A DNA stretch of 64,000 nucleotides from Verrucomicrobiia bacterium (GTDB lineage: Bacteria > Verrucomicrobiota > Verrucomicrobiia > Limisphaerales > UBA11358): assembly GCA_035546095.1 (NCBI GenBank), contig DASZXB010000073.1:21866-85865 (forward strand). The letters are read 5' to 3'. Below the pieces are notes generated by a model that did not search any database, was not told the DNA's origin, and was given only the letters and a program-made list of their open reading frames with translations. Positions within the stretch are counted from its first letter, which is position 1, and each line of letters begins with the position of its first letter. Shown here in pieces: positions 1 to 64,000 of the stretch. The translations under genes were made by a program, and so were the position numbers.

Positions 1-790
1 GCAATTGCTCGCGCAGGACAAGCACGTGCTCGTCGAAAAACCAATGACCGACAACACCGCGCAGGCCGCTGAACTCGTCCAGCTCGCGCAGCAAAAAAAT
101 TGCGTGCTGCAGGTCGGCCATGTTGAGCAATTCAATCCCGTTTTCAATTTTTTGCAGAGTGTCGCAACCGAACCCAAATTCATCGAATGTCATCGCCTCT
201 CGCCCTACCCTGCCCGCTCGACGGATATCGGCGTAGTGCTGGATTTGATGATCCACGATTTGGGCGTTGTGCTCGCGTTCGTGAAATCGCCCGTCACGAG
301 CGTGGACGCCGTGGGCATTCCCGTTTTGAGCAAGAGCGAAGACATTGCGAACGCGCGACTACGATTTGCGAACGGCTGCGTGGCGAATTTAACCGTGAGT
401 CGAGTCAGTCCTGAAAAAATGCGGAAGATTCGCGTCTTCAGCGGTGGAAAAACTGCGGCCAGTTATGTTTCACTCGATTATGCCAAGCAGGAAGGTTTCA
501 TTTATCGTACCGCCCGCGACGATGAATGGGAAAGTTCCGCGTTCAGAAAGCTTCTGGCGCTGGCGAGCAGCAACGCAACGGTCGTCAGCGAATTTGCCGG
601 CAAGAAAATCGTGCGCGAACCCGTGCCGATTGCGAAAGACGAGCCGTTGAAATTGGAACTGCAACATTTCGTGAATTGCGTCCGCGAAAAACAAACGCCG
701 ATGGTCAGCGGCGAATCCGCAAAACAGGCGCTGGACTTGGCGTTTGAGATAACGAGACAAATCCAGCAGAGTAATGGAACGAAATCATGA
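1..790 (+). CDS. Gfo/Idh/MocA family NAD(P)-dependent oxidoreductase, 5' end outside window
   Basis: The frame is open to the window edge. 'DKHVLVEKPM...VLQVGHVEQFNP' is the signature region of Gfo/Idh/MocA enzymes. The stop overlaps the next start (ATGA at 787-790). Confidence 0.8.
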   Translation, partial: QLLAQDKHVLVEKPMTDNTAQAAELVQLAQQKNCVLQVGHVEQFNPVFNFLQSVATEPKFIECHRLSPYPARSTDIGVVLDLMIHDLGVVLAFVKSPVTSVDAVGIPVLSKSEDIANARLRFANGCVANLTVSRVSPEKMRKIRVFSGGKTAASYVSLDYAKQEGFIYRTARDDEWESSAFRKLLALASSNATVVSEFAGKKIVREPVPIAKDEPLKLELQHFVNCVREKQTPMVSGESAKQALDLAFEITRQIQQSNGTKS

Positions 791-1623
791 AAACCGTTTT
801 GCTTGGCTACAATCCGAAGAAATGGAAATGGGAAAAGGTTGCCAGCGTCGCGCGGAAAACGGAAAAAGGCGAAACGGTTCGGCTCTGGTGGAACTGTGGC
901 CAGCCGAGACACATTGGTCGGGGCGACAAATTTTTCCTCATGGCCTTGGGAAAGTCTCCGCAAAAAGGCATCTTCGCATCAGGACGTATTGTCAGCGAAA
1001 AACCTCGTCAACGCCCGCACTTTGATTCCGAACAAAGCAAAAATGGAAAACAGTCCTGGTATGTTCATTGCCAGTTTGAGCGCGTTTTGAATCCCGAAGT
1101 TGACCGTCTTCTCGGTCTTGAAAAGTTAAAACAAAAATTCCGATTCATTCGCTGGACGCCGCGCTCGTCTGTCTATCTTGACGGCATCGCACCCGAAATT
1201 GAGGCCTTGTGGAAAGAGCAAATCGGTCTCGCCGGCGTCGAGCCGCCGCAGGAAGATTTGGAACTGGAAGGTCTCGAAGGCGAAAAACGGCGTGTATTGG
1301 TGAATCATCGAAAACGTGAAGACCGGTTGAGGGATGCCAAGATTCGCGATGCCTTGCGGAAAGGAAATGGGCGGCTCCGCTGCGAAGTTCCCGGCTGCGG
1401 CTTTGATTTTTTCGCGGTCTATGGCGAGCTTGGAAAAAATTTTGCTCACGTTCACCACCTGCAACCGCTCGGCCAAAGAAATTCATCGTCGAAAACCCGG
1501 TCAAGCGACTTGGCCATCGTCTGCGCCAACTGCCACGCCATGATTCATCGCGGCGGGAAATGTCGTCCGATGAAAGGCTTGATAAAAACCAGCCGCCCGC
1601 ACCACGCCTTGCCAACGAAATAA
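787..1623 (+). CDS. McrA/COG3183-type HNH endonuclease with an unassigned, PUA/EVE-like N-terminal domain
   Basis: The C-terminus 'CEVPGCGF...HVHHLQPL...LAIVCANCHAMIHRGG' has the CxxC...HH...CxxCH pattern of an HNH core. The N-terminal ~130 aa ('WWNCGQPRHIGRGDKFFLMALG...GIFASGRIV...WYVHCQFERVLNP') has the pattern of a small beta-barrel reader domain; this is inference only. Confidence 0.75.
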   Translation: MKTVLLGYNPKKWKWEKVASVARKTEKGETVRLWWNCGQPRHIGRGDKFFLMALGKSPQKGIFASGRIVSEKPRQRPHFDSEQSKNGKQSWYVHCQFERVLNPEVDRLLGLEKLKQKFRFIRWTPRSSVYLDGIAPEIEALWKEQIGLAGVEPPQEDLELEGLEGEKRRVLVNHRKREDRLRDAKIRDALRKGNGRLRCEVPGCGFDFFAVYGELGKNFAHVHHLQPLGQRNSSSKTRSSDLAIVCANCHAMIHRGGKCRPMKGLIKTSRPHHALPTK

Positions 1624-1627
1624 AATC

Positions 1628-2818
1628 GTGAAACCAAAAACGTTCATGCTCATTGCGGGTGAAGCGAGCGGCGATTTGCTCGCGGCGGAATTGGTTTCCG
1701 CGCTGCTTGCCGCGTCGAAGCAAAGCGAAGACGGGCGCACTCCGCAATTTTTCGGCGCGGGCGGCGCAAAAATGTCCGCTGCCGGAGTCGAACTCGCGTT
1801 CGATATGACGCAGCACGCGGTGGTCGGTTTGACGGATGTTTTGAAAAACATTTTCAAATTCCGGCGATTATTCAAGCAACTGCTTGCGCTCGCCATCGAA
1901 CGCAAACCGGATGTCATCATCGGCGTGGATTACGGCGGGTTCAATCTGCGTTTCGGTCATGCGATCAAGGAGCATGTCCGCGACAATCCATTTTCCGAAT
2001 GGAATCCAAAAATCGTGCAATTCGTTTCGCCGCAGGTCTGGGCGTCGCGGCCGAAGCGGGCGCAGTTGCTCGAAGCGGATTATGATTTGCTCTTGAGCAT
2101 CTTTCCGTTTGAAAAAGAGTGGTATGCGCGGCGCGCACCAAAATTAAGAGTGGAATTTGTCGGGCATCCGATGATTGGGCGATTTGACCGTAGCAGCCGA
2201 GGTAACGAGGCTCAAACTGAAAAGTCAGAGCCTCCTCACGTCGGCTGCTACAACATTTTATTGTTGCCCGGCAGCCGCAAGAGTGAATTGCAACGGCATT
2301 TGCCGGTGATTTTGCCGGCGCTGAAATTGATTCAGGAAAAATTGCCAGATGCGAAAGCGAAAATGGTTTTGCCGAATGAAGCATTGAAGGAACTCGCCGT
2401 CAAGATACCGACGCTCCCGGCGGATTTGGAAATTCAAATCGGCCATTTGCCGGACGCGCTGGCGCAAGTGGATGTGGCCATCGCTTCGACGGGGACGGTG
2501 ACGATGGAGTGCGCGTTTTTTGGCGTGCCGACGGTGACGCTTTACAAAACGTCGTGGCTGACGTTTCAAATCGGCAAGCGGCTCGTGACGGTGAAATCGC
2601 TGACGATGCCGAATTTGCTGGCGGGCGAGGAAGTGTATCTCGAATTCATCCAGCATTTCGCGACGCCGGAAAACATCGCGCGCGCGGCGCTGGAATTGTT
2701 GTCGGACGAATCGCGGCGGCGGAAAATGAAATCACAGTTGGAAAAAATTGTCGCGTCGCTCGGCGAACCGGGCGCGGCGAATCGCGCGGCGGCGGCAATT
2801 TTGAGTTTGTTCAAATGA
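1628..2818 (+). CDS. lpxB: lipid-A-disaccharide synthase
   Basis: 'MLIAGEASGDLLAAELV...VIIGVDYGGFNLRF...LLLPGSR' is typical of LpxB. The start is GTG 1628 or ATG 1646. Confidence 0.9.
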   Translation: MKPKTFMLIAGEASGDLLAAELVSALLAASKQSEDGRTPQFFGAGGAKMSAAGVELAFDMTQHAVVGLTDVLKNIFKFRRLFKQLLALAIERKPDVIIGVDYGGFNLRFGHAIKEHVRDNPFSEWNPKIVQFVSPQVWASRPKRAQLLEADYDLLLSIFPFEKEWYARRAPKLRVEFVGHPMIGRFDRSSRGNEAQTEKSEPPHVGCYNILLLPGSRKSELQRHLPVILPALKLIQEKLPDAKAKMVLPNEALKELAVKIPTLPADLEIQIGHLPDALAQVDVAIASTGTVTMECAFFGVPTVTLYKTSWLTFQIGKRLVTVKSLTMPNLLAGEEVYLEFIQHFATPENIARAALELLSDESRRRKMKSQLEKIVASLGEPGAANRAAAAILSLFK

Positions 2819-2826
2819 AAAAGGCT

Positions 2827-2889
2827 TTGACACGGATTGCACGGATTTTCACAGATTTAATCCGCGTTAATCGGTGGAATCCGTGTCAA
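2827..2889. repeat. 63-nt imperfect palindrome made of three CAC(G/A)GAT units plus three inverted units
   Basis: TTGACACGGATT (2827-2838) is the exact reverse complement of AATCCGTGTCAA (2878-2889). Inner units are CACGGATT and CACAGATT, facing AATCCGCG and AATCGGTG. It lies 9 nt after the lpxB stop. Confidence 0.6.
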
Positions 2890-3000
2890 AATTCGGGTGT
2901 CACGCGAAGGGCGCGAGGGCAGTGCTTGTTTCGCCGGAATGAAATGAAGGCGGAAAGGTTTTTATGGACAAATTTTTTTGGCGGGAGCAATGTCAATTTT

Positions 3001-3453
3001 ATGAAATTAATCGTCACAACTTTATTGATAGCAACGACAGCTTTCTTGGCACAAGCTCGCCTCATGCGAACATGGTCATACCAAGACCTTTTTGACCAAG
3101 CTGATATTGTTGTTATAGCCAAACCGACTGGGACACAAGACACGGGCGAACAAGCAACACTTCCAAACATCGCGCCAGATGTTCATGTTATTGGATTATC
3201 AACTGATTTTGATATCAGCGTTGTTGTAAAAGGTGACAAGACTTTGAAGAAATTGATTTTACATCACTACCGGCTTGAAAACCCAAAAGAATTGATGATG
3301 AATGGGCCAAATCTTGCGTCTTTCAATCCTAAAGCATACACGCGTTTTTTATTATTTTTACATCGCGAATCTGATGGACGTTATTCGCCAGTTTCAGGAC
3401 AGACCGATCCAACTTTATTCTCGGTAGTTAAATTGGATAGAATCGCTGAATAA
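3001..3453 (+). CDS. small secreted hypothetical protein
   Basis: ATG at 3001 with an N-terminal signal-like 'MKLIVTTLLIATTAFLAQA'. The segment is visibly A+T-richer than its neighbours. I recognise no family. Confidence 0.5.
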   Translation: MKLIVTTLLIATTAFLAQARLMRTWSYQDLFDQADIVVIAKPTGTQDTGEQATLPNIAPDVHVIGLSTDFDISVVVKGDKTLKKLILHHYRLENPKELMMNGPNLASFNPKAYTRFLLFLHRESDGRYSPVSGQTDPTLFSVVKLDRIAE

Positions 3454-3544
3454 CATCAATTGATTCTCATTGGATAAAATTTCTTTTCACTTCCGCCTCA
3501 CAAAAATCATTTCCTTTATTCGCCGCGCATTTTAACTTTTCCGC

Positions 3545-4030
3545 ATGGAAACTTTGCACGCGCCGTGGCGGATTGATTACATTCTCGCGCCGAAACCGGA
3601 GTTGAAGGAAGGTTTGTTCGCGCGCATCGCGCAATCGGCGGATGACGAGGCGAATCTGGTCATCGCGCGCGACCGCACTTGTTTCGCGCTGCTGAACCGT
3701 TATCCCTACGTCGGCGGGCATTTGATGGTCGTGCCTTACAAGGAAGTCGCGGATTTGCACGGGCTGACGGACGAGGAACTGGCGGATTTGTGGAAGCTGG
3801 CGCGGCGTTGTCTCGCGGCGCTGTCGGCGGTGATGAAGCCGGACGGTTTCAACGTGGGCATCAATCTAGGCAAAGTCGCGGGCGCGGGCATCGCGGAGCA
3901 TCTGCACATCCACGTGGTGCCGCGCTGGAGCGGCGACACGAATTTCATGCCGGTCATCGCAAACACGACGGTGCTGCCGGAGGCGTTGAAAGAGGTGGCG
4001 GCGAAGCTGAGGGCGGAGCTTGCCAAATAA
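3545..4030 (+). CDS. HIT (histidine triad) family nucleotide hydrolase/transferase
   Basis: Histidine triad 'EHLHIHVVPRW' and a 'LLNRYPYVGGHLMVVP' block. Confidence 0.85.
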   Translation: METLHAPWRIDYILAPKPELKEGLFARIAQSADDEANLVIARDRTCFALLNRYPYVGGHLMVVPYKEVADLHGLTDEELADLWKLARRCLAALSAVMKPDGFNVGINLGKVAGAGIAEHLHIHVVPRWSGDTNFMPVIANTTVLPEALKEVAAKLRAELAK

Positions 4031-4035
4031 TTTTC

Positions 4036-4066
4036 AGCCACAGATGGACACAGATGAAACACAGAT
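4036..4066. repeat. left arm of a perfect 31-bp inverted repeat
   Basis: AGCCACAGATGGACACAGATGAAACACAGAT. It contains three CACAGAT units and the ATG of the enclosed gene. Confidence 0.95.
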
Positions 4067-4445
4067 AAAAAAGGCGAAAGATTATTCGCTCCAGCCAATC
4101 ACCGAACAACTGATTGGTGCGGCGTATGAAGTTCACAATGTTCTTGGCTTTGGGTTTCTAGAAAAAGTTTATCAGCGCGCCATGCAGGTTGAGCTTCAAT
4201 CGCGCGGAATAAAAGTTAAACTTGAACCCAAAATACAGGTGAAGTTCAAAGGCGTGGTTGTCGGCGATTACGCGGCGGATTTGGTGGTAGCTGATAAAAT
4301 CATCGTTGAATTAAAAACGGATGCGACTTATCAATCTATTCACGAAGCTCAACTTTTGAACGAACTGCGCGGCACGGGAATCCGCCTGGGCTATCTGATC
4401 AATTTCGGCCGTGAGCGTGTTGAATATAAACGCATGGTCTTTTGA
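4044..4445 (+). CDS. GxxExxY family protein (PD-(D/E)XK-like)
   Basis: 'LGFGFLEKVYQRAMQVEL...DLVVADKIIVELKT...LLNELRGTGIRLGYLINFG' matches the GxxExxY family pattern. The ATG at 4044 lies inside the left repeat arm. Confidence 0.85.
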   Translation: MDTDETQIKKAKDYSLQPITEQLIGAAYEVHNVLGFGFLEKVYQRAMQVELQSRGIKVKLEPKIQVKFKGVVVGDYAADLVVADKIIVELKTDATYQSIHEAQLLNELRGTGIRLGYLINFGRERVEYKRMVF

Positions 4446-4449
4446 AAAA

Positions 4450-4480
4450 ATCTGTGTTTCATCTGTGTCCATCTGTGGCT
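4450..4480. repeat. right arm of a perfect 31-bp inverted repeat
   Basis: ATCTGTGTTTCATCTGTGTCCATCTGTGGCT is the exact reverse complement of 4036-4066. It starts 5 nt after the stop codon. Confidence 0.95.
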
Positions 4481-4494
4481 AAATTTTTCTGACT

Positions 4495-5466
4495 GTGGCT
4501 ACTGAAACTCTCCATTTTGAAAACGCGCGGTTCGCGCAGCAGTTGTTCAATCACGAGCCGCGCAATTTGCAGTCGCTGGAAACCGAACTCGGCGTGAAGG
4601 CGACGGCGCGCGAAGGCTGGATAAAATTGGAAGGCGCGAGCGACGGTATTGAACGCGCGAAACAGCTTTTCGTTTCGCTGGAAAATTCGTTGAAATCCGG
4701 CGCGCAAATCCGCAATCGCGAGTTTGCTCACGCGCTGAACGTCGTGAAGCACGAGGGCGCGGAGACGTTGAAAAATCTGATGAGCGACCGCGTGCAGACG
4801 CACGAGCGCAAGCCGGGCGTGACGGCGAAAACGGTCGGGCAAAAAAAGTATCTCGACGCGATTCGCAAACATGACGTGACGTTTGGCATCGGTCCGGCGG
4901 GAACGGGCAAAACGTATTTGGCGGTGGCGACGGGGTTGGCGGCGTTGCGCGAAGGCAAAGTTTCACGAATTATTTTGACGCGGCCAGCCGTCGAAGCGGG
5001 CGAAGCGCTAGGATTTTTGCCGGGCGACCTTTACGAAAAAATCACGCCGTATTTGCGTCCGCTGCACGACGCATTGCACGACATGCTGCCCGCCGAAGAA
5101 ATCCAAAAATTGATGGAGCGCGGCACGATTGAAATCGCTCCCCTCGCCTACATGCGCGGGCGCACGCTGAATAACGCTTTCATCATTTTGGACGAAGCGC
5201 AAAATTCGACGACAGAGCAGATGCTGATGTTTCTCACGCGACTCGGTCACGGCTCGAAAGCGGTTATCACCGGCGACGAAACACAGATTGATTTGCCGCC
5301 GCACAAACATTCCGGTTTAGTCGAGGCGCATCGCGCGTTGAGAAATATCGAAGGCATCGCGGTCGTGGAATTTTCCAAACGCGACGTGGTTCGCCATCCG
5401 CTCGTGCAAAAAATTATCACGGCTTACGAAGCGCATCGCGGCACGGCAAAATCGTCCGAAACGTAA
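4495..5466 (+). CDS. phoH: PhoH-like ATPase
   Basis: Walker A 'GPAGTGKTYLAVA', 'FIILDEAQN' and 'ITGDETQIDLP'. GTG start. The phoH-ybeY gene order is conserved. Confidence 0.9.
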   Translation: MATETLHFENARFAQQLFNHEPRNLQSLETELGVKATAREGWIKLEGASDGIERAKQLFVSLENSLKSGAQIRNREFAHALNVVKHEGAETLKNLMSDRVQTHERKPGVTAKTVGQKKYLDAIRKHDVTFGIGPAGTGKTYLAVATGLAALREGKVSRIILTRPAVEAGEALGFLPGDLYEKITPYLRPLHDALHDMLPAEEIQKLMERGTIEIAPLAYMRGRTLNNAFIILDEAQNSTTEQMLMFLTRLGHGSKAVITGDETQIDLPPHKHSGLVEAHRALRNIEGIAVVEFSKRDVVRHPLVQKIITAYEAHRGTAKSSET

Positions 5467-5942
5467 TGAATATTTCCATTTCAAATTGCCAGCGCGTGAA
5501 AAAAATTGATTTGCGGCTGCTGAAAAAAATGGCGTCGGCGATTTTGGCGGAATTGAAGATTGAAGACGCCGAAATTGAAATCAATCTGGTCGGCGCAAAA
5601 GAAATGGCAGAAATCAACTGGCAATTTCTTCGTCACGAAGGCTCGACGGATGTGATTACGTTCGATTACTCTGAAAATACACGGCTCGCGAGGACGCTCG
5701 CCCCACCAAATTTGTCTGGCGAACTGTTCATTTGCGTTGACGATGCCATTACCCATGCGAAGCAATTCAAAACAAACTGGCAATCGGAAATTGTCCATTA
5801 CATTATTCACGGTATTCTGCATTTGCTCGGCCATGACGATTTGAAACCGGCTTTGCGTCGCAAAATGAAGCGCAAGGAAGATTCGTTGCTTCGCAAACTT
5901 TCCGAAAAATTTTCATTCGCGCAAGTTGCGCGGCAATCCTAA
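5466..5942 (+). CDS. ybeY: rRNA maturation endoribonuclease YbeY
   Basis: Metal-binding motif 'HGILHLLGHDD'. Its start overlaps the phoH stop by 1 nt. Confidence 0.9.
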   Translation: MNISISNCQRVKKIDLRLLKKMASAILAELKIEDAEIEINLVGAKEMAEINWQFLRHEGSTDVITFDYSENTRLARTLAPPNLSGELFICVDDAITHAKQFKTNWQSEIVHYIIHGILHLLGHDDLKPALRRKMKRKEDSLLRKLSEKFSFAQVARQS

Positions 5943-5945
5943 ACT

Positions 5946-6608
5946 TTGGGCGTGAAAAAATCTTTGTTTGCGCGCTGGCGTTCCAGCTTTTTGACGGGGC
6001 TGGCTGTGATTTTGCCCGCGATCATTTCCATCGCGGCATTGTCTTGGGTTTTCAAAACCGTGTCCAACATCACGGATTTACTGCTGTTTTTTTTGCCGAA
6101 AACAATGACGCATGAAGATGGCGGCGCGGGAGCGATTCACTGGTATTGGAGTGTGCTGGCACTCGTGTTCGCGGTTTTGCTGGTGACGATTCTCGGCGTG
6201 CTCGCACGTTATTACATCGGCAAACGGCTCATCGCGTGGGCGGATGGATTGATGCTGCGTTTGCCGGTGTTGAACAAAATTTACGGCACCATCAAACAGG
6301 TGGACGACGCGTTCACGTCTGGCAAAAAAAGTTCGTTCAAGACCGTCGCGCTCGTGGAATATCCGTGCGACGGCATTTACTCGGTGGGCTTCATCACCAG
6401 CGAACAACCGGATGAAGTCAGCCAAAGAACGGGACGAAAATGCGTCTGCGTTTTCATCCCCATGACGCCGATTCCAACGGGCGGTTTTTTGATTCTTGTG
6501 CCGGAGGAAAAAGTCATCAAGCTCGACATCAGCGTCGCCGACGGTTTCAAATACATCATCAGCCTCGGCGCAATTGCGAATGACTCCGCGCCGCCGGTGA
6601 TAAAATGA
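5946..6608 (+). CDS. DUF502 family membrane protein
   Basis: Two N-terminal TM helices, 'LPVLNKIYGTIKQV' and 'PMTPIPTGGFLILVP', typical of DUF502. Confidence 0.75.
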   Translation: MGVKKSLFARWRSSFLTGLAVILPAIISIAALSWVFKTVSNITDLLLFFLPKTMTHEDGGAGAIHWYWSVLALVFAVLLVTILGVLARYYIGKRLIAWADGLMLRLPVLNKIYGTIKQVDDAFTSGKKSSFKTVALVEYPCDGIYSVGFITSEQPDEVSQRTGRKCVCVFIPMTPIPTGGFLILVPEEKVIKLDISVADGFKYIISLGAIANDSAPPVIK

Positions 6609-7246
6609 TCGAGTCCGCCCATGGAATCGTTTTACGGACGCGCCAGCTGACGGAAACAAGTTTAATTGTTTACTGGCTTACGCCGAAATTCGGGCGCATC
6701 GCCGCCGTCGCCAAAGGCGCGCGCCGGCCAAAATCACCATTCGCTGGCAAACTGGATTTATTTTACACCGCCGATTTTTCCTTCAGCCGCAGCCGCACTT
6801 CGGATTTGCATAATTTGCGCGAAGTCAAGCTGCGCGAGACGCACGCGCCAATCCGTCAGGACATTCTGAAATTACAACAGGCGGCTTACGCGGCGCATTT
6901 CATTGAGCAAGCGACGGAAACGGAAACGCCGTTGCCGGAAATTTTCGGATTGCTGCGCGATTTTTTGAAATTCCTTTGCGGTCACGAAACAAAGCCGCAA
7001 AACATTTTTGCGTTGGAATTGAAATTGTTGCGGGAACTAGGATTGGAGCCAGATTTTGCGGAATCGCATTTAACGCCGGGCGCAAAAAAAATTGTCGAAT
7101 CCTTTTTGGAAAACGATTGGACAAATTTATCGCGCCTGAAATTGGCCGAACCGCAAATTGTGGAAATTCGTCAATGGCTACACGGGTTTTTGATTTACAA
7201 TCTCGGCAAATTGCCGCGTGGACGCAATGCGGCATTACAAATTTAA
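6605..7246 (+). CDS. recO: DNA repair protein RecO
   Basis: 'GIVLRTRQLTETSLIVYWLTPKFGRIAAVAKGARRPKS' is a RecO OB-fold N-terminus. ATGA overlap with the upstream gene. Confidence 0.85.
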   Translation: MIESAHGIVLRTRQLTETSLIVYWLTPKFGRIAAVAKGARRPKSPFAGKLDLFYTADFSFSRSRTSDLHNLREVKLRETHAPIRQDILKLQQAAYAAHFIEQATETETPLPEIFGLLRDFLKFLCGHETKPQNIFALELKLLRELGLEPDFAESHLTPGAKKIVESFLENDWTNLSRLKLAEPQIVEIRQWLHGFLIYNLGKLPRGRNAALQI

Positions 7247-7267
7247 GTGTGAGGTATGAATACGGCA

Positions 7268-7603
7268 CTAACTTATATCAGTAATTCTCTGATATTTGCC
7301 TTCTGCAATCTTCTCGAAGGCACAAGGTGCTGGTGTTTCTAAATAAGGAATAATATCTGGGTCGTAATTTGCTGCTGTATTGACCGCATAAATTCCGGTG
7401 TGGGTCAAATCATCTATGTAATCCTGCGATTCATCGCCAGAGAAAAATCGCCAGCCACTGTCTTTTGGTTTGTCCGGCTGTTCCCGATACATATAACCAA
7501 TCTTGAGACCGTCAATGGTTACCCGATCTGTGATAAAACAACCACCCATCGGCGGCACTAGCTGTTTGATTTTTTCTTTGGGAATGGCGAATTGTTTGCT
7601 CAT
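7268..7603 (-). CDS. DUF2185 / Imm33-type immunity protein
   Basis: 'GGCFITDRVTIDGLKIGYMYRE...DSGWRFFSGDESQDY...NYDPDIIPYL' is the DUF2185 signature. ATG at 7603. The segment is A+T-richer than its neighbours. Confidence 0.7.
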   Translation of the reverse strand: MSKQFAIPKEKIKQLVPPMGGCFITDRVTIDGLKIGYMYREQPDKPKDSGWRFFSGDESQDYIDDLTHTGIYAVNTAANYDPDIIPYLETPAPCAFEKIAEGKYQRITDIS

Positions 7604-7665
7604 GTAATTTAGCCTGAACTGCAAACAAATAATTAGTCAATTCCAAAGATAGATTTCGTGGTGAA

Positions 7666-9375
7666 TCACTTCATCAACGCCAGCACCGTTTCAATCGCGT
7701 TTTCAATTTTCACGGATTGCAATGCGGCGTTGCGCGGTTTGATTTCGACTTCGCCTTTGGCCAGCGATTTTTCGCCAAGCGCAATGCGAATGGGAAAACC
7801 GACTAAATCAGCGTCTTTGAATTTTACGCCGGGACGTTCGTCACGGTCGTCGAGAATCACGTCAATGCCTTTGGCGGTGAGTTCGGCGTAAAATTTTTCC
7901 GCGAGTTTCATCGCTTCGCTTTCGGGCGCGACGGTAAGCGGCGTGATGCAGACTTGATACGGCGCGACGCTCAACGGCCAGATGACACCGTCCTTGTCGT
8001 TGCACTGTTCGATGACGGCTTGCAGCGTGCGCGTGACGCCGATGCCGTAACAGCCCATGACACCAAATTTGCGCTGGCCGTCCACATCCAGAAATGTTGC
8101 GTTCAATTTCTCGCTGTATTTCGTGCCGAGTTTGAAAACGTGACCGACTTCAATCGCGCGACGAATTTTCAACGGCTTGCCGCATTTCACGCAAGGTTCG
8201 CCCGCCGCGACGGTTCGCAAATCGTGCCACGCGGAAACTTTAATGTCGCGTTCGATGGAGACATTTTTGAAATGGAATCCGTCTTCGTTCGCGCCGGTCG
8301 TCATGTCGTTCGCGCCTTGCAATCGTTCATCGGCATAAACTTTCACGTCCACCGGAACATTTTTCACCGCGCCAAGCGAACCGGGTTTTGCGCCGAGCAG
8401 AGGAACAATTTCTTCCGCCGTCGCAGGACGAACCGCCGTTGCGCCGGTTTTCGCCAGCAATTTTGTTTCGTTCAACTGGTCGTCACCGCGCATCAAAATG
8501 ATAATCGGTTTGGAATCCGCGATATAAACGAGTGTTTTGATTTGGCGATTGGCGGGAACTTTGTAAGGTTCTTTTGACAGCGCTTCAATTGTGACGACGC
8601 CGGGCGTGGCAAATTTTTCAATCGCCGCGCTGATTTCGCGCACCGCCGTTTTGGGAATGCCGCTCGTCGCTTTTTCGATGTTCGCCGCGTAGCCGCACGC
8701 TTCGCAAAAGACGACTTCGTTTTCGCCGGTCTCGGCGGGAACCATGAATTCGTGCGAATAATTGCCGCCGATGACGCCGGTGTCGGCCTCGACGGGAAAC
8801 GCCTTCAAGCCGCAGCGCGCGAAAATGCGCGTGTAAGCGTCATACATTTTTTGGTAACTCGCCATCGCACCTTCGTCCGAGGCGTCGAACGAATAGGCGT
8901 CTTTCATGATGAATTCCTTCGCGCGCATGAGGCCGAAGCGTGGGCGGATTTCATCGCGGAATTTCGTGCTGACTTGATAAAAATTTTTCGGCAACTGACG
9001 GTAGGAATTGATTTCGTTCGCCGCGAGCGTGGTGATGACTTCCTCGGCGGTGGGACTCAAAAACCATTCGCGCTGCGCGCCGTCTTTGACTTTGAACAAA
9101 ACGTCCTTGGCGGTTTCGGCGCGTCCGCTTTGCTCCCAAATTTCCTTCGGTTGCAACGCGGGCATGAGGACTTCGATTGCGCCCGCGCGGTTCATTTCTT
9201 CGCGGATGATTTGCTCCACTTTGCGCAACGCGCGCAAGCCGGGCGGCAGAAAAGTATAAACGCCGCCGGCCAATTTGCGGATGAGTCCGGCACGCAACAA
9301 TAATTTGTGCGATAAAATTTCTGCGTCCGCCGGAGCTTCGCGGAGGGTTGGAATCAAGGTTTGCGTCCACTTCAT
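7666..9375 (-). CDS. proS: proline--tRNA ligase
   Basis: Full-length class II ProRS: 'LLLRAGLIRKLAGGVYTFLPPGLRALRKVEQIIREEM', an INS editing domain and an anticodon-binding C-terminus. Confidence 0.95.
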   Translation of the reverse strand: MKWTQTLIPTLREAPADAEILSHKLLLRAGLIRKLAGGVYTFLPPGLRALRKVEQIIREEMNRAGAIEVLMPALQPKEIWEQSGRAETAKDVLFKVKDGAQREWFLSPTAEEVITTLAANEINSYRQLPKNFYQVSTKFRDEIRPRFGLMRAKEFIMKDAYSFDASDEGAMASYQKMYDAYTRIFARCGLKAFPVEADTGVIGGNYSHEFMVPAETGENEVVFCEACGYAANIEKATSGIPKTAVREISAAIEKFATPGVVTIEALSKEPYKVPANRQIKTLVYIADSKPIIILMRGDDQLNETKLLAKTGATAVRPATAEEIVPLLGAKPGSLGAVKNVPVDVKVYADERLQGANDMTTGANEDGFHFKNVSIERDIKVSAWHDLRTVAAGEPCVKCGKPLKIRRAIEVGHVFKLGTKYSEKLNATFLDVDGQRKFGVMGCYGIGVTRTLQAVIEQCNDKDGVIWPLSVAPYQVCITPLTVAPESEAMKLAEKFYAELTAKGIDVILDDRDERPGVKFKDADLVGFPIRIALGEKSLAKGEVEIKPRNAALQSVKIENAIETVLALMK

Positions 9376-9445
9376 GCGGCGGACAGATTAACCACAAAAT
9401 TCCGTGGACACGAAGAATTTAATTTTGTCGGTGAATAAGACGCTG

Positions 9446-9474
9446 TTGCGGACGGTCGTTTTTCCAATTATATT
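9446..9474 (+). promoter_or_regulatory. sigma70-like promoter candidate (TTGCGG-17 nt-TATATT)
   Basis: The -10 hexamer ends 7 nt before ATG 9482, which would give a leaderless or near-leaderless transcript. This is a sequence match only. Confidence 0.3.
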
Positions 9475-9481
9475 TGCACGA

Positions 9482-9613
9482 ATGAATCGGCTGACGAGAC
9501 AGGAGCAATTGTTTCTCTGTGTCGTTCTGGGATTGTTGCTGACGGGTTGGGCGGTGAAAGCGTATCGCACCGCGCATCCGCCGTCGGCGGCGGTTCAATC
9601 GGCCAAGCCTTAA
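9482..9613 (+). CDS. 43-aa single-TM protein (hypothetical)
   Basis: 'LFLCVVLGLLLTGWAV' is a TM helix. The stop lies 2 nt before the ATG of the next gene, suggesting translational coupling. Confidence 0.4.
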   Translation: MNRLTRQEQLFLCVVLGLLLTGWAVKAYRTAHPPSAAVQSAKP

Positions 9614-9615
9614 AG

Positions 9616-10035
9616 ATGCAAGAAGTCAATTTCGACGAGGCGCTGGATAAAATTCTGGCAAGGGATTCGCGTTTTTCGCGCGAGGCTTATTTTTTTCTGC
9701 GCGAGGCGCTGGATTTCACCCAAAAAATCATCGCCAAGGAAAATCGCGAGCAAGTCCGCCACATCAGTGGACAGGAATTGCTCGACGGCATCCGGCAATA
9801 CGCGCTGCAACAATTCGGCCCGATGGCCGCGATGGTTTTGGCGGAATGGGGCGTGACCAATTGCCGCGACTTCGGCAACATTGTCTTCAACATGGTGGAG
9901 ATCGGCCTGCTCGCCAAAACCGAAAAGGACAGCCGTGAAGATTTTGAAAACGGCTATAATTTCACCGATGCTTTTCGCAAACCTTTTTTGCCGCAGAACA
10001 AATCGAATCTGGAAGCGAAACCCGTCGTGAATTAA
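9616..10035 (+). CDS. Minf_1886-like protein (Planctomycetes/Verrucomicrobia-restricted family)
   Basis: 'FSREAYFFLREALDFTQK...RHISGQELLDGIRQYALQQFGPMAAMVLAEWGV..CRDFGNIVFNMVEIGLL.KTE.DSREDF' matches my recollection of that family. Confidence 0.55.
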   Translation: MQEVNFDEALDKILARDSRFSREAYFFLREALDFTQKIIAKENREQVRHISGQELLDGIRQYALQQFGPMAAMVLAEWGVTNCRDFGNIVFNMVEIGLLAKTEKDSREDFENGYNFTDAFRKPFLPQNKSNLEAKPVVN

Positions 10036-10105
10036 AACCGTCGGCGCAGATTCAAAATGACTTGCGTTCGCCATTTCAATTTTTACGATAACATTTCCGG
10101 CGCAG

Positions 10106-10912
10106 ATGAAAAAATACTGGCACGCCTTCACCATCGGCATACAAAACAACCTGACGTATCGCTTCAATTACCTGACGCGGACGCTGTTCAGTTTCATCCC
10201 GCTCTTCGCCATGCTGTCGCTCTGGCGCACGGTTTATGGAAGCAACAACGGCGCAAATGCCCACGCGGGTTACACGCAGGCACAAATGATTTTTTATTAC
10301 CTGCTCGTCGCCGTCGTGGACGTGATGACGGCGGTCAACGAAGACGACTGGCAAATCGCCGCCGACATCCGCGAAGGCAATATCAGCCAGTTTCTGCTCA
10401 AACCGATTGATTATCTGTGGTATCGGCTGTGCTTATTTTTTTCCGGTCGCATCGCGTTCATTTCCATGGCAGCGATTCCGCTGGCGATTTTCATTTTCTG
10501 CTTTCGCGCCTATTTCGTTCCGCCCGTCAATGAAACGGCGTTCATCGTTTTTCCTGTTTCACTACTGCTGACGGCGCTGCTGCAATTTTTCATTTCCTAC
10601 GCGATGGCCATGCTCGCGTTCTGGCTGCTGGAAATCTCAACGTTCATTTTCATCCTGTTCGCGTTTGAATACATCGCCAGCGGCCATCTGTTTCCGCTCG
10701 CGCTGCTGCCCGCGCCGGCCTATCACGCACTCCTGTTCACGCCGTTTCCGTATCAAATGTATTTTCCCATCACGATTTACATGGGCAAAGTTTCTGGCGT
10801 CCAACTCTGGCATGGTTTGTTGATACAATTGCTTTGGGTGTTTGCAGCTTATGCGCTCGCGCGTTTCATGTGGGGGCGCGGCATCAAAAAATATTCCGCG
10901 TTCGGTGGCTAA
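10106..10912 (+). CDS. ABC-2 type transporter permease (COG4587/COG3694-like)
   Basis: Six-TM profile and an N-terminus 'FTIGIQNNLTYRFNYLTRTLF' typical of this permease family. There is no adjacent ATPase gene. Confidence 0.6.
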   Translation: MKKYWHAFTIGIQNNLTYRFNYLTRTLFSFIPLFAMLSLWRTVYGSNNGANAHAGYTQAQMIFYYLLVAVVDVMTAVNEDDWQIAADIREGNISQFLLKPIDYLWYRLCLFFSGRIAFISMAAIPLAIFIFCFRAYFVPPVNETAFIVFPVSLLLTALLQFFISYAMAMLAFWLLEISTFIFILFAFEYIASGHLFPLALLPAPAYHALLFTPFPYQMYFPITIYMGKVSGVQLWHGLLIQLLWVFAAYALARFMWGRGIKKYSAFGG

Positions 10913-10928
10913 AAACGGGAAATTAAAA

Positions 10929-11555
10929 TCATCTTCGCAAAAATTTCGCCACCGCTTCCGTGCGCGTTCGCACCTGCAATTTTTCATAGATACGGCGAAT
11001 GTAGGTGTGGACGGTTTCGTAGCTGATGTCGAGTTTGTCCGCGATTTCCTTGTACATCAATCCCTGACTCAACAGGTCAAGCACCTGCTGTTCGCGGTCG
11101 GAAAGGTTTTCGGCGGCGGTCGGCGGCGCGGGCGCGCGTTGAAACGATTGCACGACTTTGCGCGCGATGTGCGTCGTCATCGGCGAACCGCCGCGCTGCA
11201 CTTCCTGAACCGCTTCGAGCAATTCCTTTGACGTTGTGCGTTTGAGCAGATAACCGCTCGCGCCCGCCGCCAGTGCATCGAAAATGTTTTCCGTGTCTTC
11301 ATAAACCGTGAGCATCATCACCTGAATCTGCGGCGCGATTTTTTTCAATTGCCGGACGCACTCGACGCCGTTGATGCCGGGCAAATTGATGTCCATCAGC
11401 ACCACGTCCGGTTTGATCTGCGGTAAATCTTTCAACGCGTCTTCGGCATTGGCGTATTGGCTCACACAACGAAAACCGGCGGCGCGCTCCAGCACACGCG
11501 CAAGGGTTTCGCGCAATTTATCGTTGTCTTCGACGATGGAAACGTTGATGGCCAT
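10929..11555 (-). CDS. NarL/LuxR-family response regulator
   Basis: REC domain ('VVLMDINLPGINGVE') plus a LuxR helix-turn-helix ('LSDREQQVLDLLSQGLMYKEIADKL'). Confidence 0.9.
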   Translation of the reverse strand: MAINVSIVEDNDKLRETLARVLERAAGFRCVSQYANAEDALKDLPQIKPDVVLMDINLPGINGVECVRQLKKIAPQIQVMMLTVYEDTENIFDALAAGASGYLLKRTTSKELLEAVQEVQRGGSPMTTHIARKVVQSFQRAPAPPTAAENLSDREQQVLDLLSQGLMYKEIADKLDISYETVHTYIRRIYEKLQVRTRTEAVAKFLRR

Positions 11556-11556
11556 T

Positions 11557-14500
11557 TTATTTTTTAATCAACGGAATTTTCAGGCGCACGACGGTTCCGC
11601 CATTTGCGCCGGCGGCAATGGAAAATTCTCCGCGAATGTCTTCCATGCGTTTGCGCATATTTTTCAATCCATTGCGTGAACTTTTTTGGGCTTCGTCCAG
11701 ATTTGGAATTCCGCGCCCATTGTCTTCGATTTCCAAAATAAAATTCTCCGGCGACAAACGCAATCGAATCCACGCCTCGGTCGCCTGCGCGTGTTTGACG
11801 ACGTTGTTGACGGATTCCTTGAACGCGAGAAAGGCGTTGTGGCGGACTTCCGGCGGAATCGGCGTCGCGGGCAATTGCGCGGACGCGTCCACGCGATAGC
11901 GCAATCCAGCCAGCGCGAAATACTCTTGTGCGTATTTGCAGGCGTAATTGACCAAGCCTTCGAGCGTATCGTTGGCCGGATTGACCGCCCAGACGATTTC
12001 ATCAAGCGAACGAGTCGTCTCGCGCGCAGTTTGCGAGATCTGTTTCGCGTGCGATTCGATTTCGTCCGGCAAATGTTTATCGGCTTCGGCCATTTCTCCG
12101 AGCAGCGCGACTTGCGTTAGATTCGCGCCCAACTGGTCGTGCAAATCGCGCGCGATACGGGAACGCTCTTTTTCCAACGCCTCGCGTTGCCGAAGCGATT
12201 GTAATTGGCGCTGCAATTTTTGCGTGGAAATATAACGCACCAAAGCGACGGCCAATGCGCCCAGAATCATCACCACCATCACGCGGAACGACGACGTTTG
12301 CCAGAATTGCGGTTGCACCGTGATTTCAAGCGTTTTGCCGGTTTCATTCCAAACACCGTCCTCATTTTCAGCCGTGACATGAAAATGATATTGTCCGGGC
12401 GGCAAATTGCTGTAACGCGCCAATCGCGTGTCGCCAGCGTCCGTCCAATGCGCGTCACGACCTTCCAACCGGTATTTGAAACGCACGGCGTTCGGCGCGG
12501 AAAAATTCAAGGCCGTGTAATCAATTTCCAACTGCTCGCGTCCGGGCGGAACAGTGACAAGTTCCGACCATATTGAATTCAGCGAATTGGTCTTTTGCTC
12601 GCGGCCATCCACCAAAACCGACTCGATGAAAATCGCCGGCGGCCGCGAATTTGATTTGAGTTCGACTGGATTCAGCAACGCCAATCCTTTGGTTGTCGGG
12701 AAAACCAAATTCCCATCCGTCATGCGGGCAACGGCGGGTTGTGAACCGCTAGAACATTCGCGCGTCGGTAATCCGTCCGCCTCGTTGAAAACGCGGCAGA
12801 AAAATGAATTGGCTTCTCCGTCGGCAAATTCATTCAACGATTTTACGGCGATGCGCATCAATCCCGCGTTTGAGCCAATCCACAAATTCCCTTCCACGTC
12901 TTCAAACAGATAATTGATGCAATTACTGGCCAAGCCGTCATCGGTCGAATAGCGTGTCCATTTGCCGTTCTCAAATCGGGCGAGGCCGTGACCGGCAGTG
13001 CCAACCCACAAAACATTTTCGTCGTCCGCCAAAAGGCACGAAATGTCGTCGCCGGGCAAGCCGTTTTCGGACGTGCGATAAGAAATAAATTCTCCACCAT
13101 GAAAATGGTTTAACCCGCGCGCTTCTGTGCCAATCCAAAAATCGCCATTCGTATCCTGCGCGATGGCGCGAATTGTATTATCGGATAAACCGTCGCGCGT
13201 CGTGAACATTTTCCAGCTTTGGCCGTCGTAATTCGCCAGGCCGTTTTGCGTTCCCACCCAGATTTTTCCATCGTGATCTTCAAACAACGCGAAAATTTGC
13301 GGGCCGAGGATTTCAGCGCCCGAAGGCGGAACAAATTGATCAGCTTGTAACTGGAAAAGCCCTTCGTTGCGTGTGCCCGCCCAAATCCGCTGCTTTGAAT
13401 CCACCAACACCGTCCACGCGTTTGAACTGCGCCCGATACTGAAATTCTGAACGGCATTCGTGAGCCAGTAAGAAATACCGGACGCGTTGAACGTTGTCCA
13501 CAATCCGTCTTTCGTGTCGCTGGCAACAGATTGCGCGACCCAGGGTTGCAAATTTTTTGGCAAATTGAAGAGTTTCCGTTTAATCCTGTTCAATCCGCCG
13601 CCGTCCGTTCCCGCCCAGATATTTCCAGCTTGATCCGCGCATAACGAAAGGACACTGGCGTGGGACAATCCCTGATTGGTGGAAATTTGTTCGCAGCCGC
13701 CATTGGCGTCGTACCAAAAAACGCCCGCGCCGAGCGTCCCGACGACCAGATTGCCATTTTGGTCTTCACACGTACAGGTGGCAATTGCATTTGTCCACGG
13801 ATATGATCCAAAATCTTTTATCGGATGATTGGCGTCCCATTTTTGCACGCGCCCATCCGCCAATCGCCAGGTGCCACCACTTTGACTCGCCAAAATGAAA
13901 TCAAATTTCTGCACGCGAAAAACCGGATTGACGGCCAGACTCGGCGGATTGAAATTCGTGGGCAAAAAAGAAAATGTTCCCCAGTCTTCACCAACCCAAA
14001 TCAAGCCGGATTTATCGGCGGTGATAGTTCGACAAATCGCCGGTGAAGGCAGATTGAAGTTCATCACTTCCATTTTTCCATTTTGAAACCGCGCCAGTCG
14101 CGCATTCGCCGTGTAAAACCAGACGCCGCCGGTTGAATCTTCACAGCCGGAAACGATTCGTCCTTCATGCCCGCCGCCGGCAATCGTGAAATTCTGCGAC
14201 TTTCCGTTTTGCATCAAAATCAAATTGCCCGTGTCCGTTCCAACCCAAAAATTGGTCCGGCTGCCTTCAAATAAAAACACGATGCGGTCGCTGCTTAAGC
14301 CGGGCGTGTTGTTTTCGTCAAAAACGGTGAAATGAATTCCATCAAAGCGCACCAGACCGTTGAGCGTTCCGAGCCAGAGATAGCCGTCATGCGTTTGGAT
14401 CACCGAAATGACCGAGCTTTGCGGCAACCCTTGTTCCGTGCTCCATGAATTGACGATGAATGGCGAATCCGACGCTTTCGCAACGCCGATGAAAATGCAA

Positions 14501-14592
14501 ACGCAAACACAAATCAGCCAACTGGCGAATTGAAATTGTCTTTCGGCCTTTGTTGTGTTCGGTTTTCGCGCCATTTGAGATATTTTGGCCAA
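11557..14592 (-). CDS. sensor histidine kinase with beta-propeller/Y_Y_Y periplasmic sensor, HisKA_3 and HATPase_c domains
   Basis: Repeated 'LWxGTxxGL' propeller blades, 'FKYRLEG.D..W' (Y_Y_Y), 'ERSRIARDLHDQLGANL' (HisKA_3 H-box) and 'IEDNGRGI' (G1 box). Confidence 0.9.
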   Translation of the reverse strand: MAKISQMARKPNTTKAERQFQFASWLICVCVCIFIGVAKASDSPFIVNSWSTEQGLPQSSVISVIQTHDGYLWLGTLNGLVRFDGIHFTVFDENNTPGLSSDRIVFLFEGSRTNFWVGTDTGNLILMQNGKSQNFTIAGGGHEGRIVSGCEDSTGGVWFYTANARLARFQNGKMEVMNFNLPSPAICRTITADKSGLIWVGEDWGTFSFLPTNFNPPSLAVNPVFRVQKFDFILASQSGGTWRLADGRVQKWDANHPIKDFGSYPWTNAIATCTCEDQNGNLVVGTLGAGVFWYDANGGCEQISTNQGLSHASVLSLCADQAGNIWAGTDGGGLNRIKRKLFNLPKNLQPWVAQSVASDTKDGLWTTFNASGISYWLTNAVQNFSIGRSSNAWTVLVDSKQRIWAGTRNEGLFQLQADQFVPPSGAEILGPQIFALFEDHDGKIWVGTQNGLANYDGQSWKMFTTRDGLSDNTIRAIAQDTNGDFWIGTEARGLNHFHGGEFISYRTSENGLPGDDISCLLADDENVLWVGTAGHGLARFENGKWTRYSTDDGLASNCINYLFEDVEGNLWIGSNAGLMRIAVKSLNEFADGEANSFFCRVFNEADGLPTRECSSGSQPAVARMTDGNLVFPTTKGLALLNPVELKSNSRPPAIFIESVLVDGREQKTNSLNSIWSELVTVPPGREQLEIDYTALNFSAPNAVRFKYRLEGRDAHWTDAGDTRLARYSNLPPGQYHFHVTAENEDGVWNETGKTLEITVQPQFWQTSSFRVMVVMILGALAVALVRYISTQKLQRQLQSLRQREALEKERSRIARDLHDQLGANLTQVALLGEMAEADKHLPDEIESHAKQISQTARETTRSLDEIVWAVNPANDTLEGLVNYACKYAQEYFALAGLRYRVDASAQLPATPIPPEVRHNAFLAFKESVNNVVKHAQATEAWIRLRLSPENFILEIEDNGRGIPNLDEAQKSSRNGLKNMRKRMEDIRGEFSIAAGANGGTVVRLKIPLIKK

Positions 14593-14694
14593 GATAAAAG
14601 GTTCGGAGCGAAGAAGGAATTTTTTTCTAAAAATTACTTGCCGTGACCGCGCGATGGGCTAGCTTTTCCTTGCCCAATGAGAACTGGGCGTTCA

Positions 14695-14750
14695 GGCGGG
14701 CGATGGCGGTGAAAACGTGTGTGACCGTCGCGCCCGCCGAACTTTTTGAT
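14695..14750 (+). terminator. terminator-like GC hairpin plus T-run with no upstream plus-strand gene
   Basis: GGCGGGCGATGGCGGT / ACCGTCGCGCCCGCC form the stem, followed by GAACTTTTTGATTT. It lies ~70 nt upstream of the M20 peptidase ATG. Confidence 0.35.
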
Positions 14751-14816
14751 TTCCTTGTTTCAAAATTTCTGACAGTTCTGCTTGGCAAATGCCCGCGCAC
14801 CGTTTAGCTAGAAGCT

Positions 14817-16187
14817 ATGCAAGTTGTTTTGAACTACCTCAAACACAATCAAGCGCGCTTTGTCGCCGAACTTTGTGAATTTCTAAAATTCCCCAGCGTG
14901 TCCGCGCAGCCGCAGCACAAACAGGATTTGTGGAATTGCGCCGAATGGCTGGCGAACCATTGCCGCCAAATCGGACTTGAAGCGAAAGTTTGCGCGACCG
15001 ATGGACATCCAATTGTTCTGGCCAAAACACCGCGTGAAAAAAATTCGCGCAAACCGCACTTCATGGTTTATGGCCATTACGACGTGCAACCGCCCGAACC
15101 GCTTGATTTGTGGAAATCGCCGCCGTTCGAGCCGCGCATCGAAGGCCGTTCCATTTTTGCGCGCGGCACGACCGATAACAAAGGCCAGCACTTCGCGCAT
15201 TTGAAAGCGGTTGAGGCGTATTTGAAAACCGGAACTCCCCTGCCCTGCGATTTGACGTTCGTGATTGAAGGCGAAGAAGAAGTCGGCAGCAAACATCTCG
15301 CGGAATTTTTGAAAGCGAATCGCGCCGAATTGAATTGCAACGCGGTGGTCGTTTCCGACACCGGAATGCCGGACAAAAATCATCCCGCGCTCACTTACGC
15401 GCTGCGCGGCATCATCGCTTTTGAAATCACGCTGCACGGGCCGTCGCGCGATCTACATTCCGGCATTTTTGGCGGCGCGGTGGACAATCCGGCAATGGCG
15501 CTGGCGCAATTGCTCGCCCAATTGCGCAACAAAAATGGACGCATTACGATTCCACATTTTTACGACGACGTTGCGCCGCTTTCCAATTACGAACGCAAAG
15601 AATTCAAACGCTTGCCGACTAACGACCGCAAATTACAAAAATTGCTCGGCGTGAAAAAATTATTTGGCGAACGCGGATTCACGCCGACCGAACAACGCAG
15701 CGCACGACCGACGTTTGAAATCAACGGTTTGACGAGCGGTTATCAAGGCGAAGGCAGCAAAACAATTGTTCCCGCTTTAGCAAAAGCGAAAATCACTTGC
15801 CGTCTCGTGCCGAATCAAAATCCGTCGCGTATCCGCAAAGTCGTTTGCGACTATTTGAAGAAAATTTGTCCGCCGACCTGCCAACTAGAAATCGAAGCCG
15901 GTCATGGCGCGGAAGCGTATTTGGTTTCGCCGACAAGTTCGCACGCACAGGCGGCGTTACGCGCGCTGGAAAAAGCGTTCAACCGAAAGCCGGTTTTGTT
16001 GCGCGAAGGCGGTTCGATTCCGATTGTCAACGATTTCAAAAAAGTGCTCGGCGCAGACACGTTGTTGCTTGGCCTCGGCTTGCCAGAAGACAACGCACAT
16101 TCGCCGAACGAGAAATTTGATTTGGATTGCTTCGAGAACGGCCAGCGCATGAGCGCGCTGCTATGGCAGGAATTGAGCCGCGCCTAA
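14817..16187 (+). CDS. M20 family metallo-dipeptidase
   Basis: 'MVYGHYDVQP', 'RGTTDNKG' and 'EGEEEVGS' are the M20/M25/M40 metal-binding blocks. Confidence 0.85.
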   Translation: MQVVLNYLKHNQARFVAELCEFLKFPSVSAQPQHKQDLWNCAEWLANHCRQIGLEAKVCATDGHPIVLAKTPREKNSRKPHFMVYGHYDVQPPEPLDLWKSPPFEPRIEGRSIFARGTTDNKGQHFAHLKAVEAYLKTGTPLPCDLTFVIEGEEEVGSKHLAEFLKANRAELNCNAVVVSDTGMPDKNHPALTYALRGIIAFEITLHGPSRDLHSGIFGGAVDNPAMALAQLLAQLRNKNGRITIPHFYDDVAPLSNYERKEFKRLPTNDRKLQKLLGVKKLFGERGFTPTEQRSARPTFEINGLTSGYQGEGSKTIVPALAKAKITCRLVPNQNPSRIRKVVCDYLKKICPPTCQLEIEAGHGAEAYLVSPTSSHAQAALRALEKAFNRKPVLLREGGSIPIVNDFKKVLGADTLLLGLGLPEDNAHSPNEKFDLDCFENGQRMSALLWQELSRA

Positions 16188-16910
16188 ATGAACGACGATT
16201 CACCGCCAGTTTTTTTGACTGCCGAATGGCGTCATTTGGCGATGTTGAATTATGAGATTGACCCAAAAATTCTCGCGCCATTTGTTCCCGACGGAACGGA
16301 ACTGGATTTTTGGAACGGCAAAACCTTCGTCAGTGTCGTCGGATTTCTCTTTCAAAAAACTCGCGTTTGCGGAATTCCAATTCCATTTCATCGCAATTTT
16401 GAAGAAGTGAATTTGCGTTTTTATGTTCGCCGCAAAGCCGAGGATGGTTGGCGGCGCGCCGTCGTTTTCATCAAGGAAATCGTTCCGCGATTTGCCATCG
16501 CATTTGCCGCGCGTGCCATTTACAACGAACCTTACATCGCCCTGCCAATGTCGCATCAGATTGAACCGGATTCGAGTGCGACGGCTTATTTCTGGCGATT
16601 CAAAGGGAACGAAAACGTTCTGAAAATCATTACACGCGGCCAGCCACAAATCCCGGTTGAAGGTTCGCAACCGGAATTCATCGCGGAACATTATTGGGGC
16701 TACACGGCGCAATACGATGGCTCGACCCTCGAATATCGTGTCGAGCATCCGCGCTGGCGCATTTGGGATTCCCAGTCGGCGGAGTTGCATTGTGACGTCG
16801 CCGCGCTTTATGGCAAATCATTTTCGGAAACGTTCAGCCATCTGCCGTCATCTGCATTTCTGGCGGAAGGTTCGCCGGTGAAAGTGTATAAAGGAATCAG
16901 ACTCAAATGA
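16188..16910 (+). CDS. DUF2071 family protein
   Basis: 'FLTAEWRHLAMLNYEIDP..L.PFVP.GTELD...G..FVSVVGF.F' is typical of DUF2071. The ATG directly follows the upstream stop. Confidence 0.75.
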   Translation: MNDDSPPVFLTAEWRHLAMLNYEIDPKILAPFVPDGTELDFWNGKTFVSVVGFLFQKTRVCGIPIPFHRNFEEVNLRFYVRRKAEDGWRRAVVFIKEIVPRFAIAFAARAIYNEPYIALPMSHQIEPDSSATAYFWRFKGNENVLKIITRGQPQIPVEGSQPEFIAEHYWGYTAQYDGSTLEYRVEHPRWRIWDSQSAELHCDVAALYGKSFSETFSHLPSSAFLAEGSPVKVYKGIRLK

Positions 16911-17278
16911 TGAGCGGCAAACCAAAAGGCTGGATTCTTTACGACGATTCCTGCGGCATTTGTCGGCGCTGGGTTCCGTTCTGGCAAAACGCCCTGCTCA
17001 AGCGCGGCTTTGAAATCGCGCCGTTGCAAGCCGATTGGGTCAGAGGGAAATTGCGGCTGGATGAAAATGAACTCCTGCGGGATTTGCGTCTGCTTCTGGC
17101 CGATGGCAAACAAATTCAAGGCGCGGACGTTTATCGTTATGCGATGAAGCGCATTTGGTGGGCGTGGCCGGTCTATTTATTTTCAATCGCTCCGCTTTGC
17201 CGGAACATTTTCGATTGGAGTTACAAAAATTTCGCCGCGCATCGCCATGAAATTTCGCGCGCCTGCAAAATCACTTGA
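16907..17278 (+). CDS. DCC-family thiol-disulfide oxidoreductase (DUF393)
   Basis: DxxCxxC motif 'YDDSCGICRRW'. ATGA overlap with the upstream gene. Confidence 0.7.
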   Translation: MMSGKPKGWILYDDSCGICRRWVPFWQNALLKRGFEIAPLQADWVRGKLRLDENELLRDLRLLLADGKQIQGADVYRYAMKRIWWAWPVYLFSIAPLCRNIFDWSYKNFAAHRHEISRACKIT

Positions 17279-17972
17279 GCGGATATTCTTGAATCAATCG
17301 CACCGAGTCCGCCGACGCATACCAATCGCCTTCAATCAACTGAAGCGAACGAACGCGGGCTTCGCCAAAATCCTTGCTTCGCTGATCGGCCAAAAATGTT
17401 TTGAACGATTGCCAATCTTTCATCGGCGTCGCAAAACGAATCACCGTCAAATGCGCGGTCACGATTTTATAGCGACGATCCAGGTTTTCGCCAAGGCCTC
17501 GTTTTGTCAGCGCCGCGCACAAATCATTTCGCAACCGCAACAAATCGCCGCCGGCGGGAAAACCTTGAATCATCACCGTTTCCGGCGAAGCAGTGATTCC
17601 ACGAAAGTTTATTGAAAATGCCGGGCAATTTTTCAGCACATCAGCCAACACCGCCAGATAATCCGGCAATCGTTTCGCACGTCCCTGCCAGGATTCCGAA
17701 CCGGGAATCACGGACAATACAGTCAGGTGAAATTCCGGCGGCTGATAAAAATGCTGGCCCGGCGCGGTTTGAGCGGCCTCCTGCAAAAATTTCGCAACGC
17801 GGTCGCGCACGCCGGAATCAGGCCGCGCAATCAAAGTAACACCGCGCCGGCAATCGTTCGCGCGGTTCTGCAAAAACGGGTCAAGTCGGGGATTGCCGGA
17901 ATCAAAAGCTTCGCCGGCTTCCCGCCAAAGTTTATCGTAAATCTCTTGCGGACGGTTCAATTCTTCAGCCAT
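17271..17972 (-). CDS. 2H phosphoesterase (2'-5' RNA ligase-like) family protein
   Basis: Two HxT motifs, 'FHLTVLS' and 'AHLTVIRF', at the expected spacing. Confidence 0.65.
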   Translation of the reverse strand: MAEELNRPQEIYDKLWREAGEAFDSGNPRLDPFLQNRANDCRRGVTLIARPDSGVRDRVAKFLQEAAQTAPGQHFYQPPEFHLTVLSVIPGSESWQGRAKRLPDYLAVLADVLKNCPAFSINFRGITASPETVMIQGFPAGGDLLRLRNDLCAALTKRGLGENLDRRYKIVTAHLTVIRFATPMKDWQSFKTFLADQRSKDFGEARVRSLQLIEGDWYASADSVRLIQEYPLK

Positions 17973-18532
17973 GCGTCCAACTTCGATTTCAATTTTTCCA
18001 GCGGTAAACCGACGACGTTGTTGAATGAACCGGAAATTTCCGCAACGATTTCATCGCCGTGTTCCTGAATCGCATACGCGCCGGCCTTGTCGAGCGGATT
18101 GATTTGGGCTAAATAATCGGCGATTTGTTTTTCATCAAGCGCACGAAACGTCACGTCCGTGCTGACGGCAAAAAGTTTTTCGCGATGCGCGCGCAAATGA
18201 ATCAAGCTCACGCCGGTGATAACTTGATGCGTGTTTGCTTGAAGCTGCGACAACATATTCTTCGCTTCAGCCAAATCACGCGGCTTGCCGAAAATTTTAG
18301 TTTCAAGAAAAACCAGCGTGTCCGCGCCCAGCACGAGCGCATCGGGAATTTTTTTGGCGACGGCGCGCGCCTTGCGATGCGCGTTGAGCTGACACAATTC
18401 CAACGGCGAAAGATTCTCGTCAAATACTTCCTCTGCGTCACTCGGCACAATTTGAAAATCCACTTTTAATTGCCGCAACAATTCCGCGCGGCGCGGCGAC
18501 GCGGAAGCCAGAATGAGCGGCGGCAATTTCAC
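17957..18532 (-). CDS. maf: Maf-like nucleoside triphosphate pyrophosphatase
   Basis: 'LILASASPRRAELLRQL...GADTLV...GKP...AGAYAIQ'. I prefer the GTG start at 18532 because the longer ORF (to 18652) would overlap the divergent aroK. Confidence 0.8.
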   Translation of the reverse strand: MKLPPLILASASPRRAELLRQLKVDFQIVPSDAEEVFDENLSPLELCQLNAHRKARAVAKKIPDALVLGADTLVFLETKIFGKPRDLAEAKNMLSQLQANTHQVITGVSLIHLRAHREKLFAVSTDVTFRALDEKQIADYLAQINPLDKAGAYAIQEHGDEIVAEISGSFNNVVGLPLEKLKSKLDAWLKN

Positions 18533-18593
18533 GCGACAGTTTAGGGATGAATCCTCAATTGTCCACAAGCGCCAAATCTGATTTATTTGCGGT

Positions 18594-19127
18594 GTGAGCA
18601 ACCATCGCCATATCGCCAATATCGCGCTCATCGGTTTTATGGGCACAGGCAAAACGTCCGTCGGCCGCGTCGTCGCCGAGCAATTGCGCTTTGATTATCT
18701 CGACACCGATGAAATGATTCAGTCGGCGACCGGCAAAACCGTCGCGGACATTTTCAAAGCGGACGGCGAAACGGTGTTTCGGGCTCTGGAAAAAAAAGTC
18801 GTGGAAGAACTGTCAACGCGGAACAAAACCGTCATTTCCACCGGCGGCGGCTTGCCGACTAATCCACAAAATCTCGCCGATTTGAAATCGCACGCGTTGG
18901 TCGTCTGCCTGTGGGCGTCGCCGGAAAAAATCTGGGAACGTGTAAAAAACCAGACGCACCGTCCTCTGCTCCACGACGAAAATCCGCAAAAAAAAATCCG
19001 CGAATTGCTCGCTGTGCGCGAGCCATTTTACAAACAGGCGGACATTTTGCTGAACACGGAATTGCGCTCGTTGCGCGAAGTCGCACAGCAGGTCGTCCAT
19101 CAATTCCGGCTCGCCACGCAAACATGA
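18594..19127 (+). CDS. aroK: shikimate kinase
   Basis: 'IALIGFMGTGKTSVGRVVAEQLRFDYLDTDEMI' (P-loop and shikimate-binding DTD) and 'ISTGGG'. GTG start. Confidence 0.9.
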   Translation: MSNHRHIANIALIGFMGTGKTSVGRVVAEQLRFDYLDTDEMIQSATGKTVADIFKADGETVFRALEKKVVEELSTRNKTVISTGGGLPTNPQNLADLKSHALVVCLWASPEKIWERVKNQTHRPLLHDENPQKKIRELLAVREPFYKQADILLNTELRSLREVAQQVVHQFRLATQT

Positions 19128-20233
19128 AAGCGCAAATCCGAGCGCGGGCGTTGGAATTGGGCTTTGACGATTGCCGTTTCACTTCTGCAAATCCACCGCA
19201 CAGCGCGGAACAATTCCAAAAATGGATTACGGAAAAAAACTTCGGCGAAATGTCGTGGCTTGAGCGTAACGCCGAAAAACGGATTAAACCACAAAAAGTT
19301 TTGCTCGAGGCAAAGAGCGTGATTTGCCTGGTGATGAATTATTTCAAAAGCGATAAGCAGCAAGTGACAAGTGACAAGCAAACTGCAACTGGTCATTCAA
19401 CTCCCCTCATCCCGTCCTTCTCCTCGCTAAACGGGGAGAAGGTGTCCGAAGGACGATTGAGGGGCATTGTCGCTCGCTATGCGCGATTTGATGATTACCA
19501 TAACATTTTGTCTGAACGATTAAAATTACTCACGCAATTCATCAACGAAAGCGGCGGCGCGGAAGCCAAATCGCTTTGGTATGTGGACACCGGGCCGATT
19601 CTGGAACGCGATTTGGCGCAACGCGCGGGTATCGGTTTCGTCGGCAAACACACGAATCTTATCAGTCGCAAATCCGGCAACTGGATTTTTCTCGCGGAAA
19701 TCCTCACGACGCTTGAACTCGAACCCGACGCACCGGAGAAAAACCACTGCGGCAAATGCACACGTTGCCTTGACGCCTGCCCGACCAACGCCATCACCGC
19801 GCCGTTTGAATTGGATGCGCGCAAGTGCATTTCCTATCTGACCATCGAATTGAAAGGTTCGATTCCGGTTGAATTTCGTCGCGCCATCGGCAATCGCATT
19901 TATGGCTGCGACGATTGCCTCGCCGCTTGTCCGTGGAATAAATTCGCGCGCGAAGGCAATTTGATGAGATCGCATTTGCGAAAGGATTTGGAACAGCCGG
20001 ATTTGATTGAATTGCTTTCGCTCGACGAAATGAATTTCAAAACGCGTTTCGCCAATTCACCAATTCTACGGACGAAGCGGCGCGGGTTTTTGCGAAATGT
20101 CTGTGTCGCGCTTGGAAACATCGGTGACAAATCCGTTCTGCCGCATTTGCAAAAAGCCGCGAACGATTCGGAAGAATTGATTCGTGAACACGCGCATTGG
20201 GCGATTTCAGAAATCGAAGCGCGCGGTAAATAA
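19124..20233 (+). CDS. queG: epoxyqueuosine reductase
   Basis: 'CGKCTRCLDACPTNAI' and 'IYGCDDCLAACPWN' 4Fe-4S motifs, 'RYARFDDYH' and C-terminal HEAT-like repeats. ATGA overlap with the aroK stop. Confidence 0.9.
   Translation: MKAQIRARALELGFDDCRFTSANPPHSAEQFQKWITEKNFGEMSWLERNAEKRIKPQKVLLEAKSVICLVMNYFKSDKQQVTSDKQTATGHSTPLIPSFSSLNGEKVSEGRLRGIVARYARFDDYHNILSERLKLLTQFINESGGAEAKSLWYVDTGPILERDLAQRAGIGFVGKHTNLISRKSGNWIFLAEILTTLELEPDAPEKNHCGKCTRCLDACPTNAITAPFELDARKCISYLTIELKGSIPVEFRRAIGNRIYGCDDCLAACPWNKFAREGNLMRSHLRKDLEQPDLIELLSLDEMNFKTRFANSPILRTKRRGFLRNVCVALGNIGDKSVLPHLQKAANDSEELIREHAHWAISEIEARGK
19403..19464. repeat. GC-rich imperfect palindromic repeat embedded in frame in queG
   Basis: CCCCTCA (19403-19409) pairs with TGAGGGG (19458-19464), and CCTTCTCC (19416-19423) with GGAGAAGG (19435-19442). 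It translates as 'PLIPSFSSLNGEKVSEGRLRG'. Confidence 0.5.
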
Positions 20234-20310
20234 GCCATTTCCAGAAATTCATTGAATTTTTGTCCGTGCGCTCCCACCCTGTTCGCAAAGGAGAAATCGT
20301 TTCTCTGACT

Positions 20311-21543
20311 ATGTCGCAGTCGCACAACCGCTATCTCATCATCGTCATCCTCGGCGCGCTTTCCACCATCAGTCCGTTTGCGATTGATATGTATCTGCCC
20401 GCGTTTCCGCAAATGGCCGCCGCGCTGCACACGTCCACCGCCAAAATTTCGCTCTCGCTCTCCAGCTATTTCGCTGGACTCGCCGCCGGGCAACTGTTTT
20501 ACGGTCCGTTGCTCGACCGGTTCGGACGGAAACTGCCGCTGTTCGCCGGACTAATTCTGTTTATCGCCGCGTCCATGCTGTGCCTGTGTTCGCGCACGGT
20601 GGATTGGCTGATTGCCATGCGGTTTGTGCAGGCGCTCGGCGGTTGCGCCGCGCAAGTTGCCGCGATGGCCATGGTGCGCGACTTTTTTCACGTGAGCGAA
20701 ACCGCCAAAATCATTTCGCTGCTCATCCTCATCATCAGCGCGTCGCCGTTGTTCGCGCCGAGCGTGGGCGTGTTCGTGGCCGTGCATTTCGGCTGGCAAT
20801 GGGTGTTCATCGTGTTGTCCGCGTTCGTCGTGCTGATGTTTGCCGTGTCCGCGTGGAAATTGCCGCAAGGCCACAAACCCGATCACGGCATCTCGTTGCG
20901 TCCCCTGCCCATCCTGCGCAACTACGCCGAAGTCCTGCGCGAACCGCAATTCCTCACCTACGCGCTCGCCGGCGCATTTTCGTTTTCCGGCCTGCTCGCC
21001 TATGTCGCGAGTTCGCCCATTGTTTTCATGGAAGTCTTTCACGTCAGCACTGGGCAATTCGGCGCCATCTTTGCCGGACTCGCCGTCGGTTTCATCGGCA
21101 GCAACCAGATCAACGTCCTGCTGCTCCGCAAGTTCACCAGCGAACAAATCTTTCGCACCACGCTCATCGTGGAATGTCCCGTGGCGCTGCTCTTTCTCAT
21201 CGGCACGATATGCGGCTGGTTCAATCTGTCCGCCACGCTTGTGCTGCTGTTCATCGTGCTGTCCAGCCTCGGCCTCGCGTTTCCGAACGCGGCGGCACTG
21301 GCGCTCGTGCCGTTCGACCGCAACATCGGCAGCGCGTCCGCCATGCTCGGCTTTCTGCAAATTGGCGTGTCCGGCCTCGCCTCGGCCAGCATCGGCATCT
21401 TCGATTCCCACACCATGATGCCCGTGGCGCTCATTCTGGCCGCGACCTCATGGATTGGCTTTGCGATTCTGCTGCTGGGCAAACGCCGGATTCACGGCGT
21501 GCGTTACGTGGAAGAAAAAGACGCCAACTTCCTGCCGCATTAA
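20311..21543 (+). CDS. Bcr/CflA-family MFS efflux transporter
   Basis: 'LGALSTISPFAIDMYLPAFPQMA' and 'GPLLDRFGRK' are hallmarks of the Bcr/CflA subfamily. 12 TM helices. Confidence 0.85.
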   Translation: MSQSHNRYLIIVILGALSTISPFAIDMYLPAFPQMAAALHTSTAKISLSLSSYFAGLAAGQLFYGPLLDRFGRKLPLFAGLILFIAASMLCLCSRTVDWLIAMRFVQALGGCAAQVAAMAMVRDFFHVSETAKIISLLILIISASPLFAPSVGVFVAVHFGWQWVFIVLSAFVVLMFAVSAWKLPQGHKPDHGISLRPLPILRNYAEVLREPQFLTYALAGAFSFSGLLAYVASSPIVFMEVFHVSTGQFGAIFAGLAVGFIGSNQINVLLLRKFTSEQIFRTTLIVECPVALLFLIGTICGWFNLSATLVLLFIVLSSLGLAFPNAAALALVPFDRNIGSASAMLGFLQIGVSGLASASIGIFDSHTMMPVALILAATSWIGFAILLLGKRRIHGVRYVEEKDANFLPH

Positions 21544-21552
21544 ATCAAAACT

Positions 21553-21585
21553 TGATCTGATCGCCTGATCTGATCAATTGATCTG
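21553..21585. promoter_or_regulatory. cluster of five GATC sites (TGATCTGATC direct repeats) upstream of the methyltransferase gene
   Basis: GATC at 21554, 21559, 21567, 21572 and 21580. The cluster lies in the 45-nt gap between the MFS stop and GTG 21589. Confidence 0.5.
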
Positions 21586-21588
21586 GGC

Positions 21589-22587
21589 GTGCCGCGCAAG
21601 CCTAAATCCAGTTCCCAATACAAAATCCGCCGTAAGATTCCCGACCCCAAGTATTCGCTGGATGAGATTGTTCGTCCGCACGTCAGAAAATCCCCACGCA
21701 ATCCGCAAACCAAAGAACAGCTTGCCATTGCGCCCATTGAAAGCGTCTCGCCTGCCGAAGCGCAGCCGTTTTTGAAATGGGTCGGCGGCAAATCCCAGCT
21801 CCTCGCGCAGTTCGACGAATTTTTCCCGGCGAAGATTGACCGTTACGTTGAGCCGTTCATTGGCGGCGGCGCGGTGTTCTTTCACCTCAAACATCGCTTT
21901 CCGAAAATGAAGGCGTTTCTGCGCGATAACAACGACGAACTCATCAACACCTACGTCGCCGTGCGCGATTATCCGCGCGAACTCATGCACCGACTTGACC
22001 GGCATCTCAAGGCATTTCAGGCAAATCGTGAAAATTATTACTACGAAACCCGCAGCAAACACCATTTGCCAAAAAGTGAAACTGTGGAACGCGCCGCACG
22101 AATGATTTTTCTGAATAAAACCTGTTACAACGGCCTTTGGCGCGTTAATTCACGCGGCGAATTCAATGTCCCAATTGGCTCACACAAAAATCCGTCGCTC
22201 TACGATGAAGAAAATATTTTGGCCGCCAGCTATGCGTTGCGAGGCGTGCATTTGGACACGAAAGATTTCCGTGATGCTTTGGATGAAACTCGACGCGGCG
22301 AGTTTGTTTATATTGATCCGCCATATTTTCCCGTCTCGCCAACGGCAAGTTTCACTTCATACACTAAAGATGATTTCGGTGCAGAAGAACAACGTGAATT
22401 AGCTGCGTTGTTTGTAGCGGCGGCAAATCGCGGAGTTCATTTGATGCTTTCTAACTCTGACACTGATTTTATACGCAAACTGTATCGAAGATTTGCCACG
22501 CACATTGTGCGAGCGCGGAGAATGGTTAATTGTGATGGAACGAAACGAGGCGAAATAAACGAAGTCGTGATTTGCACAGAAGGTTAA
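21589..22587 (+). CDS. Dam-class (D12, alpha group) N6-adenine DNA methyltransferase
   Basis: 'FLKWVGGKSQL', 'EPFIGGGAVFF' (FxGxG) and 'VYIDPPY' (DPPY), in the Dam order. GTG start with a ~60-aa basic N-terminal extension. Confidence 0.85.
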   Translation: MPRKPKSSSQYKIRRKIPDPKYSLDEIVRPHVRKSPRNPQTKEQLAIAPIESVSPAEAQPFLKWVGGKSQLLAQFDEFFPAKIDRYVEPFIGGGAVFFHLKHRFPKMKAFLRDNNDELINTYVAVRDYPRELMHRLDRHLKAFQANRENYYYETRSKHHLPKSETVERAARMIFLNKTCYNGLWRVNSRGEFNVPIGSHKNPSLYDEENILAASYALRGVHLDTKDFRDALDETRRGEFVYIDPPYFPVSPTASFTSYTKDDFGAEEQRELAALFVAAANRGVHLMLSNSDTDFIRKLYRRFATHIVRARRMVNCDGTKRGEINEVVICTEG

Positions 22588-22590
22588 ATT

Positions 22591-23895
22591 ATGCCGATGG
22601 TAATGCCATTTGAAGAAGCGTGGGAGAAACTCGTGCGCGAGCGAGTTGATACCACTTTGGATTTAGTAACGTTGACAAAAGCCGACATCGAATCTGTCAC
22701 AGGTAATGAACTCCGATTGATGGCTAAGGTAGATTTTTCAGATGAACTGCCTGCTGCTTTGAAACGACATAGCTACTTCATTTTGCCCGTCAAAAATGGT
22801 GAATATGTTCTTGTGCGCGGAAATGGCTATCACACGCTTGAAAAGCTTCCAAAGCCGCCAACAATTTTTCGTCCGCAACTAGACTTTGAATTGGCAACTC
22901 TCAACGTTGGCGACAGTGAATCACAACATCTTGATTATAGTTTTCACATCGGCTTGGTTGAACGATTTGCTAACGTAACTGGCTTGCGCCAAACAATTCG
23001 TGGACGAAAAAGAATGCCAGCAATTGATTTTCATGTCGGTCAAGTTGGGCCAATCAAAGTAAAAACTGGTGTTCAAGTTGAAGTGGACTTGGGATGTGAA
23101 GGGCGCGAAGACATTTTGCTCATTGAGGCAAAAAATGGCGAGCCAACTGATTTCATCGTGCGGCAATTATTTTATCCATATCGCAAATGGCGATTGGAAA
23201 TTCCGCAAAAGCGAACTCGGCCTTGGTTTTTTTGTTCGACCAAAGTTGCCAACAAGCGGCTCTACAAATTTTGGGAATATGAATTCACCGATGATGACCA
23301 GTATCAATCACTCAAACTCATACAAGGCGAATCGTTTCTGATTGAGCCAAACCGGAAACGACTGACGGTGGATGAGTTGTTGCGTGTCCATGTCGCGGGC
23401 AAAGCCAGACGCGAATTTTGGAACGTGCCGCAGGCGGATGCGTTTTGGCGCGTGGCGGAAATACCGTTGCTCGTCGCGCAGGGCATTGATACAGCGGGGA
23501 AAATAGCGGCGCATTACGAATTTGACCCACGCCAAAGTAGTTATTACCGACAAGCTGCCGAATTTCTTGGCCTTGTCACTTCAGACAAAACACATCATTA
23601 CGTTTTGACTGATTTGGGACACGAATATGCCAATCTTCCCGCCGACGAGCGGCGGCAGTTGCTGGCGGGCATTCTCGCGCATTTTCCGCCGATGCGTGCC
23701 GCGTTGGAAACGCTAGAACGCGCGGGCAAACGCGAGGTGAGCAAACGGGAAATCGCCGCGTTGCTGGAACGTCATTCGCAAATCCGTGCCAGCACACCCA
23801 GTCGCCGCGCTTCGACGATTTTGGCGTGGCTGCAATGGCTGCAATCCAACACAGGCGCGGTGCGGGCAACTCAACTGGGTTTTACCATTCAGTAG
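22591..23895 (+). CDS. putative type II restriction endonuclease (PD-(D/E)XK candidate plus C-terminal winged-helix-like region)
   Basis: It starts 3 nt after the methyltransferase stop. 'VEVDLGCEGREDILLIEAKNG' fits D-x13-E-x-K. I recognise no family. Confidence 0.5.
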   Translation: MPMVMPFEEAWEKLVRERVDTTLDLVTLTKADIESVTGNELRLMAKVDFSDELPAALKRHSYFILPVKNGEYVLVRGNGYHTLEKLPKPPTIFRPQLDFELATLNVGDSESQHLDYSFHIGLVERFANVTGLRQTIRGRKRMPAIDFHVGQVGPIKVKTGVQVEVDLGCEGREDILLIEAKNGEPTDFIVRQLFYPYRKWRLEIPQKRTRPWFFCSTKVANKRLYKFWEYEFTDDDQYQSLKLIQGESFLIEPNRKRLTVDELLRVHVAGKARREFWNVPQADAFWRVAEIPLLVAQGIDTAGKIAAHYEFDPRQSSYYRQAAEFLGLVTSDKTHHYVLTDLGHEYANLPADERRQLLAGILAHFPPMRAALETLERAGKREVSKREIAALLERHSQIRASTPSRRASTILAWLQWLQSNTGAVRATQLGFTIQ

Positions 23896-23924
23896 TGACA
23901 CCAGTTGCCTCCGTTTTCAGAGGT

Positions 23925-24596
23925 TTAATCCGCGTGGTTGCCATCGCAAAACGGTTTATTGGCGGATTTGCCGCAGCGGCACAACGTCACGCGATTGCGG
24001 ATTTCGTAAGTTTTGCCATCAGCGGAAACGACCGGAATGCCGCCGCGCACCCATATCGGGCCGCTGACTTTTTTCTCGGTGTCTTCAATCAGCCCAAGCG
24101 AAGGCGCGAATTCGGGTTCGATGGCCTGGCCGGTGGTTTTGTCCCAAATCACAAGCCGTCCGGCGGGACAATGCGCAGCTTCATGTTTCACGATTTCGCG
24201 GATTTCGGGTTTGTCCGTGTCTTTGATGAGATTCCAGATGCGGCCTTTGGGGTCGCAAAAGCGCGCGTAGGCGCAAAGGTTTTGCTGGTCGGTCAATTTT
24301 ATCGCGGGGCCGTCAATCGTTTTGGCCTGTTGCAGATACGGTTCGTGGCCGGCGGTTTCCGTGCCGTCGAAATGAACTTTGGCGTGCGTGCCGTCGCAGA
24401 AGGGTTTGTTGGCGGAATGACCGCAGCGGCACAGCGCGTATTGCGGCTGCGCCGGAAATTTTTTGCCTTCGCGATATTCCAGCGAATCGCCTTCGGCGTT
24501 GGTGACAATCCATTGCTCGCTCAACGGCAGATGGCCGCTGACGAGATACGGGCCGTTTTTGGTGACTTGAATTTTGCCGTGTTCGCTCGCTTTCAT
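23925..24596 (-). CDS. CDGSH iron-sulfur domain protein
   Basis: Two 'C.CG.S.NKPFCDG.H' CDGSH motifs flank a Cys-rich central segment ('CAYARFC...HCPAG'). Confidence 0.85.
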   Translation of the reverse strand: MKASEHGKIQVTKNGPYLVSGHLPLSEQWIVTNAEGDSLEYREGKKFPAQPQYALCRCGHSANKPFCDGTHAKVHFDGTETAGHEPYLQQAKTIDGPAIKLTDQQNLCAYARFCDPKGRIWNLIKDTDKPEIREIVKHEAAHCPAGRLVIWDKTTGQAIEPEFAPSLGLIEDTEKKVSGPIWVRGGIPVVSADGKTYEIRNRVTLCRCGKSANKPFCDGNHAD

Positions 24597-24755
24597 AGTG
24601 CTTGCCGGATGGTTGTGGACTTGAACGAACTGTCGCGCTTTGACGGATTGGCGTCAACTGGAAATCCGCATCAAGACTTCAATCACCTGTTTAAGCGGCA
24701 AAAACGAACGACGACATTGATTCACGTTGGCACGGTTGTTGCCTTAATCCGAGTT

Positions 24756-25136
24756 ATGAAAATTTATGGTTTCATCATCGCGACGGTCGGCCTCGCGCTG
24801 TGCGGTTGTGATCAACTGTCGGACGACGGCGTGCATCTGGCGGAATGTCTGAAGGCTGGCGCGCAGACGTTGCGGCAGAGCGCGGACACGGAATTGACGG
24901 TGGCGTTCGAGCCGCTGGATGGAACGAACCAGATTTATACGGTGCAATTCTGCAAGGACAGCGCGGTGGTGGTGTGGAGCAAACACGGCGGGTCGAGCAC
25001 GTATCAATTGAATTACGTGGCGTTGCCAAAGGATTTTTATCTGCACAAGACGAACGAGGCAACGTTTGTGACGTTGCGCAAAAACGGTCCGAGCCGGACT
25101 GGCGAGGAGCGGATTGACGTGGTGGACGCGCGATGA
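24756..25136 (+). CDS. small lipoprotein (hypothetical)
   Basis: Lipobox 'VGLALCGC'. Only the last 126 codons of the long track ORF 23826-25136 are plausible. Confidence 0.5.
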   Translation: MKIYGFIIATVGLALCGCDQLSDDGVHLAECLKAGAQTLRQSADTELTVAFEPLDGTNQIYTVQFCKDSAVVVWSKHGGSSTYQLNYVALPKDFYLHKTNEATFVTLRKNGPSRTGEERIDVVDAR

Positions 25137-25164
25137 TTTCGCCGCGTGAATCAGAAATGCAGCA

Positions 25165-25797
25165 TCAATTCGGGGAAATGACGTGAAACGTGCCGTTGGA
25201 TTTCACTTCCACATCCAGACTGGCATAGATGCTTTCAGCGGAGATAATTCCAACGGGATTTTGTTTTAGATCGTCCAATTGTTCCTGAAGCGCCATCGGA
25301 TTGTTGAATTTTCGCTCCACCACGACCCGTTCGGCGACATCGCGGCGAAAACGATTTTCCAAAAGTGCGTAGTTTTTGTTCGCTTCAGTCAAACCGGCTT
25401 CAGTCAAAGCAACTTGCTTCATGAGAGCGGTGACTTGATTGGTCAAGTCCACGATGTTTCCGCTTAACTTTTGGTTTTCCGATTGGATTTCCGCGATTTG
25501 CCGGGTGAGGTTGGTGATTTGTTCCGAACCAAGCTGAATGGCGGATTGAGCTTCAACCAGTTGATTGGAAAACGCGGATGATTCCGAGCGCGCCTGATCG
25601 AGCTTGTTGGAAAACACGGCAATCGTTCCCTGCCCTATGGCGATTTGCGTTTGGGCGGAGTCCAGACGATTTGAAAAATCGGTGATTGCGCCGATGTCCG
25701 TTTGATGCTGCGCATTGTCGCCGCGTTTGCTCACGATGAGCGCGACAACCAACGCGACGCAGAGAATTGCGAAAGCCGTGGACCAGTATTGTTTCAT
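25165..25797 (-). CDS. membrane-anchored coiled-coil protein (hypothetical)
   Basis: N-terminal TM helix 'TAFAILCVALVVALIV', then repeated 'FSN.LD.A' heptad-rich sequence. Confidence 0.5.
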   Translation of the reverse strand: MKQYWSTAFAILCVALVVALIVSKRGDNAQHQTDIGAITDFSNRLDSAQTQIAIGQGTIAVFSNKLDQARSESSAFSNQLVEAQSAIQLGSEQITNLTRQIAEIQSENQKLSGNIVDLTNQVTALMKQVALTEAGLTEANKNYALLENRFRRDVAERVVVERKFNNPMALQEQLDDLKQNPVGIISAESIYASLDVEVKSNGTFHVISPN

Positions 25798-25949
25798 CCG
25801 ACAAAGATTTTTTCCATACCCGCGATTCAATCAAGCTCTCAACTGTTACAAATCTATGACGAAGCAGCGATGGAATAAAGCAGGATTTGTTCACGATAAA
25901 CCAGAAATTGAAAGGCATCGCCAAATTACAACCCAATGCGCAACGCCAT

Positions 25950-26546
25950 TTATTCCGGCATCTTCATCAACTCTTCGCCGGTCATCGGTTGCGGATGACC
26001 GCCGAGCGCGGCGCGCACGCCTTTGACATCGTCCGGCGTCACTTCACTGGCTTTGTTGCCCCAGGAATTGCGAACATAGGTCAGCACTGCGGCCAGATCG
26101 GAATCCGAAAGCGCCGCGCCCATCGCCGCCATGGACATATTCCAGTCCTTGCCTTCAACGCTAATGCTGCCGGAGATACCGGTGAGCGGAATGTGAATCA
26201 GGCGTTTGGTACCTTTGGCGTTGACCCATTCGGAACCGGCCAGCGGCGGCGCTTGTCCGGGCTTGCCCAAACCGTCCGCGCCGTGACACGCGCCGCAAAT
26301 CATCTCGTAATTGCGTTTGCCCTGCGCGAGCATGGCTGCCGCGCCGGATTTCGGCTGATACGCGTCCAGTTGTTCGGCGTTGGCGTAAGGCGCATAAACC
26401 TGCGCATTGAACCAGCCGCTGTGATGGTCAAAATAAACCGCGCCGAGAAACAGGAACAGCAGCAGCAAAGAGAAAATCCACATCGGCACGGTCGAAGCTT
26501 TCGTTTCGCCAGGCGTCGCGGATGGATTTTTAGGTTCGTCGCTCAT
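25950..26546 (-). CDS. membrane-anchored monoheme class I cytochrome c
   Basis: One TM helix plus 'CGACHGADGLG' and a distal Met region. ATGA overlap with the upstream gene. Confidence 0.8.
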   Translation of the reverse strand: MSDEPKNPSATPGETKASTVPMWIFSLLLLFLFLGAVYFDHHSGWFNAQVYAPYANAEQLDAYQPKSGAAAMLAQGKRNYEMICGACHGADGLGKPGQAPPLAGSEWVNAKGTKRLIHIPLTGISGSISVEGKDWNMSMAAMGAALSDSDLAAVLTYVRNSWGNKASEVTPDDVKGVRAALGGHPQPMTGEELMKMPE

Positions 26547-27271
26547 TTGGTCAAACTTGGCGGGGTGAACGGCGCGTCATACAACGGCACATCGGCGCGC
26601 AGGCTCAACAGATATGCCACCAGATTTTTGGCGTCTTCGGTCGGGATGACCTCGCCATTTTTTGTTTCAAACAGAAAACGGAACGGCGGCATGACGGAAT
26701 CCTTCACTCTGGATTTCGGGTCGTAAAGATGCGCGAATTCCCAAGCCGCGTCGTAACGCAATCCGATGTTCGCCAAATCCGGCCCGACACGGATGCTGCC
26801 AAGCTGCACCGGATCATCCCATAGAAAATCCTCGGCGACGCTGCGGCGGATGCCCCAGCGCGGAATATCCGAACCCGTGGCAATGATATGCGTCTCAGAT
26901 TTGCCACCGGCGGCAGTAATTTTGCCAGCGACGGAATCCGCTTCGTCTTTCGTGAGTCCGGTCAGTTTCAACGTAGAAACCAGATTGGAAACCACTTCGG
27001 GATTTTTTCCGGCGCTGGTCAACACGACGTCGCACGCAAATCCGCTTTGCTGAACTTGCGTGGTGTGACACGCGGCGCAGCCGAGCGAGCGATAGACCTG
27101 CAAACCCAGAGCGGCGTTTCCGGGACGTTGGAGCGGATAAATCTCGGACGAATTCAAAATTTGCGTCTGTTTGGCCGCACCCAATTGCAGCGCGGGTGCG
27201 AGCACAAAACCGCACCACGACGCGCCGAGCGCGATGAACGCCGCGACAAAAACCCGGAAACCGCTTTTCAT
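26543..27271 (-). CDS. CcoO (FixO)-like monoheme cytochrome c subunit
   Basis: 'GCAACH' and 'GPDLANIGLRYDAAWEFAHLYDPKS...SVMPPF' parallel the CcoO blocks 'GCVGCH' and 'GPDLARVGGRYSDDWH..HLYNPR...SKMPSY'. Confidence 0.8.
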   Translation of the reverse strand: MKSGFRVFVAAFIALGASWCGFVLAPALQLGAAKQTQILNSSEIYPLQRPGNAALGLQVYRSLGCAACHTTQVQQSGFACDVVLTSAGKNPEVVSNLVSTLKLTGLTKDEADSVAGKITAAGGKSETHIIATGSDIPRWGIRRSVAEDFLWDDPVQLGSIRVGPDLANIGLRYDAAWEFAHLYDPKSRVKDSVMPPFRFLFETKNGEVIPTEDAKNLVAYLLSLRADVPLYDAPFTPPSLTK

Positions 27272-28692
27272 GATTTCACCTCCGCGGTTTCCAGCGGTGC
27301 TTTCACGGCAGTGAGCAATGATTTAAGCAACGCCAGTTTCCATTTCAACGTCATGACAAAAATGTTCGCCGCCAGCAATAAACTGCCGAGCAGCAACAAC
27401 AAAATGCCCATCGTGCTGACGCGCAAAAACGGCAATTGAGTTTGAAAATCAAAATTATTCAATCCTTGTTTGATACCGCCGACGGCCAAAGACACCACCA
27501 GCAACGCGACACCGAGCATGAACAGCCAGTGTTGCAGGCGGACGAATTTCGGGAACGGCAATTCAAAATCCATCACGCGCGGCAGCAATTCATAAATCGC
27601 GCCGCAAATGACGATGGCGAAGAAGCCGAAAATCTGCAATTGCGTCTGCGCCGAGGTAAACCAAGTAAATCCCACAACGCGGCTGAAATGCGAACATCCG
27701 GTCGCAAGCAACAACACGCTCGATAAGAGAAAGGCAACTGTCCCAAATTTGATGTAACAAAATGGTCCGCCTTTGCATTGAACATTTGCGCCGCAAACAG
27801 TTTTGCCATAAACGACGGCGATGGCGATGAGCGGCAGAATCGTCAACAACGAGCCGACGAAACTTAATGCGGGCAGCCATGCTGGCACCGGCGCGCCTTG
27901 CGGAATGCCCAGCCATGTCCCGAACAGCATCAACGTCCAAAACGCGAATAGTGCGAAGTAATTTGGCAACGATTTGCCGGAAAATTTCGGCAGGAAATAA
28001 AATGCGATGCCGAGACCGACCAGCGCGAACCAGATGAACAACAGATTGTTCGCGAACCACCAGGCGATGACGGCTTGCGCGACGCCGCGCACGGGCCACG
28101 CGACCAGAAACAAATTCACCGTGGAATAAATCCACGGAAACCAAAACAGCGCGGCGAGCAAAAACCAATGCGCCGGTTGCAATTCCCGATTGCGCCGCGC
28201 GCCAAATGTGGCGACAGCGGAAATGGCAATGAGCACAAACGCGGCGAACAAAAGAACCGAACCGCCGCGCGGAAATTCGAGCCACTGAAAGCCCGTGCTG
28301 TCGCCAATCAAAATTCCGACAATACCGACAAACACGCCGAGATGCCAGATGTTCGCGGCAATAATCGGCACGAGCGGCAAAAACAATTCCGTCTCACTCA
28401 AGCGCGCAAAAATCCAGAGGATGACGCCGAGCGCGGCGGGAATGCAAAAGCCATAAACAATCGCGTCGTTGGCGGCGGGCTGCAGGCGTCCGTAAGTGAA
28501 CCACGCGCAATTTCCGAATTTCTCCGGCATATGAAACGTGAGCGAGGCAATCAGCGCGAGCAGCAAACCGACGATCAGCCACAACGCCGCGCCGCCGAAC
28601 AGTGCGAGCAACGGCACGCGACAGGATGCGTCAATGCGGCTCGCGGGGACGCTCGCCCCACCAGAAATTTCAGAATGTTCGTTTTCGTTCAT
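27268..28692 (-). CDS. CcoN-like (cbb3 oxidase subunit I homologue) membrane protein lacking the canonical His ligands
   Basis: The 474-aa protein is collinear with CcoN. 'YGRLQPAANDAIVYGF', 'AWWFANNLLF..FYFLPK' and 'FTSAQTQLQIFGFF' correspond to 'FGRLRPLHTNAVIFAF', 'WWYGHNAVGF..YYFVPK' and 'GHVHAGALGW'. No His occurs between residues 176 and 334. Confidence 0.8.
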   Translation of the reverse strand: MNENEHSEISGGASVPASRIDASCRVPLLALFGGAALWLIVGLLLALIASLTFHMPEKFGNCAWFTYGRLQPAANDAIVYGFCIPAALGVILWIFARLSETELFLPLVPIIAANIWHLGVFVGIVGILIGDSTGFQWLEFPRGGSVLLFAAFVLIAISAVATFGARRNRELQPAHWFLLAALFWFPWIYSTVNLFLVAWPVRGVAQAVIAWWFANNLLFIWFALVGLGIAFYFLPKFSGKSLPNYFALFAFWTLMLFGTWLGIPQGAPVPAWLPALSFVGSLLTILPLIAIAVVYGKTVCGANVQCKGGPFCYIKFGTVAFLLSSVLLLATGCSHFSRVVGFTWFTSAQTQLQIFGFFAIVICGAIYELLPRVMDFELPFPKFVRLQHWLFMLGVALLVVSLAVGGIKQGLNNFDFQTQLPFLRVSTMGILLLLLGSLLLAANIFVMTLKWKLALLKSLLTAVKAPLETAEVKS

Positions 28693-29069
28693 TCAAATTG
28701 GCTCGGTTTCTCCGGTTGTTTGGGCGCGGGCGCAGCGGCGCGTTCGGCGCGCGCGTTCAAATCAACCCGGGCTTGCGCGGGATTTTTCCATTTCTGCGCG
28801 GCGAGTTGCAGCGCGGTGTCAATCGGCAATCGCACGATGCCGCGCGACTGGTCAACCCAACCGACGGTTTCAAACGACGCGATTTCGTTGGTGTGAATTT
28901 CGTGCAACGCCTGCGAAATCGCCGTGGCGCGGTCAGCGTCAATGGCCGGAGTATTCGTCGAAAATTTCACAATCACGACCAGCACGATGAAAATCAAACT
29001 GGCGATGATGAAACCGATTGCCGCGCCGGACGCGCGATTTATTTTTATCAAATCCTGTTCGTCGCTCAT
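28689..29069 (-). CDS. 126-aa single-TM protein (hypothetical), coupled between actF and the CcoN-like gene
   Basis: TM helix 'AAIGFIIASLIFIVLVVIV'. 4-nt overlaps with both neighbours. Confidence 0.55.
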   Translation of the reverse strand: MSDEQDLIKINRASGAAIGFIIASLIFIVLVVIVKFSTNTPAIDADRATAISQALHEIHTNEIASFETVGWVDQSRGIVRLPIDTALQLAAQKWKNPAQARVDLNARAERAAAPAPKQPEKPSQFE

Positions 29070-30307
29070 TGCGCGCCTCCTTCCACCGGCAGCGTGTCCG
29101 GCATTTCATCAGGCTCATGACCGATGCCCATCGCTTCGAGCACGCGCGGGTCGCGTTGCGGATATGGCGGATGGCTGCGGAATTTTTTCAGGAACACGTG
29201 CGCCAGCAATCCAGCCATGAACGCAAACGTGCCGAAGTGCAGCCAAATCCATTTGAACGGATAATTGTGCGGATGCAACACGGGCAAAACATTGAACGCC
29301 AAATCCGCGAAATTCATCAGCCATGCCCACGCGCAAATCGGAATCATGATTTTGAAATTCATTTTGACGTGCGCCGGCAACAGCAAAACAAAGGGCAGAA
29401 AAAAGTGGCCGAAAATCAGCGCCATGCTCACCCACCACCACGAACCATTTTCGCGGATGAGATAAAAATATGTTTCCTCCGGCACGTTGCCGTTCCAGAC
29501 GACGAAGTATTGCGCGAATTCAAAATAAGCCTGCAACAACGTGAAGGCAAAAAAGAGCACGCCGAGAAAATAGAATTGATTGTCGTGCAACACGGGAGTC
29601 AAAATCCGCTGGCGTTGCAAAACCGCCGTGAGTATGTAGATGGTGGCCAGCGCAATCCAGCCGCACGAAGCAAACATATACAGGCCATACATCGTTGAAG
29701 ACCATTGGTATTCAAGCGAATTCATCCACAAAATCGGCGCGACGGTGACGGTGGCGGCGAAAGCCAGAATGCCCCAGCCGGAATGAAAACGCATTTTGCG
29801 CGTGCAAAGCGCATCGCCGGTCACATCCTGTCGCAATGACCAATAATTGATGCGCGCAGTCAACACCCACCAGATGCCGAAAAAGATGGCCGACGCGACG
29901 CAAAATCCCGGCAACGTGAACAAAAATCCTTTGGCGCTCACCGCACGGTCGTCCACCGGACTCAATGTCATCCACGGATAAATTTTTGACGCCAGCAAAA
30001 TGACCGGAATGAATAAAATGGCCAGCCACGGAAACAACAGCGAACCGATATGTTCACAAATCCGGCGCGTGGCGACCGACCAGCCGGCATCGGTCAAATG
30101 ATGGATGATGGCGAAAAACAATGCGCCCAGCGATAGCGTCAGGAAAAACAGGAACGACAACAGCCAGGCGTAGCCGAATTCGCGCGGGCTGGCGATGAGG
30201 CCGATGACCGACAGAATCGCGCCGATCACCATGAACACGACGGGCAGCTTGCGCCAGCCGGACAAATCCAGCGGCGGCGGCAATTCAGTTTTGTTTTGCG
30301 AACTCAT
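29066..30307 (-). CDS. actF: alternative complex III subunit ActF (polytopic membrane subunit)
   Basis: ~10-TM protein in the ActF position, directly after the monoheme ActE. Confidence 0.7.
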   Translation of the reverse strand: MSSQNKTELPPPLDLSGWRKLPVVFMVIGAILSVIGLIASPREFGYAWLLSFLFFLTLSLGALFFAIIHHLTDAGWSVATRRICEHIGSLLFPWLAILFIPVILLASKIYPWMTLSPVDDRAVSAKGFLFTLPGFCVASAIFFGIWWVLTARINYWSLRQDVTGDALCTRKMRFHSGWGILAFAATVTVAPILWMNSLEYQWSSTMYGLYMFASCGWIALATIYILTAVLQRQRILTPVLHDNQFYFLGVLFFAFTLLQAYFEFAQYFVVWNGNVPEETYFYLIRENGSWWWVSMALIFGHFFLPFVLLLPAHVKMNFKIMIPICAWAWLMNFADLAFNVLPVLHPHNYPFKWIWLHFGTFAFMAGLLAHVFLKKFRSHPPYPQRDPRVLEAMGIGHEPDEMPDTLPVEGGAQ

Positions 30308-30308
30308 T

Positions 30309-30971
30309 TTATTTCAACGCAGCTTGTTGTTGCGGCGATAAATCATTGGTCGAACCGAGCCAGCTTAATTGCAGCGCGCGCAAATACGCGACAATCGCCC
30401 AGCGGTCTTGCGCCGGAACAATCGGGCCATACGCGCCCATCGTGCTTTTGCCAAACGTGATGGTGTTGAAAATCTCGCCGTCGGCCATTTCCACGATGCG
30501 TTTGTCGTGCAGATTCGCAACTGCCGGCATGACACCAATTTTTTTGGTGATGCCGTTGCCGTCGCCGAGTTTGCCGTGACATGGCGCGCAATAAATATCG
30601 AAACGCTCGTGGCCACGCGCGAGCAATTCTAAATTCACCGGCAATGGATTCGTTTCCACAAAATTGGTCGTGCCGGTGATTTTGCCGGTATTGACCGGCG
30701 AATCTTCAAAGGAATACACCGCGCCGTTCACGGATTGAATCGGCTCGCTGCGCGCAACGGTTCCGGACGGCGGCAATTGCGAACTGATTCCGTTCGGCAT
30801 GAAATCGAACGGCTTTTGCGGGCGCAATTTCAACTGGCGATCCATGTCGGGAAAAACTTCAATCGGCGGTTTGCGCGACAATTCGCCACGAAAGCCGGCG
30901 ATGCCGACAATGGCCGCGCCGAGCGCCGCACCGACGAGACCGAGCGAAATGAGATGGCCGAGGTAGCGCAT
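30309..30971 (-). CDS. actE: alternative complex III monoheme cytochrome c subunit ActE
   Basis: N-terminal anchor and 'CAPCHGKLGDGNG'. In the expected position after ActD. Confidence 0.8.
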   Translation of the reverse strand: MRYLGHLISLGLVGAALGAAIVGIAGFRGELSRKPPIEVFPDMDRQLKLRPQKPFDFMPNGISSQLPPSGTVARSEPIQSVNGAVYSFEDSPVNTGKITGTTNFVETNPLPVNLELLARGHERFDIYCAPCHGKLGDGNGITKKIGVMPAVANLHDKRIVEMADGEIFNTITFGKSTMGAYGPIVPAQDRWAIVAYLRALQLSWLGSTNDLSPQQQAALK

Positions 30972-31510
30972 CAGTCGTTGTCCTCCACGAGTTCGATGTG
31001 CGCGCCGCCGATTTCTTCCAGCAGTTTGCGGGTTTCAGTTTCGGAAAATTTCGGGTCCAATGCGCCGATGACGAGGAAAAATTTGTCGCGTGAAACGAGT
31101 TCAAACCGTTTCTTGCCGAACAGCGGATGATGATGGCGCGGCAATTGATTGAGCGCGACCATCCCGATGAACGCGCCGAGCGCGGCGGCCAACACGAGCA
31201 AAATATACGACGGCACGACTGACATCGGCACACTGAACATCGGCTTGCCACCGATGAGAATCGGATAGTCAAAGGTGTTGCAATACCAAATCAATCCCAT
31301 CGTGCCGATAAATGCGCCCGCGCCGAACACGAGCGAAAACGCGCCGACTTTGGAATTTTTGAATCCCATCACTTTGTCCAAACCGTGAATCGGGAACGGC
31401 GAAAAAACGTCCCAGCGATGATAGCCGGCGTCGCGCACTTTTTCCGCCGCGCTCAAAATGGAAGCCGCCGAATCGAATTCCGCGATGAGGCCGTAAGTTT
31501 TTGCGCTCAC
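30971..31510 (-). CDS. actD: alternative complex III membrane subunit ActD (DUF3341)
   Basis: 'YGLIAEFDSAASILSAAEKVRDAGYHRWDVFSPFPIHGL' is the DUF3341 pattern. The GTG start at 31510 overlaps the actC stop. The longer track ORF is a spurious extension. Confidence 0.8.
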   Translation of the reverse strand: MSAKTYGLIAEFDSAASILSAAEKVRDAGYHRWDVFSPFPIHGLDKVMGFKNSKVGAFSLVFGAGAFIGTMGLIWYCNTFDYPILIGGKPMFSVPMSVVPSYILLVLAAALGAFIGMVALNQLPRHHHPLFGKKRFELVSRDKFFLVIGALDPKFSETETRKLLEEIGGAHIELVEDND

Positions 31511-32919
31511 GATTTGCCTCCTTTCGCAACCGGATGCGGATTGGCCTGTGGCGTGACCGCTTTGACTTCCGAAACCGGAATCATTGGCAGGAAACGCACG
31601 AACAACAAATACAACATGAAAAATGCGCCGAGCGTGCCGAGGTAAACGCCCGCGTCCACCCACGTCGGGTAATAAACGCCCCAGTTGGCCGGCAGAAAAT
31701 CCTGATAGAGCGAACCGACGATGATGACAAATCGCTCGAACCACATGCCGATGTTCAACAACAAGGCAATGATGAAAACCACCAAAAGATTTTGCCGGAC
31801 TTTTTTGATCCAGAGCAATTGCGGCAGCGAGGCGTTGATGCAAATCATAATCCAGCCGCCATACCAGTATTGGTGGCCGAACATGCGATGGCCGAAAACC
31901 CACGAGTCGTAAGGATTGCCGGAATACCATGCGATGAAAAATTCAATCACGTAAATGTAACCCATGATGCAGGCCATCATCAGCGTCATTTTGCAAATCT
32001 TGTCAATGTGCGCCATCGTAATGATGTCTTCGAGATGGCACCATTTCCGCAGCGGAATCAACAGCACCAGCACCATGCCGAAGCCGCAGCACACCGCGCC
32101 GGCGACGAAATAGAACGGGAAAATCGTTTCGTGCCAGCCGGCAATTTGCGCCGTGGCGAAGTCCATGCCGACGATGGAACTGACGGTGAACACCAGCAAC
32201 GTCGCCAACCCGGACAACACGAGATACGCTTTTTCGTAATTGTGCCATTGTCGCGCCGAGCCAGTCCAGCCGAGCGCGAACAAACCGTAAAGGAATTTTT
32301 TCACGCGCGTTTTCGAGCGGTCGCGCATCAACGCCAAATCGGGAATCAAACCCATATACCAAAACGTCGTCGAGACGATGAGGTAAGTGTTGACGGCGAA
32401 AACGTCCCACATGAGCGGCGAACGGAATTGCGGCCAAAGGCCGTTTGAGGTCGGCACCGGAAACATGAACCAGTCGAACCACTCGCGTCCGACGTGAATG
32501 GCCGGATACATTCCCGCCATCGCGACCGAGAAAACGGTCATCGCTTCCGCCGCGCGACCAATCGGATTGCGCCAATGCTGCCGTGTCAGAAATAACATCG
32601 CGGAAATCAAAGTGCCCGCGTGCGCGACACCGACCCACCAGACGAAATTGATAATGTCCCAGCCCCACATGACCGGCGCGTTATTACCCCACACGCCGAC
32701 GCCGACCGAAATTTTGTAAATCAGCGAAACTGGCAAAATGACCGCTGCGCCAAACGCCGCCGGCAAAAACAAAACCCACCACCACAACGGCGTTTTGCCC
32801 TCGTTAAACGCCGTGAGTTTATCGGTCAGCCAGCCGAGGCTGCGATTCGGCACAGCTTCCATGCGTCGCAATTCCGCCGGCGGCGCGAGTGATTCCAGAT
32901 TGGTTACGGATTCAGCCAT
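31507..32919 (-). CDS. actC: alternative complex III NrfD/PsrC-like quinol-interacting membrane subunit ActC
   Basis: 470 aa, ~10 TM helices, NrfD-like. Immediately follows actB. Confidence 0.85.
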   Translation of the reverse strand: MAESVTNLESLAPPAELRRMEAVPNRSLGWLTDKLTAFNEGKTPLWWWVLFLPAAFGAAVILPVSLIYKISVGVGVWGNNAPVMWGWDIINFVWWVGVAHAGTLISAMLFLTRQHWRNPIGRAAEAMTVFSVAMAGMYPAIHVGREWFDWFMFPVPTSNGLWPQFRSPLMWDVFAVNTYLIVSTTFWYMGLIPDLALMRDRSKTRVKKFLYGLFALGWTGSARQWHNYEKAYLVLSGLATLLVFTVSSIVGMDFATAQIAGWHETIFPFYFVAGAVCCGFGMVLVLLIPLRKWCHLEDIITMAHIDKICKMTLMMACIMGYIYVIEFFIAWYSGNPYDSWVFGHRMFGHQYWYGGWIMICINASLPQLLWIKKVRQNLLVVFIIALLLNIGMWFERFVIIVGSLYQDFLPANWGVYYPTWVDAGVYLGTLGAFFMLYLLFVRFLPMIPVSEVKAVTPQANPHPVAKGGKS

Positions 32920-35900
32920 TAACTGTTTCCTTTCTCGGCGGCGTGAAATTCTCCGCCGCGATTTTCATATTCCTCCATGCTGTAAGGCGCGTGATAATCC
33001 GGCATCGCCGGATTCGGATTGCGAACGCGCGCCAAATAAGTCGTGCGCGGTTTCGTCAGTAATTCGCCGAGCACGGAATAATTGCGCGGCTGCGATTTCC
33101 ATTTTGAAACCGTGCTGTCCGAGTCGCTGATGTCGCCAAAGACAATCGCGCCCGCCGGACATGCCTGCTGGCACGCTGTTTTGGGAATTGTGCCTTCCGA
33201 TTCCTTCAAGCGAATGTTGCCGCTCGCGCCGGCTTTCACTTTTTGCGCGATTTCCGCCTGCTGAATGCGCTGGACGCAATAGGTGCATTTTTCCATCACA
33301 CCGCGCATCCGCACCGTCACGTCCGGGTTCTTGACCATCTTGATCAAATCCCATTCGTCTTCCTCGCGCATTCCACTCGCTTCCGGCGCTTTGAACCAGC
33401 TTAACAAATCCCATTTGCCGTCCGTTTTATTCAAAAGCGGCGTTGGATAAAACGGTCCTTTCAGCGCGCTGGCCGGACGTTTGCTGTAATCGAAATAATT
33501 GAACCGGCGAACTTTGTAAGGGCAATTGTTCGAGCAATAACGCGTGCCGATGCAACGATTGTAAGTCATCACGTTGAGGCCTTCCTCATCGTGCGACGTG
33601 GCGTTGACCGGACAAACGTTTTCGCACGGCGCGGCTTCGCACATCTGGCAAAGCATCGGCTGGCTCACCGCCTGCACATCGTCAATCCATTCCGCGAATT
33701 GCTGCTCCGCGTCAGTCTGGTTCATGTCCGCGTTCGGATCAAACAAGCTGCGATTGTTTTGCCGTTTCGGGTCGCTCGTGTAATAACGGTCAATCCGCAG
33801 CCAGTGCATTTCGCGACCACGACTGACCTGATCTTTGCCGACAATCGGAATGTTATTTTCGCTCTGGCACGCGACCACGCAGGTGTTGCAGCCAACGCAC
33901 GAATTCAAATCCACGACCAAACCCCATTGATGCAACGCTGTTTTTTTCGCCTCATCGAACGGATTCGGATAAAGTGATTTGACGACCGGCGGTTCTTTGT
34001 CGTGCATTTCCTGCGCGAAATCAGGATTCTTGGAAAATTCTTCGAGATTCGCCTCGCGCACCGCCGGACGACCTTCCATGCTCCAATGCGATTGCGTCGT
34101 CGCAATCACATAAGTCTCGCCGGTCTTTTTAATTGCCGCACCCGTCTCGATATATTTGCCGGAGAAAATTTTGTAAGCGTTGAACCCGACACCCGTGCCG
34201 ACGCGCCCGGCGCGTTCGCGACCGTAACCCAGCGCGAGTCCCAGCGAATAATCCGCCATGCCCGGCTGCGTCCAAATCGGCCCTTTGACACTTTTCCCGT
34301 TCAACGAAATCTCAACAATATCGCCGTTTTGCACGCCAAGTTCACGCGCCGTTTTGCGGCTGACGAGCACCGCGTTGTCCCAAGTGATTTTCGTGACCGG
34401 GTCGGGCAATTCCTGCATCCAGCCGTTGTTTGCGTAACGGCCATCGTCCACTTTCGCATCGCGGAAGAAAATGACTTCGAGATGGTCTTTTGAAACAGGC
34501 ACGGTTTTTTCCCTGCTTGCCTTCGCCAATTCAATGGCGATATTCCGTGTCTGACCCAGAAGAGAAGCGTTCGCAAGACTCGCTTTGCCATCCGAATTAA
34601 ATCCGTTAAACAAAAATTTCTTCCAGCTTTCTTCCGAGCCGCCAAAAGTTGCCTGAACAATTTCGTAAGGATTTGTTTGTGATTCGCCGGCAACACGCGC
34701 CAAAAATTCCAATTCCGTCAGTCCGCCAAACAATGGCTGAATCAACGGTTGAATTGGAACAAGCGTGCCGTCACTCGTCGTTGCATCGCCCCACGATTCT
34801 AAATAATGCGCGGCGGGAAAAAAGAAATCGCTAATTACCGAAGTTTCGTCTTCGTAATAACCAAACTGAATAACAGTATTTGGTTTCGGTGTGTTTCCAT
34901 CTCCCAAACCTTTGGGAAAACCGTCCAAATTGTAAGTTGGATTACTTCCAAGGACGACGAGCGTTTCTACATTTGTATGATTGAGCAATTCCAAATCTGC
35001 GGAAGAATTTTCTTCCGCTGAAATCAAAGTCACCGTATTGCCAATCGCGCCGAGCGCAGAATTGATGGCGTGAGCGAGCAGATGAACTTCCAGCGGCTGA
35101 CGCTGACCGGCAACGACCAAAGCATTTTTTCCTGCTGCAACCAAATCTTTTGCACACTCAGAAATCCATTTGGCACCAGTTTTACCTCTAACGGCTGCTG
35201 GGGTCACATCGTTGTCACGCGGCCAAACTGAATGAGCCAATTCGGCATTTACCCGACTGCCAATTGCGAAACCGATTTCTTTTGCGATCTGAAAAATTTC
35301 GCTCGCCGCCACGCGCAACCGATGATCCGCATTCGCGCCGGTCAAAGTGAACAGCGATTCGACCGAATAAAGCCGGCTCATCCCCTCGCCCGCCTTGCGG
35401 CCTTGGGCAAATTTGCGGATGTGATTGTGCGCGTCGTCTTCCGTGCCGAGAAAATCGCAGTCGAGCGACAAAATGACTTTCGCCTTGTCGAAATTGAAAA
35501 TCGGTTTAACCGGCTGGCCGAATGCCTGCGTCGCCGCGCGTTGATGAATGCCGGAATCAATCGCGTCGTAAGTGAACCATTTTGATTGCGAGAATTTCTG
35601 CGCGATGATTTTTTGCAGCCGCGCGCGCGAAGGCGACGTGCTGCTTTCCGCCAGAAACGCCAAACCTTCGCCCTGATTCGCAGAAAATTTTTGCGACAAA
35701 TCATCAAGAAATTTCAATGCTTCCTCGCGCGAAACCGTTTTGCCGTCTTTGGCAAATCTTTTGGCGCGGTCGGGGTCGTAAAGATTCAGGATTGAAGCCT
35801 GCGCGTAACGGTCAGTGCCGCCGTTGCTGCCGGGGAAAAGTGAATTGCCTTCAATCTTAATCGGACGGCCATCGTAAGATTTGACGACGAGCGGAATCGC

Positions 35901-36221
35901 GCCGGTGCGCGTGGGCATTGCTGTCGCGTAATACTCCGGTTTGCCGTAAATATAATCGGGCTGCGGCTGTTGGCCGAACGGTTCTAATTTTTCTTCCGGT
36001 CGCCGACAGCCCGCGCCAAGTGTCGCCACACCGGCAAAGGCAAACGACGCGGCCATGATTTTTAGAAAATGACGACGATTCTGCCCGTCCAACTCGCTTG
36101 CGCCTTGCGGAAATTCGCGATGCAACCATTCTTTGAACTCCGGCGTGTCCGCCAGTTCATCCAGACTGCGCCAATAACGGCGGCCATTTGCGTTTGTCGG
36201 AGTTGTGGGAGTTGAATTCAT
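32919..36221 (-). CDS. actB: alternative complex III subunit ActB (molybdopterin-oxidoreductase-like domain fused to a 4Fe-4S ferredoxin domain)
   Basis: Tat signal '[16 protein letters not shown]'. The C-terminal half carries '[15 protein letters not shown]', '[14 protein letters not shown]' and '[12 protein letters not shown]'. The ATG at 36221 overlaps the actA stop. Confidence 0.9.
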
Positions 36222-36886
36222 TATCTGTGACAGGCCGAACAGCTTTGCAATGATTGCACTTTCCAGTCGTGAACGAATTTCGCGCCGTTGACTTCCTGCA
36301 TGTGCGCGGCTTTGACGGGATCGGAATTCCATTTCCAGCCCAAATCTGTGACTTTATCCGTCGGACGGATGTGCGCCGCCGGATCGCGATGGCAATCCAG
36401 ACAAAAACTCATGCTGAACGGTTTGGCGTGATAAACTTCGTCCATTTGGTCAATGCGACCGTGACATTCCACGCAACTGATACCGCGCGCGACGTGGACG
36501 GCGTGATTGAAATAAACGTAATCCGGCGTGATGTGAACCTGCACCCACGGAATCGGCGTGTTGTTCGTGGCGCTTTCACGGACGATGGCCAGTCGCGGGT
36601 CGTCCTTCAAAACCTGACTGTGACAATTCATGCACGTTGACGCCGACGGAATGTTCGCCACCCAAGTCTTGTCCACCATGCTGTGACAATAGCTGCAGTC
36701 AATTCCCAGTTCGCCCGCATGAACTTTGTGGGAAAAGGGCACCGGCTGCACCGGCTCGTAACCGACGCGCGTGTATTTGGGCGTGAAATAATACCAAACG
36801 CCCGCCGTCACAGCGCCACCCGTCAGCATCGCTCCGATGAGCAACACCAACGGCAACCAGTTTGTCCACTTCGGAAAAATTGACAT
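36221..36886 (-). CDS. actA: alternative complex III pentaheme cytochrome c subunit ActA
   Basis: Five CxxCH motifs (CSYCH, CMNCH, CVECH, CLDCH, CSACH) after an N-terminal TM helix. Confidence 0.9.
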   Translation of the reverse strand: MSIFPKWTNWLPLVLLIGAMLTGGAVTAGVWYYFTPKYTRVGYEPVQPVPFSHKVHAGELGIDCSYCHSMVDKTWVANIPSASTCMNCHSQVLKDDPRLAIVRESATNNTPIPWVQVHITPDYVYFNHAVHVARGISCVECHGRIDQMDEVYHAKPFSMSFCLDCHRDPAAHIRPTDKVTDLGWKWNSDPVKAAHMQEVNGAKFVHDWKVQSLQSCSACHR

Positions 36887-37000
36887 TGCGAACGCCGCCG
36901 CGCGGCGAATCCTTCAATTAAAATCCCGACACAGCTTGAATTTAGAATCCGTGTCGCGGCAGATACTAAATAAATTGCCGTCCGGCTCGCAAGAAAAGTT

Positions 37001-37016
37001 TGTGAAAAATTTCACG
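37001..37016. promoter_or_regulatory. CRP/FNR-family-like palindrome TGTGA-N6-TCACG
   Basis: It matches the CRP consensus TGTGA-N6-TCACA at 9 of 10 positions. It lies in the divergent intergenic region between actA (36886, minus strand) and the gene at 37105 (plus strand). Confidence 0.3.
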
Positions 37017-37104
37017 TTGTTTTTTGAAAAGTTTGTTGGCGTTTGAAACAATTCTTGAACCGCCGCACGATTGACAGCGCAATCCGGTCTGCTAGAACAT
37101 CCGC

Positions 37105-37767
37105 ATGACCGTTGATTCGATGACTGAAATCGTGGAGAATGTTCAGTCCATCTACACCATCGTGCTGGCGCTGGCTATCGCCGAGGCGTTCAATCAGGCC
37201 ATCAAGGAAACCAAACCGCACGAGGAAAAACACGCGACGACGTTCGTCAATTGGTTCGATTGTTTTCATCATTCGCGATTTGTTTCGTTGATTGTCTTTT
37301 TGTTGCTCGCCGCGCCTTTTTTTCAGGGCAATCAAAAGTATTTGTATCTTCAATACATCGAGCCGTTGCATCAACTGAATCCGCCCAAAAGCATCAGCGC
37401 GCGCTGGTTGGATTTTGATTGCCTGATATTTTCGGTGCAGGCGGGATTGTTTTTTGTCATGTCCCGTTCCTTGTCGGCCAAACGGTGGCAGCAATTTTAC
37501 GCGACCATCATCGTGTTGCTGTCCATGGATTTCATCTGGGCGTTGATGGAAAAATGGCACGGTTCCGCCGTGCCGCGCGAATGGATTTGGTTCGACGCCG
37601 TCGCCGCCATTGTTCTGGCCGTCATCATCGTGGTGGATTGGTTTTTTATCCGTTACGAAAGGGACAAGGAGTTGAACATTTATTGCTATTGGGCTGTGTC
37701 TGTCATTTCCATCGTTGGACTGGTTTGCAGCTACTTCTATCAACTGGATTATTTGATAGATTACTGA
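37105..37767 (+). CDS. polytopic membrane protein (hypothetical)
   Basis: 220 aa with 4-5 predicted TM helices. I recognise no family. Confidence 0.5.
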   Translation: MTVDSMTEIVENVQSIYTIVLALAIAEAFNQAIKETKPHEEKHATTFVNWFDCFHHSRFVSLIVFLLLAAPFFQGNQKYLYLQYIEPLHQLNPPKSISARWLDFDCLIFSVQAGLFFVMSRSLSAKRWQQFYATIIVLLSMDFIWALMEKWHGSAVPREWIWFDAVAAIVLAVIIVVDWFFIRYERDKELNIYCYWAVSVISIVGLVCSYFYQLDYLIDY

Positions 37768-37967
37768 TTCAGATCAAAACGATTCCAGAAGGAGATTGTT
37801 GCAAGCAAAATTAATGAAGGGGACGCGGCACGGAATTAAGAAGTGCCAACTATTGTGTCGGGAGTGACGTTGGCGCGCACCGCGTCCCGGATATGAGCCA
37901 AAGCAAAGGACATTCCACAATCACAGTGGAAAGTTTGGCAATGTTTCTGCTCAGGGAAACATTCACC

Positions 37968-38162
37968 ATGACAACTTATACCATTCCGCCCCAATTCGCC
38001 CATGAACTGCTTTTGGCCCAACAAACCAGTCAACACGCTTATTTGATGACGCAATTCTTTCAAATCACCGCCCATTCAATCATCGGCGTCTGTATCGCCG
38101 GTTCGATTTTGCTCGTCTGGCGGTTTGTTCAATCGCAAAAAAGCAAATCTAGTGCTGCTTAA
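37968..38162 (+). CDS. 64-aa tail-anchored small protein (hypothetical)
   Basis: C-terminal TM helix 'IIGVCIAGSILLVW'. Codon usage looks native. It competes with an overlapping minus-strand ORF (37836-38075). Confidence 0.25.
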   Translation: MTTYTIPPQFAHELLLAQQTSQHAYLMTQFFQITAHSIIGVCIAGSILLVWRFVQSQKSKSSAA

Positions 38163-38226
38163 AAATAGAATTCTCCGGGCGGCTCTGTCCAAAATTCAAA
38201 CGGCAAGTCCCAATTCTTTTTCAGAT

Positions 38227-39255
38227 TCAACCAATTTTCTGCGTCGGCGTTTTGAGCGGATAAAGTCCGGGGCAACAACCGAAGGTTTCGTGAAACGCCT
38301 GGCTGAAATGGCTCAAGCTGGAATAGCCGACTTCGAGCGCGGCTTCGGTGACATTGAATTTGCCCGACTTCAACAATTCCGACGCGCGTTCCATGCGCAA
38401 TTGGCGGATGTATTGCGGAATCGTCAGACCGGTTTCCGCTGAAAACGTCCGGCTCAAATGAAACGGACTGCAACCGACAACGCGTCCGATTTCTTCGAGC
38501 GCGGGCGGCTCGGTCAATTTTTCGCGCAGCAACGCGATGACTTTTTCCACGCGCTCGGCGGAAAGCCGTTGTTGCCGCTGGCAAAACAATTCCTGTTTGT
38601 CCGGCGCGACAAAAAATAATTCCGACGCGACTTCGAGCGCCTTCGCCTGATACCAGACGGATTGCGCGAGCGCGAGCACGGGCGCTTCGCGCAGGCTGGC
38701 GAGCAATTGTTGCTGCCGGCTCGTCAGGCGCGTCACCGGTGCGACGGCAGATTTTTCGGATTGGCCGGCGACAATTTCGCGCACGAGCGGATGCAGCGAC
38801 GTGACGTATTCACTCAAATGCTGCCGCAAAAAATTAAACGACATTTCGACGGTGAGAAATTGGTGGCGCTGTTTTTCTTTCCGCGTGGCGGACAATGGTT
38901 GTTCGCCGCGCCGGTAAAAACCAACGGTCAACGGCGCGAAGGAAATCTCATTTTTGCCCAACGCGACCTTGCCGTTGCCTTCAAGATTCAGGCAAACTTC
39001 GACGCTGCCGGGATGAAAAGTTTTTCCCCAGTCAAATTCGCTGCCGGACGTCTTGAAATCGTGCCATTCAAAACTTGCGCCCGCGCCATGCACGCTGCCG
39101 TGCAAATGCCGCCAGCCGTCGCCGATGTTTTGCCAAGCCGGCCGCTCGGTGAAAGCGGAGAGATTTTCCGCGCTGGCAGCCTTGATTCTCTTGTTCGCCA
39201 ATTTTGGCACGACGATATTCTGCCATCTTTTCCGCCACGCGCAAATTTTTCGCAC
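38227..39255 (-). CDS. AraC-family transcriptional regulator
   Basis: The C-terminus 'GCSPFHLSRTFSAETGLTIPQYIRQLRMERASELL...VTEAALEVGYSSLSHFSQAFHETFG' forms two helix-turn-helix units. Confidence 0.85.
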   Translation of the reverse strand: MRKICAWRKRWQNIVVPKLANKRIKAASAENLSAFTERPAWQNIGDGWRHLHGSVHGAGASFEWHDFKTSGSEFDWGKTFHPGSVEVCLNLEGNGKVALGKNEISFAPLTVGFYRRGEQPLSATRKEKQRHQFLTVEMSFNFLRQHLSEYVTSLHPLVREIVAGQSEKSAVAPVTRLTSRQQQLLASLREAPVLALAQSVWYQAKALEVASELFFVAPDKQELFCQRQQRLSAERVEKVIALLREKLTEPPALEEIGRVVGCSPFHLSRTFSAETGLTIPQYIRQLRMERASELLKSGKFNVTEAALEVGYSSLSHFSQAFHETFGCCPGLYPLKTPTQKIG

Positions 39256-39325
39256 CGCAATTCACCACTAAAGAATAGCAACCCAGCGAAAGCGTGGTTT
39301 TCAGGTTAAACTACAATTTTTTGAA

Positions 39326-40471
39326 ATGATGAAGCAGATTTCAACGTTAGTTTACGCGCTTTTCTTGGCGACTCTTTCCGTCGAAGCAGAAACGGCAACG
39401 AATAATTTTCAGTCTTTGGACGCCATCAAAAAATATCTCGTGGACACGGTCCAGAAAATGGATGACGCGGGGCATGATTTCGTAACGAACGCGGCGGCAT
39501 ATCAAGCAATCATTGACGCGGCGGGCGGCGATTACGACAAGGCCGCGATGGAACACGGTGTGGAACTCGGCGAACTCGTAAAAAAAATGCAGGGCGATTT
39601 CGGGATTTACCATAATCATGGTTACGAAACGGTCGAAGGTATCGTCGCCGGCACGAAAAAAATGGTCTGGTTCGACAATTATCTGGACGGCGGAGTTCCG
39701 GCCAGCGAAGCCTCGACCGATTCGCCTGAATCACCGCTCGTGCTCCGTGCCAAAGACGGCACGATGATTAGCAATCACAACGGCAACCTTTTTCATTACG
39801 TCATCGAACCGACGTTGTGGGGCACGCGCAGTTTCTTTCTGAAAAAATTGAGTCCGGCGGCGCAGGAAAAAATGAAAGAAGAATACGAAGCCGCGCTTGG
39901 CACAAAAATTTCCGCCGCGCCGGTCGCGTTGCCGCGCGCGGATGTCCTGACCGCGGCTTCGATTGATTGTGCGGAGAAATTGGATATGCTGCTGAAAGTC
40001 GCCAAGGAGTGGCAGCCGCAACTCGGCGAATGTATCGGCGCGCTCGTGTGGATGACGCCGACGCTCAACGGCTATTTCGATGACTGGCGCGATTCGCGTT
40101 ACAATCCCGTCGCGACCGGCCACTACGTCGCCGAATCGCGCGTGCTCGACATGCGCGGCATCATGTATAGTTTGAAAATCGCGAACGACGCGATTCTCCC
40201 GCAGCTTCAGCCAAAAAATCCCGGCCTCGCCGACCAGTTGAAATACGAATACGACAACATCATTTCGTTCATTGACCGCGTCGAGGCGCGCGACAAACAA
40301 AGCGGCTACAAATTGAGCATTCCGGCGATCGAAGAATTGGCCCAACAAGCCAAGACGATGACCGACCAGTTGCAACCACAGTTGCGTCAGATGGCGGCGA
40401 TCCTCGGCGCGGAGGTGCCGGAAAAACCGACGCTCGTGGCGATTGACGTTCCGGTGGGCGCGCAGAAATAA
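39326..40471 (+). CDS. periplasmic EfeO/imelysin-like protein (putative iron-uptake component)
   Basis: Signal peptide, a possible HxxE ('HGYE'), and a position directly upstream of an FTR1 permease. The family assignment is tentative. Confidence 0.45.
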   Translation: MMKQISTLVYALFLATLSVEAETATNNFQSLDAIKKYLVDTVQKMDDAGHDFVTNAAAYQAIIDAAGGDYDKAAMEHGVELGELVKKMQGDFGIYHNHGYETVEGIVAGTKKMVWFDNYLDGGVPASEASTDSPESPLVLRAKDGTMISNHNGNLFHYVIEPTLWGTRSFFLKKLSPAAQEKMKEEYEAALGTKISAAPVALPRADVLTAASIDCAEKLDMLLKVAKEWQPQLGECIGALVWMTPTLNGYFDDWRDSRYNPVATGHYVAESRVLDMRGIMYSLKIANDAILPQLQPKNPGLADQLKYEYDNIISFIDRVEARDKQSGYKLSIPAIEELAQQAKTMTDQLQPQLRQMAAILGAEVPEKPTLVAIDVPVGAQK

Positions 40472-40487
40472 TCTTCTCCGGGACTCA

Positions 40488-42782
40488 ATGAATCGCGTTC
40501 TCAAAATTTTAGTCTGCTTGGCCATTTTCGCCGCGTCGCCGTTCGTTTCGCGTGCCGCTTTGAGCGATGATTTTCACGGCGTTCAACAAAAATTGAACGA
40601 CACGCTGCTCGACATTTATTCCGGCGAAACGGAAACGAATCTGTCGGCGCAACTTTCTGCGAGTTTCGCCAGATTGCAGCCTTACGTTTCCGGCTACGAA
40701 AATTCGGAAGCGGAAAAGATTTTGAGCGAACCGTTGCCCGCGCAACTTTCGGCGGCGGCTCAAATCGGCGTCGCGCGCGGACGTTTGCAGCACGCCGCCG
40801 CGCTCGCGATGTTGCAGTGTCAGGCGTCAGGAAATTTCAACGGCGCGCAGCAATGGCGCGCGCTCATCACGTTGCCGCAATTCGCGAATGGCGTGGACAG
40901 CGCAATGCTGTTGCAAAAGCCGGAACTCGCGCGCAAGCCGGAAGTCGCCACGACGCTCGCGAAGGAATATCTCGAATGGCAAACGATGCGCGTCCGCCAG
41001 TTGCTCGATTTCTTGCAGCAACAAGTCGCCATCAAAGCGGCGGACAAAAATGTCATGGAAGCGAACGAAAGTGAGATTCTCACGCTCGCTGATTTTCCGG
41101 CGCAGTTGGTTCAAACGGCCGGTTTGACCAATAATTCTGCAGTGACGACGGCGACGGTCGCGTGGGACGATTCGGCAGACGAAAAACAAAAGGTAGACGC
41201 GGTTGGCCAATGGCGTGACGAAGTAGAATCCACGTTGCCGAATCTGTTGTCGCCTTCGGACATTGGCCGGATGCAACGTCTCCTCGCACGTTGTGTCAAA
41301 CTCGTTCCGCGCGAATACTCGCACGGCGTCAGCAACGGCAAGTTGATCATTCCATTGGAATTGCGCGAAGCCAAACAATTCGCCGAACAATCTCAAACGC
41401 TCGTCAATCAACTTGCGCCGGTTTGGAAGCAGGAACAGCCGCAAGTTTATGCGCAGTATCGCGCAGATTTGAGCGCGCAACTCGTTCAAATGCAGGCGAT
41501 GCTCGATAATTTGCCGGAGCAGGACGCACTCGAAGAGCAAAGCAAAAAGATTTCCACGATTCTCGAAGATAAATTCAAGACTACCGCGCGTCGCCCGGGC
41601 GACAGCGGCGACGTGATTGATGAAACGGTTCTGGAAGTGCGCGCCGCGCTCGGTGGTTCGCTCGCCGCCGCTCAAAATGATCAATGGGAATCCGCCGAAT
41701 CGCAGCGCATGGACGCTTACACAGCATTCGACACAGAAATCGAAGCGCGCGTTTTGCCGCGTGATCCTGATTTGGCGCTCAAAGCGGAAAGCAGTTTTCT
41801 CGCGGGCGACGGCACGCAGCTCGGCATTAAGGCCCTGCTCGACCGCCGCGCGCCGATGGATCAACTACAAGCAGCTTACGAACGCACGCTCAATCATCTT
41901 TCGGAATGCACGGAACTTTTGAAAGTCGCCGTTTCACCGGCGACCATCGGTTTCACCGCGTTCACCATCGTCGCGCGGGAAGGTTTGGAAGCCATCATCA
42001 TTTTGGCCGCGTTGCTCGCCGGTTTGCGCGGCGCGGAATACGTTTCGACGCGCAAAGGCATCGCGGGCGGCGCGTGGATGGGTTTGGTCGTGACGGGAAT
42101 CACGTTTTGGCTCTCGCGCACGGTCATTCAATCGCTCACGCGTTTCGGTGAAAAATTGGAAGCCGTCGTTTCTATTCTCGCCGTCATCATTTTGTTCATC
42201 GTCACGAACTGGGTTTTCCACCGGGTTTATTGGGTCGGTTGGAATTCTAAATTGCGTTCGCTTTCAAAATCCGCGCAGGACGTGCAATCCACGCGCTGGG
42301 AATGGTTCGCGCTGTTGGGCGTCGGTTTCTTGACCGTGTATCGCGAAGGGTTTGAGATGGCGTTGTTCCTGCAATCGCTCTTGCTCGAGGGCAGCAAATC
42401 GGCGGTGTTCATCGGCAGCGCTGTCGCCGTTTTATTTTTGGTTCTGCTCGGCGCGTTGACATTCCGTTACGGCGTGAAATTGCCGTATCGCAAACTGCTG
42501 GTGCTGACGGGAATCCTCGTCGTTTCCATCATGGTCTCGTTCATCGGCTCAACCGTGCGACTTTTCCAAACGGTCAATTGGATGCCGATCCATCCCATTT
42601 ACAATCTACATTTCCCGAACTGGACCGGCTTGTGGCTCGGGTTTTATCCGAGTTGGGAAGGCGTTTTGATCCCGCCGCTGGCGCTCGTTTATGTCGGCGG
42701 CATGTGGTTGTTTAATCGTTGGCGATCGCGTAAAGCGGAACGCGAAGTCCCCGCCGGACAAGCGGTGGCTTCACAAGCCTGA
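40488..42782 (+). CDS. FTR1-family iron permease fused to a ~480-aa N-terminal periplasmic domain
   Basis: The C-terminal 7-TM region carries two REGLE-type motifs ('VAREGLEAII' and 'YREGFEMALF'). An N-terminal signal peptide is followed by a long soluble region. Confidence 0.8.
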   Translation: MNRVLKILVCLAIFAASPFVSRAALSDDFHGVQQKLNDTLLDIYSGETETNLSAQLSASFARLQPYVSGYENSEAEKILSEPLPAQLSAAAQIGVARGRLQHAAALAMLQCQASGNFNGAQQWRALITLPQFANGVDSAMLLQKPELARKPEVATTLAKEYLEWQTMRVRQLLDFLQQQVAIKAADKNVMEANESEILTLADFPAQLVQTAGLTNNSAVTTATVAWDDSADEKQKVDAVGQWRDEVESTLPNLLSPSDIGRMQRLLARCVKLVPREYSHGVSNGKLIIPLELREAKQFAEQSQTLVNQLAPVWKQEQPQVYAQYRADLSAQLVQMQAMLDNLPEQDALEEQSKKISTILEDKFKTTARRPGDSGDVIDETVLEVRAALGGSLAAAQNDQWESAESQRMDAYTAFDTEIEARVLPRDPDLALKAESSFLAGDGTQLGIKALLDRRAPMDQLQAAYERTLNHLSECTELLKVAVSPATIGFTAFTIVAREGLEAIIILAALLAGLRGAEYVSTRKGIAGGAWMGLVVTGITFWLSRTVIQSLTRFGEKLEAVVSILAVIILFIVTNWVFHRVYWVGWNSKLRSLSKSAQDVQSTRWEWFALLGVGFLTVYREGFEMALFLQSLLLEGSKSAVFIGSAVAVLFLVLLGALTFRYGVKLPYRKLLVLTGILVVSIMVSFIGSTVRLFQTVNWMPIHPIYNLHFPNWTGLWLGFYPSWEGVLIPPLALVYVGGMWLFNRWRSRKAEREVPAGQAVASQA

Positions 42783-42817
42783 TTTTTCAGAATTGAATTT
42801 TATTAAACTCAAGAATT

Positions 42818-44251
42818 ATGCCTAAAAACAAAAGTCTGCTTGCCATTATCTTCGTGAATTTGTTGTTGACCAAAACCGGTTATGCGGCCACCACGCCGAC
42901 GTATGTGCCCGGACCGAATTCGGGGAAAATTTCCGGCGCGCCCGGCCAGACCTTGCCGCCGACTGAACCGGCCATTGACCTTTCCTCCACGAACGCGCCG
43001 TATAATCCGGCCAACGACAATCCCGGACTTTATACCGGTTTGCCGACGCAAATGCCCGAAGGGCTGACCCAAACGCCGGAAAATTTTTGGCATCGCGACA
43101 CGATGTTTGGCGGTTTATGGGGCACACGCAACACGATAGGAAATTATGGATTTGAATTTGACCCGGTTTATGTCGGCGAAGTCATGGGCAACGTTTCCGG
43201 CGGCATGAAACAAGGCGCGGTTTATGACCAGAGCTTGAATTTGCCGTTGACCATTTATCTCGACAAAATCCAAAACTGGTGGGACGGCGGAACAATTCAT
43301 GCGAACGCGCTGTGGTTGGCCGGACGCTCGTTGTCGGCGGACAAAGTCGGCGACATCAGCGGCGCAAGCAACATTGCCGGCTACCCAACCCTGCGCTTGC
43401 AGGAATTCTGGTATCAGCAAACGTTTTGGAAAATGCGCGCGTCAATCAAGGTTGGCCTCGTCGCCGCCGACGCGGAATTTTTCACATCCGACACGTCGTC
43501 GTTGTTCATCAACGGAACATTCGGCGCGTTCACCCTCGTCGGTGCGAACCTGCCGAATCCGCCGGTCTATCCGGTGGCCACGCCTGCCGTGCGCTTTCTG
43601 GTTCAACCCATTCCGCAATTTTATTTTCAATCCGGCGTTTATTACGGCGACAGCGGCGCGCAGGATCAAAACCGGAATGGCTTGGATTTCGATTTCAACA
43701 GCCGCGCCGGCGCGCTGATTTTCTCGGAAATCGGCTGGCTCATCAACCAAGCTGCCAATGATCGCGGTCTGGTCGGCACTTACAAACTTGGTTCGTTTGT
43801 CCACACGGCAGATTTTACCGATTGGAATACCGGCGCGGGTGAAGGCTCCGATTATGGCATTTATGGAGTCGCGGATCAGGAAATTTACAAAAGCGGCGGC
43901 AAAGACATTTCCGCGTTTGCCCGCGTTGGTTACGCGCCGGCCAACGTGAACACCATTGACTGGTATTTTGACGCCGGATTCAACTTCTCCGGTTTTGTTC
44001 CGGGACGATTGCTCGACACCGCCGGTCTCGCCGTGGCGCGCTCCACCTTCAGCCACGACTTCAGCGATTCCCAGGTCGCGGGCGGCTCGAATCCGTTTTC
44101 GCAGGAAACCGTGATTGAAGCGACCTACAAAGCGCAAATTACGCCGTGGTGGACGTTGCAGCCGGATTTTCAATACATCTTTAATCCCAGCGGCGAGAAA
44201 GGTTCGCGCGACGCGGCGATTCTCGGATTGCGGACGACCATCGCTTTTTGA
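42818..44251 (+). CDS. OprB-family (carbohydrate-selective type) outer-membrane porin
   Basis: 'GGLWGTR..L...G..F...Y.GE...NVSGG.KQG..Y' and a terminal '...LGLRTTIAF' beta-barrel signature. Confidence 0.75.
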   Translation: MPKNKSLLAIIFVNLLLTKTGYAATTPTYVPGPNSGKISGAPGQTLPPTEPAIDLSSTNAPYNPANDNPGLYTGLPTQMPEGLTQTPENFWHRDTMFGGLWGTRNTIGNYGFEFDPVYVGEVMGNVSGGMKQGAVYDQSLNLPLTIYLDKIQNWWDGGTIHANALWLAGRSLSADKVGDISGASNIAGYPTLRLQEFWYQQTFWKMRASIKVGLVAADAEFFTSDTSSLFINGTFGAFTLVGANLPNPPVYPVATPAVRFLVQPIPQFYFQSGVYYGDSGAQDQNRNGLDFDFNSRAGALIFSEIGWLINQAANDRGLVGTYKLGSFVHTADFTDWNTGAGEGSDYGIYGVADQEIYKSGGKDISAFARVGYAPANVNTIDWYFDAGFNFSGFVPGRLLDTAGLAVARSTFSHDFSDSQVAGGSNPFSQETVIEATYKAQITPWWTLQPDFQYIFNPSGEKGSRDAAILGLRTTIAF

Positions 44252-44352
44252 CGTTTAATTTTCACGGATTAACCGCCGGGCTTTCCTCCTGCTCCGTCGG
44301 TTTGCCCAATCAATTTTATTTCGCCTTCGCGGATTTTGGTTTATAAGGCGGC

Positions 44353-45858
44353 ATGGCATTGGATTATCGCCATCTGTCACGGGACGAGATGATCCGGTTG
44401 TTGGCATCGCGCGAACGCGTTTTGCGCGAATCTTCTGAAATTTACACAAAGGCTTTCCGTGTTTCGCCCGACGCGATTTCCATCACCGATTTGGAAACGG
44501 GGCGGTTCATCGAAATCAACGACAGCTTTGAACGATTTTTCGGCTACAAACACAACGAAGTCATCGGACGCACGTCAAATGAATTGGGGTTTTGGTCCAC
44601 GCCTCAAGACCGGGACCGGCTGATTGAGTTGGTGAAGCTGCGCGGTTCAGTCCGGGATTTCAAAACATCAGGGCACACACGCGCTGGCGGGTTGAAAATC
44701 GGTCTGGTTTCAGCCGAGATGGTGGAAATTACCGGACGCCCGGCGCTCGTATTGCTCGTTCGCGACATCACCAATCGGGAAAAAGCAGCGCAAGCGTTGC
44801 GTGAATCCGAGGAAAAATTTTCCAAAGCGTTCCGCACCAGCCCGGACGTGATGACCATCGCCGATTTTGAAACGGGCTGTTACATTGAAGTCAACGACGC
44901 GCACGAAAAAATTTTTGGCTTCAAACGCGAAGAAGTCATCGGCCGTTCGCCTACCGAACTGGGCATTTTTGAAAATTCCGCCGTCCGGGAAAAGATATGG
45001 AAATCCCTCGAAACGGACGGTTCGGTTCGCGACGTGGAGATTGAAGCCCGCGCGCGCGACGGTAAAAAACTCACGCTGCTGCACAACGCGGAATTGATTG
45101 AACTGGGCGGGCGTAAATGTATTTTGCGCGTTTCGCACGACATCACGGAGCGTCAGGAAGCTATTTCGCGCGAGCAACAGGCGCGCCGCGAATATACGCT
45201 GCAACTCATCGCGTCGCAGGAAGCCGAACGCGCGCGCATCGCCACCGAATTGCACGACAGCATCGGGCAAAATCTGTTGCATTTCAGAAATCGTCTGCAA
45301 TCTGTGCTGAACAAAAAAAATTTGCCCGTCAAATTGCGCAAGCAATTTGAAGGCATAAACGACTTGGCGATGCAGACCATCGAAGAAGTCCGCCGGATTT
45401 CGCACGACATGCATCCGTATCAATTGGATCATCTCGGCCTGACGCGCGCGCTCGCTTCATTGATTGAAAGCACGAAGCAAACCAGCACTGTCGCTTTTGA
45501 ACAACGGATTGAAAACGTGGACGACCTGTTTTTAAAAGACGCCGCGACGAATCTCTATCGCATCGTGCAGGAAAGCTTGAACAACATTTTGAAACATTCC
45601 CGCGCCAAAAAAGTTCGCATCACGCTCGAACGCGACATTCACGAAGTTCATTTGAAAATTGCGGACGACGGACGCGGTTTCGCTCCGGCCAAATCACACA
45701 AGGCAACCAAAGGACTTGGTTTGCGAAACATTGCCGAACGCGCGCAGACGCTTAATGGCAAATTTCAGTTGAATTCCAAGCCCGGCAAAGGCACAACTTT
45801 GGAAATTACCATTCCTGTTTCCAATGGCCGCAAATCCGCCAAACATGCCCGCAAATAA
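44353..45858 (+). CDS. cytoplasmic PAS-PAS sensor histidine kinase (HisKA_3 type)
   Basis: Two PAS repeats ('FRVSPDAISITDLETGRFIEINDSFERFFGY' and 'FRTSPDVMTIADFETGCYIEVNDAHEKIFGF'), H-box 'ERARIATELHDSIGQ' and 'IADDGRGF'. Confidence 0.9.
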   Translation: MALDYRHLSRDEMIRLLASRERVLRESSEIYTKAFRVSPDAISITDLETGRFIEINDSFERFFGYKHNEVIGRTSNELGFWSTPQDRDRLIELVKLRGSVRDFKTSGHTRAGGLKIGLVSAEMVEITGRPALVLLVRDITNREKAAQALRESEEKFSKAFRTSPDVMTIADFETGCYIEVNDAHEKIFGFKREEVIGRSPTELGIFENSAVREKIWKSLETDGSVRDVEIEARARDGKKLTLLHNAELIELGGRKCILRVSHDITERQEAISREQQARREYTLQLIASQEAERARIATELHDSIGQNLLHFRNRLQSVLNKKNLPVKLRKQFEGINDLAMQTIEEVRRISHDMHPYQLDHLGLTRALASLIESTKQTSTVAFEQRIENVDDLFLKDAATNLYRIVQESLNNILKHSRAKKVRITLERDIHEVHLKIADDGRGFAPAKSHKATKGLGLRNIAERAQTLNGKFQLNSKPGKGTTLEITIPVSNGRKSAKHARK

Positions 45859-46501
45859 AATCAAGGTGCTGATTGTTGACGACCATCCGCTCTTGCGAAG
45901 TGGGCTGAAGCAAACGATTGAATCCGATTCGCGCTTTGAAATGGCGGCGGAGACCGGAGATGGCGAAACTGCATTGAAATGGATTCTCGAAAAAAAGCCC
46001 GACGTGGTCGTGCTCGACGTGAATTTGCCCGGATTGAGCGGATTGGACATCGCCCGCAAATTGCAAGGCAAGCATCTGCCTATCCGCGTCATCATGCTCA
46101 CGATGCACAAGGAGGAAGACATTTTGAATCACGCGCTCGACCTCGGCGTGAAAGGTTTTGTGTTAAAGGAAAACGCTGATGACGAAATCCTGAAAGCGTT
46201 GATTACCGTCGCTGGGGGCGAATACTATTTGAGTTCTTCGCTTTCCGGCCATTTGGTTCGCCGCCGCAATCGCGCCGAAGCGCTCGCCGCGCAAAAGCCC
46301 GGACTGGACGATTTGACTAAAGCCGAACGGCGCATCCTCAAACTTATCGCTGAGAAAAAAACCAGCCGCCAGATTGCCGCTGAATTGTTCATCAGCCAAC
46401 GCACCGTTGAAGCGCATCGCGCCAACATCAGCAAAAAATTGGAATTGCGCGGCAGCCACAGTCTTCTGCATTTCGCATTGGAAAATCGCTCGCAACTCTG
46501 A
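45845..46501 (+). CDS. NarL/LuxR-family response regulator
   Basis: 'KVLIVDDHPLL...VVVLDVNLPGLSGLD' plus a LuxR helix-turn-helix ('LTKAERRILKLIAEKKTSRQIAAELFIS'). Overlaps the kinase gene by 14 nt. Confidence 0.9.
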   Translation: MPANKIKVLIVDDHPLLRSGLKQTIESDSRFEMAAETGDGETALKWILEKKPDVVVLDVNLPGLSGLDIARKLQGKHLPIRVIMLTMHKEEDILNHALDLGVKGFVLKENADDEILKALITVAGGEYYLSSSLSGHLVRRRNRAEALAAQKPGLDDLTKAERRILKLIAEKKTSRQIAAELFISQRTVEAHRANISKKLELRGSHSLLHFALENRSQL

Positions 46502-46654
46502 TTCACACACTTGTTTTTGCCAATCACTCTTTGGCAATCCTACCTAGAAAAATAGCGAGAACTACCTAGTTGAAATTGCGTGTGAACCACAATTTCGCAC
46601 CGCCGTTTCATGTGGCATTCTGATGAACTAATTTTGATTTAGTTTTCGCCCAGA

Positions 46655-47248
46655 ATGAAATTGACAGTCATTAATTACGATGCAAAAGCGGTGCCGGTTC
46701 GCAAATCGAACGGCGACCGTCCTCGTCCCTATTTCCGCCAGCTTTCACGCGCCATTGACGACAAACCGGACGACGACCAACCGGCGGCTTACACTTCGCC
46801 AGATCAATTGACCGCCGCGAAACGGGATTCACTGGAGAACAAGGATTTCTCCGGCTTCAAGCGCGGCTCAAGTTCTTCACGGCGCATTTTGTTAGTGGAT
46901 GACGATACCGAAACGCGCACATTGATTGGCTTTGCGCTGACCAGCGAAGGTTACGAAGTCAAACACGCCAACAACGGCAAAGACGCCATCACATTGCACA
47001 ACCAACAACCGTTTGACCTCATCATCACCGAATTGATTTTGAAGGAAAAAGACGGTTTCGAGATTTTTGCGGAATTAAGCCGCAAACCACATCCGACGAA
47101 ATTCATCGCCACAGCCAAAACCTCTTGGACTTCAGCCGAACTCTCTTTGAACATGGCCAAAAAACTCGGCGCGCATTTTACATTGACCAAACCCTTCAAG
47201 ACCGAGCAATTACTTGAAACTGTTCGTAAAGCACTGGATCAAAATTAA
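46655..47248 (+). CDS. receiver-domain protein with Glu at the phospho-acceptor position
   Basis: The C-terminal REC domain reads 'RRILLVDDDTETR...FDLIITELILKEKDGFEIF...LTKPF'. The canonical D57 equivalent is E. The N-terminal 85 aa are unassigned. Confidence 0.75.
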   Translation: MKLTVINYDAKAVPVRKSNGDRPRPYFRQLSRAIDDKPDDDQPAAYTSPDQLTAAKRDSLENKDFSGFKRGSSSSRRILLVDDDTETRTLIGFALTSEGYEVKHANNGKDAITLHNQQPFDLIITELILKEKDGFEIFAELSRKPHPTKFIATAKTSWTSAELSLNMAKKLGAHFTLTKPFKTEQLLETVRKALDQN

Positions 47249-47611
47249 ATCGTCACCACCGATTTTAGTTTCCTGAAAAAACTTTGCAGTTCGCGCTGAT
47301 ATTTTCTGGACAAACCGGCAAATCAGTTTTCTAATTGGCTTGCGTTCAATCGAACGCGGTTCCTCAACCTTCCGACGCCGCTCGTGTGAGTTGGCGTTGC
47401 AACCCAAGCCGTAGCGCGTCTTTGAACCAGTCGTTTTGATTTTCGGCGCGTCACGGCAAAACTTAAACCTCGCCCGTAAATGCGGTGCGACACGAACATG
47501 GCCGTTATGGAACTGATCGAGTCTTTGGCGTTCAATTTTGTCGCGCGTTTTTATTTCGCGTCTCCCCTCGTATTTTGCGGGCAAACTCAAATGACCCGCC
47601 ATGAATGCCAT
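47210..47611 (-). CDS. very basic 133-aa hypothetical protein
   Basis: It is the only ORF filling the 350-bp gap 47249-47600, and its codon usage looks native. No motif recognised. The 3' end overlaps the convergent gene by 39 nt. Confidence 0.25.
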   Translation of the reverse strand: MAFMAGHLSLPAKYEGRREIKTRDKIERQRLDQFHNGHVRVAPHLRARFKFCRDAPKIKTTGSKTRYGLGCNANSHERRRKVEEPRSIERKPIRKLICRFVQKISARTAKFFQETKIGGDDLILIQCFTNSFK

Positions 47612-49082
47612 CCTATCCAAATTATTGCATCGCGCGAGCGACCTCGCCGATGTTGAACCCGTCGTCGCGCTGTTTCTCGGCGCTGCCTTGCTCGCCGTCT
47701 TTCTGACGGCGTTATTCCAAAATAAAACCGCCGCCGAAGCCGACGGCAAAAATTCCAGCCTACTTTGGGCGCTTTACAGAAATTTTACCCGATTGCTTTG
47801 GGCAATTTTGCTTGTCGCGTTGCTGGTCGCAACCATTTCAATTCTGCGTTCTTATTTGCGCCAAACCGCAAATAATTTTCAACGCACGCACGGACGCATC
47901 ACGCAAGCCAATTACAATGCCGTCCAAACCATTTGGGGTTCCGAGCAAGCGCAAGGCGAATTGAACGTGGACATTTACCACGACGAAGAAATCAGCGAAC
48001 GCATCGAATCCGAAGACCCGACCAAACCCGCGTTGATCCGCAAGAAAACTATCCACAAATCCATCACCGGCAATCCGTTTGTCTCCGCGCGACATAAAAT
48101 CACCTTGCGACCGAATGCGCGCAAAAAGGGTTCCGCATTTTATGGCGGTTACGAAACCGATTGCGATTTCAACTGGAAATTGCGCAATCCATCCGACACC
48201 AATCAAAACTGCACCCTTACCTTTCCCCTGCCCGCTTACAACGCGATTTATGACGGACTTGTGGCCACGCTGAACGGCAAAGATGTTCTGCCGCAAATGG
48301 AAATCAAGGATTCAAGCCTCGTATTTACACAAGATTTGCAACCGAACGAAACGACGGACTTTCACATCGCTTTCAAAAGTCGCGGCTTGAGCTATTGGTA
48401 TTTTCAAGTGCGGGAAGCGCGAGAAATCCGTGATTTCACGCTCACTTTGAATCTGCCGACGTTGCCGAAATCAAAACTGAATTATCCCGACGGCTGCATG
48501 ACGCCGACGGAAATCACGGCCACGAAAGACAATCAAGGAACCATTTTGACTTACCGGCTTGACCATGCACTGACCGACAAAGGCATGGGCATTTCGCTTC
48601 CCAAATTGTCGCAACCCGGCGAAACTACGCGCGCTGTTCTCGACGAAACGGAAAATGCGTGGCTGCTCGTTTTCGGCGTGTTGAGCTTGTCGTTCACAAT
48701 CGCTTCCGCACGTCACGCGGTTTTGCTGACAATCCTTTTTACCATCGCCACCGCATTTGGTTACGGATTGCTCGCCGATTTCAGCGATTTACTTTTTGGG
48801 TTTTGGGGAACAGCCATCTTCATTTTGCTGCCCATGTTCGGACTACTTACATGGTTGCTGAAACGCACAATTCCACAAATCGGCAAATGGCTCGCCGCAC
48901 AATTTTTATTGTTCAGCGTCATTTATCCATCAGTCGCCGGATTGGATGCCGACCGCCAATCGCTTTACCTGAATCTTTGCGCCTTAATCTTTTTGTCGTT
49001 CGTCGCGTGGCTGTTAATCAAAAATTTGGCGAATGAAAAAATTTCAGTTCAGCCGCAAATGGAAAGGACGCCTACAACCTAA
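47601..49082 (+). CDS. membrane protein with CreD-like topology (hypothetical)
   Basis: N-terminal TM helices, a ~330-aa extracytoplasmic region, then 4-5 C-terminal TM helices. The resemblance to CreD is weak and topological. Confidence 0.5.
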   Translation: MNAILSKLLHRASDLADVEPVVALFLGAALLAVFLTALFQNKTAAEADGKNSSLLWALYRNFTRLLWAILLVALLVATISILRSYLRQTANNFQRTHGRITQANYNAVQTIWGSEQAQGELNVDIYHDEEISERIESEDPTKPALIRKKTIHKSITGNPFVSARHKITLRPNARKKGSAFYGGYETDCDFNWKLRNPSDTNQNCTLTFPLPAYNAIYDGLVATLNGKDVLPQMEIKDSSLVFTQDLQPNETTDFHIAFKSRGLSYWYFQVREAREIRDFTLTLNLPTLPKSKLNYPDGCMTPTEITATKDNQGTILTYRLDHALTDKGMGISLPKLSQPGETTRAVLDETENAWLLVFGVLSLSFTIASARHAVLLTILFTIATAFGYGLLADFSDLLFGFWGTAIFILLPMFGLLTWLLKRTIPQIGKWLAAQFLLFSVIYPSVAGLDADRQSLYLNLCALIFLSFVAWLLIKNLANEKISVQPQMERTPTT

Positions 49083-49096
49083 AGGTCGTCTAAATG

Positions 49097-49128
49097 AAAA
49101 GGCCGCTGTAATTTTCACAGCGGCTTTT
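49097..49128. terminator. bidirectional intrinsic terminator between convergent genes
   Basis: GCCGCTGT / ACAGCGGC form a perfect 8-bp stem with a 7-nt loop, with an A-run on the left and a T-run on the right. Confidence 0.6.
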
Positions 49129-49143
49129 CATCAAATCATTTTA

Positions 49144-50049
49144 TTACTGCGCTGGCGATGTTTTCGGCGTTTGCACAGCCAAAAGTTCGCCGAGCAACGC
49201 TGAGCCTTTCGGGATCAAGGTGATGGCCGCCTGATTGTCGAGGATGTTCTGCGTTTCAAGTGTTTGAAACAGCGCGTCGGAAACTTCTTTGTCCTTTGAA
49301 ATTTCCTGCAACGCTTCGCCGACGATATGCGGGCGCATCGCCGCGGCTTTCGCAAATTCGATGGCTGCCTGCCGTTCCGCCGTGCTGGTGATAATGCTGA
49401 CCTGATTCGCGCCGGCTTGTTTGATGGCCGCCGTGACCTGCCGCAAACGGTTCACGACTTTTTCCTCAATCTGCCGGATCATATTTTCGTCGCGGAAATG
49501 AACTTTGCGGATGTAAACCGAACCGAGCTGATAGCCCCATTCATTGGATTTGGGCGAGACTTCTTCGCGCACGGTCTGACTCATCGTGTGCCGGTCCTGC
49601 AACATTTTATCCAGCGGCAGATTGCTCAAACAACGAACCGTGGAATTGCTGACGTTCGCCGCGAGCGAACCGCGCGGGTCGGCATTTTTGAAAAGATACG
49701 CAATCGGATCGTTGATATACATTTCATACCAGATACCGATGCCCATCGGCGCGCCTTCTTCCGAATTCACCGGCTGGCTGCGTAGATAAGTCTGGTCGAG
49801 GCGCAAATCCAATTCGTAACACTTGCCGAAATAATTGACGATGAATGCGCGCGCGCCAAGTTTACTCGGGAGAAAATGCAATCCTGGCTCGCTCAACATG
49901 GCGATGACTTTGCCGAATAAAACGTAAACCTTGCAGCGCCCTTCGTTCACGACGGTGAAAAGCCCAAACAAGCGCATGAGACCGAGAACCATCGGCACGA
50001 TAATCGCCCAACCCACGAGCGACGAAAAAAATGCGATGATAAAGATCAT
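49144..50049 (-). CDS. SPFH/Band 7 (stomatin-prohibitin) domain protein
   Basis: N-terminal TM helix and an SPFH core ('VNEGRCKVYVLFGKV...LDLRLDQTYL...YIRKVHF'). Confidence 0.85.
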   Translation of the reverse strand: MIFIIAFFSSLVGWAIIVPMVLGLMRLFGLFTVVNEGRCKVYVLFGKVIAMLSEPGLHFLPSKLGARAFIVNYFGKCYELDLRLDQTYLRSQPVNSEEGAPMGIGIWYEMYINDPIAYLFKNADPRGSLAANVSNSTVRCLSNLPLDKMLQDRHTMSQTVREEVSPKSNEWGYQLGSVYIRKVHFRDENMIRQIEEKVVNRLRQVTAAIKQAGANQVSIITSTAERQAAIEFAKAAAMRPHIVGEALQEISKDKEVSDALFQTLETQNILDNQAAITLIPKGSALLGELLAVQTPKTSPAQ

Positions 50050-51041
50050 TGTTTTGCCTCCATGATGACGCGTTGCGCTTTGCTATAAAGCGAGAGCCGG
50101 ACGTTGCGGATATACGATTCCAACGCGCCGTCGCCGGATTTTCTCAAATTCAACAATTGCTCGTTCAATTGTTTCAACGGTTCGACTTCGGCCTGCGCTT
50201 TGAGTGTTTCAATTTCCACCGCGCGCTTGGATTGTTCGATTTTTTGGTCTGCCGTCGCCTGCGCCAGACTGATGTCCGAGGAAACCTGATTGTGCGCCGT
50301 GTTGATCGCGGCGAGCGCGGATTCGACTTCCGGCGGCGGGTCAATGCCGGTGATCAAAGATGCGTCGAGCGTGATGCCGTAACGCGCGGCGGACGAAACA
50401 CATTCCTGATCCATGTGTTCATTGATGTCGCGCAAGTTTTTCCGCAGGTCATTGATGGAAATTCCCGAAATGCCCGACACGCTGTTCACGTCTTCTTCCG
50501 GCAGCGAATCACCTTTCTTCGGCGCTTCGAAATTGGCGATGCGCTCGCGCAACACGGAAACAAAATAGCCCATCACGTGGCTGATGGGGTGTTTCACGCC
50601 GAACAGATACGCGTAAAGATTCCGCTCCGAAACGCGATAACGGATTTGCCCAGACAAGCCGGTGTTCAATTGATCTTTTGTGACGGCTTCGAGGATTTGC
50701 CCGTCCTGATTCGCCGACGGATCGTCCGGGTCGTGCGCCATGTTCAGCGTCTGTGTGGCGACCGAAACTTTGTAAATCTTTTCCCACGGCCATTTGAAAT
50801 ACGGGCCGCCCGGCGGAATCACGCGCACTTGCGGATAAACGTAACGTAATTTTTCGTCGTCGTTCAGCGATTCGGCAATGGGGTCACTCAACGTCGTCAT
50901 GTCCGGCACGCGGTCGGCGCGGCCAAAAATGGTTTTCACCGCGCGCTCGTTCTGATTAACGGTGTAAAGCCCGCCCGCGAGATAACGCAACAGAAACCAG
51001 ACGACAAAGCCAAGAATGGAGCCAAAAAATATTCCGCTCAT
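50046..51041 (-). CDS. SPFH/Band 7 domain protein
   Basis: TM helix plus 'YTVNQNERAVKTIFGR' and a C-terminal coiled coil. 4-nt overlap with the downstream SPFH gene. ATG at 51041. Confidence 0.8.
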   Translation of the reverse strand: MSGIFFGSILGFVVWFLLRYLAGGLYTVNQNERAVKTIFGRADRVPDMTTLSDPIAESLNDDEKLRYVYPQVRVIPPGGPYFKWPWEKIYKVSVATQTLNMAHDPDDPSANQDGQILEAVTKDQLNTGLSGQIRYRVSERNLYAYLFGVKHPISHVMGYFVSVLRERIANFEAPKKGDSLPEEDVNSVSGISGISINDLRKNLRDINEHMDQECVSSAARYGITLDASLITGIDPPPEVESALAAINTAHNQVSSDISLAQATADQKIEQSKRAVEIETLKAQAEVEPLKQLNEQLLNLRKSGDGALESYIRNVRLSLYSKAQRVIMEAKQ

Positions 51042-51146
51042 AAGTTGGTGCCCTGTTGATACTGCACTTTGAAAATTAGACAAGCAAAAAGCCGCCGGAA
51101 AATTCCAGCGGCTTGAAAGCAAAAATCAAAGAGTGATTGTTAGTTT

Positions 51147-51425
51147 TTATTTGGCGGAAGCTTTCGGCGCTTTGGCCTCAATCTCCGTCGCGGTCATCGT
51201 ATAATAGACCGTGACTTTATCGCCGACTTTCACGTCCGCGCCTTTGGTGGATTTGTCCACGGCGATCTCCCATTTCTGCTGCCCTTTCTGGACGACGATG
51301 GAACTGGCGTTGACCTCCAGCACCGGGCCGGTGACTTGATATGTTTTGACATCCGCCGCGCCAACCTTCGCGGCGGCCAGGCAAAGACTGAATGCAACCA
51401 GACTGATTGTGATGATTTTTTTCAT
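51147..51425 (-). CDS. small secreted protein (hypothetical)
   Basis: Signal peptide 'MKKIITISLVAFSLCLAAAKVGA' and a beta-rich 65-aa mature part. Confidence 0.6.
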   Translation of the reverse strand: MKKIITISLVAFSLCLAAAKVGAADVKTYQVTGPVLEVNASSIVVQKGQQKWEIAVDKSTKGADVKVGDKVTVYYTMTATEIEAKAPKASAK

Positions 51426-51506
51426 AAGGTTATTTTGATTTGTGTTATGGATGTGGCTTTAATGACCTTGCTTTTCTAACCGACCGCCCATCCTTTGACA
51501 AGCGCA

Positions 51507-51543
51507 TAAAAAAAGCCGCTCCGATTTCCAGAGCAGCTTTTTG
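51507..51543 (-). terminator. intrinsic terminator of ppdK
   Basis: On the minus strand: AGCUGCUC-loop-GAGCGGCU (one U.G pair) followed by U7. It lies ~25 nt after the ppdK stop. Confidence 0.65.
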
Positions 51544-51566
51544 AAACACCGATTCGCGCCAGCCAA

Positions 51567-54305
51567 TTATTTTTTCTTCGCTTTGCGCTTTTCTTCAATT
51601 GCCGCCTGCGCCGCCGCCAATCTCGCGACCGGCACGCGGAATGGCGAGCAACTGACATAATTCAACCCGGCGCGATGACAGAATTTCACGGAATCCGGGT
51701 CACCGCCGTGTTCGCCGCAAATGCCGAGTTTGATGTCGGGTCGCGTCTTGCGGCCTTTCGTAATCGCGATTTCCATGAGTTGACCGACGCCGGTTTGGTC
51801 AATCGAAGCGAACGGATTTTTCTTGATGATTTCCGCTTCCTGATACGCGGCGAGGAACGAGCCGGAATCGTCGCGGCTCATGCCGAGGCACGTTTGCGTC
51901 AAATCGTTCGTGCCAAAGCTGAAAAATTCCGCCGTCTGCGCGATTTCGTCCGCCGTCAATGCGCCGCGCGGAATCTCAATCATCGTGCCGACGCTGTAAG
52001 TCAATTTCACTTTTTTCTCGGCCTGCACTTGCTGCGCGACTTCGTGGACAATCGCGACCTGCAAATCCAATTCCTTCTTGAAACCGACGAGCGGAATCAT
52101 GATTTCCGGTTTGCATTTGATTCCCTGTTTCGTCGCGAGCGCGGCGGCTTCAAAAACGGCGCGCGCCTGCATCCGCGTGATTTCGGGATACTTGATTCCC
52201 AAACGGCAACCGCGAAAACCGAGCATCGGATTGAACTCGTGCAATTCGGTCACGCGCTGGATGATTTTTTCGACGTGAATTCCCATCTTGCGCGCGAGGT
52301 CAAATTGTTGCTCCTTCGAGTGCGGCAAAAACTCGTGCAACGGCGGGTCGAGAAAACGAATCGTTGCCGGAAAACCTTTGAGCGCTTTGAAAATGCCGTG
52401 AAAATCTTCGCGCTGATACGGCAACAATTTCGCGAGCGCTGCTTCGCGCGCGGGCAAGGTGTCGGCGAGAATCATCTCGCGCATCGCGTCAATGCGGTCG
52501 CCCTCGAAAAACATGTGCTCCGTGCGCGTCAATCCGATTCCCACCGCGCCGAACGCGACGGCGTTCGCGGTTTGTTCCGGCGTGTCCGCATTCGTGCGCA
52601 CGCTCAAGCGCGTGAACTGCGCGCACCATTTCATCAATTGCGCGAAGTTTTTGAATTTCTCGGTTTTCTGCGCCGCCTTGTCGTTGTTGATGAGACCGGC
52701 GATGATTTCCGACGGCGCGGCTTTCAACTGTCCGGCATAGACCGTCCCCGCCGTTCCATCAATCGAAAGATAATCGCCTTCGTGAAAAGTTTGTCCGGCG
52801 ACGCTGACGGTTTTTTTGTCGTAATCAATTTCCAGCGCGCTCGCGCCGCAAATGCAAACCTTGCCCATTTGCCGGGCGACCAATGCCGCGTGCGAACTCA
52901 CGCCGCCGCGCGCGGTGAGAATTCCTTCCGCCGCAATCATGCCGCGCAAATCTTCCGGCGAGGTTTCGAGACGAACGAGCAAAACTTTTTCGCCTTTGTC
53001 GGCGGCTTGAACGGCGCGTTCGGCATTCAAATAAATTTTCCCGCTTGCCGCGCCCGGACCGGCAGGCAAACCCGTCGCAATGGCTTTCGCCTTTTTCACT
53101 TCGCTCAAATCAAAAATCGGCGCGAGCAATTGGTCGAGTTGGTCAGCCGGATTACGCAACACGGCGGTTTCCGCATCAATCAATTTTTCTTTCACCATAT
53201 CGGCGGCAAATTTCAACGCGGCGGCGGCGGTGCGCTTGCCGTTGCGCGTTTGCAGCATGAACAATTTGCCTTCCTGCACGGTGAACTCGATGTCCTGCAC
53301 GTCCTTGAAATGTTTCTCCAAAATTTTGCGGACATTGAGCAACTCCGCATAGCTCGCGGGCATCACATTTTTCAATTTCAAAACGGGTTCAGGCGTGCGC
53401 ACGCCGGCAACCACGTCTTCGCCCTGCGCGTTGACAAGAAATTCGCCGTAAAATTCGTTCGTGCCGTTCGCCGGATTGCGCGTGAATGCGACGCCGGAGC
53501 CGGATTTGTCGCCCGTGTTGCCAAACACCATCGCCTGCACATTGACCGCCGTTCCCCATTCCGACGGGATATTATATTTGCGGCGATAAACGATCGCGCG
53601 GTCGTTCATCCATGAGCCGAACACCGCGCCCGCCGCGCCGCGCAACTGTTCCCACGGGTCGTTCGGGAAAACTTTGCCGGTGCGTTCTTTCACCAATGCT
53701 TTGAAACGTTTGACCAATTCCGCTTGGTCGGCGGCGGTCAATTCGGAATCAACAATGTCCTTGTGATACTTCTCATGCTTGAATTCGTGGATGACGGTTT
53801 CAAACGGTTCGTGATCTTCGCCTTCGCGTTTTTGCACGCCAAGAACCACGTCGCCATACATCTGGATGAAACGGCGATAACAATCCCAAGCAAAACGTGG
53901 ATTGTTCGTGGCCTTTTCCAACGCGACGACAGTTTGGTCGTTGAGACCGAGATTCAAAATTGTGTCCATCATGCCCGGCATGGAATCGCGCGCGCCGGAA
54001 CGGACGGCTACGAGCAATGGCGTTCCTGAAGTCGCGCCAAATTTTGTGCCCATGATGCGTTCCATGTTGGCGATGCCCGCTTCCATCTGCGCTTGCAATT
54101 CTTTCGGATAAGTTTTCTTATGCGCGTAAAAATAAGTGCAGACCTCGGTGGTGATGGTGAAACCGGGAGGCACAGGCAGACCGATGCGCGTCATTTCGGC
54201 GAGATTCGCGCCTTTACCGCCGAGCAACGGCTTCATCGAGCCGTCGCCGTCGGCTTTTTTGTTGCCCCAAGTGTAAACGTATTTTGTAGATTTAGCTTTG
54301 GCCAT
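51567..54305 (-). CDS. ppdK: pyruvate, phosphate dikinase
   Basis: 912 aa. '[10 protein letters not shown]', the phospho-His region '[18 protein letters not shown]' and the PEP-utilising C-terminus '[11 protein letters not shown]'. Confidence 0.95.
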
Positions 54306-54355
54306 AAATTCAATTCAATGTATTGGTGTCGGAAAATTCAAAAAACGAGCGGCGA

Positions 54356-54383
54356 ATCCTAGCAGAGCAAATCAAAGTGTCAA
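54356..54383 (-). promoter_or_regulatory. sigma70-like promoter candidate for ppdK (TTGACA-16 nt-TAGGAT)
   Basis: On the minus strand, TTGACA is at 54383-54378 and TAGGAT at 54361-54356, ~50 nt upstream of the ppdK ATG. This is a sequence match only. Confidence 0.3.
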
Positions 54384-54431
54384 TCCGATGAATGAAGTTT
54401 CACGCACACTGCCGCAAACAAAACAGAATCC

Positions 54432-55808
54432 TTAATTGGGGAATGGTCTTTGGGTGTAATAAATCGGCCACGGAGGTTGATTGACTTTGGTCATGCCGCC
54501 AAATTGCTGCAAATCCATCTTGCCTTGAATGTAAAACAGGTGAATAACTCCGTTTAACAGCATCACTTGAGGATGGCCAGCGGTCATTCCATCCTTCGCC
54601 CCATCAGTTACCCTCAACGGTTTCGTCCATGTGTTCCCGCCATCTTTGCTGGTCACATAGTAAATGTCGTTCGGGTCATAATCCGTGTGGTATCTTCCTG
54701 CACTTGGAATGCCCGCCCACGTGACGACCACCTTGTCTCCCTCTGCGGATATGCTCGGCGCGTAGCAATACTCAATTCCTTTGGACAAAAGAACGTCTTT
54801 ACTCCAATTCGAGTCAGAGTCTTTTCGATGAGAATAGTATATGTCGTCGTTTTCAATCGCTGGACCAGAAAGGTCGAATCTCCATTTATTGTGCCGGCGG
54901 TCCATCCAGCAGACATGAACTGTGTCGTTTTCTGCTACGCTAACATAACATCCAAGTTCCTTGGCGAAAGTCTTTGTTACCTGCCTCGGTGTTTCCCATG
55001 CACCGCCTTCGACTGGTTTGCGGCTAAACCATAATTCCAACTCTCGACCAGTCTTATTATTGCGTCCAGTGACGAAATAATAATAATAATGTTTGCTTTG
55101 ATACATTGCCGGACTCATTGCTTCCAAATCAGTTATCCGCTCCATTTGCCAGACCATTCCGCCATCGAGCGAATGAAAAACCCCGTCCTCAAAAGGCCCG
55201 CGCTCTATTCTCACACTTTGTCCAAAATAGGTGACGACACGACCATCCAGACAAAAGGGGATATACAAATCAGTGTCATTGATCACACCAATTCCCAAAT
55301 GGGGAAAATCACGTTTGCCGGGGTCATTCAATTTGACGTCTGATTGATTTACTGCAAAAAAGGTAGATTTGTCTGTTAGCCATTGTTTTTCTTGAATAGT
55401 TCGGACTAATACATTTTCAGCCGCGGTCATTTGCCCAATAAGCACTTTCATAACTAGCTGATCATTTTCTGTGTATCCTTGTTCAAACATCACTCTATCG
55501 CCGGGCTGGTTTATGTCAGGCTCTGCCCAAAAATACCCATTGGGAATACCATTAAGACGCACTTCCGACCAAGACTTACTATCACGATCCATTAAGAAAC
55601 ACTTCGCTGACTTATCGTCAAGCCCCTGCAATGTGATGATTGTATCGTGCCACTTATACACATTCACTCCACCGACCAGGCTATCCTTGCTGCTAGTTAC
55701 GGTTGTTGGAGTTGCCCAATCTTGATCTGCTTGCTCGGCAAGTTTATCACAGCCGGTTAAAAGCCAGACCATTAACAGAGATGTTAACCAAACAATCGGC
55801 CTTTTCAT
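54432..55808 (-). CDS. BNR/Asp-box repeat (sialidase-like beta-propeller) lipoprotein
   Basis: Lipobox 'LLTGC'. Asp-boxes 'SLDGGMVW', 'SHRKDSDSNW' and 'TSKDGGNTW'. The gene is A+T-richer than its neighbours. Confidence 0.7.
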   Translation of the reverse strand: MKRPIVWLTSLLMVWLLTGCDKLAEQADQDWATPTTVTSSKDSLVGGVNVYKWHDTIITLQGLDDKSAKCFLMDRDSKSWSEVRLNGIPNGYFWAEPDINQPGDRVMFEQGYTENDQLVMKVLIGQMTAAENVLVRTIQEKQWLTDKSTFFAVNQSDVKLNDPGKRDFPHLGIGVINDTDLYIPFCLDGRVVTYFGQSVRIERGPFEDGVFHSLDGGMVWQMERITDLEAMSPAMYQSKHYYYYFVTGRNNKTGRELELWFSRKPVEGGAWETPRQVTKTFAKELGCYVSVAENDTVHVCWMDRRHNKWRFDLSGPAIENDDIYYSHRKDSDSNWSKDVLLSKGIEYCYAPSISAEGDKVVVTWAGIPSAGRYHTDYDPNDIYYVTSKDGGNTWTKPLRVTDGAKDGMTAGHPQVMLLNGVIHLFYIQGKMDLQQFGGMTKVNQPPWPIYYTQRPFPN

Positions 55809-55845
55809 AAGTTCATTGAAGGTCTTCTCGTAAATGAGTTAAAGA

Positions 55846-56268
55846 TTATTCGCCGACGAAATGCAAGGCAATGTTCCGCGAATGTCCGCGAATACGATGT
55901 TCCCAAAGATAAATTCCCTGCCAAGTGCCGAGCGCGAGTTGTCCTTCGTGAAATGGAACGCTCAAATTCACCGCCGTCAACGCCGTGCGAACGTGCGCGG
56001 GCATATCGTCGTCGCCTTCTGACGTATGAATGAAAATCGCATCGCCGTCCGGCACGAGACGCTGAAAGAACGCTTCCAAATCGCGGCGGACATCCGGGTC
56101 GGCATTTTCCTGAATCAACAATGAAGCGGAAGTGTGCCGCAAATGAATCGTCAATAACCCTTCGCGGAATTTATTTTCGCGCACCCATCTTTCAACTTCA
56201 TCCGTGAATTCGTAAAGTCCGCGTCCGCGCGTCGAAATCGTCAATTCATGAAAAGATTGGCGCAACAT
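55846..56268 (-). CDS. YjbQ/UPF0047 family protein (secondary thiamine-phosphate synthase type)
   Basis: 'GLLTIHLRHTSASLLIQENADPDV..DLE.FF..LVP' and 'GTWQGIYLWEHR'. Confidence 0.85.
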   Translation of the reverse strand: MLRQSFHELTISTRGRGLYEFTDEVERWVRENKFREGLLTIHLRHTSASLLIQENADPDVRRDLEAFFQRLVPDGDAIFIHTSEGDDDMPAHVRTALTAVNLSVPFHEGQLALGTWQGIYLWEHRIRGHSRNIALHFVGE

Positions 56269-56313
56269 TTTGATTTATTTGGGATTATGTCGTCCACAAA
56301 CCATACGATAATT

Positions 56314-56353
56314 CCCTCTCCCCGTCCAAGCGGGAGAGGGTCAGGGTGAGGGG
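56314..56353. repeat. GC-rich REP-like hairpin element
   Basis: CCCTCTCCC / GGGAGAGGG form a 9-bp stem (56314-56322 / 56332-56340), followed by TCAGGGTGAGGGG. A related CCTCACCCC lies at 56382-56390. Confidence 0.45.
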
Positions 56354-56383
56354 TTCGTCATTTGTTCTTGAAATCAAAGCTCC

Positions 56384-56842
56384 TCACCCCAGCCCCAACT
56401 TCTGCTGGTTTTTGCACAATTCTACGGAAGATGGAGTGTTGGAATAGGTTATGTCAATCCTGCGGTCGCCGATGACGATTTTTTCGATGAGAGCTTCGAC
56501 AATCATCCGCCTCTCCGGCGAGGGCAAATCCGGCCAGCGTTCGTGAAGCGAATGAGGCTCGTGCAACACATCATCGGCGGACAGGCGGTTGACGCGCAGG
56601 AAATCCACCCTCGCCTCCAATTCGGGCAATTCGGTTTCCAACTGCTTCTTACGCTGTTCGAGCGGGGCGTAGATGTCCTTGAAGCCGTCGCCCGAAATCT
56701 GTTGGTTCAAATATAACTGGTGCGTCTGGCGCATCTCCTCGCGCACTTTCTGCACCTCGCGTTTGAGGATTTCGAGCAGGGCAGACTTTTCGGCAAGGTG
56801 GCGGTCGGCTTCCTGCAAGTGGCGGGCAAGGCATTTGGCGGT
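56384..56842 (-). pseudogene. 5'-truncated large serine recombinase remnant (C-terminal coiled-coil part only)
   Basis: '...ILKREVQKVREEM...YAPLEQRKKQLETELPELEARVDFL...ERWPDLPSPERRMIVEALIEKIVIG' resembles the C-terminal third of large serine recombinases. An in-frame stop lies at 56843-56845. No resolvase catalytic domain or zinc ribbon is present upstream. Confidence 0.55.
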
Positions 56843-57038
56843 TCAGTTGGATTGTAGGTTACGCTTTCACTTGGTTCAGCAGCCGAAAAGCCAGTCCAGC
56901 GTCTATTTTTCGCGAATTTTCACTGGCGCACTTCGGTATTGGTTGGCGTGTCGAGTTCAATTCTGGGAATCACGTTTAGGATTGATATGGCGCAGGGCAT
57001 GAATTACTAGTGGAATCACCATCAGCCTATTGTCACAT

Positions 57039-60000
57039 ATGCAAGTCATTCGAGATATTTGCCCCGTCCGTTTGTGCGTGTGGTGGCTGTTGTTGTTTCA
57101 ATTTCTTATCCACGCCTCGGCGGCTGATGCCACCTGGTCCATGCGCTCCTGGCAGGCCAGCGAAGGTTTGCCGGACGACACGGTGGTGGGCGTGGGACAG
57201 ACCCCTGATGGATTTTTATGGGTAGCCACCCGCGAAGGCCTGGTCCGTTTTGATGGACAACATTTCCGCGAATACCTGTTGGATACCGGCACGGATATTC
57301 CGGCTAGTTCGTTAGAAGCGATGCTGGTGGACAAACGCGGGCGGTTATGGATCGCCAAGACCGGCGGCATATTGCTCTGCGTGGATGAAGGTAGCTTGAA
57401 GAATTTCACCTTGTCGGAAGCAATGCGGAATTTGCAGTGCATGTCCATAACTGAAGACAACGATGGGGCGATCTGGATGACTTTCACCGGCGGCAAAATC
57501 ATCCGCTTTCAGGAGGGTAAGGAGCGAGACCTGACGGATCAGGATGGACTGCTACCCGGCGCGGGCGTCAGATTGTGCTGCGATGACAAGGGACAGATCT
57601 GGATTATCAAGGCCGGACAGTTGGGGGTGTTCCGGCAGGGCAAATTTGTTTCTTTGCAGCCGGTGGCCGGAACTACGATGCGGATCGGCGCCTCGCATTC
57701 CGGCGGCATCTGGATATGTGCTGACGATGTCCTGTATAAATTCAGTGAAGCAGGCGGATTGGTGGAATGCGGCCGGTTGCCCAGGTCTTCGCCGGAGGTG
57801 AAACCCACCGACGTTTTTGAGGACCGGAGCGGTGCCGTGTGGATCGGCACGGAGCAGGCCGGGTTGTTTCGTTTCAACGACGGCGGCTTTACCTACGTAG
57901 AGACTTCGCACCATGAAATCTGGCCCGTCACCGAGGATCGCGAGGGAAATATCTGGGTCGGCACACACGGCGGCGGCTTAAACCGCCTGCGGCCGAGCGC
58001 GATGGACTTGGAGGAGGTCACTTCCTCGGTCGATGGCGACAGCGCGCAATCCATTTGCCAAGCTAATAACGGCGGTCTCTGGGCGGCAACGCGCGGCGGA
58101 ACACTGGTCCGGCGACAGGCGGACGGCGATTGGGAGCCGGCCACGAGCAACACCGGTTGGCCGGGCATAAAGGTCAATTGTGTTGCCGCCGATCCAGCAG
58201 GCGGCCTGTGGCTGGGGGCGAAGGGAGCCGGATTGATCTCCTGGCGGCCGGGTGAAACGAACTGGACCAAAATCGAAGGCACGGGCCAGTCTGGCGGTTT
58301 TGCGCGGGCATTGCTGGCCACAGTGGCCGACGAGGTATGGATCGGGACCGAACGCCCGAATATGCTGCAACGATTGAGCCATGGGGTGCTCCAAAATTTC
58401 CCGCTACCGACGAACTCCGGCCCCGTTTGTTGCATGGCGCGGGATGCGGCGGGAAATGTCTGGGCCGCCACTATCAATGGCCGGCTGCTGCGGGTGAGCC
58501 AGGACAAAATTTTTGACGAGACGACGAAGACCCTGCCGGTTCCGATGGCCATTGAAAGCATGGCGGCGACGGCGGACGGGAGCTTGTGGATCGGCTACGG
58601 GCGTAAAGGACTTGGCCGGTTGAAGAACGGCCTGTTTACGCATGTGAGCACAGAACAAGGGCTTTTTGACGATCATATTTTGCAGATTGTTCCGGACGGA
58701 AAAGGACGGCTCTGGCTGGCCGGCAACCAAATAATTTTTTTTATATTGGAAAACGAATTTGACGATGTGGCCGCCGGTCGCAGCCCGGCGTTGTCGTCGG
58801 TGGTGGTGGAATCGGACGACGGGGCAAAAAATTTGCAGACTAGCCGTGGATTCTGGCCAGGGGCATTGCGTACCCGCAGCGGCCAGATAATAGTTCCCAA
58901 AGCCAACGGCTTTGCGGTGGTGCATGAAATGAAATTGTCCGCCGGACCGCCGCCATTGGTGGTGATCGACCGGGTGGTGGTGGATGGCCATACCGTGGCC
59001 GCCTACGATATCGTCGATTCCGCCGACAAAATGATCCGGTTGCGGCCATTGGAACCAGACCGGCCGGCATCCGCGGTGCAGTTGCCGCCCGGCCCGGAAC
59101 AGGTGCGCGTGGAATATACTTCGCCCGCATTCGGCGACCTGTACAACACCCGGTTCAAATACCGCCTGCACGGACTGGATGAGAAATGGGTGGATGCTGG
59201 AGATCAGCGCGCCGTCACCTATCCGAAACTTTCCCCGGGGAATTATCAATTCCAAGTGATGGCTCGCCATGCCGACGGCAGTTGGAGCCGGGCGGCGGCA
59301 CTTGACCTGACTGTTTTGCCAGCCTTCTGGCAGACGTGGTGGTTCCGGGTATTGATGGCGGTTTTGGTGCTGATAGTGGTGGCGCAGACGGCGCGCACAC
59401 TTGAGAAACGTCGCATCCAGCTCCGCCTGGAACAGGCCGAACGCGAACATGCTCTCGAACGCGAACGCACCCGCATCGCCAAGGATATCCACGACGACCT
59501 GGGGGCGAATCTGACGGAAATCAGCCTGCTCAGCGAAATCGCCCAAAGCGCAAACGCGGCCTCGCACGAGGTCCAGACGGATGTCCGGCAAATCGGGGAA
59601 AAGGCGCGGGCGTTGACCGTCCTGATGTCGGAAATCGTCTGGGCGGTGAATCCGCGCAATGATACTCTTGAAAGTTTCGTCACGTACGTCTGCAATTTCG
59701 CCGAGGATTTTCTGAAACGGGGCGGCATCCGTTGCCGGTTGGATGTGCCGGCGCATCTGCCAGGCTCGGTGGTCACCTCGGAGTTTCGCCACAACCTGTT
59801 TCTCGTGGTCAAGGAGGCCTTGAACAATGTCGTGAAATATGCCCAGGCTTCGGAGGTGCAGATCCGTTTCGGCCTAGAACCGGATGGTTTCAAGGTGACC
59901 ATCACCGACAACGGCCGGGGGATCGATATTTTGCCGGGGCAATCCGAAATGGAACGGCGGAAGACTGGAAGAAATAACGGCCTGATTAACATGCGCGAAC

Positions 60001-60101
60001 GGGTCGAGCAATTGGGGGGAAATTTTCAATTGATCAGCCAGCCCGGCGTTGGCACCAAGGTGGAGTTCAGCGTGCCATACGTTCGCCATTTCCGTAACTG
60101 A
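57039..60101 (+). CDS. sensor histidine kinase with beta-propeller/Y_Y_Y sensor (paralogue of 11557-14592)
   Basis: Same architecture as the first kinase: 'FKYRLHGLDEKW', 'FWQTWWFRVLMAV', 'ERTRIAKDIHDDLGANL' and 'ITDNGRGI'. Visibly G+C-richer than the window average. Confidence 0.9.
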   Translation: MQVIRDICPVRLCVWWLLLFQFLIHASAADATWSMRSWQASEGLPDDTVVGVGQTPDGFLWVATREGLVRFDGQHFREYLLDTGTDIPASSLEAMLVDKRGRLWIAKTGGILLCVDEGSLKNFTLSEAMRNLQCMSITEDNDGAIWMTFTGGKIIRFQEGKERDLTDQDGLLPGAGVRLCCDDKGQIWIIKAGQLGVFRQGKFVSLQPVAGTTMRIGASHSGGIWICADDVLYKFSEAGGLVECGRLPRSSPEVKPTDVFEDRSGAVWIGTEQAGLFRFNDGGFTYVETSHHEIWPVTEDREGNIWVGTHGGGLNRLRPSAMDLEEVTSSVDGDSAQSICQANNGGLWAATRGGTLVRRQADGDWEPATSNTGWPGIKVNCVAADPAGGLWLGAKGAGLISWRPGETNWTKIEGTGQSGGFARALLATVADEVWIGTERPNMLQRLSHGVLQNFPLPTNSGPVCCMARDAAGNVWAATINGRLLRVSQDKIFDETTKTLPVPMAIESMAATADGSLWIGYGRKGLGRLKNGLFTHVSTEQGLFDDHILQIVPDGKGRLWLAGNQIIFFILENEFDDVAAGRSPALSSVVVESDDGAKNLQTSRGFWPGALRTRSGQIIVPKANGFAVVHEMKLSAGPPPLVVIDRVVVDGHTVAAYDIVDSADKMIRLRPLEPDRPASAVQLPPGPEQVRVEYTSPAFGDLYNTRFKYRLHGLDEKWVDAGDQRAVTYPKLSPGNYQFQVMARHADGSWSRAAALDLTVLPAFWQTWWFRVLMAVLVLIVVAQTARTLEKRRIQLRLEQAEREHALERERTRIAKDIHDDLGANLTEISLLSEIAQSANAASHEVQTDVRQIGEKARALTVLMSEIVWAVNPRNDTLESFVTYVCNFAEDFLKRGGIRCRLDVPAHLPGSVVTSEFRHNLFLVVKEALNNVVKYAQASEVQIRFGLEPDGFKVTITDNGRGIDILPGQSEMERRKTGRNNGLINMRERVEQLGGNFQLISQPGVGTKVEFSVPYVRHFRN

Positions 60102-60228
60102 CCCGTGCCCGCAGCGGGTATATCATTTGACCGACTGGCCCGTGGCTGCCGGGGCGCGATAGACTGCGCCAATGATCACCGTCGGCGACATAACCACTGC
60201 GACAATTGTTAATTTAGAGGGATTGGAA

Positions 60229-60855
60229 ATGGATGTGAAAGTTTCCATCGTCGAGGACGACCCGGGCATCCGGGCCGGCTTGGTGCGTCTTTTGCAGCGC
60301 ACCGCAGGCTTCAAGTGCTTGGGCAGCTATCCCAATGCGGAGGTCGCTATGCAGGAAATCGCCCGGAACAAACCAGACGTGGTATTGATGGACATCAATC
60401 TGCCCGGTATGGATGGCGTGGAGTGCGTGCGTCAGTTGAAGTTGCAGCAGCCTTCGCTTCAGGTCTTGATGCTCACCGTCTATGACGATCCACAACGGAT
60501 TTTCGAGGCACTGGCCTCCGGTGCGACCGGCTATCTGATGAAACACACGCCGCCGCCAGAATTGATCGAGGCGATTCGGGACATAAGTCAGGGCGGCGCG
60601 CCCATGAACAGCCAGATTGCGCGCCGGGTGGTCGAGTCTTTTCAGAAAAATGTGCCCGCGCAGGAAATGGAACATCTTTCCCCGCGCGAAAAGGAAATTT
60701 TGGAATTGCTGGCGCAGGGGTATCTCATCAAGGAAATCGCCGATAAAATTGGCATCGGTTTTGGAACGGTCCGCAGCCACATCCGGCACATTTACGAAAA
60801 ACTGCATGTCCGTTCCCGCGCCCAGGCCGTGGCGCGGCTTTACAGCAAGTCCTGA
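60229..60855 (+). CDS. NarL/LuxR-family response regulator (paralogue of 10929-11555)
   Basis: 'VSIVEDDPGIRAGL...VVLMDINLPGMDGVECVRQLK' plus a LuxR helix-turn-helix 'LSPREKEILELLAQGYLIKEIADKI'. Confidence 0.9.
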   Translation: MDVKVSIVEDDPGIRAGLVRLLQRTAGFKCLGSYPNAEVAMQEIARNKPDVVLMDINLPGMDGVECVRQLKLQQPSLQVLMLTVYDDPQRIFEALASGATGYLMKHTPPPELIEAIRDISQGGAPMNSQIARRVVESFQKNVPAQEMEHLSPREKEILELLAQGYLIKEIADKIGIGFGTVRSHIRHIYEKLHVRSRAQAVARLYSKS

Positions 60856-61001
60856 CAAAGGGTACGGCATTTGTCCGGCCCGGCGATTGTCGCCTTGCCG
60901 ACGAGCAACTTTCTAAAGGTCCATTACTGATCAATCAACCATGAGCGACACGAGCATGTGAATGGCAATTAAAGATTTGTCCCTCCAACTAAAAAATCAA
61001 A

Positions 61002-62102
61002 ATGAAAAAAATTACGAACCTAATCAAACCCGGTCTCATATCGGTCTCCCTTTTCCTGATGGCCCTGCCGGTTTGGGCAGATGAATCATTTGGCACTAGT
61101 CTTGGCGGGCTATCGATGGTGGATACGCAGGCAGAGTCGCGTTCCATCAGCGCGGAAAATTTCACGGGCGCCAAGGGACAAGGCGGGATGGCCATTCATG
61201 GTATCAGTCAATTTGCCGCCGCGGAACTAGGACAGACCTGGAAGGTGTCGCCCGCGGTGGGAATCGGACCGCACTCGACTTTCGATCTGGCGGACATTTC
61301 AGGGCCGGGATGTATCAATCACATTTGGATGACACCCAGCGGCGATTGGAGCGCGATCATGATCCGCATCTATTGGGATGGCGAAACCAATGCCGCCGTC
61401 GAGTGTCCCTTGGGAGCTTTTTTTGCCTCCGGCTGGAACAAATACAGCCAGATAAACTCGTTGCCGGTGTGCGTGAACCCCGGCAGCGGGCTGAATTGTT
61501 ATTGGTCTATGCCGTTTCGCAAGCGGGCGCATATCACGATCGAGAACAAGGCGGATGCCGGCATCTTATTGTTCTATCAGGTGGATTATACCTTGGCCAA
61601 GGTCCCGAAAAATGCCGGCTATTTTCATGCCCGATTCCATTCCGAAACCCCGCTCAAATCCCCCGGAACCTACACCATTCTGGATAATGTGCGGGGCGAA
61701 GGCCAGTACGTCGGTACTTACATAGCGATCAAAGTCCACAATTCCGGATGGTGGGGCGAAGGAGAGATAAAATTTTTCATGGATGGCGACGACAAATTTC
61801 CCACCATCTGCGGCACCGGCACGGAAGATTATTTTTGCGGTTCATACGACTTCCACAATTACGCGACCGGAAAATACCAGAAATTTTCCACGCCTTATAG
61901 CGGCCTCGCCCAGGTGCTCCCGCCCGATCAGATCTATCAACCGGAGCAATGTTTCGGACTTTACCGCTGGCACATCACCGACCCCATCCGGTTCCACAAG
62001 GAACTGAAGGTCACGATCCAGGACTTGGGTTGGAAATCTGACAAACATTACAGGCTGCTGCAGGACGACATTTCTTCCGTGGCATTTTGGTATCAGAAAT
62101 AA
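61002..62102 (+). CDS. DUF2961 / glycoside hydrolase family 172-like secreted protein
   Basis: Signal peptide, 'INHIWMT', 'IRIYWDGE', 'NCYWSMPF' and 'WWGEGEIKFFMDGD...GTGTEDYF' are typical of DUF2961. Confidence 0.85.
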   Translation: MKKITNLIKPGLISVSLFLMALPVWADESFGTSLGGLSMVDTQAESRSISAENFTGAKGQGGMAIHGISQFAAAELGQTWKVSPAVGIGPHSTFDLADISGPGCINHIWMTPSGDWSAIMIRIYWDGETNAAVECPLGAFFASGWNKYSQINSLPVCVNPGSGLNCYWSMPFRKRAHITIENKADAGILLFYQVDYTLAKVPKNAGYFHARFHSETPLKSPGTYTILDNVRGEGQYVGTYIAIKVHNSGWWGEGEIKFFMDGDDKFPTICGTGTEDYFCGSYDFHNYATGKYQKFSTPYSGLAQVLPPDQIYQPEQCFGLYRWHITDPIRFHKELKVTIQDLGWKSDKHYRLLQDDISSVAFWYQK

Positions 62103-62135
62103 CCCAGCTATCGAATTTCAAGCAGTTTCATCGTC

Positions 62136-62174
62136 GGCCCCGGCTTGAAAAATCGCAAGCCGGGGCCAATTTTT
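62136..62174 (+). terminator. intrinsic terminator after the DUF2961 gene
   Basis: GGCCCCGGCTTG / CAAGCCGGGGCC form a perfect 12-bp stem with an 8-nt loop, followed by AATTTTT. Confidence 0.75.
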
Positions 62175-62295
62175 CGTTCCATCCGGCAAAACGGCAGCCG
62201 TCAATTTTTGGCCCAAATTCCATCTCCGGCGGACCGGTATATCATTTGAGAGAGGTGACAAAAAAGAAATGAACTATAGAATTTTTACATGACTC

Positions 62296-62325
62296 CAAAC
62301 AACCTCAAACAACCTCAAACAAACT
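62296..62325 (+). repeat. three tandem CA-rich decamers (CAAACAACCT x2, CAAACAAACT) in a 5' leader
   Basis: Read directly from the sequence. The repeat ends 6 nt before ATG 62332. Confidence 0.9.
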
Positions 62326-62331
62326 AAAACT

Positions 62332-63468
62332 ATGAAAAAAACATCTGACTTATTTCAAATTGGACTGGTAGCCATTGGCTTGATGGTTTCATCAAACCTG
62401 CATGCCGCACCGGTCCAATTATCCAATACCTGGCAAGCTTTTGACCCCGCGGGATTGCTAACCTTGTCCGGACAAAGCAGCCAGGGGTTCACCGCAACCA
62501 TTGCCACCAACACGAGTCCGCTCGGTAATGCGGCGCTGTCACGGATTTTCCAGACGTTTTCTGACGTACCTTTTACCAACATTGGAACCAGTGTTGAGGT
62601 GTCATTTGATGTGATATTCAATGACGTTGCCAATGTTGGGGACACAACTTGGCGATTTGGCTTGTGCAACACCAATGTCAACGAACTTATTTCACCCATG
62701 ATTGACACAGGCCCTCCAGCCGGGACAAGTATGCGCAGCCGCATGGGAAATCGCGGAGTAACGAAACCTGGCCCCATTACTTTGGATCCGGACAATCCGG
62801 GGAACTTCGAGGTGACCAATTGGAATAACGGATTCATTTTAAGCTTTAATCTCGCCGGTGATTTGGCGCTCGGCACGGCTATATTTTCTCACAATAGTGT
62901 TAACGGAGATATGGTTGGCCCCAATAACATTGGACTTGGCCAATCCGGTTATTTGTCCACGGTTCAACATTTCCGTTACTCGGTGGAACGAATCCCCGGT
63001 CAGTTGCTGATGGCTTGTGTTTGGCAGAACACATACAACGGTGTCGCAGACTTTGAATCAATCTGTGGAGAATATGACGAGTCCAACAGCACTAATACCC
63101 CGGTGGATTGGGCTCAAGTCAACGCTTTTGCCTTCTGTTGCACGGGTTCCAGCTTGTTTGCTGCGGGCAGTGGAAGTTACACAATTACCAACTTGACGAT
63201 TTCAACTGGATACCCAATCTCCAATGTCACGCGTGACCCGAATTCCGGCGACGTTGCGTTGACTTGGGAAACGACGCCTTACGACAGTGAAATGGGTGTA
63301 AATTATAGTGTGCAATATTCCACCGACTTGGTTTCGTGGACGACGCTCGCAACGTTGCCCGGTGAAGACCAAACCGATGCCGCGACATGGGGATATTGGG
63401 CAAGTTACACAGATTCAGCACCTGCGGATCAAATGCGCTTCTATCGCATTCAAAGAGTGTATCCGTGA
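62332..63468 (+). CDS. secreted hypothetical protein with a C-terminal beta-sandwich-like domain
   Basis: Signal peptide 'GLVAIGLMVSSNLHA'. The C-terminus 'VALTWETTP...YSVQYSTDLVSWTTLATL...FYRIQRV' resembles FN3-type domains. Confidence 0.6.
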   Translation: MKKTSDLFQIGLVAIGLMVSSNLHAAPVQLSNTWQAFDPAGLLTLSGQSSQGFTATIATNTSPLGNAALSRIFQTFSDVPFTNIGTSVEVSFDVIFNDVANVGDTTWRFGLCNTNVNELISPMIDTGPPAGTSMRSRMGNRGVTKPGPITLDPDNPGNFEVTNWNNGFILSFNLAGDLALGTAIFSHNSVNGDMVGPNNIGLGQSGYLSTVQHFRYSVERIPGQLLMACVWQNTYNGVADFESICGEYDESNSTNTPVDWAQVNAFAFCCTGSSLFAAGSGSYTITNLTISTGYPISNVTRDPNSGDVALTWETTPYDSEMGVNYSVQYSTDLVSWTTLATLPGEDQTDAATWGYWASYTDSAPADQMRFYRIQRVYP

Positions 63469-63503
63469 TTTGGATCTAAGAAAATCATTCGCATAAATGC
63501 GTC

Positions 63504-64000
63504 ATGTTTCTTGATTCATTTAATTCGTCTTCCCAAATGCCTGGCAATTCTGACAAGAGCGTTGGAATTGCCAGGGCGTTTACTTTAATCGAATTGCTGG
63601 TCGTCATTGCCATCATTGCCATTTTGGCGGCGATGCTTTTGCCGGCCTTGGCGAAAGCCAAACAAAGGGCGTGGTCGGCTAATTGCTTGTCTAATCTTCA
63701 CCAGCTTGGAATTGCGGAGGTTTTATATCTCAACGACAACAACGATGCTTTTCCGTTTAGCAAGAATGGCTGGCCAACTTTGCCGTTTGTAGATATCTTG
63801 AATCTGATCAACTCTTATGTGAGTACAAACAGCCGGACCATATATCGGTGTCCGGCTGACCAAGGTCTTGGATGGAACATTCAATGGGCCGAGACTACCG
63901 GGTATATTTCAACTAATGCGCTGCCTTTTCCTTGTTCTTACATCGGGTCCTATGCCCAATTTTATGATAATGATACAGTCACCACGCCCACCCAGCGACA
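63504..64000 (+). CDS. prepilin-type N-terminal cleavage/methylation domain protein (DUF1559-like), 3' end outside window
   Basis: '[32 protein letters not shown]...C.SNLHQLG'. The frame is open to the window end, so the ORF is absent from the supplied track. An alternative ATG lies at 63537. Confidence 0.8.

Follow-up and report, generated by a model that had tools for sequence, protein, structure and literature searches.

The six metal-binding histidines of heme-copper oxidases are treated as an invariant signature of these enzymes. The window, a 64,000-nt stretch of DNA from a soil verrucomicrobium, carries a gene resembling ccoN, which encodes subunit I of the cbb3 oxidases, and a first-pass annotation made from the letters claimed that its product had lost all six. 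The gene lies in an operon with the genes for alternative complex III (ACIII), which is a quinol:cytochrome c oxidoreductase. The locus raises the question of what such a protein is, whether it can still act as an oxidase and why the operon keeps it.

The CcoN-like gene and its operon

The CcoN-like gene is a full-length ORF with an ATG start and encodes 474 aa. Its position was as given in the first-pass annotation, whereas the strand was corrected to minus (Table 1). The protein matched Pfam COX1 with 93.7 bits (cutoff 34.8) over residues 30-412, and phmmer matched it to P. stutzeri CcoN (3mk7_A) with E=3e-20 over residues 36-449. Against the NCBIfam equivalog TIGR00780 it scored 103.3 bits, where the cutoff is 583.15. 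The AF2 model (pLDDT 89, pTM 0.89) contains 12 long helices. Its top Foldseek matches were the cbb3 CcoN chains 3mk7, 8smr and 6xkw (TM 0.82-0.85), with a TM of 0.83 to P. stutzeri cbb3. The profile and Foldseek comparisons agree with the collinearity to cbb3 subunit I that had been proposed from the letters. The protein is a full-length, 12-helix CcoN homologue, and its homology to subunit I is solid. Like the C-family CcoN of P. stutzeri (3mk7 chain A), with which it is collinear over ~415 residues, it has the 12-helix fold and many of the same structural W, G, P and R residues, and its gene is likewise followed by genes for CcoO and a CcoP-like cytochrome c.

Ten genes on the minus strand make up the operon (Table 1). 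The six act genes stand in order, and their products have homologues among the subunits in solved structures of ACIII. The translation of ActA contains five CXXCH motifs. The true start of ActB is an ATG that shares one base with the ActA stop (TAATG), and the automatic ORF overextends to 36332. ActD likely starts at a GTG within the GTGA overlap with the stop of ActC, its automatic ORF overextending to 31930. ActE has one CXXCH in 70/70 orthologues. A BLASTP comparison of ActC and ActF was marginal (E=0.017), and ActF was therefore assigned by a PDB search, in which phmmer also matched it to 6lod_F, 8k9e_F and 6btm_F.

Between ActF and the CcoN-like gene lies a gene for a 126-aa protein that overlaps each of them by 4 nt. 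The protein had no match in Pfam or NCBIfam even at E up to 1, and it could be an ActG-like accessory subunit. The last gene of the operon encodes a 198-aa cytochrome c with the heme motif CGACH. This protein is weakly CcoP-like (29.6 bits against TIGR00782 ccoP, below threshold) and has one CXXCH in all 59 orthologues. Four consecutive ATGA overlaps of 4 nt join the genes from ActF through to this cytochrome c. The first-pass annotation had noted 4-nt overlaps at both ends of the CcoN-like gene, and the ATGA junctions confirmed them. It had named a CcoO-like gene with a CAACH motif and a further cytochrome c as the overlapping neighbours. The former is as described, but the upstream overlapping neighbour is the Cys-free 126-aa protein, and the further cytochrome c, which does exist, follows the CcoO-like gene instead of adjoining the CcoN-like gene.

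Table 1. Genes of the operon in the window, and residues of the CcoN-like protein at the ligand columns of P. stutzeri CcoN.
Feature	Position	Strand	Evidence
ActA, pentaheme cytochrome c, N-terminal membrane helix, first operon gene	36221..36886	minus	Pfam Cytochrome_C7/c3
ActB, molybdopterin-like B1 and Fe-S B2 domains	32919..36221	minus	phmmer 6f0k_B E=4.6e-224
ActC, NrfD-like membrane subunit	31507..32919	minus	Pfam NrfD 60.6 bits
ActD	30971..31510	minus	Pfam ActD 191.7 bits, residues 146-313 of long ORF
ActE, monoheme cytochrome c	30309..30971	minus	Pfam Cytochrome_CBB3/Cytochrom_C
ActF, second NrfD-like membrane subunit	29066..30307	minus	phmmer 6f0k_F E=6.8e-56
126-aa protein, one predicted membrane helix, no Cys	28689..29069	minus	no family match
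CcoN-like gene, heme-copper-oxidase subunit I fold	27268..28692	minus	Pfam, phmmer, AF2/Foldseek
CcoO-like monoheme cytochrome c, N-terminal helix	26543..27271	minus	Pfam FixO 72.5 bits
Cytochrome c, 198 aa, membrane-anchored monoheme, last operon gene	25950..26546	minus	Pfam Cytochrom_C/Cytochrome_CBB3
Ligand column H60 (P. stutzeri)	A74 in CcoN-like protein		
Ligand column H207 (P. stutzeri)	N215 in CcoN-like protein		
Ligand column H257 (P. stutzeri)	P264 in CcoN-like protein		
Ligand column H258 (P. stutzeri)	within 2-residue deletion in CcoN-like protein		
Ligand column H345 (P. stutzeri)	Q349 in CcoN-like protein		
Ligand column H347 (P. stutzeri)	Q351 in CcoN-like protein		

The ten-gene operon is conserved at 144 distinct loci, whose 144 distinct CcoN proteins retain 0-2 of the six His ligands. 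The order ActABCDEF, 126-aa protein, CcoN-like, CcoO-like and cytochrome c is kept wherever contigs reach. In two scans of loci with a degenerate CcoN, a homologue of the 126-aa protein was directly upstream of it in 80/80 and 73/74 loci, ActF was upstream in 79/80 and 72/74, and an ActA homologue was found upstream, wherever the contig reaches, in 51/80 and 51/74. The 126-aa protein also has homologues in several PVC operons with a canonical CcoN. A promoter and terminator scan of positions 25000-38200 gave counts at chance level. The proposed linkage to ACIII was upheld by this synteny and by the matches of ActF and ActB to 6f0k. From the synteny and the 4-nt overlaps we infer that the CcoN-like protein is physically in complex with ACIII.

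The CcoO-like protein keeps the CAACH heme motif and the SVMPPF Met motif, and CXXCH is present in all 72 of its orthologues (one copy in 71, two in one). Split alignment to the CcoO chains in the PDB revealed an insertion of about 55-56 aa (aa 75-136, ~nt 26864-27049), which canonical CcoO does not have. It was present in ~136/146 degenerate operons compared to 0/71 canonical operons. The AF2 model of the CcoO-like protein had a pLDDT of 61 overall and of 79-91 in the inserted domain, the sole part that we interpret. The predicted fold of this domain resembles that of the L7/L12 C-terminal domain. We treat the resemblance as a lead and not as a finding because its scores (Foldseek E 0.04-0.6, Pfam 18 bits) are below significance.

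Residues at the former cofactor sites

In P. stutzeri CcoN, H60 and H347 are the ligands of heme b, H345 is that of heme b3, and H207, H257 and H258 are those of CuB. The corresponding columns were taken from phmmer and MAFFT alignments with P. stutzeri CcoN as the reference (Table 1). None holds a His in the CcoN-like protein, and the HH motif of the cbb3 protein coincides with a 2-residue deletion. The only His residues are at positions 6, 54, 117, 175, 335 and 388, and residues 176-334 contain none, exactly as the first-pass annotation had read from the translation. The nearest 120 homologues in the database (67% identity or more) all have no His at any of the six columns, which rules out a sequencing artefact. 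The loss of every heme and CuB histidine claimed from the letters is thus borne out by both alignments and by these homologues.

The losses extend beyond the six histidines. Tyr251 of P. stutzeri CcoN is the active-site Tyr that is cross-linked to H207. Its loss had been noted as a replacement by Phe; the loss is real, but the column aligns to Gly258, and the Phe is the adjacent residue 257. The columns of T215, Y223, S240 and Y317, which we take from the P. stutzeri structure to form the single proton-input pathway, hold A223, F231, A247 and F321. Arg57 and Arg437, which we assume to bind the heme propionates, are also missing. To describe the clade as a whole, 128 degenerate representatives (50%-identity clusters) were contrasted with 81 canonical relatives. 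Conservation of R57, R437, T215, Y223, S240, Y251 and Y317 is 98-100% among the canonical relatives, and the degenerate representatives have lost these residues; the two Arg reach 99-100% among canonical CcoN, and Tyr251 falls from 100% to 0%. Across the 128 representatives, the H60 column is A, F or Q, the H345 column is L, Q or R, and the H347 column is Q, L or M. The substitutes are not conserved, so no alternative ligand has been fixed.

Glycines near the cofactors were also replaced. At 21 positions of canonical CcoN, Gly is conserved to 90% or more. Four of these hold bulky residues in the degenerate clade, with a mean side-chain volume of 116-148 cubic angstroms there, up from 60, a change that would fill the former cavities. 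G211, G349 and G441 are one helical turn from H207, H345 or R437; the fourth is G324. Other positions, for example G54, G67, G116, G195, G391 and G403, are still at least 88% Gly. Collectively, these alignments support the claim of the first-pass annotation that the CcoN-like protein is catalytically dead, and they widen its basis from the six His to Tyr251, the proton pathway and Arg57/Arg437. The protein would also be predicted to carry no bound heme b, heme b3 or copper.

Some other residues are conserved. H117, H175, H388, C306 and C312 are invariant in the subfamily to which the protein of the window belongs, and they could form an unseen site. A new site built from the His residues specific to this protein was considered and rejected: H54 is ancestral, and across the clade the remaining ones do not occur together.

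Selection and descent

The CcoN-like gene is clearly under purifying selection. NG86 dN/dS was 0.05-0.3 in the closest pairs and 0.125 between the window and the related locus L001. ActF, ActE and the CcoO-like gene covered a range equal to that of the CcoN-like gene, and its median matched those of ActF, the CcoO-like gene and the cytochrome c. The ORF was intact and full length in 77 extracted loci. As had been supposed from its intact frame, the gene is not decaying, and the His-less state is conserved among its orthologues. At equal ActC divergence, the identity between degenerate and canonical CcoN was 0.38-0.42, compared to 0.49-0.60 between degenerate CcoN proteins. This fits a burst of change in the degenerate CcoN followed by renewed constraint.

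At least 140 species related to the carrier keep an intact degenerate CcoN. Carriers of this form include L094, a MAG labelled Pedosphaera, and OY969416.1, a complete or near-complete genome. The same operon with a canonical CcoN (HHYHHHH) was found in Opitutales, Chthoniobacteraceae, Kolteria, Gemmataceae, Pirellulales and Phycisphaerales. Its presence in Opitutales, other Verrucomicrobia and Planctomycetes indicates that the His-less form is derived. In an unbootstrapped NJ tree, the degenerate clade nests within the verrucomicrobial canonical CcoNs. The same tree places one canonical protein, P0244, inside the degenerate clade, and a single origin of the clade is therefore not secure. Intermediate forms were also found. 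P0164 keeps both heme sites and has lost the CuB site, whereas in L225, L171 and P0222 the low-spin heme b site is the only one left, with R57, R437 and G441 retained along with the heme b ligands. These sequences suggest a stepwise order of loss, in which CuB may have gone before heme b3 and heme b3 before heme b.

Other oxidases were found in genomes that carry the degenerate operon. In L021, an A-type CtaD with CtaB, CtaE and CtaF is encoded ~3 kb downstream of the operon on the same strand, and CtaD motifs are at the same relative position in L075/L154. In L080, L133 and L142, an A-type CtaD is on another contig of the same MAG. O2 is probably reduced by an A-type oxidase in the carriers, a co-occurrence that rests on five MAGs.

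Possible roles and wider meaning

The reading that we favour, at a probability of roughly 60%, is that the protein is a cofactor-free descendant of CcoN that would act as a scaffold, holding two c-type cytochromes at the output of ACIII and serving a different acceptor. We infer the scaffold and electron-relay role, and likewise which acceptor is used. An operon with ACIII immediately ahead of a functional cbb3 oxidase would have been present in the ancestor of Planctomycetes and Verrucomicrobia. Within a large lineage of Verrucomicrobia, subdivision 3 (Limisphaerales/Pedosphaera-like group), the cofactor sites would then have been lost in steps, from CuB to heme b3 to heme b, and the dead CcoN kept as a membrane scaffold that stably holds the CcoO-like and CcoP-like heme-c subunits. 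In proteobacterial cbb3, stable assembly of CcoO and CcoP requires CcoN, and this dependence offers a reason to retain the scaffold. The two cytochromes, formerly the input wire of the oxidase, would have become the electron output wire of ACIII, and electrons would leave their c-hemes to a different terminal acceptor, most plausibly the A-type heme-copper oxidase. More tentatively, and at well below even odds, the dead CcoN and the L7/L12-like insert of the CcoO-like protein could together form a new ACIII output module that docks a different acceptor or has a new, non-redox function in the membrane.

Constructive neutral evolution offers another account, in which the assembly or stability of ACIII has come to need the CcoN-like protein, there is no relay and the c-type partners are relics or unrelated. 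The invariant, translationally coupled operon linkage is consistent with this, as is the conservation in the degenerate clade of mainly structural W, G, P and R residues, and ACIII already has a cofactor-less module in the B1 domain of ActB (PMC5928083). However, the heme motifs of the CcoO-like protein and the cytochrome c are kept in every orthologue, both genes are under equal purifying selection, and the CcoO-like protein has gained a conserved new domain. These features argue for an active periplasmic role, and we consider the neutral account unlikely. Coupled to ACIII, the 12-helix fold could instead have acquired a new, non-redox role in the membrane, such as conducting ions or protons, binding quinones or lipids, or sensing. 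Such a role would suit the burst of change and the constraint that followed, and also the invariant His and Cys of the window protein's subfamily. The polar residues N103, N289, T293, Q406 and E125, which persist in both the degenerate and the canonical groups, might point the same way, but they are equally conserved in canonical CcoN and are therefore probably structural. The ancestral proton-pathway residues are now Ala, Phe or Gly, and no new intramembrane polar residue conserved across the entire degenerate clade was found. We regard such a function as quite improbable.

It is also very unlikely that the protein still binds a heme or metal through unconventional ligands, as a redox enzyme or electron carrier. 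One or two heme sites do seem to survive in the intermediate relatives, and the subfamily has four conserved His (54, 117, 175 and 388) and a Cys pair (306 and 312). However, H54 is not new, since canonical CcoN conserves it just as strongly, while H117, H175 and H388 are not found together across the clade and, by the helix assignment of the model, would be in different helices at different depths. Furthermore, R57 and R437 are gone, the cofactor-facing Gly are now bulky, and what replaces the ligands varies freely throughout the clade. The loss of all catalytic residues and a TIGR00780 score far under its cutoff (103 vs 583) could be read as signs of a decaying pseudogene or of an assembly or sequencing artefact. 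This reading is effectively refuted by the intact ORF at 77 loci, the low dN/dS, the identical His-less state of the 120 close homologues, which come from independent samples, the fold-defining residues kept in 128 divergent representatives and the 4-nt overlaps with both neighbours.

Known systems share parts of this arrangement. An ACIII-cbb3 gene cluster is described for verrucomicrobial methanotrophs and Opitutaceae in PMC8498564, which cites Refojo 2010. The gene order of that cluster is identical (ActABCDEF, the 126-aa protein in some loci, CcoN, CcoO and cytochrome c). In the canonical clusters found here, in contrast to the operon in the window, CcoN has the six His and the Tyr, and CcoO is without the ~55-aa insertion; the window has a dead oxidase core and a CcoO-like protein with the insertion. 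Within ACIII, the ActB B1 domain has the fold of a molybdopterin enzyme without the cofactor (PMC5928083). Like the CcoN-like protein, it is a structural element of the same complex family that keeps the fold of a catalytic subunit without a prosthetic group, but its fold is different and it is periplasmic and universal in ACIII, whereas the CcoN-like protein is membrane-embedded and confined to one lineage. A 2024 survey (Murali et al., PMC11214002) called gNOR, in which one His is replaced, the first exception to the six-His signature. Compared to gNOR and other divergent heme-copper-oxidase families, the CcoN-like protein has lost all six His and the channel. Dead enzyme homologues also serve as structural subunits of a respiratory complex in mitochondria, where core 1 and core 2 of complex III are inactive relatives of the processing peptidase; unlike the CcoN-like protein, these are eukaryotic, soluble and on the matrix side, and their fold is unrelated. 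The literature that we searched, including work on Melioribacter, Nitrospina, Ferrigenium, Acidobacteria and Limisphaera, yielded no description of a His-less CcoN. As far as we could find, this would be the first pseudo-enzyme described in the heme-copper oxidase superfamily, a metal-free structural protein of an entire clade of abundant soil and freshwater Verrucomicrobia.

A large clade that lacks all six His under purifying selection suggests that the fold can outlast its chemistry. The partial forms provide a natural series for the dismantling of a respiratory enzyme, in which the order of cofactor loss may be recorded. How ACIII hands on its electrons is still debated, and the operon points to a dedicated output module consisting of a membrane-anchored pair of c-type cytochromes. 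NCBI and JGI records name these genes 'cbb3-type cytochrome c oxidase subunit I/II', and cbb3 genes are routinely taken as a sign of high-affinity, microaerobic respiration. For the subdivision-3 Verrucomicrobia, a dominant group in soil and peat, this inference of high affinity would be wrong.

An ACIII operon with a CcoN-like gene

The CcoN-like protein matched Pfam COX1 at 93.7 bits (cutoff 34.8), and phmmer aligned it with P. stutzeri CcoN (3mk7_A; E=3e-20, residues 36-449). An AlphaFold2 model built with 57 relatives had twelve long helices, a mean pLDDT of 89 and a pTM of 0.89. Its structural matches were headed by cbb3 CcoN chains (TM 0.82-0.85), with cNOR (TM 0.77) and ba3/aa3 oxidases ranking below. 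The score against the curated CcoN equivalog TIGR00780 was far below threshold (103 bits vs 583). Its homology to heme-copper oxidase subunit I is genuine.

It is encoded by the eighth gene in a minus-strand series of ten, ordered ActA, ActB, ActC, ActD, ActE, ActF, 126-aa protein, CcoN-like, CcoO-like and 198-aa monoheme cytochrome c. By sequence, the act genes are firmly assigned to alternative complex III (ACIII): ActF and ActB matched R. marinus 6f0k_F (E=7e-56) and 6f0k_B (E=5e-224), and Pfam ActD and NrfD matches were found among them. The ActA/ActB junction reads TAATG and the ActC/ActD junction GTGA; ActB/ActC and ActD/ActE each have one base in common, ActE and ActF are 1 nt apart, and four successive ATGA overlaps run from ActF to the last cytochrome c. 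The 4-nt overlaps reported by the first-pass annotation at both ends of the CcoN-like gene are thus ATGA at each junction. The gene overlapping its 5' end, previously taken for a cytochrome, encodes the 126-aa protein, without Cys or a family match, and is translationally coupled to ActF on one side and to the CcoN-like gene on the other. All degenerate operons (those whose CcoN lacks most or all His ligands) conserve this protein, and it can be detected in several canonical ACIII-cbb3 operons of planctomycetes and Verrucomicrobia; possibly it is an accessory subunit not recognised so far.

Elsewhere in the window, a D12-class methyltransferase gene and its neighbour may form a restriction-modification or defence pair. 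Two large histidine kinases and an FTR1-domain protein are unconnected to the CcoN-like finding.

Features of the window, ligand columns of the query (CcoN-like protein) and related loci
Feature	Location	Strand	Details
CcoN-like ORF	27268-28692	minus	474 aa
126-aa protein	28689-29069	minus	single helix, no Cys, no family assignment
ActD	30971-31930 (mechanical ORF)		too long; likely start GTG at 31510 (GTGA with ActC)
ActB	32919-36332 (mechanical ORF)		too long; likely start ATG at 36221 (TAATG with ActA)
CcoO-like insertion	26864-27049	minus	aa 75-136, ~56 aa, directly after heme c motif; absent from canonical CcoO
D12-class N6-adenine DNA methyltransferase and next gene	21589-23895	plus	methyltransferase directly followed by protein with DUF6996, DUF6997, DUF7226
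Reg_prop/Y_Y_Y histidine kinase	11557-14592	minus	large
Reg_prop/Y_Y_Y histidine kinase	57030-60101	plus	large
FTR1-domain protein	40443-42782	plus	779 aa, C-terminal FTR1 iron permease domain
P. stutzeri H60	A74 in query
P. stutzeri H207	N215 in query
P. stutzeri Y251	G258 in query
P. stutzeri H257	P264 in query
P. stutzeri H258	within 2-residue deletion in query
P. stutzeri H345	Q349 in query
P. stutzeri H347	Q351 in query
P0164 CcoN	Opitutales MEX2381372.1		retains R57, H60, H207, H345, H347, G349, R437, G441 (both heme sites); lost Y251, H257, H258, G211 (CuB site)
L225, L171, P0222 CcoN	L225 10001-11491; L171 695-2284		retain H60, H347, R57, R437, G441 (low-spin heme b site); lost H345 and all three CuB His ligands
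Fully degenerate CcoN, including query			none of R57, H60, H207, Y251, H257, H258, H345, H347, G211, G349, R437, G441 kept
Oxidase genes of locus L021	13024-19176		cupredoxin-like protein, CtaB, A-type CtaD, CtaE, CtaF; directly downstream of operon

Ligand columns of the CcoN-like protein

The His residues of the translated ORF lie at 6, 54, 117, 175, 335 and 388, exactly as first listed. A phmmer alignment and an independent MAFFT alignment agreed on the mapping to P. stutzeri; both bore out the earlier motif readings PAAND, WWFANN, GIPQG and AQTQ and placed the proposed Tyr-to-Phe replacement one residue off the Y251 column. His is also missing from all six ligand columns in the 120 nearest database proteins (67-87% identity), which come from numerous independent metagenomes and MAGs. 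A sequencing or assembly artefact, a concern of the first-pass annotation, is therefore excluded. H117, H175, H388, C306 and C312 are invariant or nearly so in the query's own subfamily, and are conserved neither in the wider degenerate clade nor in canonical CcoN; the loop that joins helices 8 and 9, predicted to be cytoplasmic, holds the C306/C312 pair.

Residues were compared in an alignment of 81 canonical sequences and 128 degenerate representatives. Conservation of 98-100% in the canonical set, with loss or free variation among the degenerate sequences, was seen for the six His, for Tyr251, for Arg57 and Arg437 (which we take to be heme-propionate partners), for T215, Y223, S240 and Y317 (presumably the proton-input pathway of the P. 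stutzeri structure) and for H337. Most residues common to both sets were Trp, Gly, Pro or Arg in loops, which is typical of fold and packing. At 21 positions Gly occurs in at least 90% of canonical CcoN; four of these (G211, G324, G349, G441) carry bulky side chains in degenerate CcoN, and the mean side-chain volume there goes up from 60 to 116-148 cubic angstroms. One helical turn separates G211, G349 and G441 from H207, H345 and R437, respectively. Others, such as G54, G67, G116, G195, G391 and G403, are still at least 88% Gly. Bulky replacements near cofactor ligands would be expected if the cofactor cavities had been filled in.

Distribution and origin of degenerate CcoN

A first scan, with one genome per species, found relatives in 183 genomes. 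The best 80, which were inspected, belonged almost without exception to Verrucomicrobiota, in the Limisphaerales/subdivision 3 group, and every one kept the ten-gene order as far as contigs reach. A second scan, aimed at members further removed from the query (37-60% identical to it), recovered verrucomicrobial MAGs only, with the identical operon. Searching 1.84 billion cluster representatives with a family profile gave 1884 matches (420 below 1e-30); the best 150 were essentially all without ligands, apart from three canonical and a few partial forms. Among deduplicated CcoN in the fetched loci, 126 retained none of the His, 14 one, 4 two and 79 all six. Many contigs with clearly verrucomicrobial or planctomycete operons (e.g. 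L002, L003, L012, L103, L163, L168, L214) bear the titles Bifidobacteriaceae, Bordetella, Akkermansia, Alcaligenaceae or Arcobacter; the MAGs were probably mislabelled or mis-binned, and title-based taxon counts are therefore unreliable.

In verrucomicrobial methanotrophs and Opitutaceae, ACIII adjoins a C-type oxidase (PMC8498564). A third scan found ActABCDEF, sometimes the small protein, CcoN, CcoO and cytochrome c also with canonical CcoN (HHYHHHH) in Opitutales, Chthoniobacteraceae, other Verrucomicrobia, Kolteria novifilia, Gemmataceae, Pirellulales, Phycisphaerales and Tepidisphaerales. Acidobacteriota and Myxococcota carried canonical ccoN-ccoO-cytochrome c genes without ACIII. The closest canonical CcoNs came from the same superphylum (e.g. 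Telmatocola sphagniphila WP_213498146.1). In a neighbour-joining tree, degenerate CcoNs grouped in a single clade (134 tips) nested within the verrucomicrobial ACIII-linked canonical CcoNs; partial forms sat close to the base of this clade, and a canonical sequence, P0244, also fell inside it. A single origin is likely but not proven, because the tree had no bootstraps.

Ligands and second-shell partners vanish together across the partial forms. This joint loss supports the reading that cofactor loss was real and stepwise, probably in the order CuB, heme b3, heme b. At equal ActC divergence, CcoN identity was 0.38-0.42 between degenerate and canonical proteins, 0.49-0.60 among degenerate and 0.54 among canonical ones; the excess divergence between degenerate and canonical proteins points to a burst of change when the transition took place and to constraint setting in again afterwards.

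Partner cytochromes, other oxidases and possible roles

The CcoO-like protein retains CAACH and the SVMPPF Met motif. CXXCH is present in 72/72 orthologues (single in 71, two copies in one), in keeping with its initial description as heme-c-competent, and each of the 59 orthologues of the last cytochrome c has a single CXXCH. The CcoO-like insertion occurs in about 136 of 146 degenerate operons and 0 of 71 canonical ones, CXXCH-to-GPDL spacing being 99-133 residues in the former and 45-57 in all 71 of the latter. The CcoO-like model was poor overall (pLDDT 61); the insertion itself was predicted with confidence (pLDDT 79-91) as a beta-alpha-alpha-beta unit. Its top five Foldseek matches were ribosomal L7/L12 C-terminal domains (best TM 0.54, 26% identity, E=0.04-0.6), and its sole Pfam match, Ribosomal_L12, was below threshold, suggesting a resemblance only.

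The first-pass annotation had proposed looking for a canonical oxidase elsewhere. No second oxidase is encoded within the 64-kb window; A-type CtaD was found in related MAGs. In L021, the same strand continues after the degenerate operon with genes including an A-type subunit I (COX1 444 bits), COX3 and COX4; no CuA subunit II gene is recognisable in that stretch. Its cupredoxin-like protein has a type-1 copper motif and a CarboxypepD_reg-like domain. L075/L154 have CtaD motifs in the same relative position, L121 has a CydA motif, and the degenerate-operon MAGs L080, L133 and L142 encode A-type CtaD on another contig of the same assembly. Another oxidase is available to these carriers; this is availability rather than universality, because the evidence comes from loci and MAG contigs.

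Collectively, the data fit a CcoN-like protein that would be a cofactor-free pseudo-oxidase. A pseudogene is the only alternative effectively excluded: in line with the first description of the gene as not decaying, dN/dS was 0.05-0.3 in the closest pairs (Nei-Gojobori), for example 0.125 between the window and the related locus L001 (dN 0.075, dS 0.60), with a median over all usable pairs (0.27) like those of ActF (0.25), CcoO-like (0.24) and cytochrome c (0.26). The protein could instead be a purely structural relic, could have acquired a new non-redox membrane function, or could bind cofactors unconventionally; replacements at the ligand columns vary from lineage to lineage, and thus no substitute ligand is fixed. 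A cofactor-free pseudo-oxidase would have a precedent within ACIII, where the B1 domain of ActB is a molybdoenzyme fold without a prosthetic group (PMC5928083).

No account of a His-less CcoN turned up in full-text searches, and in public records the proteins go under the name 'cbb3-type cytochrome c oxidase subunit I/II'. Both the fold and the ACIII-cbb3 operon were known before; new are the conserved, apparently metal-free state, the intermediates recording its origin and the accompanying CcoO insertion. In proteobacterial cbb3 oxidases, CcoO and CcoP are unstable without CcoN. One possible reason for keeping the CcoN-like protein is that the two membrane-anchored c-type cytochromes, still required by the lineage, depend on it; alternatively, ACIII itself may depend on it. 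The two cytochromes would form the electron exit of ACIII to another terminal enzyme.
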